Shown one piece after another: positions 1 to 64,000 of a DNA stretch of 64,000 nt (the stretch's first letter is position 1; each line of letters begins with the position of its first letter). The translations under genes were made by a program, and so were the position numbers. The stretch covers positions 124,001 through 188,000 of the IMG/VR virus record IMGVR_UViG_3300030616_000016, one strand, 5' to 3'. The notes beneath the pieces are model-generated. The model did no database searches, was not told the origin of the DNA, and saw nothing but the letters and a program-made list of their open reading frames with translations.

Positions 1-962
1 GGAGACCAAAGCCTTGTGCCTTTGGGTCCGCTTTCAATATAAGCACTAGCACCGTCGTATTTTATTCTTACATCACCATCTTTACCAACAATTCTTTTGA
101 ACTTATCAATATCCTGGTCATATGTTAGATGGAGCCTGTCTTTAACAGCCGGCGCGTTTGGTTTCTTAACTCCAAGACTAATAATAGGCACACTTCTATT
201 ATCATTCTTATCCATGATTTTATATAGATAGAGTTTTCTATTATTGATAATATGAGGCGCGCTTATCTCTAGTGAGTTCTCACTACCATGCATATATATT
301 GTCTTAGATGAAACTACCTGTCTGGATTCGCCTGCTCCATAGCCTGTAGGCCCATTCTCTTCTCCTATCCAGGATGTTTCTGCATCCTTAGGAGAATGAT
401 CAAGATTTTGTGCCAGCCAGGCATTACCTTCAAATTCAGACCTGACAAGCTGCATGATTCTATCTTTAGTTGCTTCAGTAATAGAACCATCAGTATTTTT
501 GCTTATCTTAAAATCTTGTGGAAGACGCTTCACAATACTAATGTTACCAATGTGTATATCTACATGGTTACCTGCCTTATTTGCTTCATGTAATATAATG
601 ACCATTTTGGTAAATTGCGCCTTAGCCTTAGTAAATTCATTTGTTCTTCCTGCAGATAGATTGTTAGCAGAAGTAGGACGGCTTGTGTTTACAATTGATG
701 TTAGCATTCTTGCACAAGACTTTGCACATGGTTTTCTTACTGCTTTATTGAACAACATATTACCAATATGCTCAGGAAGCCTGTCTTTCTTGTATGCATC
801 ATACAACTTGTAAGCACTTCTGAATCTTCTGGCTCTACTAATTACTTTTGCAAGTCTTCTGCTCTTGAAAATGAGCGGACCTACAATTAGCTCTTCTGCT
901 ACTTCTCTATATAGAAATTCAGCGTCATGAGTTTTCTTCTCAACTCTCGCTAGAATGTTCAT
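1..962 (-). CDS. ATP-dependent ligase with N-terminal LigD-type 3'-phosphoesterase (PE) domain; partial, C-terminus beyond the left edge
   Basis: Hand translation from ATG 962 is open to position 1 (absent from the ORF track because no stop). PE-like motifs: IILHEANKAGNHVDIHIG (H..HxD, nt 599-546), WLAQNLDHSP and GPTGYGAGES. Ligase motif I KYDG at nt 62-51. Confidence 0.7.
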   Translation of the reverse strand, partial: MNILARVEKKTHDAEFLYREVAEELIVGPLIFKSRRLAKVISRARRFRSAYKLYDAYKKDRLPEHIGNMLFNKAVRKPCAKSCARMLTSIVNTSRPTSANNLSAGRTNEFTKAKAQFTKMVIILHEANKAGNHVDIHIGNISIVKRLPQDFKISKNTDGSITEATKDRIMQLVRSEFEGNAWLAQNLDHSPKDAETSWIGEENGPTGYGAGESRQVVSSKTIYMHGSENSLEISAPHIINNRKLYLYKIMDKNDNRSVPIISLGVKKPNAPAVKDRLHLTYDQDIDKFKRIVGKDGDVRIKYDGASAYIESGPKGTRLWS

Positions 963-974
963 GGTCTTTCTCCG

Positions 975-1307
975 TTAGTGTTGTGAGCCACAGCTTGAAC
1001 ACACGCGTGTATCTACTGAAACATCTCCCCCACAAAATTTGCATATAAAGTTCTTTGTATCTTTTATGTTTTTGACACTGCACGACTCACATACGTTACT
1101 ATATTTCGCTATTGTTTCTATATCTATGTTCTGTGGAACAAGGAATGCGACTATTTGTTCGTATTTCCCAGCAGTGTAGTAATCTTGACAGGTTATGCAA
1201 ACGCATTCCTCGATGAACTGATATACATCATACTTATATGTATCAGGGTCTACCCATTTTTTGATTTTAATTAAGTCTCCTTGTATGAACTTTAGGTATG
1301 TCCTCAT
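975..1307 (-). CDS. Accessory protein with C-terminal zinc ribbon
   Basis: Ends CKFCGGDVSVDTRVCSSCGSQH; GGAG SD upstream. Confidence 0.75.
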   Translation of the reverse strand: MRTYLKFIQGDLIKIKKWVDPDTYKYDVYQFIEECVCITCQDYYTAGKYEQIVAFLVPQNIDIETIAKYSNVCESCSVKNIKDTKNFICKFCGGDVSVDTRVCSSCGSQH

Positions 1308-1316
1308 CTGAATCTC

Positions 1317-1661
1317 CTAAATACTTGTCTCACATCCGCAGTTCTTACAAACACCTTTTTGTATTTCATCGCTGCCACAGAATTCACAAATTGCTAATTT
1401 CGCATATCTAATCGATTCGGATATTAAAAAATATTTTGAACCATTTGATACTATAAAGCAATCGGTAGGAAATAGTGCATCAACAGACTGTATGGTACAA
1501 ATTTTATCTCTTATTAAGTCTTCCACAAGTACATCAAATAGTTCTGTGCTTCTAATTCCTTTTGCATCAGTAAGTGTTGTTTTCATAGGATATGAACGAG
1601 GTATATCGAATACGATTTTTAGCTTATGTTTTATGGCATGCATTGCTTCTTCTATGGTCAT
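1317..1661 (-). CDS. Accessory protein with C-terminal zinc ribbon (start re-assigned to MTIEEAM)
   Basis: Ends CEFCGSDEIQKGVCKNCGCETSI. ATG 1661 has an AAGGA SD and removes the overlap with 1685-1891. Confidence 0.7.
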   Translation of the reverse strand: MTIEEAMHAIKHKLKIVFDIPRSYPMKTTLTDAKGIRSTELFDVLVEDLIRDKICTIQSVDALFPTDCFIVSNGSKYFLISESIRYAKLAICEFCGSDEIQKGVCKNCGCETSI

Positions 1662-1684
1662 AATATTATCCTTTGGAAATGATA

Positions 1685-1891
1685 TTAGGCAGCAAGCTTC
1701 CATACTCCAGCTGAGGCGCCTGCTAATGCCCATGTAGAAGAAATGCCCATATATGTCAATATACTTGCTCCTCCAAGAGTGGAGAGGCATAGCAATGAGA
1801 ATCCTTTCCAGTGATTAGCTATTCCTAAAAAGAAATTTTTTGCTGATGACACGAATGAGTTTGTAGTTCTTGTAATAAAGTCTTTCATCAA
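1685..1891 (-). CDS. Small membrane protein
   Basis: Two hydrophobic Gly/Ala-rich segments; GAGG SD. Confidence 0.55.
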   Translation of the reverse strand: MMKDFITRTTNSFVSSAKNFFLGIANHWKGFSLLCLSTLGGASILTYMGISSTWALAGASAGVWKLAA

Positions 1892-1915
1892 TATACCTCT
1901 GATAAAATGTTAGTT

Positions 1916-2104
1916 TTAGTAATTTGCTATCTGACATAGTGTCACTGCAATAAGAGTTGTTACGACTATGGCGAAGCTTATTGACGCAAGTGAGCCGCAT
2001 CCCATTAGATTTGTAAAGAAATATATGGCCGCGCCGCATCCTCCTCCAATAGCTCCATTCATAAACTTCTGCATTTTTGTTAGTTTTCTTTTGTTATCGT
2101 ACAT
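1916..2104 (-). CDS. Small two-TM membrane protein (start MYDNKRK)
   Basis: AGGAG SD before ATG 2104; two hydrophobic helices. Confidence 0.6.
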   Translation of the reverse strand: MYDNKRKLTKMQKFMNGAIGGGCGAAIYFFTNLMGCGSLASISFAIVVTTLIAVTLCQIANY

Positions 2105-2114
2105 GTTGGTTCTC

Positions 2115-2426
2115 CTAAGTATTAGTTTCACATCCACAATTGCAGCATACTTCATCTTGAATCTCCTTACTGCCACAAAATTGACATTGTATTTCATAAG
2201 GAATTATATATCCTTCATCTACCCAGCGTCTGAGAGTAGTTGCTGTAATTGCGCTCCAGTTACTGCCACACCCTATTTCATTTAGATTACAATCTAGTCC
2301 AATCAGATAAAATGCAGCATCGCAAACGGAATGACGTTCTACTCTGAATATTTGTCCTGAATTGCGCTCAATTTTATCTGTCCATTGCCATAGCTCACCA
2401 ACTTGTGGCATTCTTGTTTCACTCAT
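2115..2426 (-). CDS. Accessory protein with C-terminal zinc ribbon
   Basis: N-terminal PQVGELW (SH3/KOW-like start); ends CQFCGSKEIQDEVCCNCGCETNT. Confidence 0.75.
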   Translation of the reverse strand: MSETRMPQVGELWQWTDKIERNSGQIFRVERHSVCDAAFYLIGLDCNLNEIGCGSNWSAITATTLRRWVDEGYIIPYEIQCQFCGSKEIQDEVCCNCGCETNT

Positions 2427-2598
2427 TTCTCCTCCTTAGATGACAGTGCGCAATATATGCCATATCTGCTATTACTCCTGCAAATAGTGAATTTGAGAAG
2501 TCGGCGCCAAGTGCCTTCATAAGAGAAAACATGATAAGTCCAATAACTGTTGCTATAAGAATTTCCTTACTAGCATTATATGTTTCTTTAGAGCTCAT
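2419..2598 (-). CDS. 59-aa membrane protein (below ORF-track cutoff)
   Basis: MSSKETYNASKEILIATVIGLIMFSLMKALGADFSNSLFAGVIADMAYIAHCHLRRRNE*; AGGAG SD; stop overlaps the next gene. Confidence 0.6.
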   Translation of the reverse strand: MSSKETYNASKEILIATVIGLIMFSLMKALGADFSNSLFAGVIADMAYIAHCHLRRRNE

Positions 2599-2633
2599 TA
2601 TTATATCTCCTATTATTTGCTATGCATTTCTTG

Positions 2634-2904
2634 TCAAAAGTTGCCAAAAACGTGTGCGTGCTTCTTGTTCCCATGCTATACGCCGGTCTTTTACGTCAGG
2701 GCCATCGCATTACACGTCTCAGATTTGTTCTGAGTGCGGCAAAAATGTCAAGAAATCGTTGTCCGCAAGAACCCACATATGCTCCTGCGGATTCGTTGCG
2801 AATCGAGATCACAACGCAGCGTTGAATATTTTGCGACTCGGGATGGAGTCGCTTGCAGCTTCGACTGCATAGATGCTCGGCAATTCATTGCCGAGAGCAT
2901 TCAC
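2634..2904 (+). mobile_element. tnpB: Internally deleted IS200/IS605-family element: 3' end of tnpB plus right-end hairpin
   Basis: YTSQICSECG...KSLSARTHICSCGFVANRDHNAALNILRLG* (2711-2872) matches the TnpB Zn finger/RuvC-III. Perfect hairpin CTCGGCAAT-TC-ATTGCCGAG (2876-2895), end TTCAC (2900-2904), no target duplication. Left boundary approximate. Confidence 0.8.
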
Positions 2905-3316
2905 TTTTGCGTTCTTCTATAGGCATTTCTGAATTGCAGCCGCAATTTAAACATACATCCTTAATCTCATTATGCCCGCAGAATTTGCATATGGCAATAG
3001 ACAGCTCACGTGGCTCGATAATTATATAGATATCTGATGTCCATTCTAAGATAACAAAGTCTATCTTCTCTCCATCATAACCCGTTTCTTTATAGACTCT
3101 TGCTATCTTCAATGGTTCGTGGTCTGCGCACTCAAGTGAGATACATAATAGCACGCCTTCTTCATCTACAATATAGCGTTCTTTATTATGTATTACATTT
3201 TGAGCCTTAAGCGCGGCAGGATTAAATGCATACCATGCATAATTATCATTAGGATCAACTATAACCATAACCTTTAGTCCATTCTTGTAGCACTGCCTTA
3301 CTTCTTTCAGTTTCAT
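2885..3316 (-). CDS. Accessory protein with C-terminal zinc ribbon; last codons supplied by the IS remnant
   Basis: CKFCGHNEIKDVCLNCGC; N-terminus similar to 11886-12305; stop lies inside the IS hairpin. Confidence 0.75.
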   Translation of the reverse strand: MKLKEVRQCYKNGLKVMVIVDPNDNYAWYAFNPAALKAQNVIHNKERYIVDEEGVLLCISLECADHEPLKIARVYKETGYDGEKIDFVILEWTSDIYIIIEPRELSIAICKFCGHNEIKDVCLNCGCNSEMPIEERKSECSRQ

Positions 3317-3346
3317 TATTTTTTCTCCAATATGGATTCACTTGTT

Positions 3347-3643
3347 CTAACTATCAATCGTAAAATCTATTGGATGGTGTATAGTATCGCCTCCTGGTTG
3401 TACTTTTGTGTCTTCTCTACTTTGTTGGTCTGTAAATTCGACATTGACCCATTTAAGAAAACGCATTGGCTCATATGTAAAATCACTAAATGACATTAAC
3501 TCCTGTGCCTCTTGAACTACTGTTACTCGTTCCAGCCATCGTGTTTCTTTAATGTTATTCTTACATATGGTTACTGGCAATAATGCAAACCATGATTTTA
3601 CACGTCTATTGCCTTCTTTCATTTCTTTCTTTTGGAATCTCAC
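3347..3643 (-). CDS. Hypothetical phage protein
   Basis: SWFALLPVTI...RWLERV pattern seen in small phage ORFs; GGAG SD. Confidence 0.55.
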   Translation of the reverse strand: MRFQKKEMKEGNRRVKSWFALLPVTICKNNIKETRWLERVTVVQEAQELMSFSDFTYEPMRFLKWVNVEFTDQQSREDTKVQPGGDTIHHPIDFTIDS

Positions 3644-3645
3644 GC

Positions 3646-3999
3646 TTAATCTCCTCTCATTTCCTCAAGTAGGATATTCAGTGCTTCCCTAGCACGGTCT
3701 GTAAGCCATTGTTGGTCACATGACATACGTAATAATGTGCATTTCATCGGCTTTTCTTCGCTATACATCCATTCAATAAGCTCCTCTGCTTGCTCCCTGT
3801 CTGCAACCTCGACAGTCAGGTAAACAATTTTCTTTCTTGTAAGCATATCTACTATGCCGTTAAAAGTTTTCTCTGCTTGTTCAGGGTTCATCTGTATCAC
3901 CGCCTTTCTTTGCCATAATCGATCTCCTATAGCGTTAATATAACAACTGTAGCGTATCCCCTTACATCTCCTTTCAATATACGATACCGTTAATGTCAA
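3646..3999 (-). CDS. Hypothetical protein
   Basis: Co-oriented, tightly packed ORF. Confidence 0.55.
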   Translation of the reverse strand: MTLTVSYIERRCKGIRYSCYINAIGDRLWQRKAVIQMNPEQAEKTFNGIVDMLTRKKIVYLTVEVADREQAEELIEWMYSEEKPMKCTLLRMSCDQQWLTDRAREALNILLEEMRGD

Positions 4000-4204
4000 A
4001 TTCTTCTATCTTATTTTCTACAGGCCCGATTTTATTACCTAATATGATTCCAGCTGCAAAACATTTTGCACATATAATACCTACATCCAAGTTACCTTGT
4101 GATCCATGTAGCTTGGAATAATTACTTTGATTTATTTCATGATGTGTTATTGTTAATCTTGATTTGCCTTCAGTTCTAACTAAATAAACATATGTTTTAT
4201 TCAT
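3974..4204 (-). CDS. Hypothetical protein
   Basis: Co-oriented ORF with AAGGA SD. Confidence 0.55.
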   Translation of the reverse strand: MNKTYVYLVRTEGKSRLTITHHEINQSNYSKLHGSQGNLDVGIICAKCFAAGIILGNKIGPVENKIEEFDINGIVY

Positions 4205-4229
4205 TGCTTATTCCTTTCATATTTTGGCA

Positions 4230-4607
4230 TTACAAAAGCATTGCGATTTCTTGAATAATAAATAGTTTGGGAGCAACGCATATTTTAACTAAGCATATTG
4301 TATTACAAATTATAAATGGTATAGAAACCAATCCGCAAGTAATTCCTGCTACCCAATAAAACACTTCTTTATTATCGCAAGAATCAAACTCCTTGGTAAT
4401 CAAGCAGTAAAAACAATAAATAGCTGTTGTCAATAATATAATGCCTGCTGTAACTCCAATTATAGACAACCAGAAATTATACCTTAGGAGCTGATTGACT
4501 ATATCTGGAGCCTGAGAAATAGCAAAATCCTTGGTTTTGACTATTGATTCCAGAATTTCCTTGACTAACGACATTGATTCTTTCTCCATATTAAATTTCC
4601 TTTCCAA
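4230..4607 (-). CDS. Two-TM membrane protein
   Basis: Two long hydrophobic segments. Confidence 0.65.
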   Translation of the reverse strand: MERKFNMEKESMSLVKEILESIVKTKDFAISQAPDIVNQLLRYNFWLSIIGVTAGIILLTTAIYCFYCLITKEFDSCDNKEVFYWVAGITCGLVSIPFIICNTICLVKICVAPKLFIIQEIAMLL

Positions 4608-4633
4608 TAAGGGTTAAATTGGCCTAATTCTTT

Positions 4634-4963
4634 TCACGATTGTTCACTTCCGCAGTTTGTGCATGTAGTACCACTAAGATTTGTATAGCCACAATATTTA
4701 CAACTGGCTGTTTCTACAACACTACTGTATGTCCAATAGTATCCTCCTGCAGATATGCATACCAATAAGTATTCGTCTATCTTTGATGCACTTGTTTTTA
4801 TAGTATCAATTATAAATGGAATGTTAAGCGGCGGCTGCATGGTCTCAGATAAGGAGTAATGGTCGTGCTGTGTTCCAAAACTTGGATATTCATTAGGTGT
4901 ATGCCTTCTAATAACACACTTGGTTTTATTCTCCTTGGCTATTTGAAGCTCTTGAATTGTCAT
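4634..4963 (-). CDS. Accessory protein with C-terminal zinc ribbon (HYS..QPP subfamily)
   Basis: HYSLSETMQPPLNIPF and YSSVVETASCKYCG...CTNCGSEQ; close to 12302-12622. Confidence 0.75.
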   Translation of the reverse strand: MTIQELQIAKENKTKCVIRRHTPNEYPSFGTQHDHYSLSETMQPPLNIPFIIDTIKTSASKIDEYLLVCISAGGYYWTYSSVVETASCKYCGYTNLSGTTCTNCGSEQS

Positions 4964-5036
4964 TTGATATTATCCTAACCATGGTAATATTCTTCAAGTT
5001 CTTCTACGAACTCATGCAATTCTTTAAAGACTGTTT

Positions 5037-5300
5037 CTACGCATTTGAGACTATGCCATCCGGCTTCTTTCCACTTTTGCAATTTCCTCTGTTGTAATAT
5101 CCACTGTTGTTTTTCTCATCTACAGCCACTTTAATATCCTCCTTTGACAGATTTTTAACAAGTTTTATTTTATTTGTACACGCCTTATCCGAACATACTA
5201 TACGGTCATTGTCAAATCCACATCCGTACACTGGCAACATGATTTCACCACAAATATCACACTTGATCTGCACCTCAATAGCCCTTATAAATTGGTTCAT
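5037..5300 (-). CDS. Cys-rich hypothetical protein (3' region possibly frameshifted)
   Basis: CDIC...CSDKAC; starts at an ATGA junction. Confidence 0.5.
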   Translation of the reverse strand: MNQFIRAIEVQIKCDICGEIMLPVYGCGFDNDRIVCSDKACTNKIKLVKNLSKEDIKVAVDEKNNSGYYNRGNCKSGKKPDGIVSNA

Positions 5301-5665
5301 TGTTCACCGTCCTTCAATAATTCCGGGTTCTCGTGGATGTTGCCGATAATTTTGCCACTTGTGGCACCATAAAAAATTTGCCCGTCTTCGGTTTCAATAT
5401 AAAAAGTTCCTCCCATCCATTTAACTACACCAATGAGGACGATTTCGAGATCGTATTTTATAATATCACCTTGATAAACATCTTTGTCATCCCTGTCTTT
5501 AATATCGGTGAAGAACTCAGCAATACAGCCCTTTGCCAGCCTCTGAAAATAAGTGTGTCTAAGGTCAGCAACACAAAGCTCGCCGTTTGGGTTGAGGTAA
5601 TATTCATCTTCGTCATGGTCATACTTGCCTTCGTTTTCATTCCATACCCTGAATTTACCAGTCAT
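5297..5665 (-). CDS. yopX: YopX-family protein
   Basis: KFRVWN...TDIKDRDDKDVYQGDII...IIGNIHENPELL. Confidence 0.85.
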   Translation of the reverse strand: MTGKFRVWNENEGKYDHDEDEYYLNPNGELCVADLRHTYFQRLAKGCIAEFFTDIKDRDDKDVYQGDIIKYDLEIVLIGVVKWMGGTFYIETEDGQIFYGATSGKIIGNIHENPELLKDGEQ

Positions 5666-5713
5666 TGTTCTCCGTCCTCCTGTTCTGGTTCTGGTTCCGG
5701 TCCACCGTCTGGA

Positions 5714-6175
5714 CTATTGCTCTGATCCCACCACCTCAAACCACCGACACCGATATTTATTTCCAGCTTGATGAATTTCAGATAATTTAGTTCGTACTTT
5801 AATAATCTCTACCTTATTGACACTGTATTCTTTCGCATGTCGCAAAGTGGGCCATAAATATAAGCCGGGATGACATTCTGTGGTGCATACTGAGAAAAAA
5901 TCAGCCGAGTAAAACCGACCATCTCTATATTTATCAATATGCCCAGCTTCCCGAGTTCGATAACCAATAGCATAACCTTCGTCAATTTCGGGCCAGTCCG
6001 TTGGCGTGTTTAATGTCGCGTTCGGATCTAAAACGGTGTTCGACAAATTGGCTCCGGACAGATTAGCTCCGGACAGGTTGGCTCTGTACAGATTAGCTCC
6101 GGACAAATAGGCTCCGGACAAAGATGTCCCTTCGATCTCTTTTAACAATATTCCATCTTTATTTTTGATTTTCAT
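5714..6175 (-). CDS. Pentapeptide-repeat protein
   Basis: GTSLS GAYLS GANLY RANLS GANLS GANLS, then a Cys/His domain. Confidence 0.75.
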   Translation of the reverse strand: MKIKNKDGILLKEIEGTSLSGAYLSGANLYRANLSGANLSGANLSNTVLDPNATLNTPTDWPEIDEGYAIGYRTREAGHIDKYRDGRFYSADFFSVCTTECHPGLYLWPTLRHAKEYSVNKVEIIKVRTKLSEIHQAGNKYRCRWFEVVGSEQ

Positions 6176-6395
6176 TTTTTATCTCCATCAGCCACTGCCT
6201 TTCCCGATAATAATCGTCCCATCTTTCCTTCCAATACGCATCGTTCTCTTTCCTGCAATCCGGGCAGAGTGTAACCCAATTTTTCTCTTCATCAGTAAAA
6301 AGCGTGTTCTGTCTATATCTTTCAGCGTCATTTGCACCGCACGCTTGACATTTATTCTCTTTTTTAATATCCTTTAACTGAGATTCTGTTTTCAT
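6159..6395 (-). CDS. Small zinc-binding protein
   Basis: CQAC...CPDC. Confidence 0.6.
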   Translation of the reverse strand: MKTESQLKDIKKENKCQACGANDAERYRQNTLFTDEEKNWVTLCPDCRKENDAYWKERWDDYYRERQWLMEIKNENQK

Positions 6396-6895
6396 TGTTC
6401 ACCGTCCTTCCAGACGATGCCGACGATTTTGGCACGCTTAATTTTTTTGTAATCTAAATGGTATAACGAATTGTACCAGCCGCCGCTGTTTGCCCCAAAC
6501 CAGCCATGAGTAGTGCTTATTATATAATTATCAGGACGGCCCGGTTCCACCTGTAGCAGGCCGAGGCATTGGTTGAGATCCATGAGTTTGGATTCTGTTT
6601 TTAAAAGACCGTATATTTTATATAGTCTTTTAGTTCCAAATCTTTCTTTGTGACGTTTTTTCTCCGGCTCAATTAATCTGTACCCCTCTGGCAACTGGTA
6701 AATAGGCTTCTCTGGCTCTAGCTCTTTGAGTTCCAAGCCGATTTCTTCTGGGTCGGTGTATCCCATTGGGCTGTTATAACCACAACAACATACTATATAG
6801 TTTGACATTGTACTTAGTGTAAGTTTATGGCCAAGCGAGGTTGCTGCTTTGTTTATCACATTCTCATACGGACATTTATAATCTTCAATCTTCAT
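6392..6895 (-). CDS. Hypothetical protein
   Basis: ATGA-coupled at both ends; ends KDGEQ*. Confidence 0.6.
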   Translation of the reverse strand: MKIEDYKCPYENVINKAATSLGHKLTLSTMSNYIVCCCGYNSPMGYTDPEEIGLELKELEPEKPIYQLPEGYRLIEPEKKRHKERFGTKRLYKIYGLLKTESKLMDLNQCLGLLQVEPGRPDNYIISTTHGWFGANSGGWYNSLYHLDYKKIKRAKIVGIVWKDGEQ

Positions 6896-7194
6896 TCACC
6901 ATCCTCCTGTGGTTTGATAGTTATTTTGCCATCTAAACAAAAGTGTTTGCAGTTTTTTCTTCTACCTTTTATTGATTTACATAGTATATTTTTATATGCG
7001 TAGCAAACTGCAAAATAAGAAATATTCCACGCTGAAATACCCCATGCTGAAATGTCCCATGCTGAAATATTCTCTGCTGAAATATTTCTTGCTGAAATAT
7101 CCCCTGCTGAAATACTAAAACTAATATCAATGTCACAGCATATGCACACATCATCATCAATAACAGCAGTATTAGTTTTATCAACGTATTTCAA
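6892..7194 (-). CDS. Pentapeptide-like (ISAxx) repeat protein; start either TTG 7194 or ATG 7223 via -1 shift
   Basis: ISAGD ISARN ISAEN ISAWD ISAWG ISAWN (15-bp repeat); ends PQEDGE*. Confidence 0.65.
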   Translation of the reverse strand: MKYVDKTNTAVIDDDVCICCDIDISFSISAGDISARNISAENISAWDISAWGISAWNISYFAVCYAYKNILCKSIKGRRKNCKHFCLDGKITIKPQEDGE

Positions 7195-7241
7195 TAACTC
7201 TTCCTGTTTTTTATTATAATCATTCTCCGTCCTCCTCTGGT

Positions 7242-7568
7242 TCAGTCAATAACGTTTCGTATTTCATTTTCAAATGGATCGACCTCACGTACAATTCCGA
7301 TTTTATATTTGCCGGGCGATAGTGTTACTGGTCCATGCTCCTGATGCATAACGATTGCCTCTTTATCAACATAGCAATAGTGTTCGCCAGTGGCATCTTC
7401 CATTAGCATAACTCCGTCTGCAACACACGAATGATGGTGCCCTGTGACTTTTCCTTCAGCAAAAGTAACAAGTCCTTTTCGTGTGTTTTTTACCGGCTTT
7501 AAATTCGCAGGTATGCTATCAACTTCCTTAAACAGTACATCTCCCTGCTGTATTAAACGTTTCTCCAT
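7242..7568 (-). CDS. QGDV...EGxxTGHxH phage protein, usual partner of DUF6745-like genes
   Basis: IQQGDVLF, FAEGKVTGHHH, HQEHGPVTLSPGKY. Confidence 0.7.
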   Translation of the reverse strand: MEKRLIQQGDVLFKEVDSIPANLKPVKNTRKGLVTFAEGKVTGHHHSCVADGVMLMEDATGEHYCYVDKEAIVMHQEHGPVTLSPGKYKIGIVREVDPFENEIRNVID

Positions 7569-7579
7569 TATTTAAACTC

Positions 7580-8800
7580 CTATGTCAATTGTTCTGGAAT
7601 AAGCTCGCTTTGATTTCTCCAATTTAGAGCTTGTTCCACTGTTTTGATATTTTGTGGTACGCATTCCATGTGCCATGTACCAATGCTTGGATTTAGCATT
7701 TTAAGATAAGGCCATTTGCCGGTCTCACCCTTCAGATCTACTACAACCAATTCATAATCTCCTTGCGTGTCCAGTGATTCAGCGCCCGTAGATTTGACAA
7801 TTCGTTCTATACCTACCTTTCTTATAAACTCCCTACGGACTTCTGCATTATCAAGTTCTGCGAATTTAGCAGGGTCAATGTCATGCTCATTCGTTTCTGC
7901 TAACCACTGCGGAACTCGTACATTATTCAAATGCCACAGTCCCCAACCGTCCGCAAATTTTACAGACATTCCTCCATCTTTATGCAGATGACTGGCTTTC
8001 CAGTTTATTTCGATTGGATTCCGACTTACAATAGCAACATTTTTATACAGTGCGCTTGAGGATATTTTTCTGTTGTAATTTAGAAATATATCATATTTTT
8101 CTTTCTCATATTTAACGCCTATATATTTCCCAAACTCGTAAACTCCGCACCAATCATTCCACCATATGTTTATATACTGCTCGGTTTTTAATTTGTTGGC
8201 ACTAAGCCTGTCACGAAGGCTGTCACGAAGGCTGTCACGAAGGCTGGCATCAAGACTGTTACGAAGACCGGCACTAAGACTATCATAAAAACTATTATGA
8301 AGACTGTCATAAAGACTGTTACGAATATTGTCATGAAGGCTGTTACGAAGACTTTTATGAAGACTGGCATAAAGACTGTCATAAAGACTGGCATAAAGTT
8401 TGTCATAAAGATTGTCATGGAGACTGTTACGAAGACTTTTACGAAGACTTTTACGAAGACTGGCATCAAGACTGTAATAAAGACTGTCATAAAGACTGGT
8501 ATAAAGTTTGTCATAAAGATTGTCATGGAGACTGTTACGAAGACTTTTATGAAGATTGTCATGAAGATTGTTATGAAGATTGTCACTAAGCAAATGTTCT
8601 GTTAGTGCTGTTGTTAATGGGCTATCACAGATTATAATTTTAATGGCATTATCTGCACCAGTCATTTTTACAATAGGCAATACTGCGTGTTTAATTTCTT
8701 CATCACTGTATTGCGCCGATATGAGGTTTAAACAGCGATTTATATGTCTTGGTATCATTTTTTCTTGTTCTTTTGTTAAACTCATAATTTCCTCTTTCAT
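7580..8800 (-). CDS. DUF6745-like protein with central tetrapeptide (LxxS/N) repeat
   Basis: LHKDGGMSVKFADGWGLWHLNNVRVP, EVRREF, YLKMLNPS, over 30 LxxS-type units. Confidence 0.7.
   Translation of the reverse strand: MKEEIMSLTKEQEKMIPRHINRCLNLISAQYSDEEIKHAVLPIVKMTGADNAIKIIICDSPLTTALTEHLLSDNLHNNLHDNLHKSLRNSLHDNLYDKLYTSLYDSLYYSLDASLRKSLRKSLRNSLHDNLYDKLYASLYDSLYASLHKSLRNSLHDNIRNSLYDSLHNSFYDSLSAGLRNSLDASLRDSLRDSLRDRLSANKLKTEQYINIWWNDWCGVYEFGKYIGVKYEKEKYDIFLNYNRKISSSALYKNVAIVSRNPIEINWKASHLHKDGGMSVKFADGWGLWHLNNVRVPQWLAETNEHDIDPAKFAELDNAEVRREFIRKVGIERIVKSTGAESLDTQGDYELVVVDLKGETGKWPYLKMLNPSIGTWHMECVPQNIKTVEQALNWRNQSELIPEQLT
8200..8590. repeat. Intragenic 12-bp tandem repeat with a higher-order 72-nt block duplicated at period 108
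   Basis: Units such as GAAGACTGTCAT/AAAGACTGTTAC; block at 8371 repeated at 8479. Confidence 0.95.
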
Positions 8801-9072
8801 TCTGCGTCCTCCTGTTCTGGTTCTGGTCTTGTTACTTTAAATCCCATGTTTTCAACTTCATCCAAAGTATAAGCATCCTTCCGTGGTTCTTTATATTTTC
8901 TGCTTAATTCTATCCATTTATTACAACTTGGACAACGGCTATACATGTTCCTGATTTCTGTAGGGTCAACCTTATTCAGCATGCACTCTCCATCTTTGCT
9001 TTGAAATGAATCAACAGTGGTTCCACAAAAAGGGCAATACATTTCAAAGTTTACATAGTCATACATTCCCAT
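8797..9072 (-). CDS. Small zinc-binding protein
   Basis: CPFCG...CPSC; ends RPEPEQEDAE*. Confidence 0.6.
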   Translation of the reverse strand: MGMYDYVNFEMYCPFCGTTVDSFQSKDGECMLNKVDPTEIRNMYSRCPSCNKWIELSRKYKEPRKDAYTLDEVENMGFKVTRPEPEQEDAE

Positions 9073-9197
9073 TCTACGTCCTCCTCAATTATTTTTTGAA
9101 GACTTTTGAAATCTGACTTTAAGTCAAAAATTGCTTTTATCATCCATCCTATCGATGTTAGTATAAATGTGATAAAGCAATAGAAAACTATATCCAT
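9051..9197 (-). CDS. 48-aa single-TM protein (below ORF-track cutoff)
   Basis: MDIVFYCFITFILTSIGWMIKAIFDLKSDFKSLQKIIEEDVEWECMTM*; AGGAG SD. Confidence 0.5.
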   Translation of the reverse strand: MDIVFYCFITFILTSIGWMIKAIFDLKSDFKSLQKIIEEDVEWECMTM

Positions 9198-9320
9198 TTG
9201 GTATTCTCCTGTATGTGTATCCGGCCATTTATTAGGCCAAAATGGCCTGATTGATAATTAAGTTTGTTCGATAGGCGCCGCTTAACCGCTTATCAAGGTG
9301 CATTCGTAAGACCCCTGGCT

Positions 9321-9584
9321 TTAGGCGTGGGGTAATGTCACTTCTAAATCTAGTTCATATTTAATTGTTTTTACTAGATCATTAATTAATTCTGGACGTG
9401 TAGCCATAGTTTCTACATTCCAATTTCTGTTGATGTATTGTGGTTTACATCTTAAATTAAAATTTCCTCCAATATCAGAGATAGATTCAATTATAGCTTT
9501 GATTCTTTCAGGAGTTAAACCAGCATTATGATAGTCTTCAAAACTCAAATGGATTATTGTTGTTGTATAATAATTAAGTTTCAT
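9321..9584 (-). CDS. Hypothetical protein
   Basis: Co-oriented ORF coupled to the upstream gene. Confidence 0.55.
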   Translation of the reverse strand: MKLNYYTTTIIHLSFEDYHNAGLTPERIKAIIESISDIGGNFNLRCKPQYINRNWNVETMATRPELINDLVKTIKYELDLEVTLPHA

Positions 9585-9834
9585 TGTTCAATTCCTTTAG
9601 TTTAGCTTTCCATTGTTTTTCTGAATACCATTTGCCATCGAGACACCAAGCCTTATCTCCACTAGCCCACTCAATTGAAGGTCCATCTTCTCTGTGATAT
9701 TTGTCATTAATACACCAATACTTACTTCCATTGAAACCCTCAATTGCTGGAGCACCTTTTCGATGTAAGATTTTGTTTTTATCATAATGATCAAGAATGC
9801 TACCATCTTTATAATAGAATTTACTTCTTCTCAC
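9574..9834 (-). CDS. LHRxDGPA-repeat protein
   Basis: LHRKGAPAIE...YHREDGPSIE...WCLDGK. Confidence 0.7.
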   Translation of the reverse strand: MRRSKFYYKDGSILDHYDKNKILHRKGAPAIEGFNGSKYWCINDKYHREDGPSIEWASGDKAWCLDGKWYSEKQWKAKLKELNNET

Positions 9835-9878
9835 GTTTAGCCCTTTCTCTTATTAAATAATTAATCTATTTTCAATAT

Positions 9879-10352
9879 TTAAGTGGTTTGTAACTCGGCA
9901 ATAAGTAATGTGTTTCGTAAGATACTGCGCACGCTCTCAAAACTAAGATACAAATCGCTGTAGCAATCATTACATGACTCATATGGATAGTTATTGTATA
10001 TATTATCACTCCCACAAAATGGACATGTTAATTTATATAAACTATCAGATACACATTTGTTAATATTGAATGTGAATAATTTTAATGTTAGTGCGTTGCC
10101 TTCATCGAGCGGGACTTTGAACAATAAACTATAGGTACATATATTGTCACTCCCCTTTTTTCCTATACTTTCTAGATAAAGCGGCAATTTTCTTTGTTGG
10201 CCTATGTTAAGTTCTTGAGATACAACAGTCTCCTCCTCATCTGTCATATGGAACCTATAGTTAGTCGTTTGAGTCTCGTTAAGTGTATATGGGTTAGCAA
10301 TATAAATAAGCGGCCATTTCTCTTTCATAGCCTTAAGTAAGTTCAATTCCAT
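9879..10352 (-). CDS. Accessory protein with near-terminal zinc ribbon
   Basis: CPFCGSDNIYNNYPYESCNDC; AGGAG SD. Confidence 0.7.
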   Translation of the reverse strand: MELNLLKAMKEKWPLIYIANPYTLNETQTTNYRFHMTDEEETVVSQELNIGQQRKLPLYLESIGKKGSDNICTYSLLFKVPLDEGNALTLKLFTFNINKCVSDSLYKLTCPFCGSDNIYNNYPYESCNDCYSDLYLSFESVRSILRNTLLIAELQTT

Positions 10353-10401
10353 ATTTGATTGCTCCTTCTTGCCATCAATGTTGTTTTATACATTGATTAT
10401 A

Positions 10402-10472
10402 TTAGTCACGAACCATGTTAATTTCTTTTTTGAATGGATCTACTTCTCTTACAATGTCTATCTTTTCTCCAT
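10402..10472 (-). pseudogene. Collapsed second copy of the QGDV gene (N-terminus joined out of frame to C-terminus)
   Basis: ATG GAG AAA AGA (MEKR, as in 7568) directly followed in another frame by IDIVREVDPFKKEINMVRD*, versus IGIVREVDPFENEIRNVID* of 7242-7568. Confidence 0.75.
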
Positions 10473-10482
10473 TGTTTGACTC

Positions 10483-11598
10483 CTATGTCAATTGTTCTGG
10501 AATAAGCTCGCTCCGATTTCTCCAATTTAGAGCTTGCCGCACTGTTTTGATATTTTGTGGCACGCATTCCATGTGCCATGTGCCAATGCTTGGATTTAGC
10601 ATTTTTAGGTACGGCCATTCGCCAGTTGTGCCTTTTAGATCAACAAGAAGTAGCTCATAATCGCCTTGTTTATCTAATGATTTAGCGCCCATAGATTTGA
10701 CAATTCTTTCAATACCTACCTTATAAATAAATTCTCTGCGAATCTCTGCATTCTTAAGCTTACTGAATTTAGCTGGATCAATATCATGTTCATTTTGCTC
10801 TGCTAACCACCGTGGTACATTTACGTTGTTAAGATGCCAAAGCCCCCAGTTATCTGCGAATCTTACGGACATCCCGCCATCTTTATGCAACTTATTGCCC
10901 TTTGAGTTTATTTCAATTGGATTACGACTTACTAATATGGTATCCCCCCATACATTACAAGAAAATATTTTTCTATTGTAATTCACGACTCGATCATATT
11001 CTTTCTGATCGTATTCTAATCCGAGGTGTTTAAATAGCTCATAACATCCAATCCCTTCAATGTTACTATAACTTATAGATGGTATTAGAGGTTCATCGCC
11101 ACGGACAATCTCTTGATAAAGATGAAATAGATCACCAGTAAAACAGGTATCCTCTTCATAATAAAGCTCAGCAAGAATCTGGAATTTGATGTTACTATGA
11201 ATATCTCTGTTAATACCATCGCTAAGTTTTGAAGACAGCATGTATTTAAGTTTGTTCATCAATGGTTCTTTCTCTTCAGCAGCCTTTTGTACTTCATACA
11301 TATTCTCAGTTATATGGCGGTATTTAATAACTAAAGCTTTTTCTCTTGGCAGCTTTGCTTCTTTGTTGCTGTTATTTTGAATATCAGGCATTTTATTCAC
11401 AATCGCCATTGGACTATCACATATAATGAGTTCAACGTCTTCAATGCTCGTATTTATTACTTCAAGCGCAACAGCCACGGCTTGTTTAATTTCATCATCA
11501 GGATATTGTTTCGTGAGCAAGCTTATGGATTTATTTGCCTGTTGTGATGCAAGTTCTAGCATTTGTTCTTCTGTAAGCTCAGACATTGAGAATTTCAT
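10483..11598 (-). CDS. DUF6745-like paralog with non-repetitive centre
   Basis: Shares IICDSP and the whole C-terminal domain with 7580-8800; last ~120 nt nearly identical. Confidence 0.75.
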   Translation of the reverse strand: MKFSMSELTEEQMLELASQQANKSISLLTKQYPDDEIKQAVAVALEVINTSIEDVELIICDSPMAIVNKMPDIQNNSNKEAKLPREKALVIKYRHITENMYEVQKAAEEKEPLMNKLKYMLSSKLSDGINRDIHSNIKFQILAELYYEEDTCFTGDLFHLYQEIVRGDEPLIPSISYSNIEGIGCYELFKHLGLEYDQKEYDRVVNYNRKIFSCNVWGDTILVSRNPIEINSKGNKLHKDGGMSVRFADNWGLWHLNNVNVPRWLAEQNEHDIDPAKFSKLKNAEIRREFIYKVGIERIVKSMGAKSLDKQGDYELLLVDLKGTTGEWPYLKMLNPSIGTWHMECVPQNIKTVRQALNWRNRSELIPEQLT

Positions 11599-11730
11599 GT
11601 ATTGTTTCCTTTATAAGCGTATTTGTTTTCCTATGTAGGCGGTTGGCCCCAAAGCCACAAACCGCCGCACTTATTCTTTCATATTCCCAGAGAGTGAATT
11701 ACCTTGTAGGAATAACCTTTGTGAGCCATA

Positions 11731-11905
11731 GAAACCTAGATTAGCCTGTAGGAAGCTGGATTGGCTTGTAAAAAGTATGTAATTACTAGATGAGCTTGTG
11801 GAAAGCTAGATTAATCTATAGAAAGTCAGATTAACTTATAAAAAGTCAGATTAACTTATAAAAAGTCAGATTAACTTATAAAAAGTCAGATTAACTTATA
11901 AAAAG
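11731..11905. repeat. 20-bp tandem repeat, perfect on the right and degenerate on the left
   Basis: AAAAGTCAGATTAACTTATA x3 plus one G-variant (11821-11900), preceded by degenerate units from 11731. Confidence 0.9.
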
Positions 11906-12305
11906 TATGGTCACTGGCTCTCTCGTGTTCAGGAATTGCTGTTTCACAACCACAATTATTACAAGTATTTGTCACATCATTGTATCCACAGAACTTACAC
12001 TTGGCATATGTCATATCTTTAAGCCCAGGACATATATATCTATCCTTTATCCACTCGGCAATAGCCAAGATAGTAGTTCCATCGTGTAGTGAGCTTACAG
12101 CAGTTAATGGCTCGTGTAGAACCTTTTGATGTAGCAGGCCCTGGATCTTGTCATCTATGATGATTTTATTTGATCTGTCCTGCGGTTTTTTGTATGTTAA
12201 GATTGCGGGGCCGTATACAAACCATTCAAATGATATTTCGTGCTCCCAGTCTATCATTATTCTTCTTCCACTCTTTATGCATTCATTAATCTCATCAAGA
12301 GTCAT
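11886..12305 (-). CDS. Accessory protein with C-terminal zinc ribbon
   Basis: CKFCGYNDVTNTCNNCGC; paralog of 2885-3316. Confidence 0.75.
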   Translation of the reverse strand: MTLDEINECIKSGRRIMIDWEHEISFEWFVYGPAILTYKKPQDRSNKIIIDDKIQGLLHQKVLHEPLTAVSSLHDGTTILAIAEWIKDRYICPGLKDMTYAKCKFCGYNDVTNTCNNCGCETAIPEHERASDHTFYKLI

Positions 12306-12622
12306 TGCTCACTCCCGCAGTTATTACATGTGTTATTGTTTAAGTCGGTGTAGCCGCAGTATTTACATTCAAATAACTCCACAACACTACTGTATGCATA
12401 ATATATGTTCCAAACGTTTGGTGTGTAGCATTGTATGACCAGCTCATCTAGTTTTGTCTTGCTGGGTGAAGTATGTATTATTGTGAATGGAGTATTGAGC
12501 GGCGGCTGGTCTGCTTTACCTATACTATAGTGTTGTCCAGGCATTGGCGTTAGAGGAGTATGCCTTCTAACAATGCATTTTGTTTTGTTAATCCTGGCAT
12601 TCTCAAGTTGTACATGAGTCAT
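12302..12622 (-). CDS. Accessory protein with C-terminal zinc ribbon (HYS..QPP subfamily)
   Basis: HYSIGKADQPPLNTPF; YSSVVELFECKYCG...CNNCGSEQ. Confidence 0.75.
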   Translation of the reverse strand: MTHVQLENARINKTKCIVRRHTPLTPMPGQHYSIGKADQPPLNTPFTIIHTSPSKTKLDELVIQCYTPNVWNIYYAYSSVVELFECKYCGYTDLNNNTCNNCGSEQ

Positions 12623-12627
12623 TGTTT

Positions 12628-12974
12628 CTATTCTCCTGTATATGAAGGAATCGCGGCGTTATACCATTCACAACCACAATAACTACATGCCCCATCATCA
12701 TTTATGTCACTTCCACAATACTGACAGATGGCCGGCACTACACACGAAACATATACATAATAGCCATCTCTCGTTCTAAGTACTTTTTCCCACATGTATT
12801 TGAGTTGTCTATAAGTTTTATTTGGAATCTTTTCCCTACTGGTGGTTGATGGTTTTCTCTCAAAGAGTAGTGTCCGCCTTCTTTGTGTTCAGTCTTTTTC
12901 TTGGTGTGTTGGGTGGTAATAAACCACGCATCTTTGTTCTTTCGCCAGATCTTACGTAACTGCTTCCATTTCAT
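12628..12974 (-). pseudogene. Zinc-ribbon paralog split by a -1 frameshift at G AAA AAG (programmed shift, phase variation or 1-nt deletion)
   Basis: Frame 0 gives HYSLRENHQPP and stops at 12738. The -1 frame from 12784-12789 gives EKVLRTRDGYYVYVSCVVPAICQYCGSDINDDGACSYCGCEWYNAAIPSYTGE*, ending 6 nt before the next ATG. Confidence 0.75.
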
Positions 12975-13299
12975 TGTTTATCTCCATATCTACTTTGCAT
13001 CCGCAATTGGTACATGTATCACTTCTAATATCCGCGCCACAATACGTACAATAAGCCAATTCTATTACAGACGAGTAAGCATTCTTCATGTCGTTGGTTA
13101 TTACTAGTATATCTGGATTGGATAATGAGGGGAATAGACTGGTTATTCGGAATGGCTCAAATGGTTCTGGTTGGTCGTCAGGATGGACTTCATAGGCTCC
13201 TGCGATTGGATGCTTTTCTCGTTCCTTTGTTTTTCTTGTGATTATGAATCGAGTGCTGTTGTTTTTGCTCCAAATATCACGTAAGTAGTTAAGATCCAT
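12952..13299 (-). CDS. Accessory protein with C-terminal zinc ribbon (start re-assigned to MDLNYL)
   Basis: YSSVIELAYCTYCGADIRSDTCTNCGC; GGAGA SD before ATG 13299. Confidence 0.75.
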   Translation of the reverse strand: MDLNYLRDIWSKNNSTRFIITRKTKEREKHPIAGAYEVHPDDQPEPFEPFRITSLFPSLSNPDILVITNDMKNAYSSVIELAYCTYCGADIRSDTCTNCGCKVDMEINNEMEAVT

Positions 13300-13329
13300 C
13301 AATTTATCTCCATTTATGCGCGTTTTTGC

Positions 13330-13378
13330 TAAGAAAGTGAAAGAAATAGGAGATTTGGTGCCCCCCAAACACCAAATC
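13330..13378 (-). terminator. Probable intrinsic terminator closing the middle module
   Basis: 9-bp stem 13352-13360/13370-13378 followed on the minus strand by TCCTATTTCTTTCACTTTCTT. Confidence 0.55.
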
Positions 13379-13468
13379 ACCCTAAATCAAACCACATTGG
13401 AGGAGTGTCTTCACGCCGCTCATTAATTCAATTGGCACACTCTTTGCAATTAGAGTATACTAGATAGT

Positions 13469-13604
13469 AATCTACAAGATAAGCAATCTACAAGATAACC
13501 TATCTACAAGGTAACATAGTAGTCTTCTAGTAACACACCTATATTTATATATAGGTGTGTAATCTACAAGTAACTAGTCTATCTACAAGGTTGCAACCTT
13601 GTAG
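13469..13604. repeat. ATCTACAAG direct-repeat cluster with two palindromes
   Basis: Copies at 13470, 13486, 13502, 13562, 13581; 12-bp stem 13533-13560; perfect 22-bp palindrome 13583-13604. Confidence 0.9.
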
Positions 13605-13634
13605 GTAACGTCACCTCAAATTCTTTCTCTCCTG

Positions 13635-13728
13635 GGAGCCCATCACGCTACGCGTAAATTTGGAGCCCATCACTCGGCGCGTAAATGTACGCGCCAAGGT
13701 AGAAAGACCCCGGCGCGAAGCGCCGGGG
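13635..13728. repeat. 27-bp tandem duplication and two GC-rich hairpins
   Basis: GGAGCCCATCAC at 13635/13662; CGCGTAAAT at 13651/13678; GGCGCGTA-AATG-TACGCGCC; CCCCGGCGC-GAA-GCGCCGGGG. Confidence 0.75.
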
Positions 13729-13906
13729 CTTAATTCTTCTTCTTGATGAGATAGTAGCCTAGAGCGATAAGAATGACTGGTCCTATTGGGCTTAGACACA
13801 ATAATGCGCCTATTCCACCTAGGACTAGCCATTTATAGCTATCGTCGGTTGGCTGGGACTGCTCGTCTGTAACCTCATCATCTCCAACGAGCTTCTCCCA
13901 GCGCAC

Positions 13907-14500
13907 TTATCCCTCCTGTGGGATGAAGTTTGCCACCATAGAATTCAGGAGGCTCTTCTTCCTCTCGATTTCACCCTTCTCTGTCTTATAGGCTTCTTCG
14001 AGTTCCTTCTCCTCTTCAGCAATCTCTTTAATTGCTTGAGAGTGGAGGGTTTGTGCGGTATTTGCGAAGTCGGCGGGGCCATCAAAACGGTTGACCAGGG
14101 ATTTGAACCGGTCATAGCTGATACTGTATCTCTGCTCAAATGTCTCTTTGCTGGATTTGACAGCTTTCTCCAGCGCGCTAACTTCGTCCTGAACTTCACT
14201 CAGGGGTATGTCACAAAGAGCGAGCTTCTTGCGCTTCTCTTTGTTGCTTTTGATTGTGTTGCTGATTTCCTCAGCGTCTCGATGCGCGGCGCCGACATTC
14301 TTAACATTTACCAATGAGAGTACAGCGCTCTGCTTTGCTGTCTCTTTGGTTGCGGCCTGGCCGTTCTCGATTCCTGCTTTTGCGCCTGAGTACATGGAAG
14401 AGGGTATTGTTGCGGCTACGCTAGCCGTCTCACCCAGAAAGCTTCCAAGTCTCGCCGAAATTCCACTGATTGTACTGGTCCGTTTCTTTAACAGATTCAT
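13907..14500 (-). CDS. Coiled-coil hypothetical protein
   Basis: Long charged helical ORF with GGAGG SD. Confidence 0.7.
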   Translation of the reverse strand: MNLLKKRTSTISGISARLGSFLGETASVAATIPSSMYSGAKAGIENGQAATKETAKQSAVLSLVNVKNVGAAHRDAEEISNTIKSNKEKRKKLALCDIPLSEVQDEVSALEKAVKSSKETFEQRYSISYDRFKSLVNRFDGPADFANTAQTLHSQAIKEIAEEEKELEEAYKTEKGEIERKKSLLNSMVANFIPQEG

Positions 14501-14771
14501 TTTTGTTCCTCCGAAAATGTGGTTTTGATATAATTAAACTTACACAAGGTCCTGCTATTAAACCAGCTATACCGCCTGTGACTCCGCCGCACAGACCACC
14601 GACCATAGCAAGACCGATACTTAATCCCCAGTCGACAACACATCGACTTATGGCTCTACATTTGGCTTTAAAGCCTCGCGCCTGACCTATGGCTACCACA
14701 CGGTAACCCAATATAATTAAGCCAATTGCGCCAATTATTGCCAGCATTAATTGTATCATTTCATTCGCCAT
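14430..14771 (-). CDS. Membrane protein
   Basis: N-terminal TM and Gly-rich hydrophobic hairpin; AAGGA SD. Confidence 0.6.
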   Translation of the reverse strand: MANEMIQLMLAIIGAIGLIILGYRVVAIGQARGFKAKCRAISRCVVDWGLSIGLAMVGGLCGGVTGGIAGLIAGPCVSLIISKPHFRRNKNESVKETDQYNQWNFGETWKLSG

Positions 14772-14794
14772 TCCTTTCGCAGAAGAGTAAAAGA

Positions 14795-14963
14795 GACTTG
14801 TGGACAGGATTTGAGGACGAGGTTGGGACCGGTCTTATAGAGACCGATTTATTGCCAGGTCCTTGCCTGCAACTTCCCCTGTGGCATTTCGTAGAGGGAA
14901 GTACTGTCAGCATTAAGTCCGACATGCTGTACGTTGCCACGACGCATTGAGCCACCACAAGTC
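14795..14963. other. Multi-branched structured intergenic element
   Basis: Closing stem GACTTGTGG/CCACAAGTC enclosing CAGG/CCTG, CGGTCT/AGACCG and ACTTCCC/GGGAAGT helices. Confidence 0.55.
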
Positions 14964-15165
14964 ATTAATAATGAACGACTAACGGTTATCGGGCGTCATT
15001 TCTTTCTCCTTTCATCAAAGATGTTATTGCTTTCTAAAGTAAAAATCAATCCACAATACCAATATAACTAGACCCTATGATGCCCTCGTATGCTTGCGAG
15101 AAGGGGTCTATTTGGCAAAGTTATTTAAAAAGAGTGTTGGTACAATTTATGACTTATTTTTGTTA

Positions 15166-15194
15166 TTGACAGAAAAGAGGACTAATAGTATAAT
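15166..15194 (+). promoter_or_regulatory. Perfect sigma70/sigmaA promoter
   Basis: TTGACA (15166-15171), N17, TATAAT (15189-15194), upstream of the HNH gene. Confidence 0.9.
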
Positions 15195-15257
15195 ACTATA
15201 TCATAGTTTCACATATGAACTTCATATACTATTAGCCCTTTTTACATAAGGAGTGGT

Positions 15258-15650
15258 ATGATGGCATGGCAATGTACTGTTTATTCGCGTAGGGGCGACG
15301 AGAATCCCTTGCCTGAAAACTGGCATGAAATTAAACTTAATGTTGTTTTCAGAGATAGATTCACTTGTCAAATGTGTGGCAAGAAGTTCAAGTTTGAAGA
15401 ACTTGATGCGCATCATTTGAAACCCCGTTCTGAAGGAGGTACTAATAACATCAAGAATCTAATAACATTGTGTGAAGATTGTCATGATGTTGTTGAGGTC
15501 AATGGAATTCGCTACCGGGATATTATCAGGAATAAGCATAGACTGCAGCGAGACAGGCAAGAAAAACTTTATGAACTTAAGCATGGGAGCAAGAAATGCA
15601 AGAGAATCAAGAAGAAACCAATAGCGAACAAAGAGAACTGGCAGACATAG
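15258..15650 (+). CDS. HNH endonuclease
   Basis: RDRFTCQMCG...AHHLKPRSEGGTNNIKNLITLCEDCH; AAGGAG SD. Confidence 0.9.
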   Translation: MMAWQCTVYSRRGDENPLPENWHEIKLNVVFRDRFTCQMCGKKFKFEELDAHHLKPRSEGGTNNIKNLITLCEDCHDVVEVNGIRYRDIIRNKHRLQRDRQEKLYELKHGSKKCKRIKKKPIANKENWQT

Positions 15651-15853
15651 GTATACGGCGGATACAACCCTCCGTCGTAGAGCCGCTGCATATTTTACTC
15701 AACAAAGGTGTTACTAAATGGGTTATATCCAAGCGCGTTGGTGTTACGTGGCGTACCGTAAGATACTGGGAGCAAGGGTTTTCTGAACCTAAAGAGTTCA
15801 ATATGAAAGCCTTGTGGGATCTTGTAGATGAGGTTAATGAAGCAGGTGGCTGA
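15596..15853 (+). CDS. Small HTH (XRE-like) DNA-binding protein
   Basis: VISKRVGVTWRTVRYWEQGFSEP helix-turn-helix pattern. Confidence 0.65.
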   Translation: MQENQEETNSEQRELADIGIRRIQPSVVEPLHILLNKGVTKWVISKRVGVTWRTVRYWEQGFSEPKEFNMKALWDLVDEVNEAGG

Positions 15854-15911
15854 CACATACCATCCAGCACTCTCAATTATGTCCTTGAGTGTATCAGAGT
15901 CGTAGAATACC

Positions 15912-15968
15912 CTATTTGCGTTTGCTCCGTTTGAAGCGGTTCCTGGTTCTGCTGTGCCTCTTCTTCAT
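15912..15968 (-). CDS. Candidate 18-aa Arg/Lys-rich peptide
   Basis: MKKRHSRTRNRFKRSKRK*; purine-rich GGAAAGG upstream, inside the last helix of the structured array. Confidence 0.3.
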   Translation of the reverse strand: MKKRHSRTRNRFKRSKRK

Positions 15969-16458
15969 ACCCTTTCCACTTGTAAAATGAGAGGGAAGAG
16001 GTTAGCCGCCATCCGCCTCCTACACCAATCCCCTGACATACCCTCTCAAGTTAATAAAGGGGAGAGGGCTTTCTTGCTCCACGTCAGCCTCCAATGTTAG
16101 AGTTGGCCCAGCTGTACGTACCCTCTCTGAGAGCTTGCTACCATATTGGTGACTGTTGTGGTCGTCACCTTACCGCCCCCGATTCTATTACGATCCAACG
16201 CCCAAGGGTAGCAATTGGAAAGGTGAGAGACTTTCTTCCCACCACGCAATTAGCGTATCTCTCTGGGTGTAGTCTCTGATGAGATAAATCTACGACTGTA
16301 GGTGGGGCTAATAGTCCTACCTTGAGACGTTTAACGAATCATTCCAGACGTTGTGAAATTCCCATCAGGTGAGAGGCTTTGTTCGCCACGTACAGCCACC
16401 GGCGTTTATTCCGGATGTACACCTCAGTTAGTACTGAGTACGCTGTCCGTATCCTCTC
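15968..16458. ncRNA. Candidate structured ncRNA made of tandem repeats of a two-helix motif with variable inserts (strand unresolved)
   Basis: Plus-strand junctions AGG(T/G)GAGAGR-CTTT-N5-7-CCACG at 16058, 16221, 16367 and (CG)TA-Y-CYCTC at 16039, 16117, 16254, 16448, with complementary helices around inserts of very different length. Confidence 0.6.
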
Positions 16459-16474
16459 GTAGGCTCTGAGTTAC

Positions 16475-16696
16475 CTACTCAGCCGTTTTCGAATCCAAAT
16501 CGCAAGCAGCGATCTCTTCATCGGGCTGAGTTTCGCTAAGCTGTTTCTTGAGTTCAGCGATGGTTTTGTGGCTGGTGTCCAGATTGCTCTGGAGCTCGGA
16601 GATGGTCTGGTTTCGCTCTGTCAACGCCTTCTCCTGGTCCTTGTTTGTTTTGACCAGACGCTGACACTTCTGATGCAACATTTCACGCTTTGTCAT
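16475..16696 (-). CDS. Small coiled-coil protein
   Basis: Heptad-rich; AGGAG SD. Confidence 0.65.
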   Translation of the reverse strand: MTKREMLHQKCQRLVKTNKDQEKALTERNQTISELQSNLDTSHKTIAELKKQLSETQPDEEIAACDLDSKTAE

Positions 16697-16793
16697 GCTT
16701 GTCTCCTGTTAAAATAAAGTTGGTGTGTGAACCCGTATACGAACGTAAGTACACACGGGAATATTACATATAACCTACTTATTATAAGTAATG

Positions 16794-17174
16794 TCACGAT
16801 ACTGATTCAAGCTTCTTCTGAAGCTCATCAATTGTTGCGTAGATGCCCTTGGCATCATCATCAAAGCGACTCATCAGTCGCCTGAAGATTCTGTAGTTGA
16901 TGTTGAAGTCGTCCTTGAACACCCTCACCATCTTGTTTATTGCGAAACTGAATTGGAGCCGCATTGCCTTGTCACCAGACTTCTCAGCTTCCTCCATGCG
17001 GTTTAGGGCGTTGTCTATCTGACTCATGGCCAGAGCCGCTACTTCCAGGTGGGGTACTATTGACAGACGAGCAGCGGCGTGCTCCTTCTTTCCTTTAGCT
17101 ACATCGAACAGATTCATGTTACTCTCCTTGTCAAATATTGCTGGTGTTCTCTCCAATTCCCGAGGGTATTGCAT
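16794..17174 (-). CDS. Helical hypothetical protein
   Basis: AAGGAG SD before an internal ATG (MNLFD), which may be the true start. Confidence 0.65.
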   Translation of the reverse strand: MQYPRELERTPAIFDKESNMNLFDVAKGKKEHAAARLSIVPHLEVAALAMSQIDNALNRMEEAEKSGDKAMRLQFSFAINKMVRVFKDDFNINYRIFRRLMSRFDDDAKGIYATIDELQKKLESVS

Positions 17175-17349
17175 TTTATCTTTGTCGATTATTGCTATAA
17201 AATACGTAGATGGTAACGATCACAAGTCATTACCACCTACGTACCAGGAGAGAGTATATGGGCACCCACTATGTGGATGGCTATATATTATCTCCAAATA
17301 AAGGCGTAGGGCGCCCCATTAGGAGCAACCCTACACCGAGGTAAGTGCT

Positions 17350-17826
17350 TTAGATTTCGTTAGATACGAAGTCACTGGCACCTGAAGGAACTTCACTGGT
17401 CTGACGACGGGAGCGCCGTGAGCTCACCTGAGTAGGTGTGCGGGGAGCGCGTCCCTTGTTTTCAGGGTCACCAGCAGAAGCGACGACATTGGGAGCTTCC
17501 CCGTTTGCTACCTCTTCCAGGTTATCCACCGCGAAGACCTCAACGCGTTTGATGTCGTACTGACGTTTACCGTCAACACCGACTTCATAATCGCTGTACG
17601 GAGCGACGTTATTCTTAACGAAGCCCCACAGCTCGTTGAGTTTCTTCTTGCGGGTGGCGTTACCACTGATGATTGCCAGACCCTTGATTTCATCGACTTT
17701 GTTCACATCGACGTAGATTGCGTGCCTTTCTCCTACAAGCTTAACAGGCACGGCGTCTTCCAGAACTTCATTAAATCCCTGCGTCATATCGATAATCGGG
17801 CGCATTTTAGCGTCCTTTCTGCCCAA
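17350..17826 (-). CDS. Hypothetical protein with disordered C-terminal tail (possibly nucleic-acid binding)
   Basis: Beta-rich N-terminal ~100 aa, then a Pro/Ser/Arg tail ending ASDFVSNEI. Confidence 0.6.
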   Translation of the reverse strand: MGRKDAKMRPIIDMTQGFNEVLEDAVPVKLVGERHAIYVDVNKVDEIKGLAIISGNATRKKKLNELWGFVKNNVAPYSDYEVGVDGKRQYDIKRVEVFAVDNLEEVANGEAPNVVASAGDPENKGRAPRTPTQVSSRRSRRQTSEVPSGASDFVSNEI

Positions 17827-17988
17827 TGAAGGGCGTTAAGTTAAGTTTGGGCACAGAATGGACTGTACCCGTTAAGTGTCTGTCTGTTATACTCTTAGCA
17901 CGTGTCGCTTACGTTTGGTTTTGCGCACACGGTACTGTAGGGTATAGCGTAGTAATGAAACCACGCAACAAACAAAACCCAAAACACA

Positions 17989-18174
17989 CTATCCCTGTAC
18001 TATCCGTAGCACAGCTTGGTCGTGTTCAGGGTCGTCTTTTCTGATTCCAAGGGCTGTCTTTACGTCTTCGAGCTTATCGCCCTTGTACTTGTCATCATTA
18101 CGACGGTTGGCGTTTGCTATGTTACACTCAATCGCCTCTTTGTACCTCTGGTCCCGCGACTTTCTTGTTCTCAT
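17989..18174 (-). CDS. Small basic hypothetical protein
   Basis: AAGGAG SD. Confidence 0.55.
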   Translation of the reverse strand: MRTRKSRDQRYKEAIECNIANANRRNDDKYKGDKLEDVKTALGIRKDDPEHDQAVLRIVQG

Positions 18175-18195
18175 AACATTTCTCCTTAAAATGGT

Positions 18196-18552
18196 TCATG
18201 CCATATGAGGCTGATTATCCTCAATAAATTTCACCACCTTATCAAAGTCCAATGGTATTTCAGGTCTTCTGAGAGGAATATAATATATTTCCTTTCTCTG
18301 GTTATCAGAAATAACACCATGGGCAATTTCCATGTGACATTCTTTGCACTGGTCTACAATTAAGTCATTGCAAAACCTGCACACGAACCCGAATATGCGG
18401 TCTTTGCAGTGCCTGCACCTGATGTTTAGTGTTGGTAGCCTGTCTGGTAATGTTGACCTCATAACATTCTCCTTCAAATGGGTTAAGTACAAAGACCTTC
18501 CCTGATCTATAAGGGATTGAGACAGGTAAGGTTGGAGCGAGCCCGCGCTCAC
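18196..18552 (-). CDS. Cys-rich zinc-binding protein
   Basis: CRHC, CRFC, CKECH. Confidence 0.6.
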   Translation of the reverse strand: MSAGSLQPYLSQSLIDQGRSLYLTHLKENVMRSTLPDRLPTLNIRCRHCKDRIFGFVCRFCNDLIVDQCKECHMEIAHGVISDNQRKEIYYIPLRRPEIPLDFDKVVKFIEDNQPHMA

Positions 18553-18731
18553 TCCAAACCATCAATACAATCATAGTGAACCCTGTAGTCCACTATGCAC
18601 TGCTCAGACTCTGTGAGCGAGCTCATTCCAAAGAAATCCGCCCGCTCAAACAAATCCCCATACTCCTCACGGATGACGCCTTTGTCATCATCTGAGAGTG
18701 GCTTACTACAAACCGCGCATATGTTATCCAT
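18549..18731 (-). CDS. Small zinc-binding protein
   Basis: CAVC...HYDC; coupled to its neighbours. Confidence 0.55.
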   Translation of the reverse strand: MDNICAVCSKPLSDDDKGVIREEYGDLFERADFFGMSSLTESEQCIVDYRVHYDCIDGLE

Positions 18732-19000
18732 TAGTTATCTCCTTTACAAAGGTTATCTTTGAAGAATTTGTTGAGGACTTCACACGCTTTGTCGAACTTA
18801 TGTGTGGCTTTATCCAGTTCAGCCTGTGCGTAGTCGAGAGCCAGGCTGTACTCGTGCCACACCCAGTAACCCTCAACGTAATCCCGCGCCACTTCCTCAT
18901 CAACACCACACATTGCCACTACTACCTTGGTGGCGGTTTCTGTATCTTCAACCAGCGCCCGGATTATTTCATCAATCTTCGGTTGGTCATGTTCATTCAT
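18731..19000 (-). CDS. Hypothetical protein
   Basis: AAGGAG SD. Confidence 0.65.
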   Translation of the reverse strand: MNEHDQPKIDEIIRALVEDTETATKVVVAMCGVDEEVARDYVEGYWVWHEYSLALDYAQAELDKATHKFDKACEVLNKFFKDNLCKGDN

Positions 19001-19156
19001 TAGATTACTCCTTAAAATATGGTTGTTGTGAACTGGCGCGCCATTTCTTTATTCACGCCATAGGGACTGTCAGTACAATCCCGTAAAAATTACCGTCATA
19101 TACTGTTAGCGTTAAGATTCATTATAAAAAGATATTAGAACGGAGTATACAACAAT

Positions 19157-19233
19157 GCTACGCGTAGTTTGCGTAGCGACCTTTGTCGGTGCGTAGTTTG
19201 CACCGCGAGCCGGCAGATGTAGTTACTGCCGGC
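19157..19233. promoter_or_regulatory. Three adjacent hairpins with different stems and the same GTAGTT loop
   Basis: GCTACGC-GTAGTTT-GCGTAGC; CGGTGC-GTAGTTT-GCACCG; GCCGGCAG-ATGTAGTTA-CTGCCGGC. Confidence 0.65.
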
Positions 19234-19294
19234 GCGGAGTCGGCTTGCTCATTGGTTTACTCTGCTTGGCATTGGAACCGGAGCTTGGGGTAGG

Positions 19295-19453
19295 TTACGG
19301 AGTACCTACCTTGAAATGGGTGGTCATCCCCCGGCACCTTGGGCACCGGGAGACTTCCTTTATGTATATCTTACCGCAATTACTACACAGGGATCCTATC
19401 TTCCCCGCGTTCTCCTTCATATAATCATTAAGCTCATCTCTGAAGGACTTCAT
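19295..19453 (-). CDS. 52-aa zinc-ribbon protein (below ORF-track cutoff)
   Basis: MKSFRDELNDYMKENAGKIGSLCSNCGKIYIKEVSRCPRCRGMTTHFKVGTP*; ATGA-coupled to 19450-20034. Confidence 0.6.
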   Translation of the reverse strand: MKSFRDELNDYMKENAGKIGSLCSNCGKIYIKEVSRCPRCRGMTTHFKVGTP

Positions 19454-20034
19454 TCAGCACCTCCTTCGAAAAGCTGGTGGATCTTCTCGCTTTTTACTCT
19501 CTTGCCTGTGGTACAAGAGAATACAAAGGGCGCGCCATTTATTTCTACCTTAACATAGTGATGCTTGTTAAAGTATTTGGCCACCCTCTTGGTCACTACC
19601 TTGTGCTTGCAGTATGGCAACGATACTCTGTTGCCTTCCTTATCCAGAAGTTTCATGGTATTACCCGCCATCTTATAAAGCAGGTAATACTCTCCATTTA
19701 CCAGCTGGATAACAGGTATCTGTTTATCACCAAGTCTCTCCCGGAACTTGGTGATGCCTTCCCTCTTCTTCCCTCTTGCAAACAACTCTCTAATGCATCT
19801 GCTCGGGTCGTCACCCATGTCTGTTAACTGCTTGCTGACACGCATCTTATCGTCAGCAGTAGGTGCGGCTTGTATGGATTTGATAAATCCACTGCACACC
19901 CCGTGGGGCATACTCATTGCTGAGTATACCCCGTATTCGTTGCTGTGACGGACAAATGCCTTCTGTCTTGACAGGCGACGTATTTCAATGCGAACATTAT
20001 CTATTGTAAGAATCATTTCTTTCTCTCCTTGCAT
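19450..20034 (-). CDS. Basic hypothetical protein immediately downstream of the RNAP-like gene
   Basis: Co-oriented ORF with AAGGAG SD. Confidence 0.65.
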   Translation of the reverse strand: MQGEKEMILTIDNVRIEIRRLSRQKAFVRHSNEYGVYSAMSMPHGVCSGFIKSIQAAPTADDKMRVSKQLTDMGDDPSRCIRELFARGKKREGITKFRERLGDKQIPVIQLVNGEYYLLYKMAGNTMKLLDKEGNRVSLPYCKHKVVTKRVAKYFNKHHYVKVEINGAPFVFSCTTGKRVKSEKIHQLFEGGAE

Positions 20035-20040
20035 AAATGG

Positions 20041-22332
20041 TTAGAGGACGACCTTCTGGCCGACCATATTGAGAACTGCTTCTTCTTTGCTGACATACCA
20101 GCCAGCCTGCTTGCCGTCCTTGTGCAGCTCCACACTGTACCAGTCGGACTTACGATAAATCCGTTCTGGCTTAGCATGCACTTCCAGTTCTACTCCTTGC
20201 AGGTCACTTACTTGACCCTTGAATCCCCTCACGTCAATAAATCCATCAGGCACATAGGACTCATCAACATCAACAGCAAAGCGTGACTGGATATCACCAA
20301 TATACCTACCAAGAATGGTGATAAAGAACGTATTGCGCGTTCTAACTCCTTCATCGTTCCACCATTTCACTTTACCCTTGTCAGGCTTCTCTGACCAGGC
20401 GATGCGCATCATAGACCCGATGACATCGAGAGGGTTGTCCAGCGCTTCAACATAATCCAAGATCTCATCAGTAAGTGCTCTGAACTCATTTCTGATTTCT
20501 TTATCCTTGTCATCCGAAGTTAGCTCAGGGTCTTTCTTGATCTCGATTACATTTCTGATGGTATTGGACCTGGATTCCCATATAAACGCCCAGAGATCTT
20601 CTCCTTCTGGAGTGATATCAAACGCGTTTACATCGAACGGTGGCTTGGCCTCCATGTTTGTATCAGTGTATTTGGCCAGCTCAAGCTCATCCTGAATCTT
20701 GTCGAAGCCATTCAGGAACTTTGTCAGCTTGCATTTCTCAGCCATTTCGTAGGCCAGAAGCTTTTTAGGGAAAACTTCCGGCTTGCCATACTTATCAATC
20801 AATTTGTAGCCATATGCGACCAGATCTTTCTCGTCTTTCGATACTGGTCTGTTATCAATGACCTTGTGTTTGATATAACCAAGATCCTTGATCAACTTTG
20901 GATCGTCAAACCCATTGGTCAAAGACAGGCACTGTTGCACAAGATCAACACCGCCAATTGTGAGACCAGAATGAATGTCGATAAGCTGATGTGCAAGCTC
21001 GCGCAAGGCTTCATTCTTTGGTTTCGACAAGTCGATCTCCAGCTTCATTGGATCTTCATCGTCCAATGTTCTTTCTGGAGTCTGAGAGATATCCTGAGTC
21101 CATGAGAATGGCTTATGTTTATTTCCGTTCTCGTCTATCACAGTTAGGCCCATGACTTCAGAACTAGAGCCTATTGGTACTCTGAATGCCGCAGCTCCAC
21201 ATTCGACATACTCAGGATCGATGCCCCATATTTTCTTGAGCATCTCTGCGTTACGCGCTTTCATCTCCTCTGTGATTACGTGGAGTGTAAGTGTGTCTCC
21301 ATCACAGTCCGATGAAGTCCATCGCTCTATATTATCTATGGTCTTCTTGCTTGCAAGACCAAGGGTATACTTGTGCGTTCCAACAACCAACGCCATAAAG
21401 TCTTTCTTGCATCCTGTGAACTTTATGTTGCGCTCGTCCACCACAATGGTATTTGGCGGCAGGGTCTCATCACATATCATCATACCCTTGATGCCTTTGC
21501 CTTCATGGGCCATAGCAACACCAATCGCCATGATTTCATCATCGGAAGACTCAAGCTTGAGCTCATTTTCTTCTAGAGTCTCAGCGTCTTCTCTCCAGGC
21601 AATTGGATATGATCCGAATGCTGTTGCATACTGATTCTTCTTGTACGGCGCATCCATAAGCCTGTTCATCTCCTTATTGAACTCATAGAAGGCCACTGCG
21701 TCGTCGACTGATATCTCGAATGGGAAATGAGCCAGATTCTTGGCTACCCATTCTGGCGTGAGCCGCATATTGTCTATCTTATGCGCCCACTCGCATGTTG
21801 AAAGAACGTATGCTTTATTGAACTCGTTCTTTGTCTCTGCGGAAAGGTCGCTGCCGTAAATAGCCGTTGGATACTGCATCGGCAGCATAGACTGCTTCTG
21901 CTTATTTAAGGTTGTCCTTGCCGCTTCCTTTTTTACCTTCTTCCATACGTCTTTGCTTCCATGAATCAACCCATCTACGGTTCTAGCAATGATGACGTTG
22001 ATCGTCTTGCTATCCCAGTACGCTAACCTCCTGAGACTTTCATTAAGCATCCAAAGTATCCTTCTAAGATGCTTAACTCTTATGCGACCATCAACCATCG
22101 CCTGAGATGACTCAAACCACTTAGGTTGAGTCTTAAGGCCGAGATTATTATCGGGAACAAGGTCCCATTTGACCATATTCCAGACGATATCGTTAATGAC
22201 TTTTTCTCTGAGGCCTTTTTCTCTGCCTCTACCCACTGTCTTAGTCGACAATGACACAGGGAAATCTGCAGGCATGTCTGTCCTGCCAAGATCTCCTGCA
22301 TAGACTGTTTTGCTGCTTAACTTACACTTCAT
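20041..22332 (-). CDS. Candidate single-subunit two-barrel RNA polymerase (YonO / cellular-RdRP / crAss-like superfamily)
   Basis: GIKGMMICDETLPPNTIVVDERNIKF (K282) resembles the GxKG...I...KF segment of cellular RdRP-like enzymes. SSDCDGDTLTLH (D342-D346, nt 21309-21295) matches the DxDGD Mg-binding loop. Confidence 0.55.
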   Translation of the reverse strand: MKCKLSSKTVYAGDLGRTDMPADFPVSLSTKTVGRGREKGLREKVINDIVWNMVKWDLVPDNNLGLKTQPKWFESSQAMVDGRIRVKHLRRILWMLNESLRRLAYWDSKTINVIIARTVDGLIHGSKDVWKKVKKEAARTTLNKQKQSMLPMQYPTAIYGSDLSAETKNEFNKAYVLSTCEWAHKIDNMRLTPEWVAKNLAHFPFEISVDDAVAFYEFNKEMNRLMDAPYKKNQYATAFGSYPIAWREDAETLEENELKLESSDDEIMAIGVAMAHEGKGIKGMMICDETLPPNTIVVDERNIKFTGCKKDFMALVVGTHKYTLGLASKKTIDNIERWTSSDCDGDTLTLHVITEEMKARNAEMLKKIWGIDPEYVECGAAAFRVPIGSSSEVMGLTVIDENGNKHKPFSWTQDISQTPERTLDDEDPMKLEIDLSKPKNEALRELAHQLIDIHSGLTIGGVDLVQQCLSLTNGFDDPKLIKDLGYIKHKVIDNRPVSKDEKDLVAYGYKLIDKYGKPEVFPKKLLAYEMAEKCKLTKFLNGFDKIQDELELAKYTDTNMEAKPPFDVNAFDITPEGEDLWAFIWESRSNTIRNVIEIKKDPELTSDDKDKEIRNEFRALTDEILDYVEALDNPLDVIGSMMRIAWSEKPDKGKVKWWNDEGVRTRNTFFITILGRYIGDIQSRFAVDVDESYVPDGFIDVRGFKGQVSDLQGVELEVHAKPERIYRKSDWYSVELHKDGKQAGWYVSKEEAVLNMVGQKVVL

Positions 22333-22368
22333 ACTAATTCTCCTTAAAAGGGTGGTCTTGTTATAAGA

Positions 22369-22406
22369 GACAGGCTATATAGCGACCACTAACCATATAG
22401 CCTGTC
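22369..22406. other. 12-bp hairpin upstream of the RNAP-like gene
   Basis: GACAGGCTATAT / ATATAGCCTGTC with a 14-nt loop. Confidence 0.7.
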
Positions 22407-22419
22407 ATTGAATTAAGAT

Positions 22420-22722
22420 CTAGCGTCCGAGGCGCTTCCTCAGACTATTGATCTCGTTCTTGGCCTTACCGATGTCCTTGCCGAGATCCTTAATGATCTC
22501 AACGTACTGGTCGATGAACTCCTTGGTCTCTTCGCTATAAACCTCGAAGTTTCTGACAAACTCCTGATGGTGTTTGCGCTCCCTCTGCATCTGGCGCAAG
22601 TCCTTCTCCTTTTTCTGGAGCTCTTCCTCCAACTTGAGCACGGTCTTAGCCATGCTCTGATTTTTGTTATCCATGCTGCTTATGATCGCTTCTTTGAACT
22701 GAGCCATGTCTCCCAATTTCAT
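22420..22722 (-). CDS. Coiled-coil protein (start MKLGDM)
   Basis: GGAGAG SD; heptads. Confidence 0.65.
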   Translation of the reverse strand: MKLGDMAQFKEAIISSMDNKNQSMAKTVLKLEEELQKKEKDLRQMQRERKHHQEFVRNFEVYSEETKEFIDQYVEIIKDLGKDIGKAKNEINSLRKRLGR

Positions 22723-22846
22723 ATCTAACTCTCCTTCTGCCCTATTGGGCAATAGCGTATATAGAAGGCCCTATATAGGCCCTTGCCTATATAAGGGGTA
22801 GTACATATACGCCCTATGTACTACCTGTTTACACTGCATATAAGGT

Positions 22847-23002
22847 CTACCTATTAGACCTTGTTGTATAAGTACCCACATTACCCTTAATAAGGGCTTC
22901 TACACCATACCCAATAGTGTCGGACTTACGCGCATAGTGTTTATTGAGCACGCGCATATTGTGCTCATCAACAATCCTCTTAATCTGTTCTGCTCTACTC
23001 AT
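22847..23002 (-). CDS. 51-aa protein (below ORF-track cutoff)
   Basis: MSRAEQIKRIVDEHNMRVLNKHYARKSDTIGYGVEALIKGNVGTYTTRSNR*; AAGGAG SD. Confidence 0.55.
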   Translation of the reverse strand: MSRAEQIKRIVDEHNMRVLNKHYARKSDTIGYGVEALIKGNVGTYTTRSNR

Positions 23003-23012
23003 AATACTCTCC

Positions 23013-23132
23013 TTAATTACTATGGATTAACGGATATACGTACTCCAGTAGTACGTATAGGAATATGCACGCACATATTCCAAACAGTAGTCCCTTACAT
23101 ACTTCCTTGAGCCACTCCTTTGGCTTGTTCAC
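23013..23132 (-). CDS. 39-aa single-TM protein (start GTG 23132)
   Basis: AAGGAGGTG SD; hydrophobic core. Confidence 0.55.
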   Translation of the reverse strand: MNKPKEWLKEVCKGLLFGICACIFLYVLLEYVYPLIHSN

Positions 23133-23143
23133 TATACACCTCC

Positions 23144-23341
23144 TTAGATAAATGTTCCTGCTGTGTTGCACACCCACTGCAGGGCAACAATTGCCCCAAA
23201 CAGCATAGCACCAACCCATGCTATCCTTTCTACGTATGCATGAATATCATCTATCACACTGCTGCCCCACTCACAATTCATTACGAACGTGCACAATACA
23301 CCTATGCACAGACACACCACAAACGCTATTATATACTCCAT
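23144..23341 (-). CDS. Two-TM membrane protein (start MEYIIAF)
   Basis: GGAGGTG SD; two hydrophobic segments. Confidence 0.6.
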   Translation of the reverse strand: MEYIIAFVVCLCIGVLCTFVMNCEWGSSVIDDIHAYVERIAWVGAMLFGAIVALQWVCNTAGTFI

Positions 23342-23516
23342 ATCACACCTCCATATAAGCACTATTAATATATACTAATGAGCAACACACCCATTAGTAC
23401 TGATGATACAGTGCTATATATCACCATTCACTATATAGACCGCCTTATATAAGGAAGCCTATATAGTAAAGGTATACTATTTATATATGCGCCATATACC
23501 AGGGCGCTCATACATA

Positions 23517-23846
23517 TCACATATACACTGTTGTTTCTGGTTTATTGTGCTTGGTAAATTCATTCATCCCACCAAGCACCCTCCTTATCTGTCTGTTTGT
23601 ACCATTGCTAATCACCAGGTATACATATGACTCATGGTAGAAATCACCGTCGTAATCGTCAATAATTCTTACCTTGTACTCAACTACACGCCCGTTGCAC
23701 CATATACATCTCTGATACACATGTTCCAAGGAAGGTATATCTCTTACTACATCACCAACCACCAACCCCGTGGAGCTGTCAAAAAACTTACCTTCTACTG
23801 CTACATTGTTGCTATCTTTCACTGCATTAAGATTTGTGATCAACAT
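23517..23846 (-). CDS. Hypothetical protein, first gene of the leftward unit
   Basis: AGGAG SD. Confidence 0.6.
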   Translation of the reverse strand: MLITNLNAVKDSNNVAVEGKFFDSSTGLVVGDVVRDIPSLEHVYQRCIWCNGRVVEYKVRIIDDYDGDFYHESYVYLVISNGTNRQIRRVLGGMNEFTKHNKPETTVYM

Positions 23847-23956
23847 AATGATCTCCTTTGCCCATCGGGCTAAAAGTTTTTATTTTCTTTCTCTATAAGC
23901 ACCCCGGTACCGTGCATCGACCAATGCACATCATAAGTACCGAGAAATATCAACCA

Positions 23957-24062
23957 TCATCCACCCTTGTGTCTTACAAATCTTCCACCCTTAAGACCTT
24001 ATATTTTCTTCCACTCTTGTGTTTCATGAATTATCCACCCTTGAAAATTATATATATAATAT
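23957..24062. repeat. Four 12-bp direct repeats resembling DnaA boxes/iterons, followed by an AT tract
   Basis: TCATCCACCCTT 23957, TCTTCCACCCTT 23981, TCTTCCACTCTT 24007, TTATCCACCCTT 24031, then AAAATTATATATATAATAT. Confidence 0.8.
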
Positions 24063-24329
24063 GCACATAGTGCTGCTGCAGCGTGTCAACAAGAGCTTGA
24101 CGGCAAGCCCGCCCCTCTTAAAAATAACACTCCAAGACGCCGCCGCCCCATTACATAAAAATGCAACCTAGTAGCTGAGCTACTGTTCATCATAGATAAA
24201 CTTCAAGAAAGACCCCCCGGTACCGCATATATACACTCCCGCATAACAACCTATTCATGCCCCCAAAAATATATATAATATACACTTCACACTCCCTGAG
24301 TGTTATTCTTGAATATTTTATTATTACAA

Positions 24330-24357
24330 TTGAATTCATAACCAATTATGCTATAAT
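24330..24357 (+). promoter_or_regulatory. Sigma70/sigmaA-type promoter with extended -10
   Basis: TTGAAT-N16-TATAAT with TG at -15/-14 (TGCTATAAT). Confidence 0.7.
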
Positions 24358-24391
24358 TACTACTGATTGATTTAACAGGAGGAATACAATA

Positions 24392-24949
24392 TTGGCTTGT
24401 TTATATATAGAAGCAGGAGCAAACAGAGGTAGGTCAGCAAAGCGGTTTTATAAGCAACACAAAGACATTAACTTCGAGTATCACCTTTTTGAGGCTAATC
24501 CTAATATCATTGCAGACCTTAACAGTTCAGTGGTATGTATTCAAGGCGAGCGCACTATTTATAACAAAGCCGTATGGACTGAAAATGATATTGAAATGGA
24601 AATCAAGATAGATAAGACGACCAAGGGGTCAACTATCTGTGAGAAGAGTGTTAGAGTGAATGAGACGGCGGTTACGTCCACAATAGACTTTGATGAATGG
24701 TTCAGGGCCTGTTGTAAAGAAGATGATTATATTGTCCTTGTTATTGATATAGAAGGCGCGGAATATGAAGTTCTTCCAAAGATGATTGATAACGGGTGCT
24801 TTGACATGGTAGACGAGCTTACAATCGAATTTCATGGTCATAAAATGAAGAATAAAAAATTCACATCCGATATGAATAAATTGTTTAGGGATTATTTTAA
24901 TACAATGAAGTTCAATAAGTGCGAATTGTATTTTATAGACAAAATTTGA
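24392..24949 (+). CDS. FkbM-family SAM-dependent methyltransferase
   Basis: YIEAGANRG, LFEANP, KAVW, LVIDIEGAEYEVL, ELTIEFH; AGGAGG SD, TTG start. Confidence 0.8.
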   Translation: MACLYIEAGANRGRSAKRFYKQHKDINFEYHLFEANPNIIADLNSSVVCIQGERTIYNKAVWTENDIEMEIKIDKTTKGSTICEKSVRVNETAVTSTIDFDEWFRACCKEDDYIVLVIDIEGAEYEVLPKMIDNGCFDMVDELTIEFHGHKMKNKKFTSDMNKLFRDYFNTMKFNKCELYFIDKI

Positions 24950-24961
24950 AGGAGCCTTACC

Positions 24962-25324
24962 ATGACCCGCCCTACTAATGATGATAAGTTTGTTACCCAA
25001 AAAGAATGCGGCTCGTATAATCGGGCCATTAACAGAAATCTTGTTGTTATTATTCTTTTTGTTGTTGGCGCGATAATTACTTTGTACAAGGCCAATGCCA
25101 GTACAAATGCCATTCTTAAAGATGGCTTTAATGAGAAGATGTCCGCTATAACTGATCACATTAATGACACTGAATTAACAAATGTTACTGAGATAACCAC
25201 CCTAAAGGGTGAAATAAGCCGCCTTATTGTTGTCATTGATAACACCAACAGCAATCTTAAGAGATTGGAACAGGAAATTAAGAAGCTAAAAGAAGAATTA
25301 CAGAGGTCGAGATCAGGCAAATGA
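24962..25324 (+). CDS. Single-TM plus coiled-coil protein (possible lysis/membrane protein)
   Basis: NLVVIILFVVGAIITLY followed by a long heptad region. Confidence 0.55.
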   Translation: MTRPTNDDKFVTQKECGSYNRAINRNLVVIILFVVGAIITLYKANASTNAILKDGFNEKMSAITDHINDTELTNVTEITTLKGEISRLIVVIDNTNSNLKRLEQEIKKLKEELQRSRSGK

Positions 25325-25518
25325 AAGATAAAACAGCAGACATATTCAGGCTTTTATGGTCAAACAACGATGATATAGCCAGGCTTCTTAGAGCCCACCG
25401 CCCCGATCTTCTTAACAGAGCACGTAAGAAGCCCACAAGCAGAGACTGTGAAGACTACATCACTTTATGCAAGGAAATAGCAGAGGCTGATATTCCTGGA
25501 TTGGATGAAATATTATGA
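25321..25518 (+). CDS. Hypothetical protein
   Basis: ATGA-coupled at both ends. Confidence 0.55.
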   Translation: MKDKTADIFRLLWSNNDDIARLLRAHRPDLLNRARKKPTSRDCEDYITLCKEIAEADIPGLDEIL

Positions 25519-26354
25519 AGAAATTTAATATGCAGGGCGCGCTTTATAAATCAGACAAAAATCCTGAAGAGATTAAAAAGGAGATATGTAAGAACAAACC
25601 GGCAGAAGAAGAATCCAAGCCTATAGAAATGATCGAAGTAGACAACAGCAGCGAGCTTCCCAAGGAACTCGCGCCGCTTCAATCACTCGTAGATAAAATA
25701 AGCCCTGATCGAACAGTAACTTTACCAGCTGAAACCTGGAAAACACTTGCTAAGTGGGCTGTGAAAGCACGGAAAGGAGCCTCCAGAGAAGCGCCCATGC
25801 TTTGCACAAGCGAGCAATGCCCATACGCTAAACAATGCCCTCTCATTAAATCCGGCGTTAATATTGAACCATTTACAGAATGTCCTCTTGAAAGCTACCT
25901 CATGGAAGAATGGGATGAGGATATGGCCGCCAGTATTGCAGATAAACCTGGCGATAAACTTTACGCTCCAGATCTGCGCACTATTTCTCATTCAACACTT
26001 CTTGAAATCCTTATGAGAAGAACAACCATGGAACTAGCTAATGATCCAGAGGTTGTAAAAGAAGTGGTTATTGGTATAGACGAAGAAGGTAAGCCAGTCA
26101 AAGCAGAGAAGCTTAATGATAAAATAACCGCCGTCCAAAATATGATCAAAACAGAAGAGAAACTTCACGACTCTCTTCTCGCCACAAGAAAAGCAAGAGC
26201 TGCTGCAGGTGATAAACTTTCAGGCGATTCTGAAGATTATATAGAGGGCGCCGCTTCTTTTGCTGAAACAGAGGTAGCTGATGAACAACCAGACAAGAAA
26301 CGTGATGAACATTCTGAAGCGGATGGGGATACTGAAGGATCCGCCGGGTCTTAA
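25515..26354 (+). CDS. Cys-cluster protein, candidate small terminase subunit
   Basis: CTSEQCPYAKQCP...CP cluster, helical C-terminus and acidic tail, upstream of TerL; function inferred from position. Confidence 0.45.
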   Translation: MKKFNMQGALYKSDKNPEEIKKEICKNKPAEEESKPIEMIEVDNSSELPKELAPLQSLVDKISPDRTVTLPAETWKTLAKWAVKARKGASREAPMLCTSEQCPYAKQCPLIKSGVNIEPFTECPLESYLMEEWDEDMAASIADKPGDKLYAPDLRTISHSTLLEILMRRTTMELANDPEVVKEVVIGIDEEGKPVKAEKLNDKITAVQNMIKTEEKLHDSLLATRKARAAAGDKLSGDSEDYIEGAASFAETEVADEQPDKKRDEHSEADGDTEGSAGS

Positions 26355-29300
26355 ACCAAGCAAGCTTGAGAATTACGGTATAGGCCTTGTTTCAGAGGGA
26401 ATTCACAGCACAATAAATCCGCACGATCTTAAAACCCCTTTCTCCACATTCCATGTTGGTTCAGGGTACAAAGGGATAGAGTTTGATAATGTTATCAAAG
26501 CTGTCCGTATGGGTACTTATCTTGACCTTGAAACCAGAGGCCTGGATCCAAGAAAGGATCCTCCTTGGCTGGGCGCCATAGTAAGCCCAGGCGTTTCAGA
26601 GCTCAGCGAAGAGGCATATCTTGAAACCATAGGTACTCCCCTATTCAGACAAAAGCTTGATGCCGAAGGGCGTGTAGATTATGATTATCTCTCTGAAAAG
26701 CTATTCAACATAAAACCATCCCGTCCAATATTACAACCAGGCTTATCTGAAGAGGATGCCATTAAGCAGGTTATAGACAGCATGGGTCAAAGAATCAAGC
26801 CCATGGTGTATGAAGGGCGTCCTGTAGACCTCCTGAAAAGTGAAACGTTGCGGCAATTTTTGAAAACTGCCCCTGAGGCAATTAGGAACGGGACGCCTGC
26901 GCAACAAATAGCCGCGTATTTTGATCCACAACTAAATCCTTCCAATAGAGCCCTAAATGAGTTTATGCATGGTGGGGAAGGTATTTTTACTCAGGCTTCA
27001 AAAGATGTGCTTGCTATGACTGGCCAGAAAATGAGCGCTGGTGACATTGACAGAATAAGAAAGAACCTTATGAATGAGCTTCACACCGGCAAGGGATTGA
27101 ATTGGGATGACTGGTTGAAGCAGTCTTTTGATGCAGCGGATCAATCAGGCAAGACAATAATCGTTCACAACCTTCAGTTTGAATCTAGAATGGCAGCCGG
27201 CCGAACCAGCCAAACTTTCTATAACGAACTGAAAGAACGATACTTGCATTCATACAGCCAGGCCAAATCAAAATCAGACGATATATTCACGCAAAGAATA
27301 TACACTACTTCCACCGCTCTTCACAATGCCAAGTTCGAAGCGATGAGAAATTGGTCTAATGATGCCTGGGGTAATGTTTTTGATGAGTGGGCAAGGCATG
27401 CTGATCTAAAGACAAATAAGGTGAAGGTTCTTGACAGTATGGATCTTGGTCGTTCCGTGTTTGGTATGGCGCAGGAACAGCTTGGAAGAAAAGGTTTATA
27501 TAAGTGGCGTAATACACAGAGCATGGCTGGTTTAAGCTTGTCTCACTATGCAGACGCTCTTACCAGATACCACGAATCAATAGGCGATCCTCTTCCTGAT
27601 TTCCTTCGGAAGGAGCTTCACAGATCACGCGCTGATGCTCTTCTTACAGAATCATATGTAGAAGACATGCTTCAGATAGGCAGGCTGCTTAGAGAAGGTA
27701 GAGGTGGCGAGCTTAATCTTGAAAGAAATAATAGATATAGAATGATATTGGAGAGATTGGGTGAGATTAATGCCGACCCTATGACTCGACTTAATGCTGC
27801 TAGAAAGCAAGCTCTCCAGGAATTTGGTACTATTATTGGTGGTGATGAGGTAGAGATTAGAGATTGGGATCCAGATAGACCTAGAGGTCCATATCATGAA
27901 GTTACTACCATGGAGTGGGTTCCTGACGACACCAGGGAAGGTGGCTCTTTCAAACGTATGAATAGGAAGGTAAGTGATTATAAGAGAAGAAAAACAAATA
28001 GGATGGAAGAGGTCGTAGATTACCACATCAAAGGTTTTAACAAGAATCTTCGTAAAGATCTTACAGATAAGCAGATACAAAGATTTAGAGAATCTCTACT
28101 TAGTGCCGGTAGGCAGATGAAGCAGGCTTACCACACTAGGAAGCCTGGAGCTGTACAGAAGGTAGCAGAACAGCTTGAGCAGGTAGATGCCTTTAATATG
28201 GATAAGGCATTCTCTCCGGATCAAGCGAAGAGGTTTATTGGAGATATAGAGCGCAAGACATTTGCTAAGGCTACATCTCATCAGTTGGGTATGACTGGTA
28301 AGATAGGGTGGCTTACTGCAGGTATGATGGGTGGCGCTGTGCTTATGAAGTCCATGATGGGCTCTGAGGCAGAGCACTATATGAACCAGATGTATTCGAA
28401 GTACACGAAGTATGAGCAAGATCAGGGTGTATTTGAACAGGTAGATGTTCTTGCTTCGATGGGCGCAGGAGCTTTTGGTGGAGCTGTATTAGCTTCTTCT
28501 TTTGGTCCAGGAATGGAAATGACCCTGTCCAAAAGTGCTCATGAGATGATGAAGCTTAAGAATGTTGGAAGGAATTTGCCTTATATGGCAGCTGCCGGCT
28601 TAGCCTTAACATCAACACTTTATTCTCTCAAGAGTAATGTTTCTGATGTAGTTGATGCCGAGCCTACAGAAGGACATCCCTTCCAGATGGGTAGTGCGTT
28701 TCTTGGGGCGGCTGCTATGACAGGAATGGCCTATGGTCAAAGATATGGCTTTGCTCAAGACGCATTTGCAAAAAGACTGGAAGGCGAACCAAGAGCGATA
28801 GACAAACTTGCTAATCTGACTGGCCTTAGACATGGATCCGATATGCTTAGCGGTGTATCTGATCTTGTACTTCACGGCGGACGCACAGCAAGCCCAAAGA
28901 TGGACTGGGCCAGGTCCAGTATTATAGACCCCGTCACAACCAAAATCAAATCCGTTACTTCCAGCAAAGGCTTCCAATCAGTAATGGATACAATGGGTAG
29001 ATATAAGATACCGGGAGTTATTGCAGCTGGTGTTGGTATGATGTTTGGAGCCGACTATCTTTTTGGTCAGGAAGACAACGTTATTCCAGCTCAGCATATT
29101 GACAATATGGAAATAGAGGGTATGGGCGAATATGGATATTCAGGTCCTATGCGCAAGGCCAATACTCCATTTGGATCCAGAAACAATCCAGCAAAAATTA
29201 TCAAAGATGCCTGGGGTCAATTCAATGTCAGCGCGGCCAGGGCCAAACCACAAAATTACTACGCTCCTCATATTATTGAAGAGCTATACAACGTAAGCAA

Positions 29301-29973
29301 GCATAAAGATCTTATTAAGATGGATATAGCTGCTCACATGAGCGTCAAACAAGCAGAGGTTGGTGCAGACTTTGTTGATGGTTCTTATAAGAAGTGGATG
29401 GATAATACCAGCAAGACAAATCCATTAGCTCTTGAAATGACATATTTACATGACGTCGGTCTTTCTGTTCCTCAGAAAAAGGTCGACTATGGTATTAATA
29501 GCTATATGCCTGTTGGAGATATGGGTCATAGATTTGGTCCTTTTACTGCAGAAGTACCTGAGTTCGAGATGCAACTTCCTCGCGGGAAGAAAATGATTGA
29601 CCCAGATCTTTTTGAAACAAAAGGGCCTAATGGTAATATCACAAGGGTTACTGAAGCGCATCTTGCCAATGCTTCGAATGCAAATAAAAATGCGCAAGTT
29701 ACTGCAAAATATAAAGATGCAGGCAGAAGAGCTGTCAATATGGAGAACGCAAGACCTGGAGATCATCTTGGCGCACAAAACATGATGCACACAGTTCCAA
29801 GAAGAAATCCGCCAATAAATTCTAAAAGAGGTCTTGAAAGACAAGTACTTAGCGTTATAATGGATAAGGACCATGCCATCAAATCCAATATACAGGGTTA
29901 TGGCGTAAGACACTCTCGCAGAAGACCCAGAATGAGAGCGAATAGGTCTAATGGACATTTGACTGGAGTATGA
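26281..29973 (+). CDS. 1230-aa protein: DEDDh (DnaQ-like) exonuclease domain fused to Gly/Ala/Met-rich membrane-like segments
   Basis: ExoI YLDLETRGL (26518), ExoII IIVHNLQFE (27166), VLDSMDL, ExoIII HRSRAD (27619); several hydrophobic segments after residue ~670. Confidence 0.7.
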   Translation: MNNQTRNVMNILKRMGILKDPPGLKPSKLENYGIGLVSEGIHSTINPHDLKTPFSTFHVGSGYKGIEFDNVIKAVRMGTYLDLETRGLDPRKDPPWLGAIVSPGVSELSEEAYLETIGTPLFRQKLDAEGRVDYDYLSEKLFNIKPSRPILQPGLSEEDAIKQVIDSMGQRIKPMVYEGRPVDLLKSETLRQFLKTAPEAIRNGTPAQQIAAYFDPQLNPSNRALNEFMHGGEGIFTQASKDVLAMTGQKMSAGDIDRIRKNLMNELHTGKGLNWDDWLKQSFDAADQSGKTIIVHNLQFESRMAAGRTSQTFYNELKERYLHSYSQAKSKSDDIFTQRIYTTSTALHNAKFEAMRNWSNDAWGNVFDEWARHADLKTNKVKVLDSMDLGRSVFGMAQEQLGRKGLYKWRNTQSMAGLSLSHYADALTRYHESIGDPLPDFLRKELHRSRADALLTESYVEDMLQIGRLLREGRGGELNLERNNRYRMILERLGEINADPMTRLNAARKQALQEFGTIIGGDEVEIRDWDPDRPRGPYHEVTTMEWVPDDTREGGSFKRMNRKVSDYKRRKTNRMEEVVDYHIKGFNKNLRKDLTDKQIQRFRESLLSAGRQMKQAYHTRKPGAVQKVAEQLEQVDAFNMDKAFSPDQAKRFIGDIERKTFAKATSHQLGMTGKIGWLTAGMMGGAVLMKSMMGSEAEHYMNQMYSKYTKYEQDQGVFEQVDVLASMGAGAFGGAVLASSFGPGMEMTLSKSAHEMMKLKNVGRNLPYMAAAGLALTSTLYSLKSNVSDVVDAEPTEGHPFQMGSAFLGAAAMTGMAYGQRYGFAQDAFAKRLEGEPRAIDKLANLTGLRHGSDMLSGVSDLVLHGGRTASPKMDWARSSIIDPVTTKIKSVTSSKGFQSVMDTMGRYKIPGVIAAGVGMMFGADYLFGQEDNVIPAQHIDNMEIEGMGEYGYSGPMRKANTPFGSRNNPAKIIKDAWGQFNVSAARAKPQNYYAPHIIEELYNVSKHKDLIKMDIAAHMSVKQAEVGADFVDGSYKKWMDNTSKTNPLALEMTYLHDVGLSVPQKKVDYGINSYMPVGDMGHRFGPFTAEVPEFEMQLPRGKKMIDPDLFETKGPNGNITRVTEAHLANASNANKNAQVTAKYKDAGRRAVNMENARPGDHLGAQNMMHTVPRRNPPINSKRGLERQVLSVIMDKDHAIKSNIQGYGVRHSRRRPRMRANRSNGHLTGV

Positions 29974-29974
29974 T

Positions 29975-30751
29975 ATGCCCGGTTTTGATTGGCAACAAGG
30001 CACATTTATGACTGAAGGTAGCAATCCTGTCACCGGGTTTATGCTCGATTATGTCACACAGGACGTTGTTAGAGACATCGGTGTAATTGGTGCAAGAGTT
30101 CCATTCGGCATAGGCTACAAAGGAGCTTATACTGGCCTAAGTGGGTTCTGGACAGGTAAGGGTGCTGAAGCAGCGGGCAGATTTCTTGGTCAAAACGTAG
30201 ACAGGTTTGGAGCTGAGTCTGCTGCTAGATATCTTGGACAACGTGGCGTTCTTGCTCAATTCTTCGAAAAGTCTATAGCAGGGATGGGTGGCGAAGCTTT
30301 CTGGGAGGTTGCTCCTAAGCTTGGCGAGAAAGGAGCTACGGGAGTTGCAGAATATGCGTCAGCCAGAGCAGCAGCCAAGATTGGTCGTGGTGTACTAAAT
30401 CCATGGAACCTTCTTACTGGTAGGACTCAAAAACTAGCCGCAGAGGTTGGATGGGGTAGAGTAGGTCTTCTAGCTGGTTCTACAGCTATGCGCGGACTCA
30501 TGCATATGACAATGAGTCGTGGCGCTGTTGGTTTCAATATAGGATTCAGTGCTCACCAAGGATTCATGAATTCCATGATAGAGAAGGGTCGTCAAGAAAT
30601 AACTAGTATGACAAGAGTAGACATGGCCCCGGCATTCTATGATACAAGTCAAGCAGCTACAATGAGACAAGCTGCTGTTCAGGAAATACAAAATACACAA
30701 TTAAACCTTAGAAGTGCATTTGGCCAAGAAGCCGCCGCATTTCATAGATAG
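29975..30751 (+). CDS. Gly/Ala-rich probable virion (ejection/internal) protein
   Basis: Composition and position in the late operon; ends TMRQAAVQEIQNTQLNLRSAFGQEAAAFHR. Confidence 0.55.
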   Translation: MPGFDWQQGTFMTEGSNPVTGFMLDYVTQDVVRDIGVIGARVPFGIGYKGAYTGLSGFWTGKGAEAAGRFLGQNVDRFGAESAARYLGQRGVLAQFFEKSIAGMGGEAFWEVAPKLGEKGATGVAEYASARAAAKIGRGVLNPWNLLTGRTQKLAAEVGWGRVGLLAGSTAMRGLMHMTMSRGAVGFNIGFSAHQGFMNSMIEKGRQEITSMTRVDMAPAFYDTSQAATMRQAAVQEIQNTQLNLRSAFGQEAAAFHR

Positions 30752-30763
30752 GAGGATTGTATC

Positions 30764-31333
30764 ATGCCAAGAGTTGGTAGTTTTATGAGCGGGTTAAGCG
30801 CCGCAACAGAAATGGGGCTTGGTAAAGCATTTAGCTCCAACTTGAGAACTGTTAGGAGTGGAATGCAGAGTGTTACCAATGGTGCTACGATGCGTGACTT
30901 AATGACATTTAGAAAAGGTATAGGCACTGCCGCGAAAGTTGGTGCTGGTTTCATGGGTGTTAGCGCTGCAGCTAATTTGTTTGACCAACAAAGCACTATG
31001 GTCAGTGGAGTTGCCTTACCTGCTGCAACTGCATATGCTTTATATAGAGGTAGTGGATTTAAATCACTCAGAGGAATTGGACCCAAAGGAGCTGGAAGAT
31101 TCAGTAGTGCTGGCGCTAGAGGCGGTATGGCTATGGGAGAAATGCTGGCAGAATTTGGCGCTAAGGGTGGTTCGTCTGGCTCTAGAGGCGGTATGGCTAT
31201 GGGAGAAATGCTGGCAGAAGCAGTTACACAGCTGCCGCCAGCAATCAAAAAACCACTCAGCACTGCAGCTACTAAGATTATGGAAGGTAATAGAATGAAA
31301 ATTATAAGAGCTAGAAGAAGATTTGGAGTTTGA
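30764..31333 (+). CDS. Gly/Ala-rich probable virion protein with internal 38-bp duplication
   Basis: RGGMAMGEMLAE twice (31116-31153, 31182-31219). Confidence 0.55.
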   Translation: MPRVGSFMSGLSAATEMGLGKAFSSNLRTVRSGMQSVTNGATMRDLMTFRKGIGTAAKVGAGFMGVSAAANLFDQQSTMVSGVALPAATAYALYRGSGFKSLRGIGPKGAGRFSSAGARGGMAMGEMLAEFGAKGGSSGSRGGMAMGEMLAEAVTQLPPAIKKPLSTAATKIMEGNRMKIIRARRRFGV

Positions 31334-31339
31334 TTTAAC

Positions 31340-31720
31340 ATGGCAAAATTAGCCAATGCTTTACATAACACAGTATATCCATTCGCCGTAGGCGCTGCTG
31401 GTCTTGCTGTCGGAGGCCTAGCCGGTGCTTATACTGGAATAACCACAGAAGATGCAGACATGCGCACTCGTGGCATGCTTGGAGCTGGTACAGCAGCTGC
31501 TATGGGCACTGGTGCTACTGGCGGCGCATTGATTGGCGCTGGTATAGGCTTGGCAAAGTATGGAGGGCGTGGAATAAAAGCCGGGTCTATTGCTGGTGGT
31601 CTCATTGGCGCGGCTCTTTCACATGGAATAACGAAGTCCGCCACTCAATATCATAGACCTCCCAAAAGACCAATTCCTTCCGACAATATGACTGGCCGTA
31701 TTAACGGACTTAACCGATGA
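31340..31720 (+). CDS. Gly-zipper hydrophobic protein
   Basis: GAAGLAVGGLAG and GGALIGAGIG segments. Confidence 0.55.
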   Translation: MAKLANALHNTVYPFAVGAAGLAVGGLAGAYTGITTEDADMRTRGMLGAGTAAAMGTGATGGALIGAGIGLAKYGGRGIKAGSIAGGLIGAALSHGITKSATQYHRPPKRPIPSDNMTGRINGLNR

Positions 31721-31775
31721 CAATTAAAATTAAAATAATAATACTAACATTAATACTCCTTGGAGCGTGATTTAA

Positions 31776-34700
31776 GTGCAGATTGAAAGACCCGACCCCT
31801 ATTCTTCGGATATGTGTAAAGAATGCAAAGCGATGTACAGAAAGCTGTATGATGAAGGTAAGATAAAGAACCCATTTCCTCCTTTGTGTCGTGGAGATAG
31901 AAGACTACAAGAAGGATATATATGTGATGGCATGTCTCCTCAAGAGAAAGCCTTAGCTGTTTTATCTAATCCTTCTACATGGGCTAAATATGAACTCAAC
32001 ATAGCACCCAGGTGGTATCAGGAGACCATGCTCGCATGCTCTGCCAGACAGACAGTACTGCGATGCGGTAGACGTATAGGAAAGAGTTTTATGTTGGTAT
32101 TAAGAGCTCTTCACAACATGTCTAGAAATAAACACTATCGCGTTCTTATTGTTGCTCCATACCAGAACCAAATCAATATTCTTTTTGGTTTTATAGACAA
32201 GTTTATTTCTGATTCTAAAACCATAAAGAACAAAGTTAAAAGAAGGGTTAAATCTCCTCAACTTCTTGAATTAACCAATGGCTCATTGATACAAGGCTTT
32301 CCATCAGGTATTAACTCTGGCGGTAAGAGTGATAAGGTTCGTGGTCAAGATGCCGATGAGATTCTTATTGACGAGATTGACTATCTGCCAGACGGAGATA
32401 TCGACGCTATTGTTGCTATTCTGGCTTCAAATAAAAACACCAAGATATCAGTTTCATCTACTCCTAGTGGTAGAAAAACCAAGTATTATAAATTCTGCAC
32501 TCACAAGCAAGACGGATGGAAAGAATGGCACTTCTCTTCCATGGTTTCTCCAGAGTGGACAGAGCAGACCGAGAACATGCTACGAGGTATGTATTCAACT
32601 CTGGCATGGGAACACGAAATATGTTTGAGCGGCGATACTTTAGTAAGAACTACGCTTGCAGATAAAAAAATAAAAGACATTACCTGCGAAGATTTTGTAT
32701 ATGATAGTAACTTTAATATAGTCGAAGTTGCTAAGGGCGCCACTTATACTGGTAGGAAACAAGTTGTGAAATACACTTTACCCAATGACAGACATATAGT
32801 TTCTACACCAGACCATAGCTTTCCTAATAGGAGTTTTACCAAAACACCCATTGAAAGCCTTGATGAATTACCAGTGTATAGAGATAAAAGATATAATTCG
32901 TCTGACAGAGATGTGGTTTTAGCTAGACTTGTTGGGTACAACTTGGGCGATGGATCTTGTTGTTCGACTAGATATCAGTCAAGTTTCTACTCATCATCTT
33001 ATTCTGATATGGACAAAATAGTTAAAGACTTACATACTATTTATCCTGGCTATAAAGGGAACGTTTTGGAAGATGTTATTAATAACTCAAACAAAAAAGC
33101 CTCACTAGTTCATGTCGACGGCAAAAGATGCTCTGTTAATGTTAGTAAAAAAATTACATTGGATTTAATAAGTCATGGCGTCGTAAGAGGTAAAAAGGTA
33201 GAACAAGAATTTAATATACCAGATTTTATTGCAAGTTCCAATGATTTAGAGGTTAAGAGAGAATTTATTGCTGCTTTGTTTGGAGCGGAAGGATCTATGC
33301 CAGCTAAGGCATGCGACGACGGATATATGCCGCACACTTTATCTTTATCTATGTCTAAGCGGCGTGGGGTGTCTGCAGATGTGTTTTTTGATGGGTTGGT
33401 GAGTATATTAAAAGAATTTGGCGTAAGATCTACATGGACTTCGCATCCAGCACAATTCAAATCTGCTAATAATGGTATATGTCATAACACTGTCTATGCG
33501 CTTTATGTTCATAATAGCTTTGATAATATTTATGCTTTTTTGAATAAGGTAGGCTATAGATATTGCGATGCAAAAGAACAAGCTGCGTTTAATATTAAAT
33601 GCTATCTTGAGTGCTATGATTATGCCTTAAAAGCCAAGAGGAATCGATTTGAGTATGCTCGAATATTAAAAGATAAGAAGTTGAGTCATAAAGAAATAAG
33701 CAAGAGAACGCGCTTAAGTCTTGCGCAAATCAGCAAAGCTATTGCGGGTCGCATTCCAAAGAGATTTTATAATGAATTTCCCAAATTGGATGACTGGCTG
33801 AAGTATAATGTCGTTGGCTCCGGTGTATTCATGCCAATAGTAAAACGCAGAAAATTACCTAAGCCTATTGATGTATACAATATAACAGTTGGATCACACG
33901 ACCATTCATACATATTGGGGAACGATACAAGGACTTTTAATTGCGCAGAATTTGGCCAGTTTGAAGAAGGTGCCTTTCCAACCAAAAAGCTTGTTGAAAG
34001 CATGCAGTCTTATACATATGCTCAATGTTCCAGGAAGCCAAATTGCATTTATTCAATGGGCGTTGACTGGAATGAGCATCCAATTGGCGTTCATATGGTT
34101 GTTGTTGAATATGATCCTGAATATGGCCAGTTTAAAGTTGTAGACAAAAAGATATCTAACGACAAGGAATTTACTCAAACTAAAGCAGTAGAAGACATCA
34201 TTACAACATATAGAACGTGGATGCCAGATTGGCTATGGGCTGATGCCGGCGCCGGTGGATATCAAATTGAAACTTTGAAGAGAGTTGCAAACGCTAAACC
34301 TGATCTTAGATTAAGAAAGAAGATACGTGGTGTGGTTATGCATGAGAAAGAGATAATCAAAGATCCTATAACAAAGCGTGATGTAAAGAAACAGGCGAAG
34401 GCATTGATGGTTGATTTATGTGTGCGACGAGTAGAGATTGGTCAGTGTATATTTCCAAGAATTGAAGATGATGAAAACATGTTAGTAGACCAAATCAGAA
34501 ACTTCAAGGTAGAGAGGTTTACTCCTAATGGTATTCCTGTCTACTCTCAGGGCAAAGACCATACTGCAGTTGCATGGATGGTCGCTATGTATGCCATACT
34601 TCTTAATCGCACGGATATTAAGAATGTCAAACATTGCAAGAATGTTGGTTCTGTTCCAATATACAATTCCATTACAGGAGCATCGACCACAACAAGATCC

Positions 34701-34877
34701 AGATCAATATCAAATGAGATTATAGGCTCAAGAGAAATTAAGACCAAACAGGATGTTCAGATAGAGAGTTTTCGTAAAGTATCGCAACCACAAAGAAGAA
34801 AGCACGTAGCTCATATTGAATTAAGACGCGGCGTTGTTTCATCAAAGCGTGCTATCGCAAACAGATCAAGGATATAA
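31776..34877 (+). CDS. terL: Terminase large subunit (with intein)
   Basis: Walker A CGRRIGKS, Walker B ILIDEID, SSTPSG, nuclease MGVDWN and GKDH; spliced length 593 aa. Confidence 0.95.
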   Translation: MQIERPDPYSSDMCKECKAMYRKLYDEGKIKNPFPPLCRGDRRLQEGYICDGMSPQEKALAVLSNPSTWAKYELNIAPRWYQETMLACSARQTVLRCGRRIGKSFMLVLRALHNMSRNKHYRVLIVAPYQNQINILFGFIDKFISDSKTIKNKVKRRVKSPQLLELTNGSLIQGFPSGINSGGKSDKVRGQDADEILIDEIDYLPDGDIDAIVAILASNKNTKISVSSTPSGRKTKYYKFCTHKQDGWKEWHFSSMVSPEWTEQTENMLRGMYSTLAWEHEICLSGDTLVRTTLADKKIKDITCEDFVYDSNFNIVEVAKGATYTGRKQVVKYTLPNDRHIVSTPDHSFPNRSFTKTPIESLDELPVYRDKRYNSSDRDVVLARLVGYNLGDGSCCSTRYQSSFYSSSYSDMDKIVKDLHTIYPGYKGNVLEDVINNSNKKASLVHVDGKRCSVNVSKKITLDLISHGVVRGKKVEQEFNIPDFIASSNDLEVKREFIAALFGAEGSMPAKACDDGYMPHTLSLSMSKRRGVSADVFFDGLVSILKEFGVRSTWTSHPAQFKSANNGICHNTVYALYVHNSFDNIYAFLNKVGYRYCDAKEQAAFNIKCYLECYDYALKAKRNRFEYARILKDKKLSHKEISKRTRLSLAQISKAIAGRIPKRFYNEFPKLDDWLKYNVVGSGVFMPIVKRRKLPKPIDVYNITVGSHDHSYILGNDTRTFNCAEFGQFEEGAFPTKKLVESMQSYTYAQCSRKPNCIYSMGVDWNEHPIGVHMVVVEYDPEYGQFKVVDKKISNDKEFTQTKAVEDIITTYRTWMPDWLWADAGAGGYQIETLKRVANAKPDLRLRKKIRGVVMHEKEIIKDPITKRDVKKQAKALMVDLCVRRVEIGQCIFPRIEDDENMLVDQIRNFKVERFTPNGIPVYSQGKDHTAVAWMVAMYAILLNRTDIKNVKHCKNVGSVPIYNSITGASTTTRSRSISNEIIGSREIKTKQDVQIESFRKVSQPQRRKHVAHIELRRGVVSSKRAIANRSRI
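32622..33941 (+). mobile_element. 440-aa intein with LAGLIDADG endonuclease in TerL
   Basis: HEI|CLSGDT, block B STPDH, LVGYNLGDGS and FIAALFGAEGS, ends TRTFN|C. Confidence 0.9.
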
Positions 34878-34878
34878 T

Positions 34879-37323
34879 ATGGCAGATATTAATAGGAAAC
34901 CAAAATTACAATATAAGAAAGAGCGTTCTGTTTCACCTTTTGCTGGTTATGGTGCTGATCCAGATGGCAAGGCCGAGACACCAGGTCAAAGCCAATATAA
35001 AGATGCAAGATTTGCAAAGCCGGCTGCTGGTGCAATACCTGAGGATCAAGATCCTAGACGCGCTGCCGATGAAGTGTTTCTGAATCTTGCAGGTGTCAAA
35101 GCAAAGACAGACTTTCTTATCGATGCAATAGATAATAACAATAGAGTTTTATCTATTCCTGTGTATGAAGACTCTGATGAAGTGCGTGAAGCAGTTGCAA
35201 GGAAAGATCCTCAAAACTCCCCGACTGGAGATAAAATATTTTGGGATCTATTTAAGCGTGCCATAAGAGACGCTGCTCATCAGTTTGATGGCATAACTCT
35301 TGATGTTATTGACAATCTTACAGGTGAGCCTTTTGCAGATAATAGAATCATAAATGGCAATATGCGACTATGGAATGACTCTACCATATCTCAAGTAGAT
35401 ATTGATTTCAATACTTCTAACGGAACAAGCACATCAGCCATAAGAGATAGAATCCGCAAAGAAGTTAAAGACAATGGACCAAGCATCCTTGAAAGATTAC
35501 TTGTTCAGGGAGGAACATTGGCTTTTGCTTTCTTTCTTCATAAGATAATGCATACAGAAGATGCTCCAGATAAGGCCGCTGTAGCTGCTCCTAAAATGCC
35601 TTCTGGAACTGAGCTAGGCCCTATGATAGCACAAATAGTTCTTGGTTTTGCAATGCAAATGCTTCTTAATAATCTTGCTGAACAAGATGCTAGAAGGATA
35701 ATGCGCGATTCATATGTCCTTCCAGCAGAGGCTGGAGTTGGTATAGATTCTATTGTTTCCCAGGCCGCTCAGCTGGTTAACCAAGCCAAGCAAAGCCCCA
35801 ATCCATATCAATCCCTAGCAAATCATCCAGCCATGCATGCAAGCGCCCCTTTTATTGAATTAGCATTGGACAGAATGGGCGAGGGCGACTATGAAATCAT
35901 AAGAGACTATTCTATACAGTGGCTTGCCACACATAATGAAGAAGGTTATGATGAGTGGCTAGCATACATTGACTTATATGATATATCATCAGATATCGAC
36001 AAGTCATTAGATATAGCCCCGCAATATTCTCCAGTATTTAGAGAGCATGCCAGAAAGGCTGGTAAAAGAAATATATCTGTACCTGCTATCAAGAAAGCCA
36101 AGTCTCATTATGCCAGCCGCAATGTCACAAGCCCTCCATCTTTACAAGTTGGTACATCCGCGCGCTATTCCTTTGCTGATATGACCAATGGTGATAACTA
36201 TGATGATTATGCACAAGAGATGGTAGGATTTATACAGGAAGATTTTCTAGACTCGCTTAGCTTCCAAGCATGTACATATAACAGAGCTACTAATAGACTT
36301 GCTGCTTTTATTACAGCTAATCCTTTTGTAGCAGATTTAGTTTGCTGTTTTGTTAGATTTATGGGTAGTGTGGATCCAGCAATACTACGCTCAATCCGCT
36401 CTCTCGTATCATTATTTGCCAATGGCATTAGCTTTGATCTTGGCGGCTTCCTTGCCAAGCTCCATAAAAGAGCTTGGGGTGACATGCAGCAGTCTGCGGC
36501 TTATGAGCTGCTTGGCCTTATAGATGAAATGTTTTACACAATCATCAATAGAATACTTGATTGGGCAGACAACATAGACGAAAGAATGCTTGTATGTCTA
36601 CCTATAGACGCAATGTTAAACATGACGATGAAGGGCATCGAAGATCTTCGCAATCAGTTTAAAGACCTGCTTATGACTTTGCTTGATAAGATTAAAACCA
36701 AAGGCTATACTTTTGACAAGAAGATATCCATTCTTACAGAACGTAAATGGGCAAGAAAGCTGTTAAAGATAATCGACGCAGTTATTTATGCCTTGCAGTC
36801 TGGTAAGATGTGTCATGCTGAAGAAAGGGTCTACAGCGTTGCGGTTAATAACTTTGTGAATGAGATCCTACAGGAAGATTCAACGCCTTCTAATTTGCAT
36901 CAGTATATTCGAACTGGTCTTGGTTTGGATGATCTACCTGCAGGAGACGACTCTTTATCTATTAATAGAGACGAAAAGCAAAGCCCTTCCAATCCTGAAG
37001 AGAACACTGGTTCGCCCTCATTTGAATCTGCCCAAGCTACTAGAGCAGCATCTAGACTAGACTCACTTAATGTATATGGCGAGCCTTTGGATGTTGACTC
37101 AAGTATAGTAGGAAGAAATTCTTTTAATACTTTTGATGACGATCAGCCATTAATTACAGAGAATGGTATTGACTTACCTTCTTTTATGGATATAATTAGA
37201 GACAAGAGTACCTGGGACTCAAGTCTTTCTGCTGAACAGAAACAAAGCTGTATTGATAAAATGACCGATGCAGAAATACAGAAATTTAAGCAAATCATGA
37301 ATAAATTTAGGAGCAGCAGATGA
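34879..37323 (+). CDS. Large helical protein between terminase and portal (probable virion protein)
   Basis: ATG 34879 directly follows the TerL stop; ATGA-coupled to the portal. Confidence 0.6.
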   Translation: MADINRKPKLQYKKERSVSPFAGYGADPDGKAETPGQSQYKDARFAKPAAGAIPEDQDPRRAADEVFLNLAGVKAKTDFLIDAIDNNNRVLSIPVYEDSDEVREAVARKDPQNSPTGDKIFWDLFKRAIRDAAHQFDGITLDVIDNLTGEPFADNRIINGNMRLWNDSTISQVDIDFNTSNGTSTSAIRDRIRKEVKDNGPSILERLLVQGGTLAFAFFLHKIMHTEDAPDKAAVAAPKMPSGTELGPMIAQIVLGFAMQMLLNNLAEQDARRIMRDSYVLPAEAGVGIDSIVSQAAQLVNQAKQSPNPYQSLANHPAMHASAPFIELALDRMGEGDYEIIRDYSIQWLATHNEEGYDEWLAYIDLYDISSDIDKSLDIAPQYSPVFREHARKAGKRNISVPAIKKAKSHYASRNVTSPPSLQVGTSARYSFADMTNGDNYDDYAQEMVGFIQEDFLDSLSFQACTYNRATNRLAAFITANPFVADLVCCFVRFMGSVDPAILRSIRSLVSLFANGISFDLGGFLAKLHKRAWGDMQQSAAYELLGLIDEMFYTIINRILDWADNIDERMLVCLPIDAMLNMTMKGIEDLRNQFKDLLMTLLDKIKTKGYTFDKKISILTERKWARKLLKIIDAVIYALQSGKMCHAEERVYSVAVNNFVNEILQEDSTPSNLHQYIRTGLGLDDLPAGDDSLSINRDEKQSPSNPEENTGSPSFESAQATRAASRLDSLNVYGEPLDVDSSIVGRNSFNTFDDDQPLITENGIDLPSFMDIIRDKSTWDSSLSAEQKQSCIDKMTDAEIQKFKQIMNKFRSSR

Positions 37324-40316
37324 GTGCGTTCGGTAATATGCGTAAATACATATCAAACATCATAAGCCCAGAAGTTCCTCCTTCCCAGCCTAAGCCAGAG
37401 AAAAAAGTTCCTCCAAGGATGCAACTGGTACATCTCAAGGTCAACAACAGAATCAGAAACAGCATGAAGGAGATTGGTAGCAGAAGTGTTAGTGATGGTT
37501 GGGCGGATGATCCGATATATGATTTCGAAGAAATTAGAAGGGCAGAAGATAAGGAATCTTTCCTAGCTATATCTTTTAGAAAACATATTGAAATGGTTGT
37601 CAAACGAGGCTGGACAATAAGAGGAAAGAACCAGGATTTTATTCAACACGTAAGAGAAAGGCTTTGGGAGATCTTTATTCTTACCGGCGTATCCACAAAA
37701 GGTATCATCAGAGATGTAGTCAAAGATATAGTAAGGTTCTCTAACGCATATATCATATTCAAAAGATCAGACAACTTTCCAATTAAAGGTCGTCCATACA
37801 AATGGCGTGGCCAAAGACTGAAACCAATAGTAGGCATGTTCAGAGCTGATCCAGCTAATATGAAGCCAGTTTTTAGAACTAGAAGTGGAAGAAAACAGCT
37901 TGTTGCATGGAAGCATTGCAGAGATGAAAGTAACTTTGGTGCAAAGTCACAAATATTTAAAAAAGATGATGTTATGCATATCAAGTGGACTGATAAAGGT
38001 CTTCTTATAGGCACGCCATTCGCCATTCCAGTTCTCGATGATATTAGAGCACTCAGAAGAGTAGAAGAATTCATAGAAATGCTTTGTTCGAAACACGCGT
38101 TTCCACTTATACATTATAAAGTAGGTACAGATAATGCACCAGCTGAGGTATATGAAGACGGCAGTGGTAGAACTGAAATTGATGATGTTAAGGATGATGT
38201 TGAGGCAATGCCAACAGAAGGTTGCTGGGTAACATCCGAGAGACATTCTATAGCCGCTATTGATGATACAGAAGGTGTAGATCTTGAGAAGTATTTAAAG
38301 CACTTCGAAGATAGAGTTATTTCTGGATGTGGTATGTCTGGCATTTCATTAGGTCGTGGTGGATCGGCGAACAGATCTTGCTATTCTGAAGACACACAAA
38401 CACTTACAGATTCTGGATGGAAATATTATTGGCAGGTTACTAGTTATGACAAGATAGCTACATTCAACCCAAATACTGGAAAGATAGAATATCATTATCC
38501 AGTAGGCGGATTAAAATTATACGATTACGAAGGTGATATGTATAATTTTAAAGGTAAGCATGTAGATGCTTGTGTCACACCTGATCATGATATGTGGGTT
38601 GGGTATCCTAAGTTAGACGGAACAAAATCTTGGGAGAAGGTACATGCGGACAGCATAAAAACAGACCAGTTTTACTTTCAGGCGACTGCAGATTGGTCTG
38701 GAGTAGAACCAGAAGATTTTAGATTGCCACACGTTTCGTATACAAGCAGACACGACTGTTTCGAGAACAAGGGACCATTTGACAGAATCAATGCAGCAGA
38801 CTGGTTTGAATTTCTTGGATATTGGGTATCCGAAGGTACTTTGGCCAAGGTACCTAACAAATACGCGCTATCTATATCGCAGAACTGTGTTGTCAATGAG
38901 AACAAAACACAAAAGATCAGAAAGTGTCTAGAAAGACTTCCGTTCAAGTTTAATGAATATACGGATCCAAAAGATAATACTACAAGATTTTGGATAAATT
39001 GTAAATCTCTTTTCTTATATTTGCAAGATGAATGTGGCACATATTCCTATAGCAAAAAATTCCCTGAATATGTACTGTCCGCAGATGCTACACATATTAA
39101 AATAGCATTTGAAGCTGCCATGCTAGGAGATGGTACTTCCGACAAAAGACAAGGAAGAACTTCTCGTGCTTATTATTCTACCTCAGACGTCTTGATCGAC
39201 CAAATACAAGAGATGGCCCTGAAGCTTGGTATAAGAGCCCATATTCTGCCTGGCAGTGGATGTAAAAGAGTTGTTATGTCTGAATATAAGCAAAACAAGA
39301 TCACTAAAGACAACATAGATATAGTAAAATATTCAGGTAAGGTTTATTGCTTCCACGTACCAAACCATCTTTTTGTAACCAGAAGAAATGGTAAAATTGG
39401 TATACACGGTAATACCGCAACAGTTATTGACAAAATTCTTATAGACAGAGCCTGGGACATTCAGGATGTTATTAGCGACGCGCTTGATACGTATCTATTA
39501 CTACACTTCCATTTAGATAGCGGTAAGCCTTTTGGTCCTGATGATATGGCCCACTTTAAATTCTATGCTCCTGACACAGAAGAAGAAAGAGCTAATGAAA
39601 ATCATTATCTCAACCAGTATCAAAGCGGTGCAATAACTGAAGAAGAGCTAAGAGAAGATATCAACAGACCTCCTCTAACAGAGAAGCAGCGTAGCCAGCT
39701 ATACTCAGAGAATACAGCTGTCTATACGCAGGAGCGCTATGCTCAGCTTGCTAAGAAGTATGGATATATGCATACATTTCCAGGCGTCAAGACTGCTCAG
39801 GCTGGAGCAGCTGGTGGTACAACCGCCAAAAAGGCCGCTAATAAGACAAGAAACAAAACACAGCCGACAAATCAATCAGGAACAAAAGCAACAAAAACAA
39901 GAGTTGCAGTTAACAATATTAAAGCAGAAATAAGAAATCTCAAACATACCTTTGTAAATCTTTCTGAAGAAAAATTTGATATTAATTTGCCTATGGCAAA
40001 ATCCTTTATTTTGAATAGCTTTGATAGGTTTATAAGTATCTTTAATCAAACCATTTACAACGATATGTCTATGCTCGCAGATGAGCTTAAAGACATAGGA
40101 TTAAGAGCAAGAATTTCTGACTGTTCAAATAAAGTTGAAGAAAAGTTCTTGAAATCGTTATATGATTCGATTATAATTAGACTTAGCGACGGCGAGGTAG
40201 ATCCCGTTGCCTTGTTCGATGGCCTGAGCAATGACTTAATCAGTTTATTAGATAAACTGCCTAGTATATATGACGAGTTTAAAACAGTTAGTGAAGAGGG
40301 AGACCAAAATGAGTGA
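37320..40316 (+). CDS. Portal protein (with intein)
   Basis: FSNAY, IGTPFAIPVLDDIRALRRVEE, FPLIHYKVG, FEDRVISGCGMSGISLGRGGSANR; position between TerL and protease. Confidence 0.85.
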   Translation: MSAFGNMRKYISNIISPEVPPSQPKPEKKVPPRMQLVHLKVNNRIRNSMKEIGSRSVSDGWADDPIYDFEEIRRAEDKESFLAISFRKHIEMVVKRGWTIRGKNQDFIQHVRERLWEIFILTGVSTKGIIRDVVKDIVRFSNAYIIFKRSDNFPIKGRPYKWRGQRLKPIVGMFRADPANMKPVFRTRSGRKQLVAWKHCRDESNFGAKSQIFKKDDVMHIKWTDKGLLIGTPFAIPVLDDIRALRRVEEFIEMLCSKHAFPLIHYKVGTDNAPAEVYEDGSGRTEIDDVKDDVEAMPTEGCWVTSERHSIAAIDDTEGVDLEKYLKHFEDRVISGCGMSGISLGRGGSANRSCYSEDTQTLTDSGWKYYWQVTSYDKIATFNPNTGKIEYHYPVGGLKLYDYEGDMYNFKGKHVDACVTPDHDMWVGYPKLDGTKSWEKVHADSIKTDQFYFQATADWSGVEPEDFRLPHVSYTSRHDCFENKGPFDRINAADWFEFLGYWVSEGTLAKVPNKYALSISQNCVVNENKTQKIRKCLERLPFKFNEYTDPKDNTTRFWINCKSLFLYLQDECGTYSYSKKFPEYVLSADATHIKIAFEAAMLGDGTSDKRQGRTSRAYYSTSDVLIDQIQEMALKLGIRAHILPGSGCKRVVMSEYKQNKITKDNIDIVKYSGKVYCFHVPNHLFVTRRNGKIGIHGNTATVIDKILIDRAWDIQDVISDALDTYLLLHFHLDSGKPFGPDDMAHFKFYAPDTEEERANENHYLNQYQSGAITEEELREDINRPPLTEKQRSQLYSENTAVYTQERYAQLAKKYGYMHTFPGVKTAQAGAAGGTTAKKAANKTRNKTQPTNQSGTKATKTRVAVNNIKAEIRNLKHTFVNLSEEKFDINLPMAKSFILNSFDRFISIFNQTIYNDMSMLADELKDIGLRARISDCSNKVEEKFLKSLYDSIIIRLSDGEVDPVALFDGLSNDLISLLDKLPSIYDEFKTVSEEGDQNE
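38379..39413 (+). mobile_element. 345-aa intein with LAGLIDADG-like domain in the portal
   Basis: NRS|CYSEDT, VTPDH, FLGYWVSEG and AMLGDG, VYCFHVPNHLFVTRRNGKIGIHGN|T. Confidence 0.9.
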
Positions 40317-42219
40317 TGGCAATGAAGGCTTCAGGCTTGTCGATCATGTTTCAATCAAACCGGAAATTATCGATAAGAATAAGTTCGATAAGTTTATGGA
40401 CAGCCGATCTCATGTTTTAAAGGATCAGGGTGTCAGTAAATCAAAGGCTATAATTAATCTCAAATCAAAAATCGATGCATCTAGAACTGGTTCTCTTGTA
40501 AATGGTAGAGTTTACAAAGCCAGAATGATGGATAAGTCTGTTGACAAATGGGTCACTCCTTATAAAAAGCCTGTGCTTCCTCATCATGACCAATATAGAG
40601 ACGCTATTGGAAGAGTAGATGCAGCTAGCTTTGATTCCTTTATCGAAGAAGATCAATGGGATTTTGATCATATTCTTATTGACCTTGCTAATGGCGAAAC
40701 TCAGGGTAAAGGCTCCGGAAGACTTCTTCTTGACGCTCGTATTATAGACACAGATGCTATCGACAAAGTTTTGGATGGAAGGTATTCTACTGTATCTATT
40801 GGGTTTATGACAGACTACATGAAATGTTCTATTTGTGGAGCTGACTGGAAAGGTGCTACGTTCCTCAGTCCTTGCGACCACAGAATTGGACAGTTCTATA
40901 AAATAGATGAGAATTCAATATTCTGGGATGGAAAGAAAACAAAAAGAAAATTCCCCGCATACTTACATTGCGGCGATATGGATCCAAGAGAAGTATCATT
41001 CGTAAATACTCCCGCCCAATCATATTCCAGTGTTATTGGCACTGAAATGTCTATGGACGAGAATTCACAAGTAGATGAACATGAGTTTGCTGAAATTATG
41101 AATATGTTGTGTGTTGGGAAGCCAAGAGCCGACGCCATTAACTCGCTGGTGTTGACCGATGGATATACTTCCCAGGAACTGTTGATTGATGATCTTTCTG
41201 ATAAATCGCCTACTGGTAAAATGACCGTCAGTGTGCCAGCCATTGATGCTCAGGATATCGATAAGGATGATAAACCAGAAGATCAAACAGACGACAGTAT
41301 TGGAGATTCTGATAATAAAGATTATTATACTGACGAGGAATTTGCGTGTCTAAATATCCTTAGAAGCATGCAGGATTGTGGCACCATTGAACCTACAGTA
41401 GAAGAGTCTTTGGCTATCGACAGTTTCTCCGATGCGAAGCTGAGTACGAAGCAGAGAGAGTCATTAAAGTCCAGCACTTTTTGTGGACCAGACAGGTCTT
41501 TCCCTGTGCCTGATTGCGCTCACGTTACTGCGGCTCTACGTCTTCTTGGAAGATATAAGGGCTCTGGTGATAAGAGCAAAATTAAGGCGTGTGTGATGCG
41601 TAAAGCAAAGCAGATGGACTGCAAAGTTTCGACGAAGAACGGTGACGATAGCCAAATTGTTAATCCTAACTCAGGAGATAGTGATATGGCCGACAAAGAC
41701 ACAAGTGTAAAAGATCAGACTCCAGATAAGAAAGATGGAGGCGATCAGACAAGGTCAAGCAGCGATCAAGTCACTATTCAGACTCTAACTGATAAGATCC
41801 AGGATCTCAGCGGTAGTGTTACCGTGAAAGATGCTAAGATCGAAGAGCTCGAAGGTAAACTGCAGGATGCTAATAAAGCTTCTGAAGATACCCAGAAAGA
41901 GCTTACGGATGCTCTAGTCCTTCAGTATATTTCCATGAGACGCGTTCTCAAAGGAGATATTCCTGAAGACGAAGAAGCATACAAAAAGTTCGAAGACGAA
42001 CTCAAGGTTAGATCTGTAGATTCGCTGCGCGATTCCATTAAGGATATGACCAAGGATTTCAACAACAAAGTTGAAGAAATCCAAAAGAGCAATGTTGCTG
42101 ACAGTGCTGGTTCTGTTCAAGATCCTACGAACGACGGAGATAACCCCGGAGATCAGGATCCTGACAAGAAAGACGATGCAGACAATAAAGCTCCCAAGTC
42201 TGTCAAAGACAGACTGTAA
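40309..42219 (+). CDS. Prohead protease fused to scaffold region
   Basis: PVLPHHD, YSTVSIGF, CSICG...CDH, EVSFVNTPA; C-terminal acidic coiled coil; start moved to ATG 40309. Confidence 0.85.
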   Translation: MSDGNEGFRLVDHVSIKPEIIDKNKFDKFMDSRSHVLKDQGVSKSKAIINLKSKIDASRTGSLVNGRVYKARMMDKSVDKWVTPYKKPVLPHHDQYRDAIGRVDAASFDSFIEEDQWDFDHILIDLANGETQGKGSGRLLLDARIIDTDAIDKVLDGRYSTVSIGFMTDYMKCSICGADWKGATFLSPCDHRIGQFYKIDENSIFWDGKKTKRKFPAYLHCGDMDPREVSFVNTPAQSYSSVIGTEMSMDENSQVDEHEFAEIMNMLCVGKPRADAINSLVLTDGYTSQELLIDDLSDKSPTGKMTVSVPAIDAQDIDKDDKPEDQTDDSIGDSDNKDYYTDEEFACLNILRSMQDCGTIEPTVEESLAIDSFSDAKLSTKQRESLKSSTFCGPDRSFPVPDCAHVTAALRLLGRYKGSGDKSKIKACVMRKAKQMDCKVSTKNGDDSQIVNPNSGDSDMADKDTSVKDQTPDKKDGGDQTRSSSDQVTIQTLTDKIQDLSGSVTVKDAKIEELEGKLQDANKASEDTQKELTDALVLQYISMRRVLKGDIPEDEEAYKKFEDELKVRSVDSLRDSIKDMTKDFNNKVEEIQKSNVADSAGSVQDPTNDGDNPGDQDPDKKDDADNKAPKSVKDRL

Positions 42220-42260
42220 TTGTGAGTAATTTAACAAACATCAAAGCAGGAGGCGCTTAA

Positions 42261-43085
42261 ATGGCTACTCTAAGAAACGCATATGGGTACACAGTACGCA
42301 GAAAGCAGATGCAGGAAATCTCCAAAGGAGAACGCCCTGCTCTAAGCTTGAAGCCTGCTCCGTACCTACCTATCCAGGAAACGATAGGCATCGAAGGTGA
42401 TCCTATTGTTATCAAGGCTGGAGAGCTAATCGCCCTTGACGCATGGAATAACATTGTTCCTGCTAATTGTGGCGCGACAGCTACTGTTTCTTATAGCGAA
42501 ACTGACTACACCTATGGTACACCTCAGTACGATGCAAGTGGTACAGAAGGTGCAGGTGATGCAGTTGCTACAGGACCAGATCCAGCTAATTTTACCCTTG
42601 CAGCTAACTACTGCATCGGTTATGCTGCTTTTGATATGATTCAGAATATGGAACTGAATGCTCAGTCCGGAAATCTGAACTATCAGCCGCAGACAAATCA
42701 GAAGGGCATTGTAACGGATTATCTCGTTGAGTTTCCGATTACACATGCAAATCAGCTTGACGCTACTCAGGGTGACCTTGTTGTTCCTGATAACGCAAGT
42801 CCTGGCCGTTGGATGCCGCTTAAGGCTGCTGATTGGACGGCTACAGTTGTTAGAGCAGATTGTTACAAACTGCTTAACAATGTTGTTGGTAAGATTATGC
42901 GCATCGATGAAATCGCTGCGATTGATAATCTTGATAAGGTTGAAACTGTGCCTGGCCTTAACCTAACCGGTTCCGAAACAAGTGGTATCCCGCTACATCT
43001 TAGCGATGCCATTGCGGACGGCGGTGATGTTAGAGGCGGTGGTGCTACGGCTAAATATAAGGCTATGATTCTTATCAGAGTCTAA
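42261..43085 (+). CDS. Capsid decoration / minor head protein
   Basis: Between protease and MCP, strong AGGAGG SD, beta-rich. Confidence 0.7.
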   Translation: MATLRNAYGYTVRRKQMQEISKGERPALSLKPAPYLPIQETIGIEGDPIVIKAGELIALDAWNNIVPANCGATATVSYSETDYTYGTPQYDASGTEGAGDAVATGPDPANFTLAANYCIGYAAFDMIQNMELNAQSGNLNYQPQTNQKGIVTDYLVEFPITHANQLDATQGDLVVPDNASPGRWMPLKAADWTATVVRADCYKLLNNVVGKIMRIDEIAAIDNLDKVETVPGLNLTGSETSGIPLHLSDAIADGGDVRGGGATAKYKAMILIRV

Positions 43086-43120
43086 GTCTTTTGAACTGAG
43101 CAAATTTGGAGGTAACAAAA

Positions 43121-44461
43121 ATGCCTGATACTAATATTGAATTACTTCAGGATCTTATAAGCGATCCTAAAGAGTTCGTGCTCAAAGCCGTTAAGGAAGC
43201 AGGTAATGTTGATCAGCCTGACGGACCTAGTCCTGCCGCTAAGCTTGAAGATAGAGCGAACAAGTGGAAATCGGTTTGGGACAATAACGGTTATCTGCCT
43301 GAAGAACCTACAACCCGTATCACATATGCTGATATGGTTGAGAAGGACAAGCAGGTAAGAAACGAACTGTTGAAAGATACTGCTACATCCGCAGATCAGA
43401 TGCCATTTCTCATTCAGAGAGTGGTAGACAAAACTGTCAAAGAACCCATGGAATGGAATCAGGTTCTGACCGGTCTTCTTCAGAAGGCTTCCTTCCAGAA
43501 TGGTCAGCAAGTAGTTATGCCGGCTGTTGGTGCTCTTGGCGGCTTAAATCTTGATATGGCTGAAGGTGATGAATATCCGGAAGCTACTCTTGATTTCGCT
43601 GGTAGCGTTGTGGCAAAAATCGGCAAGGTCGGTATTGCATGTCGTCTGACTGAAGAAATCATTCGTTATTCTCAGTTTGACATTATGAACCTGCACATCC
43701 GTGCTTGCGGTCGTGCTCTTGCACGTCACAAAGAAACAAAGGTTGCTAATCACATTCGTAGTCTCGGTGTGACATCCTTTGATAACTCGGACAATGCCTA
43801 TCAGAACACAAGTGGTCGTGATACGGCAGGCGCAGCCAATGGTGCTTTCACCCTTGACGACCTGCTAACAATGTACGGTCAGCTTGTAAACGCCGGCTTT
43901 GTTCCCAATACCCTTATCATGAATCCTCTCGCATGGCTGATCTTTGCTAAAGATCCTGTTATGCGTCATATGTTCATGACAGGTAATGGTGGACAGTTCT
44001 TCCAGAACTTCCAGGGTGGCGTTGGTTATGTATCTGAGTTCGAGAACAAGTCTTTTGGTGCCGGCAATGTTGGCCATAGCGCAGGTCTTGGCAAAAACGT
44101 TGCTACAACATACACCAATGTTCCGACTCTGGTTGGTGTTCCTTTTAACATCGTTGTTAGCCCTGCAATTCCGTACAACACAAGCGATAATACGACAGAT
44201 ATTATTATGTGTGATCGGAATAACCTGGGTCTCATGATTGTTGACGAAACAGTTCAGTCCGACCGTTGGAATGATCCGTCATTTGATATCATGAAGATCA
44301 AGTTCCGCGAAAGATACGCTATCGCGATTCTTAACCAGGGACAGGCAGTCCGCGTTGCTAAGAATGTTAAGGTCACGAAACATTATGACCTTGAAAACAT
44401 GCTTACATGGCAGGCTGGATCTGGCGAGCTGGCAGACCCTGGAACAACAGCTCTGTACTAA
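43121..44461 (+). CDS. Major capsid protein (HK97 fold)
   Basis: MAEGDEYPE, KVGIACRLTEEIIRYSQFDIMNLHIRACGRALARHKE, IKFRERY; followed by a terminator. Confidence 0.9.
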   Translation: MPDTNIELLQDLISDPKEFVLKAVKEAGNVDQPDGPSPAAKLEDRANKWKSVWDNNGYLPEEPTTRITYADMVEKDKQVRNELLKDTATSADQMPFLIQRVVDKTVKEPMEWNQVLTGLLQKASFQNGQQVVMPAVGALGGLNLDMAEGDEYPEATLDFAGSVVAKIGKVGIACRLTEEIIRYSQFDIMNLHIRACGRALARHKETKVANHIRSLGVTSFDNSDNAYQNTSGRDTAGAANGAFTLDDLLTMYGQLVNAGFVPNTLIMNPLAWLIFAKDPVMRHMFMTGNGGQFFQNFQGGVGYVSEFENKSFGAGNVGHSAGLGKNVATTYTNVPTLVGVPFNIVVSPAIPYNTSDNTTDIIMCDRNNLGLMIVDETVQSDRWNDPSFDIMKIKFRERYAIAILNQGQAVRVAKNVKVTKHYDLENMLTWQAGSGELADPGTTALY

Positions 44462-44482
44462 TCATTTGATTGGTGCCTCAAT

Positions 44483-44518
44483 AGCCCGCCCGCCAAACGG
44501 CGGGTGGGCTTTCTTTTT
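44483..44518 (+). terminator. Intrinsic terminator after the MCP gene
   Basis: AGCCCGCCCGCC-AAAC-GGCGGGTGGGCT then TTCTTTTT. Confidence 0.9.
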
Positions 44519-44542
44519 GTCAACAGATTGGAGCTATCTAAT

Positions 44543-44968
44543 ATGAACAGCAATGAAAATGAAATTCCGATTAGCGACATTGATCCAACGCCATATTTTC
44601 AACAAACTATGAATGTTTCAGATGTTCTCGCTTTACCTTTGGTTCATTTTATAGATGCAGTGAATGATGGGAATTGGACAGACTTTGCATTGTCGAGATT
44701 AAAAGAAGAAGAGATTTCTAATCAGAATAGAGAAAGATACATTAATATTATTAATGAAAGAATAAAAACCACTCAGTCAGATGAGGGTCCTACTGAGGCT
44801 TATGATGAAGCTTCTGATGAGCTTTTACTTAAGGATGGCAAGGCCTTTATAAAGAAAGACGGTGAATTGGTTCCGTATACTACTCCTGGTCTTCAAAAGA
44901 GAATGGAGAGCCTGGAAGAGGAACTGAACTGTGAAGAAAGAAAACGCAGAGCTATGGAGCTTCTATAA
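44543..44968 (+). CDS. Hypothetical virion-module protein
   Basis: GGAG SD before ATG 44543. Confidence 0.6.
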   Translation: MNSNENEIPISDIDPTPYFQQTMNVSDVLALPLVHFIDAVNDGNWTDFALSRLKEEEISNQNRERYINIINERIKTTQSDEGPTEAYDEASDELLLKDGKAFIKKDGELVPYTTPGLQKRMESLEEELNCEERKRRAMELL

Positions 44969-46477
44969 ATGGATATAATAAGATCTGTACCCAGCAATGG
45001 TTCTAATGATGTTTCTCCTAACATAACTCTTTATGTATCATTAAGTAAGAACCTTGATTCTTCTACGGTTAACGCTGGTACGGTTCTGCTCACTAATCTT
45101 GATACCAATGAAGTTCTTAGGTCAGAAATAACACTTAATAAAAATACTATCAGCATTCTTCCGTCCATTGTCATGGACGAATTTACATCATATCGTTTGG
45201 ATCTTATAGGAGCGGATGCAGATTCTCCAGGTGGTTGTATAGTAGCTGCAGATTCTACATACTTGGATGAAACTCTTTCTATATCCTTCCAGACATCTGA
45301 ATATGTAGCTTCAGCTCAGACTATTGTTCCAGAGACAACAACGTTTTCTGGCGGATCCACATCTGGATCTGGTTCAGAATCAAGTGGCTCTGGTTGTTCT
45401 TACGCACCAACTGCAACAACTCCTAACAACGACGCAGATGGTGATGGAGTCACAGATGGTTATCAGGTAGTAGAAGATGCCTCAAATGACATGACATACG
45501 CATATGAGAATGATCTTTATGTTGTGGATGCTACTCCTTGTGATGGTGCTTCTGATATTCTTCCTGAAGATGTTAATGCTGAATCATCTATTGTAATACA
45601 GTTTAGTAGACCAATAGATGAAGAGACTGTTGCGTCTGCTTTAACTATTAAACAACATCCCATAGGCGGATTAAGGTTTGCAGGCACATCAGAAGAAGAT
45701 ATAGCGGAAAGAGCTGCTTCCACTTCCAATGACCTATTTTGCATTACTAATAGGCGGGATTATATCAATCCATCATATGACATATCTGTTTCAAATGAGT
45801 ATCTGACAATTGATTTGACAGACGATCCTGTTAGACTCAATTCTGAAGTCAATGTCACAATATCACGTAAGCTTCAGTCTACAGCCGGCGACTCTGGTAA
45901 TCAGGTATTCTTAAAAGAAACTTCGCACATTGACTTTACGACTGTGTTATTCCCTCTGTATGTTGATGTTGAAGAAATTAGACTAGAGCTTGCCGAACTA
46001 AGCGTTACTGCAACAGATGAAATTATTAATAGGCTTGTTCTTGTTAATAGTATTGCTGCATGGAATACAGCATGCCAGGGATTCGAATTCTGCAATCCAC
46101 CTGGTGCTGCTATCGGCTATGCAAAAGCCAAAACGGCTCTTGACATATTTGATATGTCGCAGACTCGTGGTATTATGAACCCAGGTATATCTAAGTCATT
46201 AGGTGATTTTAGTATATCCTACAAAGGCAATGCTAGATATAGGACTCCTAAAGAAGATGAACTTGCACAAGATGTTAAAGATGCAGCTAGCTGGCTTAAA
46301 AGGACTTACTGCACTAAACGAGCTAGCAGCACTGCCGTTAAAGGCAGAACAGCTGCTACAACACAAGGTGATTTTAGACGTAGAACATGGCGCAAGACTG
46401 GATGGACGCCCAATAGGGCAAATACTAAATCTGAGAGGCAATATAGATTGCCAGGCTCAGGAGACTACTGGTCATAA
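44969..46477 (+). CDS. Two Ig-like (Big_5-type) domains fused to a head-tail adaptor-like domain
   Basis: IIRSVPSNGSNDVS...SKNLDSSTV and VVDATPCDGA...IQFSRPIDEETV; C-terminal YVDVEEIRLEL...SKSLGDFSISY. Confidence 0.7.
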   Translation: MDIIRSVPSNGSNDVSPNITLYVSLSKNLDSSTVNAGTVLLTNLDTNEVLRSEITLNKNTISILPSIVMDEFTSYRLDLIGADADSPGGCIVAADSTYLDETLSISFQTSEYVASAQTIVPETTTFSGGSTSGSGSESSGSGCSYAPTATTPNNDADGDGVTDGYQVVEDASNDMTYAYENDLYVVDATPCDGASDILPEDVNAESSIVIQFSRPIDEETVASALTIKQHPIGGLRFAGTSEEDIAERAASTSNDLFCITNRRDYINPSYDISVSNEYLTIDLTDDPVRLNSEVNVTISRKLQSTAGDSGNQVFLKETSHIDFTTVLFPLYVDVEEIRLELAELSVTATDEIINRLVLVNSIAAWNTACQGFEFCNPPGAAIGYAKAKTALDIFDMSQTRGIMNPGISKSLGDFSISYKGNARYRTPKEDELAQDVKDAASWLKRTYCTKRASSTAVKGRTAATTQGDFRRRTWRKTGWTPNRANTKSERQYRLPGSGDYWS

Positions 46478-46488
46478 GGAATATTAAT

Positions 46489-46845
46489 ATGAATGATGAA
46501 GTTAAGAAAATTGCAGAGCAAAAGCAGCCGGATATGGATATTTATTCTACACCTGATCTCAATCAGGCAGTTGTCTTAATGGAGAAAGGCCACGCGCTTT
46601 TTGACATAGACAAAAAGTCCATAAGACCAAGGAAGACAGCAAGAAAGGTCCAGAAGTATAAAATCGTATTCTTGTTTGAGAATACTGATAAGCTCAGAAA
46701 AGATATCTGCGCATATGTTTCTGGTAACTGTATGATAGACGCTCAGTCTTTGCTTGGAAGGTTAAGATCCACAAGAGCTATGGTCGAGTCGGCATCGTCC
46801 AGTATGATGTCCTTATCGGAGATGGATAATGCAGAAACCAATTGA
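46489..46845 (+). CDS. DUF5659-like small protein
   Basis: YSTPDLNQAVVLMEKG...IVFLFE...YVSG...AQSLLGRLR pattern. Confidence 0.55.
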   Translation: MNDEVKKIAEQKQPDMDIYSTPDLNQAVVLMEKGHALFDIDKKSIRPRKTARKVQKYKIVFLFENTDKLRKDICAYVSGNCMIDAQSLLGRLRSTRAMVESASSSMMSLSEMDNAETN

Positions 46846-47881
46846 TGGATTTGTGCCGACTAGAGTTGGTCGGAAGAACTCTATCGACAATATTCATTTT
46901 ATAGATACTCCTTTCTATCGCCCTTACTGGAGCCATATAGAAAAGACTGGGCCTGCACCAAGAGCCAGAGCTCAAAGACAGGCTACAGTTGATGATTTTC
47001 TTGATTTTATTTATATTGGACTCAAGACTTATCAGGGTTATTGGGAAAGCCATGGTACAAATCCATACATGGTCTACTTTCCTTTTGCTTTATCTCTTGA
47101 CAAAGGCGATAAAGTGTTTAATATTAAACAGAGATGCAATTATTCAAACAGTGACAATATTGTTGCGTATACAATTAAGTCTCTGGTTAGAAGCGCAGGA
47201 CAAAATGTTGTCTTACTTGATGGCAATGAAGCGCCCCATAAAGATGACACTTTGATTCTAGATGAATCCTCGAATAAGATAGCCGACTTTCATGTTGGCT
47301 ATCCTAATTCTGAGATCGGTCATCAGTATTTTACTGAAGACCAGCTAAGTGAGAATGCGGCGAATCCTTGGGTCGACACTATCACTTATAGAATCCTTAA
47401 AACAGAACCAGCTGGCGCTAGGGATCTGTTTCAAGGAAGACGCGAGTATAAACCAAGGGTGATGGAAACTCAATATGAATCATTGCAGGGCAGAAATGTT
47501 GAGTATCGTGTCCAGTCATTCGATAGCAATATTCAATTCGATTGCTGGGCCGAGACTAATGAACGTGCCGAAAACCTCGCGAGTTGGTTCAGGTACTTCA
47601 TGAATCTGTATATTCCTATCTTCCAGGAGAATGGCGTTATTCAATGCATATTCCTTGGAAAGATGGAGGATATACATGTTACAAGATGGCGCGACGACAT
47701 TATAGCAAGATCTCTTGTATATGGTGTCAGAACCCAAGAAGTAACAGCTTATGACGTTGGAGTGTTTCATTCACTAAGAGCTGGCTTTGATCTTGGTATT
47801 GATGGAAACCTCGAAACTATAAGCATTCTGAAAGACGATCTGCCTTCGCCATCTAATGAATTAAGTGGAGTAATAATATGA
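46829..47881 (+). CDS. Tail completion / neck protein
   Basis: Immediately before the sheath; KPRVME...FDSNIQFDCWAETNERAENLASWF. Confidence 0.6.
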   Translation: MQKPIDGFVPTRVGRKNSIDNIHFIDTPFYRPYWSHIEKTGPAPRARAQRQATVDDFLDFIYIGLKTYQGYWESHGTNPYMVYFPFALSLDKGDKVFNIKQRCNYSNSDNIVAYTIKSLVRSAGQNVVLLDGNEAPHKDDTLILDESSNKIADFHVGYPNSEIGHQYFTEDQLSENAANPWVDTITYRILKTEPAGARDLFQGRREYKPRVMETQYESLQGRNVEYRVQSFDSNIQFDCWAETNERAENLASWFRYFMNLYIPIFQENGVIQCIFLGKMEDIHVTRWRDDIIARSLVYGVRTQEVTAYDVGVFHSLRAGFDLGIDGNLETISILKDDLPSPSNELSGVII

Positions 47882-47945
47882 ATATAACCGTGTTCTTAGT
47901 GACGCGTGAGTAAAACAACCCTCAAACATACTGGAGGCTAATAAT

Positions 47946-49295
47946 ATGGCTTTAGAAAATCTTCCAAGGGTTGACGTCACAGTTAATGATGGTGGACTAA
48001 GACTTTCAAGACCTATTGCAGGTCCGAAAGTTACTTTACTTGGTGTAACAACATCAACCAATCTTGATCTTTTTGAACCTTACCTGGTTCCTGATATCGA
48101 GACTGGGTTTACTGCTGCGGCAGAATCTACTGGTCGTCCTTCAGAGCTTAGTAAAGCTCTTGAGGAAGCCTATGCTGGTGGAGCGCGCGCTGTAGAGCTT
48201 GTTAAGATTGCTGATACTTCTAACGAAGCATGCACTCTTGATCAACGTTATGCAGCTCTTGATAGCGCGTATGATGTTCTTGCTAATACGGAAGTTGACG
48301 TAGTTGTTCCGGTTAGTGCTTACATTGACAATCCAGCTGCAAGCGGTGATTTTGCTTATCAGCTAGCAGATTTCTGCTACAATACTACTGCTGTTAATCG
48401 TTCTGCAATTGGCGTTATCGATCATAGAAACGCTGCTCAAATTGCTAGCGATGAAGATGGTTCTGGTATTGATGTTGACCAAGGTACACCTACACTGACC
48501 CAGATTGAAACCTGGGTTTCTGCGCTCGAAAACTTTACGTATTGTTCGAGCTTTGATGGCGTTACCGACAGCAACAGTGATAACTTGCCTGACGCTTACA
48601 AGTACTGGGCTACGACAGATCATCTGCCAGCCCTTTCTGGTGCCGGCACAGTTATCACAGATAACAGAAACAACCCGATTGACATCGGTGCTTATATTAG
48701 TGTGACAGCTATGAACGCACGCTATTATAACTCTTCTGCTCAATATCTATATCCATCAACGTCTTATTACAATGGAAATGGTGCTGCGTACTATGCAGGA
48801 AAGATTACATCTCTTGTACCACACAGTGCTACAACCAATAAGACGCTTGAGAATATTCTTGAGCAGAGAACTATGTCCTTAAGTCAGGTGAATAGAATTG
48901 TGGGAGCGAGATTCGTTACCACAGCTCTGAAACCTAAGGGCATTGTGGTAGCTAGAGGCATTACTGGCGCTTATAATATCTCTTCATATGCCAGATCAGA
49001 CTTTGTTAATCTGACCACTGTACGTATAACTCATGAATCTATACGTGTAACCAGAGAGACAGCTGATCCGTTCCTTGGCGAACCAAACACAGCTACAAAC
49101 AGAGCATCGCTTGAACAGGCTCTTGATGTTGCTTATGGTAAGCTACAGGAAAATGGCGCACTGCAGAGATATCAGTTCAGTCTGACAGCGACACCAAGCC
49201 AGCAGGTACTTGGTGAGGCCAGCCTTAGCTTAACTCTTGTTCCTGCATTTGAACTGGTCAAGGTTACGACTGTAATCAGCCTTGCACCCGCATAA
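47946..49295 (+). CDS. Tail sheath protein
   Basis: N-terminal LPRVDVTVNDGG; C-terminal FLGEPN...SLTLVPAFELVKVTTVISL. Confidence 0.9.
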   Translation: MALENLPRVDVTVNDGGLRLSRPIAGPKVTLLGVTTSTNLDLFEPYLVPDIETGFTAAAESTGRPSELSKALEEAYAGGARAVELVKIADTSNEACTLDQRYAALDSAYDVLANTEVDVVVPVSAYIDNPAASGDFAYQLADFCYNTTAVNRSAIGVIDHRNAAQIASDEDGSGIDVDQGTPTLTQIETWVSALENFTYCSSFDGVTDSNSDNLPDAYKYWATTDHLPALSGAGTVITDNRNNPIDIGAYISVTAMNARYYNSSAQYLYPSTSYYNGNGAAYYAGKITSLVPHSATTNKTLENILEQRTMSLSQVNRIVGARFVTTALKPKGIVVARGITGAYNISSYARSDFVNLTTVRITHESIRVTRETADPFLGEPNTATNRASLEQALDVAYGKLQENGALQRYQFSLTATPSQQVLGEASLSLTLVPAFELVKVTTVISLAPA

Positions 49296-49314
49296 TTCAT
49301 AGGAGGTAATCAAT

Positions 49315-50007
49315 ATGCCACTTACAGAAGGCAACCTTCCTCGTGAAAACAGCATCTACACCAGAAGCTATAACAGTTTTGGTGGAGTTGATATGCTGGT
49401 AACGTTTGCGGGAAAGGTAATCGGCGAATTACAGGGTATTTCATACTCTGTAACCAGAGAAAAGGCTCCTCTTTATACTATGGGTAGTGCGGATCCTAGA
49501 AGTTTTAGTCGTGGCAAGCGTGGTATTGCTGGCTCACTGATCTTCTTAGTATTTGACCGCGATGCTCTACAGTGGGGTCTTCGTGAGTCTGGTAAGTTCT
49601 TGGCCAATAGATGGGAAGTACAGCAGGCTCAGAGCCTTGCTACTGGTGAAGGATATTCCTTCTCCAATACAGGCACAGTTGCTGCTGGTCTGAATACCAC
49701 AAATGATCTGGAATCTGGTCTGTACGACAAGGTTCCGTCAAGAGCATGGTATGCTGACCAGGTACCGCCATTTGACATTGTCATCTTGGCGGCCAACGAA
49801 TATGGTCATCTGGCAAGAATGGAAATCCGTGGTGTTGAAGTTCTTAACTCCGGTTCCGGAATGTCAATTGACGATATTACAACTGATCAGAGTTGTACTT
49901 TCGTGGCCAGGTCTATCGTTCCTTGGTTTGGTCAGAAGTATGTTAACCCAGCCACAGGACAGGTGTCTGAATCTCAGGGTGCAAACCCGAGTTCATTCTC
50001 CAATTAA
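49315..50007 (+). CDS. Tail tube protein
   Basis: ELQGISYSVTREKAPLYTMG...PRSFSRGKRGIAGSLIF; directly after the sheath. Confidence 0.85.
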   Translation: MPLTEGNLPRENSIYTRSYNSFGGVDMLVTFAGKVIGELQGISYSVTREKAPLYTMGSADPRSFSRGKRGIAGSLIFLVFDRDALQWGLRESGKFLANRWEVQQAQSLATGEGYSFSNTGTVAAGLNTTNDLESGLYDKVPSRAWYADQVPPFDIVILAANEYGHLARMEIRGVEVLNSGSGMSIDDITTDQSCTFVARSIVPWFGQKYVNPATGQVSESQGANPSSFSN

Positions 50008-50018
50008 GATGTATCCTT

Positions 50019-50053
50019 CCATCCGTGGCATATAGCCACGGATGGATCCTTTT
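50019..50053 (+). terminator. Hairpin after the tube gene (probable terminator)
   Basis: CCATCCGTGGC-ATATA-GCCACGGATGG then ATCCTTTT. Confidence 0.7.
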
Positions 50054-50063
50054 ATCATGAGTA

Positions 50064-51047
50064 TTGAATATGGCAAACATAGCTGACTGGATAGCATATA
50101 GCGGAAGACCTGGAATAACAGCAGATAGCCAAAGAGCTATAAATCAAGCTCTTGCAACAGGCAACAATACCCAGTTAAATACCGTCCAAAAGACATTCCT
50201 AAGTCCATCTGAATTCTGGGCTGGTTCCGACCACTATAAAATCAACACAGAATATAGGCCTGATTGGGCATTGCGCGCAGCAGAAATAAACAATGTTCAA
50301 AGGTCAGATACAGTGTCATTTAGTGGGTCAGATATTACCGGTGTCATATGGTTTCCTATATTTGGTCAAGGCGCCGGCTTTGAAATACAAACATTACAGA
50401 CAGTAACCGTAAATACTTTTAGAGATCTTATTCCTGGCAGAACGCTTGGGAGAGCTTCTGCTTCTGGCTACGCCAGAGGAACACGTACATGTGCAGGTTC
50501 TTTGGTTATGATTATGGCTGAACAAGAACCCTTTGTGCAGTTTGCCCCAGTTATTGAAGCCAATAGAAATAGTACTGATGCAGGCGACAACCCGATACTG
50601 ATAGATAGAATTCCTCCATTCTATCTTATCCTGAATGCTACCTCTGAAGTTCCTCAGGCTTACAACAATAACGGAACTCAAAAAGTTCAGTCAGACGGAT
50701 CCTATACTGCTCATAGCGGTATCACAGTGCTCAAGAATGTTCACTTTGTGAGTACCGGCACAACTTACAGCGTCAACGATTTATACACAGAAACAATGTA
50801 TCAGTTTGTATGTGAAGATGTGATGCCTTTTGCTACTAAAGACGTTGTTGGTGTTTTGAGAAAGCTTAAGACTAGATTAAACAGCCAGCGCGACAATAAT
50901 CCAAAAGCATCTCAGAAGGCTAGAGAGGCAATGATTAAACTGCAGGGCAAAGACAAGATTGATCCTTATTATGAAATAGAAACCTTTTTGACGAGAAATA
51001 CTGGTGGCCGTGGAGAATTTACTTCTGACGCCGCTAGAGGGTTATAA
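50064..51047 (+). CDS. Tube-fold paralog (tube initiator / hub-like)
   Basis: SFSGSDI, LQTVTVNTFR, RTLGRASASGYARGTRTCAGSLVM parallels the tube motif. Confidence 0.7.
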   Translation: MNMANIADWIAYSGRPGITADSQRAINQALATGNNTQLNTVQKTFLSPSEFWAGSDHYKINTEYRPDWALRAAEINNVQRSDTVSFSGSDITGVIWFPIFGQGAGFEIQTLQTVTVNTFRDLIPGRTLGRASASGYARGTRTCAGSLVMIMAEQEPFVQFAPVIEANRNSTDAGDNPILIDRIPPFYLILNATSEVPQAYNNNGTQKVQSDGSYTAHSGITVLKNVHFVSTGTTYSVNDLYTETMYQFVCEDVMPFATKDVVGVLRKLKTRLNSQRDNNPKASQKAREAMIKLQGKDKIDPYYEIETFLTRNTGGRGEFTSDAARGL

Positions 51048-51049
51048 AT

Positions 51050-51916
51050 ATGTCTCAATATTTTTGTGGTCCTAATTGTAAAGTTATTATGAGCGTTCCT
51101 GGTCGCAATGCCAGTTCAATTGAGCTCGACAACGCTTATTCCATAGACTACAATAATCAATCAGACAAGCATCCTTTATACGGGTTTAGAGACACAGAAT
51201 TCTCCGGCATAGCTCTCGGTCGAACCATAGTTACTGGCATGCTAGTTCTCAATAGAGAATTTAAGAACGAGCTCAGCATTGCTATTAAAGGCGATCTTGG
51301 TGCTAATGAAAGACCAGAATCAAGACCTTATGGTAATTATGTTTGGTTAACTGGGCTTTCCACCGAGCTGCAAAAGGCAAAAGATTTATTGCTCGATCTA
51401 AGTTCTACTAATGAGGAAATTAAAAATGAGATAGTGAGTCTTTCTTATGCAGCTAAAGAGTTTGGTGTCAATATCAATTTTGCAGATTTCAAATCTATCC
51501 TCGCAAGACAACAGCTGGACGAGTTGATAAAAGATATTGAATCTCGCGATTTAGATGATACAATTAATAATAATACCAATCAGACCGTTAGAGTTATTTC
51601 AGAGAAATTAAGGAAAGGATCCTATGGCTTTACTGAAGCCCTTAAGAATAAATACTGGAGAAAAGAATCCGACGTAAATAATACTCAAAGGCTAACAAGA
51701 CCTTCTTCTGAAGATGTTTTTGAATATCTTAGAAAGCATGGTTATGATGCTAATCTTGAAATACACTTTGGAGAAGATCAAGAACAATCAAATTATGCTG
51801 ATCATAAAGAAGTTATTAAAGGCGTTTACTTTACTGGAGACAGAGGCCAGGCCAACATAGACTCCAGAGAGATAAACAAAGTATATTATTCATTTATTGC
51901 TAGAAGCATTGTATAG
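51050..51916 (+). CDS. Tube-fold paralog (baseplate hub-like)
   Basis: YFCGPNCKV, KHPLYGFRDTEFSGIALGRTIVTGMLVLN. Confidence 0.65.
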   Translation: MSQYFCGPNCKVIMSVPGRNASSIELDNAYSIDYNNQSDKHPLYGFRDTEFSGIALGRTIVTGMLVLNREFKNELSIAIKGDLGANERPESRPYGNYVWLTGLSTELQKAKDLLLDLSSTNEEIKNEIVSLSYAAKEFGVNINFADFKSILARQQLDELIKDIESRDLDDTINNNTNQTVRVISEKLRKGSYGFTEALKNKYWRKESDVNNTQRLTRPSSEDVFEYLRKHGYDANLEIHFGEDQEQSNYADHKEVIKGVYFTGDRGQANIDSREINKVYYSFIARSIV

Positions 51917-51928
51917 GAGGTGATTAAC

Positions 51929-52048
51929 ATGCCAGGTGGTGATGGAAGAGGCCCAAGACAAGGCTCATACCAGAGATCTAAAACAGGCAGCAAGGGCAAA
52001 CGACAGCTTGCTGGACAGAGATGCCCTATGAAGAGCAAGAAGAAGTAA
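51929..52048 (+). CDS. 39-aa basic peptide (below ORF-track cutoff)
   Basis: MPGGDGRGPRQGSYQRSKTGSKGKRQLAGQRCPMKSKKK*; perfect AGGAGGTG SD. Confidence 0.6.
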   Translation: MPGGDGRGPRQGSYQRSKTGSKGKRQLAGQRCPMKSKKK

Positions 52049-52102
52049 CACAAATATTAATATCCAAATTAAGATGAACAATTATTATTAAGGAGCATCA
52101 AG

Positions 52103-52666
52103 ATGGCAGAAAAGCAAGTAGATAAAATTCCAGGTGAAATGCCTCCAGTCGAAATGCCTGTTCCGGAAGGAACACAGCAGCTTGCAGAAGATGAAGGCAC
52201 AGGTCTTCCCAAAGGATTTGGCACCCCAGGTGCATCTGGCGCCCCAGGGGTACATCGGCCAGAACCATCTCTAAACCCAGAAGAAAAACCAGTAGACACA
52301 CCTGATGTCAGTCGCGGAGATATTCCAGCCGAGATTCTTGGTCTTGAGCAATTTCTTCCAGCCGGGCTTACTGTAGAAATGGTTTGGCAATATAAACAGC
52401 AGTATGGAAATGTTTATATTGTTGAGGTCTGTGATCAGATCTATCTATATCGTGCAATGGCCAAGCCTGAATACAAGAGCATCATGCAGATGGAAGGCGC
52501 TACAAGAGAAATGCAGGAAGAAAAGATTGCTGAGAAATGCGTTCTCTTCCCTGCGCTTGGTATTGAAGGCCTTAGAGTTGGACTGGCTGGTTTGGCATCG
52601 ACTCTCACAGAGTATATTATGAGAGCCAGTGGATTTGGAGCGATGTCCACACCAACAAAATTATAG
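52103..52666 (+). CDS. Tail assembly chaperone
   Basis: QYKQQYGNVY...YLYRAM...CVLFP...GLASTLTEYIMRASGF; precedes the large tail genes. Confidence 0.75.
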   Translation: MAEKQVDKIPGEMPPVEMPVPEGTQQLAEDEGTGLPKGFGTPGASGAPGVHRPEPSLNPEEKPVDTPDVSRGDIPAEILGLEQFLPAGLTVEMVWQYKQQYGNVYIVEVCDQIYLYRAMAKPEYKSIMQMEGATREMQEEKIAEKCVLFPALGIEGLRVGLAGLASTLTEYIMRASGFGAMSTPTKL

Positions 52667-52675
52667 AGGATATAA

Positions 52676-53440
52676 ATGGGAGAATTATGCGAGGCCTATC
52701 TAGGTCCAGAATATCTTCCAGGTCCTCTTATATCGGGTGAATATTTAAAAGGTGAGGTGGCAGAAGATCCAATTTTGTCACCTCATCTTGCACCTTATAT
52801 CGCCGCTCTATTAAAGAAGTACGACGATATATTTCATGTTAAGTATAATGATCAGGATTTTATAATCCGGCCATTGACTTCAAATGAATATAAGATACTG
52901 TGTAAGCTTAGGTTATACTTCGATCCTCAATTAGGGTTCGAAAAGACAAGGCCTAGGTTTAGTGTTGTAAGCCTAGAAGATATATTTATAGACTGTATTC
53001 TTTATCCTGAGAATGTACTTGATATGGATTTAGATGCATATGTTGTTGATATGCTTATAGAGACTGCAATACAATATTCGGGATGGGATTCACAGGAGGA
53101 TATATTTGTAACAAAAGCTCAAATGCAAGCTCATGTAACATCAGATCTATTAGAGGGCATGTTTACATTTATTAGACGAGCACACCCAGGTCTTGGTGAT
53201 CGCGATCTTGAAAACAAGAATATTATTGATATAATGAAGTTAATAGCAAGTGCTGAATTGATATTGGATAAGCCATTCGAGATAGTCACCAAAGATGATA
53301 AATCAGATGCTTCTAAAATATCAACCGAAGTTATGATCAAAGAAGACTTGGCAGGTCTTAATAAGCTTAATATGCAAGGCTTAAATAAGCCGGAGCTAGA
53401 ATATGCCCGTAACGCCCAGAGAAGAACAGGAAAGAAGTAG
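52676..53440 (+). CDS. Second tail assembly chaperone
   Basis: KKYDDIF...FIIRPLT...CILYP...LIETAIQYSGW, a similar pattern; has its own GAGGA SD. Confidence 0.65.
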   Translation: MGELCEAYLGPEYLPGPLISGEYLKGEVAEDPILSPHLAPYIAALLKKYDDIFHVKYNDQDFIIRPLTSNEYKILCKLRLYFDPQLGFEKTRPRFSVVSLEDIFIDCILYPENVLDMDLDAYVVDMLIETAIQYSGWDSQEDIFVTKAQMQAHVTSDLLEGMFTFIRRAHPGLGDRDLENKNIIDIMKLIASAELILDKPFEIVTKDDKSDASKISTEVMIKEDLAGLNKLNMQGLNKPELEYARNAQRRTGKK

Positions 53441-56400
53441 TGGATGGCTTGGTTATGGCGCGGGATCATTAGCTGTTCTAGCTGGCGCATATATGCTTGG
53501 GAAGAATCCAAAGACGCTATACGCAATGGGCGAAACTTTGGACACCGCAGTATCAGCTATATCAGATGTAACCACCTTTGGTAAGCAACACATAGTAGAA
53601 AATCTTAGTAGAATCACTGGCAAGTTCGGTTCTTCCATAGAGACAGCTGCCAGAAGCCCTTCATCTACAAAAGCACTTAATCCAGAAATATTCAATTCCC
53701 TGCAAGGCGCTCTAAGCGCCTGGGAATCTGGCGCCGCAACTACACAGACACTTAGAGACGCTCTTGCTGCCAAGTTCTCTAACGTAACGACGGTTAGACC
53801 GGGTGTACGTAATCTTCAAGTAAAAGAGATAACACAAGCATTCAGTGATATCACTCCTGACGACCCTTTCACTTTATTTGGAAGATCTATAGATAAGAAG
53901 GGCGCTGGTCTTCTTAAACAGGCTCAAGAGATAGGAATTGTAGACAAAGACTGGGTTGCTGACAAAGGCATGTTTATTGATGGTCAGAGATTGGTTGACG
54001 CCAATATATTCAGGCCTGAGAAGTGGGGAGAATCTCTTGTAAAAACATTACGTGGTGCTACTGGCGGATTCCTTACCGACTCATTACTGCCAAGTACCCA
54101 TCTTCTTCGAGAGATTCCAGATATAGCTGAGATCTCAACAAAAGGGTTGGGCAAGCATATAAAAGAGGGAACACTAGATAAAGCCTTTAAGATTGGCGAT
54201 CAACTTGTTGGTATAACAAAAGATAATTTTGTTGTTGACTTGCCTAAGCTTCGTGTTGGCCCAGTAGGAAATGCTATTTCTAAGGCACACGCTATAAGAA
54301 AGGGGCTTGTAAGACATAGAACAGTTGATGAGATGAAGGAGCTTCTCGCTTCCAGGGGGCAAGATCTTAATCCGCGTCAAGAAAAGCTATATAGAGCATT
54401 AGAAAATAGATTCCTTAGCGAGTATGTTGGCATTGGTCCTCAATACGCAAGTGAAACGGCGCTTCCAAAGATGCTGCATGGCTGGCTGGCAAAGTTCTAC
54501 CAGACGGACCTTAAGCCAATATCGATGATTCCAGGCAAGTCATTCGATGAGGTATGGGAAAATCTAAGCATTGGTCAAAGAGTCAAGGTTATGGCCAAAG
54601 GAGATGTTGATAGCGTCGCCTGGGCCAGAACTTCGATTGCTGGCGATCAAGACATTCGATCTTTTGAACAGATACAAGAGATAAAAAGAGCTATCCATGG
54701 AGAAAGCTGGGAAGCTGCGCTGGATCCGAGTGGTGAAATATCTAAAACAACATCGGTGTTTGGAAGAAGATCAGTAACCAATGCAGAGCAGTTTATGGCA
54801 GAAATGCTTGATGAAGAATTCAAGCACACTATGTCACACAACTACTATGCCTATGATACTGCTGAACTTGCTGGTAACTGGGCACATACTGTCTTCACGA
54901 CTCCATTTAGAATAGCATCCAACATGTTTGGATTTGGACTCAAGCATGACTCGTTAGGAAAGACTGCGCTCAGAGCCACGGTTGGCATTCCTATGGCCGG
55001 ATATCTCGCATGGCAGGGAGCAAACTATTTAGATTTTCTTACTGAGCAGACAACGACATTTAGTCCAATCAAAGGTGTTGCCAGAACATATGCAGAAGCT
55101 CAGATAGCCAAACAAAGCATGGCTAATCTTATAGGCATATCATATGCATCTAAAACAGCAGAAAGTATGATTGGAATAGATATCGATTCTCCTATTTCCG
55201 TTGCGCTTAGAAGCATAGGACTGCCTATACTTGGAGCTAAGATTGGACAAAAGATAAATCCTGGAATGGGACGACCTGGTATGTATGTCGGTATTGGGCT
55301 AGCCGCGCTTACTTTATCAGACGACCTATCTAGAGATGCAGATGAATTAAGAGATATATATGAAGGAAGAAAAGAAGTTCCTGTTAGAAAGTCTCGCTGG
55401 TGGATGCTTGGATGTTTTGACCCTCACCAAAGCGTAATGCTTGAAGATGGAAGCCTTGTCCATGCAGAAGATGTAGACAGTGGAATGGTAGTCATTAACG
55501 ATATAGGAGAATATACAGAGGTGACTAATGTCTCTGTAAGAATTACCGATAAAGACGAGGAGCTAATTTCTATTCTGCCTCATGGATTTCCTTATCCAAC
55601 AAAAATAACAGGCAATCATGAAGTTCTTGTCCACAGACGTCCTTGTATCAAGCCATATACATATAAAACTGGATGTCATCCAAGACGAATCACGAATAGT
55701 TCGTGTAGATCTTGTCCGAATGCCTCGCCGGATCTTAATCTGTCATATGTCAGAGCCGATGAGCTGAGGCCGGACGACTTTCTTATTCTGCCTAGGCTAA
55801 AATGCAACACCTCTATTGGGCTTATCGACCTGTCTGATTACCATGATCTATTTGTCATCGATAAAGAAAAAATAGCAGCAGGTCAAAGATTGCATGGTGG
55901 TGTTCGGCGTGCTCCAAAAAGCAAATATACTAATAGAATTATACATCCCGATAAAGATCTCGGTATGCTTTTAGGTTGGGTTTTAGCAGAAGGAAGTAAG
56001 CATAGCGACAACTCTATTGAATGTGTGTATAATATTAGTGAAAGCGATTTTGCCTTGCAAATGGGTAAAATAGCGCATGCCAAGTTTGGAGCTAGTTATA
56101 GCCTATCTGAAAGAGATGGTAGTACTGGGAGAATTGTTATAGGTAGTAAATTTTTACTCGGTTTTTGTACCAGTGTTGGCATACTGCCAAATAAAACTCC
56201 GAACATACGCAGAATGCTAGATTATGGTGAGTGTTTTGTTAAAGGGTTTGTCATAGGTGCTGTATATGGAGATGGAAGCTATACCGACGGCCATTGGAGA
56301 TTCAAGGCGAAAAGACTACAGACATGTATTTTCTTGAGAGATATGATCCATGCAGTCGGAGGAGCTGCTTCTATATGTCGAAACTCGTCTATGCTTGAAG

Positions 56401-58841
56401 GCAAGAGGTTTGATGCGTATTCAGTCACAATAATAGAATTAGATTTTGCTCTTATTAAGCATTATTATAAAGGAATACCAAAAACCAAGCAGTTAAAATC
56501 TGCAATTGGCTGTAAAGACTATGTTTTATATACAATCAGAAGCATAGTCGCCTCCGATCCTCCTGAAATTGTTTATGACTTCCATGTTAGAGACAGGAAT
56601 AGCATCTGTTTGCCTGGGCATGTTGTTCACAACTCAGATCCCTTTGAAGGTGGAGACACTGATTATTACAGGCCTCACCTTATAGCCACAATGCTTTCTG
56701 ATACCTCTGCCATGGAAGCAAAGTATGGTTCCAAGTCCGCATATTGGTCTCATGGCACAATGTTCCCTACGCCTCATAATGTATTTGGCTTGAGTATACT
56801 GGCTGACCCATACTATGTAGAAAGAAAGCATTACTATGATAGGCCGTATCCAATAACAGGAAGATCTAATCTTGCAGAATTTCCTATCTGGGGCAACATA
56901 CTTGATGCTACTCTTGGAGAGGTTATTAAGCCTACCAAGGTAATGCATGAAAATGAACTGGCGCATTATATAACTCAAACCCCTGAGTTCTCTGGAGACA
57001 AAGGACTGCAGAGTGTAGCTCAGCAGCTGTCTCTAGCACAAATTAGGCCTGGTAAGGTGCTGCCAAGAGTAGAAGGAACGCAGGATGACATTGGTCATGC
57101 AATATATGACATGACTGAATTTGCTGGATTAAAGGGATTTCTATTTACGTCTCTCAAGAAGCAAGTCACTGGAAGCCCTGACTTCTCTGACCAAGGCGCA
57201 AGATGGGCTAGTGCAGATGATATTTATAATAAATCTGATGCATACTATGATCTACAGCTTGGTGGTATGCTAGGTGCAACCGAGTTCTTCAGAAGATTTT
57301 TACCACATAGACAAAACCAAATAGACTATGTTAATCCTCTAAGCAATGAAGCTCCGGCATGGCTCCCTGGTAAAAGGTCTGTTTTTGGCGATACAGACTT
57401 TATAGATTTCCATAGCTCAGATCCATACACTCGTATCAAGGAGGGGTCTAAGCGTCTTCCAGGTGCTCAGTATGAAGCTATACACGAACTACATTCTGGT
57501 AAAAAAGGCGAATATGATGCTTTTGATAGAATGAAGATATTGGCTGATGTCAGCCCATATTCTAATGCCTTCAAGTACTATAAGAACATAGTGGATAAGA
57601 TGGCTCAGGACGGCCAGCTAGACGGCTATTGGATGGATGAATACCTTGAAATAGACAGGAGAATTAAAGGAGAAGGACTGCCCGACTTTGAAGCAGAGAC
57701 AGCAAGTAAAGAGCTTGGTATTTCTGGTGCAGCTGCTGGGACTGCTGGCCTACTAAATAATCACCTTAGAATACCATGGGTAGGTACTAAGTTAATGAGC
57801 ATGGATCAAGATCCGCTGGTAGACTATCAAGAGAAGATTTCATTCAATAATGACTTCAATGATTGGACTAAACCAATAGACACTATGTTGATGCCATACA
57901 TGCGCGCACAAAGTGCAAGAGGAGCTATCTCTGGAGCTTTTGGTGGTGCAACACTAGGTGTTCTTAGCTCAGCTGCTGGAGGTTCATACGCCGGTACTGT
58001 AGGAGCTATCGGAGCAGGCGTTGGAACAGTGATGGGATTGGCCGGCGTTAATGCTCCTGAAAATGAAATCAGAAGAAGGTCTATGGAAGAATACTTCGAT
58101 AGCTTAGAATATCTGAAGTACAATAAACTAGCTGACAAGGCTGGCGAACAAGGCAATATTGCTCTTGCAAATAGATTAAGAAGAATGTCTAAGAGAACCA
58201 TGGTAGGACTCGACTATTCTCAAGACACAACCTCTTTCTATAAAGCAGCTTACAGCGCTCTCCCAAAACCGGACAGGCAGTATCTGCAGGCTTTTATCCA
58301 GGTTGATCCGGGTAAAAGACCTGAAGTCCTTGACAAAGTTCCAGATTATATGCAGCCTATTCTTATGCGTCTATGGAAAGATCCAAAGTCCGAAGCTGAT
58401 GCCGGCAAGCTATCAAGAGTAGACCAAAACAATAGAGCCCATCAGGCTGCTTTATCGTATGTAAACAGTCACGGCGGCGTCCCAGATGATGATTCTATGG
58501 TATGGCATCCAGATATTAGCATTGAAGATGTCAAACTAAAGACCATTAAAAATCTTGGTGCTGACATACATAACTTTGGGTTTTGGGGAACTGATGAGCG
58601 AGATCTTGAAAGAACGCGGCCTTATATCAAACCCCTTCCATTCTCATATAATACAAACACTTACCAATCTAATAGGTTGAATTTTACTAATAATATGTTA
58701 CAATATGGTTTTAGCAATGTGTATGTTGATTTGATAAGAAATCCTAGCAGGCAGCCAGAAAATGTATATTCAATTAATATTCAGAGAAATAGACTTGGTG
58801 ACATTGCAGGGTTTGACAGCAGGTCTGAGGGAAGGTTCTAA
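53403..58841 (+). CDS. 1812-aa tail tape-measure-like / ejection protein (with intein)
   Basis: Follows the chaperones; Gly/Ala-rich hydrophobic segments; VPVRKSRWWMLG/SDPFEGG...YYRP and DPYTRI..G..RLPG motifs. Confidence 0.7.
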   Translation: MPVTPREEQERSSGWLGYGAGSLAVLAGAYMLGKNPKTLYAMGETLDTAVSAISDVTTFGKQHIVENLSRITGKFGSSIETAARSPSSTKALNPEIFNSLQGALSAWESGAATTQTLRDALAAKFSNVTTVRPGVRNLQVKEITQAFSDITPDDPFTLFGRSIDKKGAGLLKQAQEIGIVDKDWVADKGMFIDGQRLVDANIFRPEKWGESLVKTLRGATGGFLTDSLLPSTHLLREIPDIAEISTKGLGKHIKEGTLDKAFKIGDQLVGITKDNFVVDLPKLRVGPVGNAISKAHAIRKGLVRHRTVDEMKELLASRGQDLNPRQEKLYRALENRFLSEYVGIGPQYASETALPKMLHGWLAKFYQTDLKPISMIPGKSFDEVWENLSIGQRVKVMAKGDVDSVAWARTSIAGDQDIRSFEQIQEIKRAIHGESWEAALDPSGEISKTTSVFGRRSVTNAEQFMAEMLDEEFKHTMSHNYYAYDTAELAGNWAHTVFTTPFRIASNMFGFGLKHDSLGKTALRATVGIPMAGYLAWQGANYLDFLTEQTTTFSPIKGVARTYAEAQIAKQSMANLIGISYASKTAESMIGIDIDSPISVALRSIGLPILGAKIGQKINPGMGRPGMYVGIGLAALTLSDDLSRDADELRDIYEGRKEVPVRKSRWWMLGCFDPHQSVMLEDGSLVHAEDVDSGMVVINDIGEYTEVTNVSVRITDKDEELISILPHGFPYPTKITGNHEVLVHRRPCIKPYTYKTGCHPRRITNSSCRSCPNASPDLNLSYVRADELRPDDFLILPRLKCNTSIGLIDLSDYHDLFVIDKEKIAAGQRLHGGVRRAPKSKYTNRIIHPDKDLGMLLGWVLAEGSKHSDNSIECVYNISESDFALQMGKIAHAKFGASYSLSERDGSTGRIVIGSKFLLGFCTSVGILPNKTPNIRRMLDYGECFVKGFVIGAVYGDGSYTDGHWRFKAKRLQTCIFLRDMIHAVGGAASICRNSSMLEGKRFDAYSVTIIELDFALIKHYYKGIPKTKQLKSAIGCKDYVLYTIRSIVASDPPEIVYDFHVRDRNSICLPGHVVHNSDPFEGGDTDYYRPHLIATMLSDTSAMEAKYGSKSAYWSHGTMFPTPHNVFGLSILADPYYVERKHYYDRPYPITGRSNLAEFPIWGNILDATLGEVIKPTKVMHENELAHYITQTPEFSGDKGLQSVAQQLSLAQIRPGKVLPRVEGTQDDIGHAIYDMTEFAGLKGFLFTSLKKQVTGSPDFSDQGARWASADDIYNKSDAYYDLQLGGMLGATEFFRRFLPHRQNQIDYVNPLSNEAPAWLPGKRSVFGDTDFIDFHSSDPYTRIKEGSKRLPGAQYEAIHELHSGKKGEYDAFDRMKILADVSPYSNAFKYYKNIVDKMAQDGQLDGYWMDEYLEIDRRIKGEGLPDFEAETASKELGISGAAAGTAGLLNNHLRIPWVGTKLMSMDQDPLVDYQEKISFNNDFNDWTKPIDTMLMPYMRAQSARGAISGAFGGATLGVLSSAAGGSYAGTVGAIGAGVGTVMGLAGVNAPENEIRRRSMEEYFDSLEYLKYNKLADKAGEQGNIALANRLRRMSKRTMVGLDYSQDTTSFYKAAYSALPKPDRQYLQAFIQVDPGKRPEVLDKVPDYMQPILMRLWKDPKSEADAGKLSRVDQNNRAHQAALSYVNSHGGVPDDDSMVWHPDISIEDVKLKTIKNLGADIHNFGFWGTDERDLERTRPYIKPLPFSYNTNTYQSNRLNFTNNMLQYGFSNVYVDLIRNPSRQPENVYSINIQRNRLGDIAGFDSRSEGRF
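55413..56633 (+). mobile_element. 407-aa intein with LAGLIDADG endonuclease in the tail protein
   Basis: MLG|CFDPHQ, ITGNH, LLGWVLAEGS and AVYGDGS, VYDFHV...VVHN|S (canonical). Confidence 0.9.
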
Positions 58842-61800
58842 TGCCTGACAAGCCAGAACAAAGAAGTGGATCAGTAGCGCCTTGGTTGGTTGGCGGAGGG
58901 CTATTAGCTTTTGGTGGGTATCAGGGATATAAGCACTTCGGCCAGAAGCACTTAGGAAATATGGCAAATAATCTAGGCGATGAGATTAAAGCTGTTGTGC
59001 CATCAGTAGAACAAACCGAACAAATAATCAAACCAAGTTCTTCCACAGAATTCTGGCATAAGTTTGACAGAGCAGGAACTCCTGCAGCTGGCATTGGAGC
59101 CACAAATTCATTTATGCATGATATAGTTGATGTCGAAGATGCACACTATAAAGGATTCGATGAGATTTTAACTCCTAAGAGAGCTGCTGCTTATAACAAA
59201 ATTGTGACAGCTCAGCTTACCGACTTTCAGTCTGTTATGAATAATACACACGGAACCAATCTTCTTAATATAGAAGCAATCAACGAGTCTATAAATAGTG
59301 CAAATACTGGTTTTATTGATGGCATCAGCGAAAGAGCAAAGAGAAATACAGAAACAGCTGGCTTAATAGGAAGGTCTGATGTAGAAGATATATTTTTTGC
59401 TCATTATGGAAGAAAGGGTAAAAGAGCTCAAGAGTTCATTGCAAGAGAGCAGGCTGCTGTATCACAACTGGAAGATATAGCAAGCCGGCTTACAGCATCA
59501 ACTGGGCATCAAGTTAAAATACAGGCCATTAACCGCAGCGGTGTAGCTCCAGAAATAGGGCTCAGAGTAGGTGGCGAGTTTATTTCTATGGGCGCCGCCA
59601 CTGGAACAAGGCTTCAGTTTGGTTCAAATGTATATCAGGGGCCTCAAGCCATTCTTGGCAGAACAGCTGAAGGCAGGCTAAAGACCATGACCTTTCATGA
59701 AGCTTCTGTAAATGTTCTTGAACAAAAAATGGGCGAGCTAAAAGGCATCAAGTCTTCAAGTCAGCTTAGATCCAAGATATCCGGTATATTATCCGAGCCT
59801 AGAGAGGCCGCAATCTTTTCTAGTCCTGAAGATAAGATGAGAGCTATAGCTGGTGTTCCTGGACAACCTATGAGCGCTGCCGATGTCGCTAGAAGTGGTA
59901 ACATTGTAACTATGCCGAGTATAGTTAAAGAATCAGGCGCACAAGCTTCAAGAGATGCTGCTGAAACTCTTAGAAGAATAACTGAATGGGCAGGCAAAGA
60001 GGATTGGGACGAGACTACTCGCGCAAGAATGTTTCATATAAAACCTGGACAAAGGATTACTCCAGAGCGCGTGCTAAGGCATTTCGTTACAGCTGTTAAA
60101 GGAGATAAGGTAGACAGACTGACTTTCTCTGCTTTTACTTCTTTGAAAGCTCTTACGGTTGGAGGGATGCTCACTCCGTTTCAAAACATAGCCAAGGAAG
60201 GCGGCGAGGAACTACGCACAGGATTGCTTAGAAAATCTCAATCCGCCAAATATAAATATAATAAGTATTATGGCTATGGAAGGGAAATGAGACGGCAGAA
60301 TCTTGCTGGGCTTCTTGCAGGTGAGGGTTCTGAGCGTTTGGCTGGAAGCGTAAGTGGCAAGGTTCATGCTATAGATAAAGTTCAGAAATTAATTGATGGT
60401 GAATGGGTAGACGTTCCAGACAAACTAGTTGGCGCGTTAGGTGGTAAATTTTCAGGTGGTTCTGGTGTTATGGCTATTAGTGAGGAATTCGGCGATTTAT
60501 CTCACGAGTCATCTGGAGATTATATGCTCAAAAAGATAAGCGGCTCTCCTAACAAGAAAATCAAAGATACAATTAATGAACTTGCAAGAAAGGGCAAGCT
60601 AGATGTAAGGAATCTAAAAGCAGCGGGTATTACAGTTCGCAAAAAAGATGCTCAGGGGCTATTGCGAACTGAAACAGGAAGCCTGGAATTTAGCCAGGCT
60701 GCTTTAAAGCAAGCAAGCGAGACAGAAAACTCTCTGGTTATACCCGGTAAAAGACTTAGAAAAATAAGTGAATCTGGCTATGCTTTTAGGCTTGGGCCTA
60801 CTAGTGTTTCAGCTACAAGAGGTACTCGATTTATAGGCAAAGGCTCAGAGGGAGTTCTTGGTGCTTTGTGGTCAACGAATATTAAACCGGAAGTAAGATC
60901 TCAAATGGCTTATGCCACAATACAGAGCCTAATGGAAGAATCAGATATCAAATATTCTCGCAATTTAGACGAGTTTGCAGCTACTATATCTGGTGAACTA
61001 GATAGAGCCGATCCTAATGCCAGATATTTTAAAGGCGTAGAAGGCAATCAAAAAAGATGGCAGCAGCTTACAGATCTAATGACTGAAAGAATGCAGAAAG
61101 AAGGAGTAGATAAACGTAGCCTGGATAAGTTTAGAGCATCTATGGAAGGATATGGTCCTGGTAAGACCATAGAATTTGCTGCTGAGGGTCAACACTACAG
61201 AGCTAGAGCTACGACACTAACTGGTACTGCGTTTCCTAGAATGTATCCTCTTGAAGAGGAGACAGCATTGCATGGTACAGTAGGCAGATATAAATCTGAG
61301 TATACAAAGAAGCTGGATGATTTTAATAAAGCATTGGCTGGACATGAGGACCTTCCTGGTGTTCAAAGATTCATGGAAGCTCAAACAAAGAAACATAGTA
61401 TTCTTGAAGATGTTTTACGCCACGAATCTGTGCCAGATACACTGATAAGAAACTTCAATGAAGCTGAAACTCAACAGCTAGAGGCCATAAGAGAAATACA
61501 AAGAATGGAAGGCGGTCCAATAAAAGGCATAGAGAAGAAGTTTATTGCACTCAAAACAAGCGAAGAACAGTTTATGTCCAAGCTTACACAGAGAGCGCAA
61601 AGTACTCCACGCAGATATAGACCACAAGACTTTATGATGATGGCTATAAAAGCTCATGCTGACCCTGAAAACAGAGACACAGGTGTGCTTGAGTATCTGC
61701 TTCGCATGCAGGAAGGTAGCCAGGCTCGCCGCAGCTTTCAAAACGTGGCTATGGCAGCTGAGCCTTTATTTGGAACAAGTACCAAACAGATTATTGAAGA

Positions 61801-64000
61801 AGTAGACAAGGGTATTCTATTTGGCAACAAGGCCTTTAGTTTATCAAATCCTGATGACGTCGAACAGCTTAAAGTTATTACCAATGTCATGGGTCAGATT
61901 AAAGATGCGGCAGATTCTGCAGACGACGAAGTTGTCAATGCCATGTCCATACAAGACATTCTTAGAAGATCTAAAGGCCAATTTGAAGCTGCTGGATTAG
62001 GAGATGTTAATCCAGAAGAGCTTCTAAGTAAAAATCTTGCTATTACAGGAATGCCAGAAGGCACGTTCATGGATCTGGAAATTGAACAGGCTCTTAAAAC
62101 AGGTACTGATAAGTTTCTTGTTTCTTCAAAGAATCAAAGAGAAATGATACTTCCATCTCTTGGAGCAACAGGAAGGCTGTTTGGCAAAGGTCCTAATGCT
62201 GAAATGATATCTTTGAATGAAATGCGCAGGTCTATACTTGGTGCACACCATGGGCTGTCTCTTATGTTAGAAGACGGAGAAAACATAGACGCTCTCAGAT
62301 CCTCATATGCTACATTTCTTAAATCGCTTGCAGAGGAAAGCCATAAAACCGGTTTGTTTGGTAGAGCAGGCGAATTGCAGTGGACTAAAAGCGCGTATCC
62401 AAACATCAGACAGTTTGATTTCTCAGATATGAGAAGAATGGATTATCTTCGTCAGGCTAAGGATTGGGCTGGATACCAGGCAGAAGCTGCTACTGTTCAT
62501 ATAAGCAGAGAAATGGCTGAAGAGTTTGGTGCGCTCGACAAGCTTACCAAAAAGGGCGCCGATGATCTTTATGCTCATATGCAGTCTTATCCCGGCCTTA
62601 CTCCTGGAATGCAGAGGACGGTTAAGCTTAGACTAGATGAAAACCTCAGAGGCAGGCAAATGAAGGTTGGATATGGAATTGCAATAGCCGGAGCCAGAGA
62701 CTTTGATGCTGACCGTGTTGCTTTGATGTATCTAGGTGATGAGCATGAAGTTGTTAGAAATCTTTTGAACAACGATCCTAATTTATCCAAAAGCGATGCC
62801 AAGGCTATGGCTCGTAAATTTGTTTCTAGCATGAAGCAAGATTTTAGAGCAGATGCAGAGTCTATAGCATATCTACAACATTCTGAGATGAAGCTTGCAC
62901 AGCGCGTTGCAGACGCAAACTTTTTATCAGCAACAAACAAGTTACATAAAGATGCTAATGTTAATGCTGTTAGAGATATCGTCAATTATATGGGAAGGAT
63001 TGATGATGTAGAAATTAAGTCTGGTGCTTACGACGATGAGATTCAGCGAATTCTATCTAAGCACGATATATCTGGTACAGCCGCAGATACGATGATCGAC
63101 GTATTTAAAAAGAAGCTTGTAGCATCTAAAGAACTTGGTGTAACTACAAACAAGCTTATGATGATGCGTAATACTCTTGCCGATAATATGATTAGAGACA
63201 AAGGAAGCAGGCAAGCTACTGATTTCGCGATACAATACTTTCATCAAATAACACAGTCTCTTATTAGCGCTAGAAAGCATGGAGAAAAAGGTGATGCTTC
63301 TAGAGAATTAATCGAACTTCTGCAAGGTAGATCTGTTGATGGTGATTTCAAGAACCTTACAAGAGCACACAAGGATAAAATAGGCGAGCTGTTAGGAGAA
63401 TCTCTTGTTGAAGGCGGTCTTGCTGGAGAGGTAAAAGACAGATGGTTGTGGAGAAGTGTTGATGAAGGCGTGTATGATTCTAACCAAGTTAAGTGGATAA
63501 TAGATGAGCAAGCACAAAAGCTAAACGTAAAATCATTCAATGAATTAAAAGAAACCTTTGTTAACTTGGCAGAAGAAAATCTTAGAAGAAGAAATGAATG
63601 GGACGAGTCTAATTTCTTGTTTGAAACAACCATGAAGAAGTCTGGGCTTGGTAGATTTGCAGAGAGAGGTCAATGGTCTGTTAGACAGTTTATTGAACAG
63701 GCTCCTAAGCATATGAAGAAGCTTGGTGCCTTTGTTAAGAAGCAAGCAGATCTTCCTGAGTTTGCTCGTCTTGTTTCTCATATAACTGGAATCAATGCTA
63801 TTGCAGCTTATGCTGACGACGCATCAAGGGCTACTATAAGAGAGGCTGAGAAGACAGCTTCAGATGCTTTAAATTATGCAAAGGCTGGCGATGCAGCTGC
63901 TGACATAGCAACTTCCAAAGGTAAATCATGGCTTACCAGACTGTTTGATAAGTCAGACGAATACTTGGCTGGATCACCAAAAGCTAAGTACGCACTTGCT
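58841..64000 (+). CDS. >1720-aa virion protein with an RNA polymerase beta-prime-like catalytic barrel (partial, no stop in window)
   Basis: Open frame from ATG 58841 to the window end (frame spot-checked). GLFGRAG...VHISREMAEEF...HMQSYPGL...GRQMKVGYGIAIAGARDFDADRVALM (62351-62730), DFDAD at 62699-62713. Confidence 0.65.
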   Translation, partial: MPDKPEQRSGSVAPWLVGGGLLAFGGYQGYKHFGQKHLGNMANNLGDEIKAVVPSVEQTEQIIKPSSSTEFWHKFDRAGTPAAGIGATNSFMHDIVDVEDAHYKGFDEILTPKRAAAYNKIVTAQLTDFQSVMNNTHGTNLLNIEAINESINSANTGFIDGISERAKRNTETAGLIGRSDVEDIFFAHYGRKGKRAQEFIAREQAAVSQLEDIASRLTASTGHQVKIQAINRSGVAPEIGLRVGGEFISMGAATGTRLQFGSNVYQGPQAILGRTAEGRLKTMTFHEASVNVLEQKMGELKGIKSSSQLRSKISGILSEPREAAIFSSPEDKMRAIAGVPGQPMSAADVARSGNIVTMPSIVKESGAQASRDAAETLRRITEWAGKEDWDETTRARMFHIKPGQRITPERVLRHFVTAVKGDKVDRLTFSAFTSLKALTVGGMLTPFQNIAKEGGEELRTGLLRKSQSAKYKYNKYYGYGREMRRQNLAGLLAGEGSERLAGSVSGKVHAIDKVQKLIDGEWVDVPDKLVGALGGKFSGGSGVMAISEEFGDLSHESSGDYMLKKISGSPNKKIKDTINELARKGKLDVRNLKAAGITVRKKDAQGLLRTETGSLEFSQAALKQASETENSLVIPGKRLRKISESGYAFRLGPTSVSATRGTRFIGKGSEGVLGALWSTNIKPEVRSQMAYATIQSLMEESDIKYSRNLDEFAATISGELDRADPNARYFKGVEGNQKRWQQLTDLMTERMQKEGVDKRSLDKFRASMEGYGPGKTIEFAAEGQHYRARATTLTGTAFPRMYPLEEETALHGTVGRYKSEYTKKLDDFNKALAGHEDLPGVQRFMEAQTKKHSILEDVLRHESVPDTLIRNFNEAETQQLEAIREIQRMEGGPIKGIEKKFIALKTSEEQFMSKLTQRAQSTPRRYRPQDFMMMAIKAHADPENRDTGVLEYLLRMQEGSQARRSFQNVAMAAEPLFGTSTKQIIEEVDKGILFGNKAFSLSNPDDVEQLKVITNVMGQIKDAADSADDEVVNAMSIQDILRRSKGQFEAAGLGDVNPEELLSKNLAITGMPEGTFMDLEIEQALKTGTDKFLVSSKNQREMILPSLGATGRLFGKGPNAEMISLNEMRRSILGAHHGLSLMLEDGENIDALRSSYATFLKSLAEESHKTGLFGRAGELQWTKSAYPNIRQFDFSDMRRMDYLRQAKDWAGYQAEAATVHISREMAEEFGALDKLTKKGADDLYAHMQSYPGLTPGMQRTVKLRLDENLRGRQMKVGYGIAIAGARDFDADRVALMYLGDEHEVVRNLLNNDPNLSKSDAKAMARKFVSSMKQDFRADAESIAYLQHSEMKLAQRVADANFLSATNKLHKDANVNAVRDIVNYMGRIDDVEIKSGAYDDEIQRILSKHDISGTAADTMIDVFKKKLVASKELGVTTNKLMMMRNTLADNMIRDKGSRQATDFAIQYFHQITQSLISARKHGEKGDASRELIELLQGRSVDGDFKNLTRAHKDKIGELLGESLVEGGLAGEVKDRWLWRSVDEGVYDSNQVKWIIDEQAQKLNVKSFNELKETFVNLAEENLRRRNEWDESNFLFETTMKKSGLGRFAERGQWSVRQFIEQAPKHMKKLGAFVKKQADLPEFARLVSHITGINAIAAYADDASRATIREAEKTASDALNYAKAGDAAADIATSKGKSWLTRLFDKSDEYLAGSPKAKYALA

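What the first reader, a model, noticed from the sequence alone, without database searches (positions are those of the whole stretch)
26281..29973. DEDDh exonuclease fused to ejection-protein-like segments in the late operon
Seen: a complete but insertion-stretched ExoI-II-III set in the first ~460 aa (ExoII has Glu in HNLQFE), then repeated Gly/Ala/Met hydrophobic stretches like those of the neighbouring and tail-associated proteins. Inference: a virion-carried nuclease/proofreader delivered with the DNA (genome-end processing, host-DNA attack, or degradation of immune oligonucleotides) rather than a replication enzyme.
Basis: partly seen in the sequence, partly recalled or inferred. Interest (0 to 1): 0.6.

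Follow-up and report, generated by a model that had tools for sequence, protein, structure and literature searches.

The report
Divergent exonuclease giant in phage head module
A marine-sediment jumbo phage encodes, just upstream of its DNA-packaging genes, a 1230-residue protein that starts with a highly divergent 3'-5' exonuclease domain and continues with weakly hydrophobic Gly/Ala-rich helices; it belongs to a rare, undescribed family that is probably packed into the virion, though that is not shown.

Summary
Window 26281-29973 (+) is one 1230-aa ORF. Its residues ~68-475 carry ExoI (D82-x-E84-T-x-G), ExoII (H296-N-x-x-F-E301) and ExoIII (H447-x4-D452). These residues are invariant across ten relatives at 21-62% identity. 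An AlphaFold model (pLDDT 77) matches only DnaQ-like exonucleases in the top 50 of a Foldseek-independent PDB search (Z up to 10). Pfam, PHROGs and PDB sequence searches find nothing, so this is a very divergent "DEEDh" subfamily with three large insertions. Residues ~666-930 hold five weakly hydrophobic Gly/Ala/Met helices, followed by a conserved ~25-aa motif and a basic tail. The gene order (Cys-rich ~270-aa protein, this gene, Gly/Ala/Met-rich small proteins, large terminase, portal) is conserved in seven divergent large-phage contigs. In Bacillus phage 0305phi8-36 the small proteins occupying that slot were found in virions by mass spectrometry. Two relatives add staphylococcal-nuclease and kinase-like domains. 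Acinetobacter phage ME3 has an unfused 529-aa version. Packaging into the virion and delivery with the DNA is the best reading (about 0.55) but is untested. Attack on cyclic oligonucleotides is unlikely, because this enzyme class needs a free 3' end.

The parts
26281..29973 (+). Whole ORF, 1230 aa (P0001). The database copy starts at M9, and relatives align from M15.
26281..26478 (+). N-terminal ~66 residues. They are predicted disordered and include a degenerate copy of the family motif (res 38-66, ending GSGYKG).
   Evidence: pLDDT below 50 for res 15-64; motif copies
26482..27705 (+). DnaQ-like (DEEDh) 3'-5' exonuclease domain, res ~68-475, with three large insertions (about 102-290, 305-380 and 403-445).
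   Evidence: AF2 model; VIA-align top 50 all DEDD exonucleases, Z 6.6-10; Atlas RNase_T/ExoI clusters
26518..26544 (+). ExoI motif, Y80-L88 (D82, E84), on predicted strand 79-85.
27166..27183 (+). ExoII motif, H296-E301, with Glu301 in place of Asp. hhalign places it on HNAAFD of E. coli epsilon.
27433..27444 (+). D385-S-M-D388, at the end of strand 381-385. Both Asp are invariant in alignment A3.
27619..27636 (+). ExoIII motif, H447-x4-D452 (the 'h' type), at the start of helix 449-471.
27706..28275 (+). Charged helical linker, res ~476-665.
28276..29070 (+). Block of five weakly hydrophobic Gly/Ala/Met-rich helices, res ~666-930. A comparable block is present in all family members except P0009, which has one such segment.
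   Evidence: the AF2 model of this part was unreliable
29104..29178 (+). Conserved family motif E-G-x-G-x-x-G-Y-S-x-x-x-R-K-x-x-T-P-F-G-S, res 942-966.
   Evidence: unique in the genome
29179..29973 (+). Variable basic C-terminal region ending in the conserved ...S-N-G-H-L-T-G-V, plus the stop codon.
25515..26354 (+). Upstream partner gene (P0015, 279 aa, four-Cys motif, acidic tail). It overlaps the target's start, is a homologue of 0305phi8-36 gp112, and lies directly upstream in every relative.
29975..31720 (+). Three small proteins with 33-43% Gly+Ala+Met (P0012, P0013, P0014) between the target and the large terminase. The C-terminus of P0012 matches 0305phi8-36 gp115, and the neighbouring gp113, gp114 and gp116 are virion proteins by mass spectrometry.
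31776..34877 (+). Large terminase (intein-containing). It marks the packaging/head module.

Best explanation
The ORF encodes a giant modular protein of a rare family confined to large 0305phi8-36-like myoviruses. Shown: residues ~68-475 form a DnaQ-like fold that keeps the full five-residue catalytic set, as a DEEDh variant with Glu at ExoII. The domain is stretched by three insertions and too divergent for Pfam or PHROGs. Inferred: the domain is an active, metal-dependent 3'-5' exonuclease (about 0.8). Also inferred: the protein is made with the head and packaging genes, is packed into the capsid together with the neighbouring Gly/Ala/Met-rich small proteins, and leaves the virion with the DNA (about 0.55). 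Its five weakly hydrophobic Gly/Ala helices would let it stay soluble in the capsid and insert into the host membrane at entry. The exonuclease would then sit at the cytoplasmic face, where nucleic-acid 3' ends are available from the first moment of infection. The most likely substrates are linear DNA or RNA 3' ends. These could be host or defence-made nucleic acids, as suggested by relatives that add a staphylococcal-type endonuclease to the same chain. Alternatively they could be the phage's own terminally redundant ends, resected for annealing. The conserved ~25-aa motif that flanks modules may be a processing or docking site.
For: Fold: AF2 model with pLDDT 77.4 and pTM 0.79. All 50 best rows of the Foldseek-independent PDB search are DEDD exonucleases. 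Examples are a DNA polymerase entry 9qpc (Z 10.0), 9mrc (9.8), epsilon 1j53 (9.6, 163 of 174 residues aligned), ExoI, TREX1, RNase T, Cap18, Cas2-DEDDh, Pan2, REXO2 and T4 DexA. The ESM Atlas search returns RNase_T/ExoI clusters. Catalytic residues are invariant in ten sequences down to 21% identity and present in phage ME3 ME3_11. Family member P0009 hits phrog_192 'DNA polymerase exonuclease subunit' at 7.8e-5. The motif set is not a chance finding. Glu at ExoII has a documented active precedent, the DEEDh ExoN of coronavirus nsp14 (PMC7654266). Context: the same gene order next to the large terminase and portal holds in L002, the P0004 contig, L004, L005, L006/L007 and L011 and in ME3. In 0305phi8-36, gp113, gp114 and gp116 in the corresponding slot are virion proteins by mass spectrometry, and P0015 matches gp112 and P0012 matches gp115. 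Relatives P0009 and P0010 carry SNase and kinase-like domains in the same chain. Such multi-effector chains next to virion genes are the signature of packaged 'polyvalent' proteins (PMC5512222).
Against: There is no proteomic, expression or biochemical evidence for any family member. The only lineage member with virion mass spectrometry, 0305phi8-36, lacks the gene. The same module also encodes non-virion proteins such as terminase, protease/scaffold and chaperones. The gene sits at the boundary between undetected gp112-like and detected gp113-like proteins. The hydrophobic helices are below the usual threshold for constitutive membrane helices, and their Gly-zipper spacing is explained by composition. 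The C-terminal half could not be modelled (pLDDT 36). Foldseek alone gave no significant PDB match, and sequence searches against Pfam and PDB are blank.
Confidence: 0.5

Rival explanations
1. A non-virion, membrane-associated exonuclease. It is made in the infected cell with the packaging genes and acts there, for example by trimming or maturing concatemer or terminal-repeat ends for packaging, degrading host DNA, or destroying DNA of superinfecting phages at the membrane.
For: The gene is tightly coupled (overlapping or abutting) to the gp112-like Cys-rich protein in every genome. That protein was not detected in 0305phi8-36 virions and could be a packaging factor. The gene lies four genes upstream of the large terminase. 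Hydrophobic helices could anchor it in the cell membrane.
Against: Known terminases need no separate exonuclease. The fusion with Gly/Ala/Met-rich segments resembles the composition of adjacent virion proteins. The SNase- and kinase-bearing giant relatives of up to 2085 aa look like delivered effectors rather than assembly factors.
Confidence: 0.25
2. A structural or DNA-end-binding internal protein whose exonuclease-like domain no longer cuts. It would act as a pseudo-enzyme that grips or caps the genome end in the capsid, in the manner of an end protector or pilot protein.
For: DEDD folds have been recruited for non-catalytic roles; the Exuperantia EXO-like domain is among the matches. ExoII carries Glu rather than Asp. 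Large insertions could occlude the active site.
Against: All five catalytic positions are invariant across very divergent members, which is not expected after loss of catalysis. Glu at ExoII is compatible with activity in nsp14 (PMC7654266).
Confidence: 0.12
3. A trans-acting proofreading subunit for the phage's DnaE-type polymerase.
For: The genome encodes a Pol III alpha homologue. It has no match at all to Pfam RNase_T (epsilon-type) at E <= 10. This is the only DEDDh-like protein found in it.
Against: The gene lies about 85 kb from the polymerase gene, inside the head module. It is fused to about 750 residues of linker, hydrophobic helices and basic tail. 0305phi8-36, which reportedly also encodes a DNA polymerase III (PMC2147016), has no homologue. 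Relatives fuse it to SNase and kinase-like domains.
Confidence: 0.05

Closest known systems
DnaQ-like DEDDh 3'-5' exonucleases (E. coli Pol III epsilon, exonuclease I, RNase T, TREX1, T4 DexA)
   Same: Same fold by structure search, Z 8-10 with near-complete coverage of the small enzymes. Same order of ExoI, ExoII and ExoIII motifs, and the His-type ExoIII.
   Different: No sequence-level detection by Pfam RNase_T, PHROGs or PDB. About 230 extra residues lie in three insertions. ExoII carries Glu. The domain is fused to about 750 non-enzymatic residues and is encoded in a head module.
Coronavirus nsp14 ExoN (DEEDh variant)
   Same: Glu at the ExoII acid position within an otherwise DEDDh site (PMC7654266). 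MERS nsp14 appears among the structural matches (rank 47).
   Different: Only the fold and this substitution are shared. nsp14 has zinc fingers, needs nsp10 and works in RNA proofreading.
Polyvalent virion-packaged proteins of phages (Iyer, Burroughs, Anand, de Souza and Aravind 2017, PMC5512222)
   Same: Giant multi-domain chains encoded next to portal, terminase and virion genes. Relatives of the window protein combine two nucleases and a kinase-like domain.
   Different: The paper's text mentions no DnaQ-like exonuclease or staphylococcal nuclease among its domains. No MuF, portal-fused or metallopeptidase domain was detected here. The window protein itself has only one recognisable enzyme domain.
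Bacillus phage 0305phi8-36 gp112-gp116 block
   Same: Homologous gene block upstream of the large terminase: P0015 matches gp112 (3e-8) and the P0012 C-terminus matches gp115 (1e-5). The block holds Gly/Ala/Met-rich small proteins, three of them detected in virions by mass spectrometry.
   Different: 0305phi8-36 has no exonuclease gene in this block or elsewhere.
Acinetobacter phage vB_AbaM_ME3 ME3_11 (hypothetical protein, 529 aa)
   Same: A family member in a cultured phage: profile E 1.4e-9, all three Exo motifs present, and the same slot between the gp112-like gene and the large terminase.
   Different: It is unfused, with the exonuclease, a linker and a single hydrophobic segment. A separate 546-aa Gly-rich 'putative membrane protein', ME3_12, follows. 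ME3_12 has no detectable similarity to the window protein's C-terminal half.
Ejection proteins of podoviruses (T7 gp14-16, P22 gp7/16/20, N4 ejection proteins)
   Same: A large internal-protein-like chain with membrane-active-looking helices, possibly carrying an enzyme, as T7 gp16 carries a transglycosylase and N4 carries its virion RNA polymerase (own knowledge; PMC8954989 listed).
   Different: No homology was detected. The host phage is a contractile-tailed myovirus with its own tape measure.

Membership tests
DnaQ-like DEDDh exonuclease superfamily | ExoI D-x-E on the first beta strand | tested here: met
   D82 and E84 are invariant in 10 sequences and lie on predicted strand 79-85.
DnaQ-like DEDDh exonuclease superfamily | ExoII acidic residue in N-x-x-F-D | tested here: met
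   N297, F300 and E301 are invariant. The acid is Glu, not Asp, in every member. It aligns to D103 of epsilon in a non-significant hhalign match. The Glu variant is known to be active in nsp14.
DnaQ-like DEDDh exonuclease superfamily | ExoIII H-x4-D (the 'h' subtype) | tested here: met
   H447 and D452 are invariant.
DnaQ-like DEDDh exonuclease superfamily | RNase H-like/DnaQ fold | tested here: met
   All top 50 VIA-align rows are DEDD exonucleases, Z up to 10.0. Atlas returns RNase_T clusters. Foldseek alone was not significant.
DnaQ-like DEDDh exonuclease superfamily | Match to Pfam RNase_T (PF00929) above its cut-off | tested here: not met
   No hit for the protein or anywhere in the genome. 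Only relative P0009 reaches phrog_192, at 7.8e-5. Membership is therefore at superfamily level, as a new subfamily.
DnaQ-like DEDDh exonuclease superfamily | Metal-dependent 3'-5' exonuclease activity | not testable with these tools
   Needs an enzyme assay.
Polyvalent virion-packaged proteins (PMC5512222) | Two or more effector domains in one polypeptide | tested here: inconclusive
   The window protein has one recognisable enzyme domain. Relatives P0009 and P0010 add SNase and kinase-like domains.
Polyvalent virion-packaged proteins (PMC5512222) | Encoded among late/virion genes with portal and terminase | tested here: met
Polyvalent virion-packaged proteins (PMC5512222) | Physical presence in the virion and delivery into the host | not testable with these tools
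   Indirect evidence only: neighbouring homologues in 0305phi8-36 are virion proteins by mass spectrometry.
Polyvalent virion-packaged proteins (PMC5512222) | MuF, portal-fusion or processing metallopeptidase domain | tested here: not met
   No such Pfam or PHROG hit.
Podovirus ejection proteins (T7 gp14-16 type) | Sequence homology to known ejection proteins | tested here: not met
   No PHROG or Pfam hit. The low-confidence C-terminal model was not used for a fold search.
Replicative proofreader (epsilon type) | Genomic or physical association with the replicative polymerase | tested here: not met
   The polymerase gene is at G000 65 kb and this gene is at 150 kb, inside the head module. Binding was not tested.

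The most novel reading that the evidence does not exclude
The family is a new class of pilot-effector polyproteins in large myoviruses. In this reading it is packaged in the capsid and processed or docked at a previously undescribed ~25-aa delimiter motif (E-G-L...R-K-x-x-T-D-F-G-S-G-Y). Its Gly/Ala helices build or join the membrane conduit, and a DEEDh exonuclease rides in with the leading DNA end. The exonuclease would either resect the terminal repeats to start recombination-dependent circularisation or destroy host nucleic-acid 3' ends before any phage gene is expressed.
Probability: 0.15. Interest if true: 0.8.

Novelty: new variant of a known kind. Interest (0 to 1): 0.55.

Why it matters
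Several enzymes are known to be carried in phage virions, including RNA polymerases, ADP-ribosyltransferases, transglycosylases and ParB- or BECR-type nucleases. The literature searched here describes no DnaQ-type 3'-5' exonuclease in that role. If this family is packaged, it adds a new activity to the set of proteins present at time zero of infection. It would also give a testable case of how jumbo myoviruses prepare or protect their DNA ends, or attack host nucleic acids, before transcription starts. The domain is also a useful example of a catalytic fold that Pfam, PHROGs and Foldseek all miss but that motif conservation plus an exhaustive structure alignment recover. The ME3 homologue makes the question experimentally accessible.

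Tried and rejected
Negative or uninformative searches:
- Pfam and PHROG scans of the whole protein and of its parts gave nothing.
- PDB sequence searches with the protein, the family profile and the short relative P0009 gave no significant exonuclease hit. Weak troponin-C matches to an insertion (E about 0.01) were judged spurious, and PolC-type and 'exodeoxyribonuclease III' entries appeared only at E 0.2-2 over ExoI.
- Foldseek against PDB had no significant row.
- The word search with the N-terminal domain alone and with the ten-sequence profile found no shorter relatives.
- megablast and tblastn of P0001, P0007 and P0010 against 50,697 phage records found nothing.
- An IMG/VR scan added only one locus.
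- The language-model look-alike search of the C-terminal half gave only unnamed viral clusters at chance-level scores.

Failed or rejected analyses:
- AF2 of residues 640-1000 failed (pLDDT 36), so nothing is claimed about that fold.
- hhalign against E. coli epsilon aligned only ExoII and was not significant.
- A profile hit in the 0305phi8-36 tape measure (12 bits) was rejected as noise.
- A shared targeting motif among virion proteins was rejected, because the F-G-S motif is unique to this ORF in the genome.
- Paralogy with neighbouring or tail proteins was rejected.
- Glycine-zipper periodicity beyond composition was rejected.
- Promoter and terminator scans were at background level.

Not done:
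- No RNA run holds the sequence, so timing of expression could not be examined.

Full report
WHAT IS THERE

Window 26281-29973 (+) is a single ORF of 1230 codons. Its ATG is preceded by GAGG at a six-base spacing. The window is part of a 231,647-bp IMG/VR virus record that is about 95% complete. Near-identical DNA occurs in marine-sediment metagenomes from two studies.

The + strand block that starts near 24.4 kb encodes, in order:
- an FkbM-type methyltransferase;
- a small membrane protein;
- a 279-aa Cys-rich protein (P0015);
- the target;
- three small proteins with 33-43% Gly+Ala+Met;
- the large terminase;
- an 829-aa protein;
- the portal, a protease/scaffold-like protein and the major capsid protein;
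- sheath, tube and tail chaperones;
- two proteins of about 1800 aa that correspond to gp145 and the tape measure of Bacillus phage 0305phi8-36.

The capsid protein is 31% identical to that of 0305phi8-36, the nearest cultured phage. The element is therefore a jumbo contractile-tailed phage of that lineage, and the target lies in its head/packaging module.

THE EXONUCLEASE DOMAIN

Family libraries and sequence searches are blank:
- Pfam and PHROGs find nothing.
- PDB sequence searches find nothing.
- Pfam RNase_T finds nothing anywhere in the genome.

Relatives are few. The word search found only two full-length relatives, at 54% and 36% identity. An exhaustive HMMER search of 1.84 billion representatives with a profile of the N-terminal domain found only seven more distant proteins of 921-2085 aa.

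In the ten-sequence alignment, identity to the window protein falls to 21-27%. The invariant columns are almost exactly the catalytic motifs: D82, E84, T85, G87; N297, F300, E301; D385, D388; E445, H447, D452. A composite pattern of the three motifs hits this ORF alone in the genome, none of 20,000 shuffles, and all eleven family members.

Structure evidence agrees:
- An AlphaFold model of residues 1-520 built on that alignment has pLDDT 77 and pTM 0.79. ExoI lies on a strand (79-85), ExoII lies at a strand-helix junction (292-307), and ExoIII lies at the start of a long helix.
- Foldseek gave no significant PDB match.
- The Foldseek-independent alignment against 48,161 PDB representatives returned DEDD exonucleases in all 50 listed rows. 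Z ranged from 10.0 to 6.6, and the small enzymes were almost fully covered, for example 163 of 174 residues of Pol III epsilon.
- The ESM Atlas search returned RNase_T/exonuclease I clusters and, first, an unnamed viral cluster of 557-aa proteins.
- Family member P0009, which has shorter insertions, reaches phrog_192 'DNA polymerase exonuclease subunit' at 7.8e-5.

I therefore take the DnaQ-like fold as established (about 0.95) and catalytic competence as likely (about 0.8). The Glu at ExoII is fixed in the whole family. It has an active precedent in the DEEDh site of coronavirus nsp14 (PMC7654266).

THE REST OF THE PROTEIN

After a charged helical linker come five Gly/Ala/Met-rich segments with Kyte-Doolittle values of 1.0-1.5. 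This is below the usual value for constitutive membrane helices. Comparable blocks occur in nearly all relatives. The small-xxx-small spacing is four times denser here than elsewhere in the protein, but no denser than composition predicts.

A ~25-aa motif follows (E-G-x-G-x-x-G-Y-S-x-x-x-R-K-x-x-T-P-F-G-S, residues 942-966). The same motif occurs once in P0007, P0008, P0009 and P0011. It occurs four times in the 2085-aa P0010, each time between domain-sized stretches. A degenerate copy precedes the exonuclease domain in P0001, P0003, P0004, P0005 and P0006. It occurs nowhere else in the genome. Its role is unexplained. A processing or docking site is my guess.

The C-terminal half could not be modelled (pLDDT 36). 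It has no paralogue in the genome.

CONTEXT AND RELATIVES

The gene order is conserved: a ~270-aa Cys-rich protein that overlaps or abuts the exonuclease gene, then three to five small proteins, the large terminase, a ~800-aa protein and the portal. This order holds in every relative whose contig could be read. These contigs range from 14 to 199 kb.

In 0305phi8-36:
- gp112 is the homologue of the Cys-rich protein (3e-8).
- gp115 shares its C-terminus with P0012 (1e-5).
- gp113-gp115 are 31-36% Gly+Ala+Met, and gp116 is 23%.
- gp113, gp114 and gp116 are annotated as virion proteins identified by mass spectrometry.
- The phage has no exonuclease homologue, by tblastn or by profile.

Relatives P0009 and P0010 add a staphylococcal-nuclease domain, and P0009 also adds a kinase-like domain.

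A profile search of cultured relatives found one member: ME3_11 of Acinetobacter phage vB_AbaM_ME3 (E 1.4e-9). It has all three motifs, is 529 aa long, lies in the same slot, and ends in a single hydrophobic segment. A separate 546-aa Gly-rich 'putative membrane protein' follows it. ME3 thus looks like the unfused state of the window's fusion, although ME3_12 has no detectable similarity to the window protein's C-terminal half. No virion proteomics of ME3 was found.

HOW IT MOST LIKELY WORKS

Shown: a conserved, catalytically complete DEEDh domain is fused to a conserved block of weakly hydrophobic helices and is encoded inside the head/packaging module.

Inferred: the protein is made with the head proteins, packed into the capsid with the neighbouring Gly/Ala/Met-rich proteins, and released with the DNA. 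Its helices then associate with the host membrane, and the exonuclease acts on free 3' ends at the entry site.

Three observations support this reading:
- the mass-spectrometry status of the neighbouring homologues;
- the multi-nuclease, multi-domain relatives, which fit the 'polyvalent protein' theme of packaged effectors (PMC5512222);
- the composition shared with other virion proteins.

I put packaging at about 0.55 and the whole chain of inference at about 0.5. Cyclic oligonucleotides are not, because DEDD enzymes need a 3'-OH end (established enzymology).

The rivals are:
- an intracellular membrane-associated nuclease linked to packaging or exclusion (0.25);
- a non-catalytic end-binding internal protein (0.12);
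- a trans proofreader for the DnaE-type polymerase (0.05). The polymerase gene is 85 kb away.

COMPARISON AND NOVELTY

At superfamily level the domain is a DEDDh exonuclease. It fails the Pfam RNase_T model, so it should be filed as a new, insertion-rich DEEDh subfamily. The polyvalent-protein paper lists ParB-like DNases, RadC and BECR RNases but mentions no DnaQ-like exonuclease or staphylococcal nuclease. Literature searches combining virion or ejection terms with DEDDh, DnaQ or exonuclease returned nothing relevant.

The family is rare: nine representatives at E <= 0.001 among 1.84 billion cluster representatives, plus the window's own protein. I rate it a new variant of a known kind, with interest 0.55. 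The fold assignment is solid. The biology (packaging, substrate, motif) is open but directly testable in phage ME3.

LIMITS

- No expression or read-level data were used. No RNA run holds the sequence, and read laying was not called.
- No alternative genetic code was needed.

Noticed in passing
window 31776-34877 (intein about 32622-33941): The large terminase is 1033 aa, against 590 aa in the 70%-identical relative on L002. The extra ~440 residues (C283 to N722, followed by C723) interrupt the protein exactly as an intein would.
   Followed up: partly
window 37320-40316 (intein about 38379-39413): The portal is 998 aa, against 651 aa on L002. The extra ~345 residues (C354 to N698, followed by T699) carry a LAGLIDADG domain, so the portal gene also holds a homing-endonuclease intein.
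   Followed up: partly
window 53403-58841: The 1812-aa gp145-like virion protein has a weak Intein_splicing hit at residues 782-1077. This may be a third intein in a structural gene.
   Followed up: no
window 29104-29178 and 26392-26478; P0010 around residues 715-745, 1280-1310, 1513-1543 and 1756-1786: A ~25-aa motif (E-G-L/M ... R-K/R-x-x-T-D/P-F-G-S-G-Y/W) flanks modules in all members of the exonuclease family. It occurs four times in the 2085-aa relative and nowhere else in this genome. Its function is unknown.
   Followed up: partly
L013 5895-7484 and 7495-9135 (Acinetobacter phage vB_AbaM_ME3, KU935715.1): ME3_11, annotated as hypothetical, is an unfused member of the exonuclease family in a cultured phage. 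ME3_12, a Gly-rich 'putative membrane protein', follows it, so the fusion in the window is split there.
   Followed up: partly
window 25515-26354: A 279-aa protein with a four-Cys motif and an acidic tail overlaps the target's start by 74 nt. It is a homologue of 0305phi8-36 gp112 and always lies directly upstream of the exonuclease gene. It may be a packaging factor (small terminase?).
   Followed up: partly
window 30764-31333: The 189-aa protein (40% Gly+Ala+Met) contains a tandem repeat of the peptide R-G-G-M-A-M-G-E-M-L-A-E.
   Followed up: no
window 34834-37323: An 829-aa protein with several hydrophobic segments lies between the large terminase and the portal. It is conserved in size (786-815 aa) and position in three relatives and has no family hit.
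   Followed up: no
window about 22300-24400: The coding strand switches here from - to +, with a matching change of sign in GC and AT skew near 24 kb. A sigma-70-like promoter with an extended -10 lies at 24330-24357, in front of the first + strand gene, an FkbM-type methyltransferase.
   Followed up: no
P0010 (L006 10001-16258): The 2085-aa relative combines the exonuclease, a staphylococcal nuclease, four motif copies and further unassigned modules, including an H-E-x-x-E-x-x-H-like stretch. It is a candidate multi-effector polyprotein.
   Followed up: no
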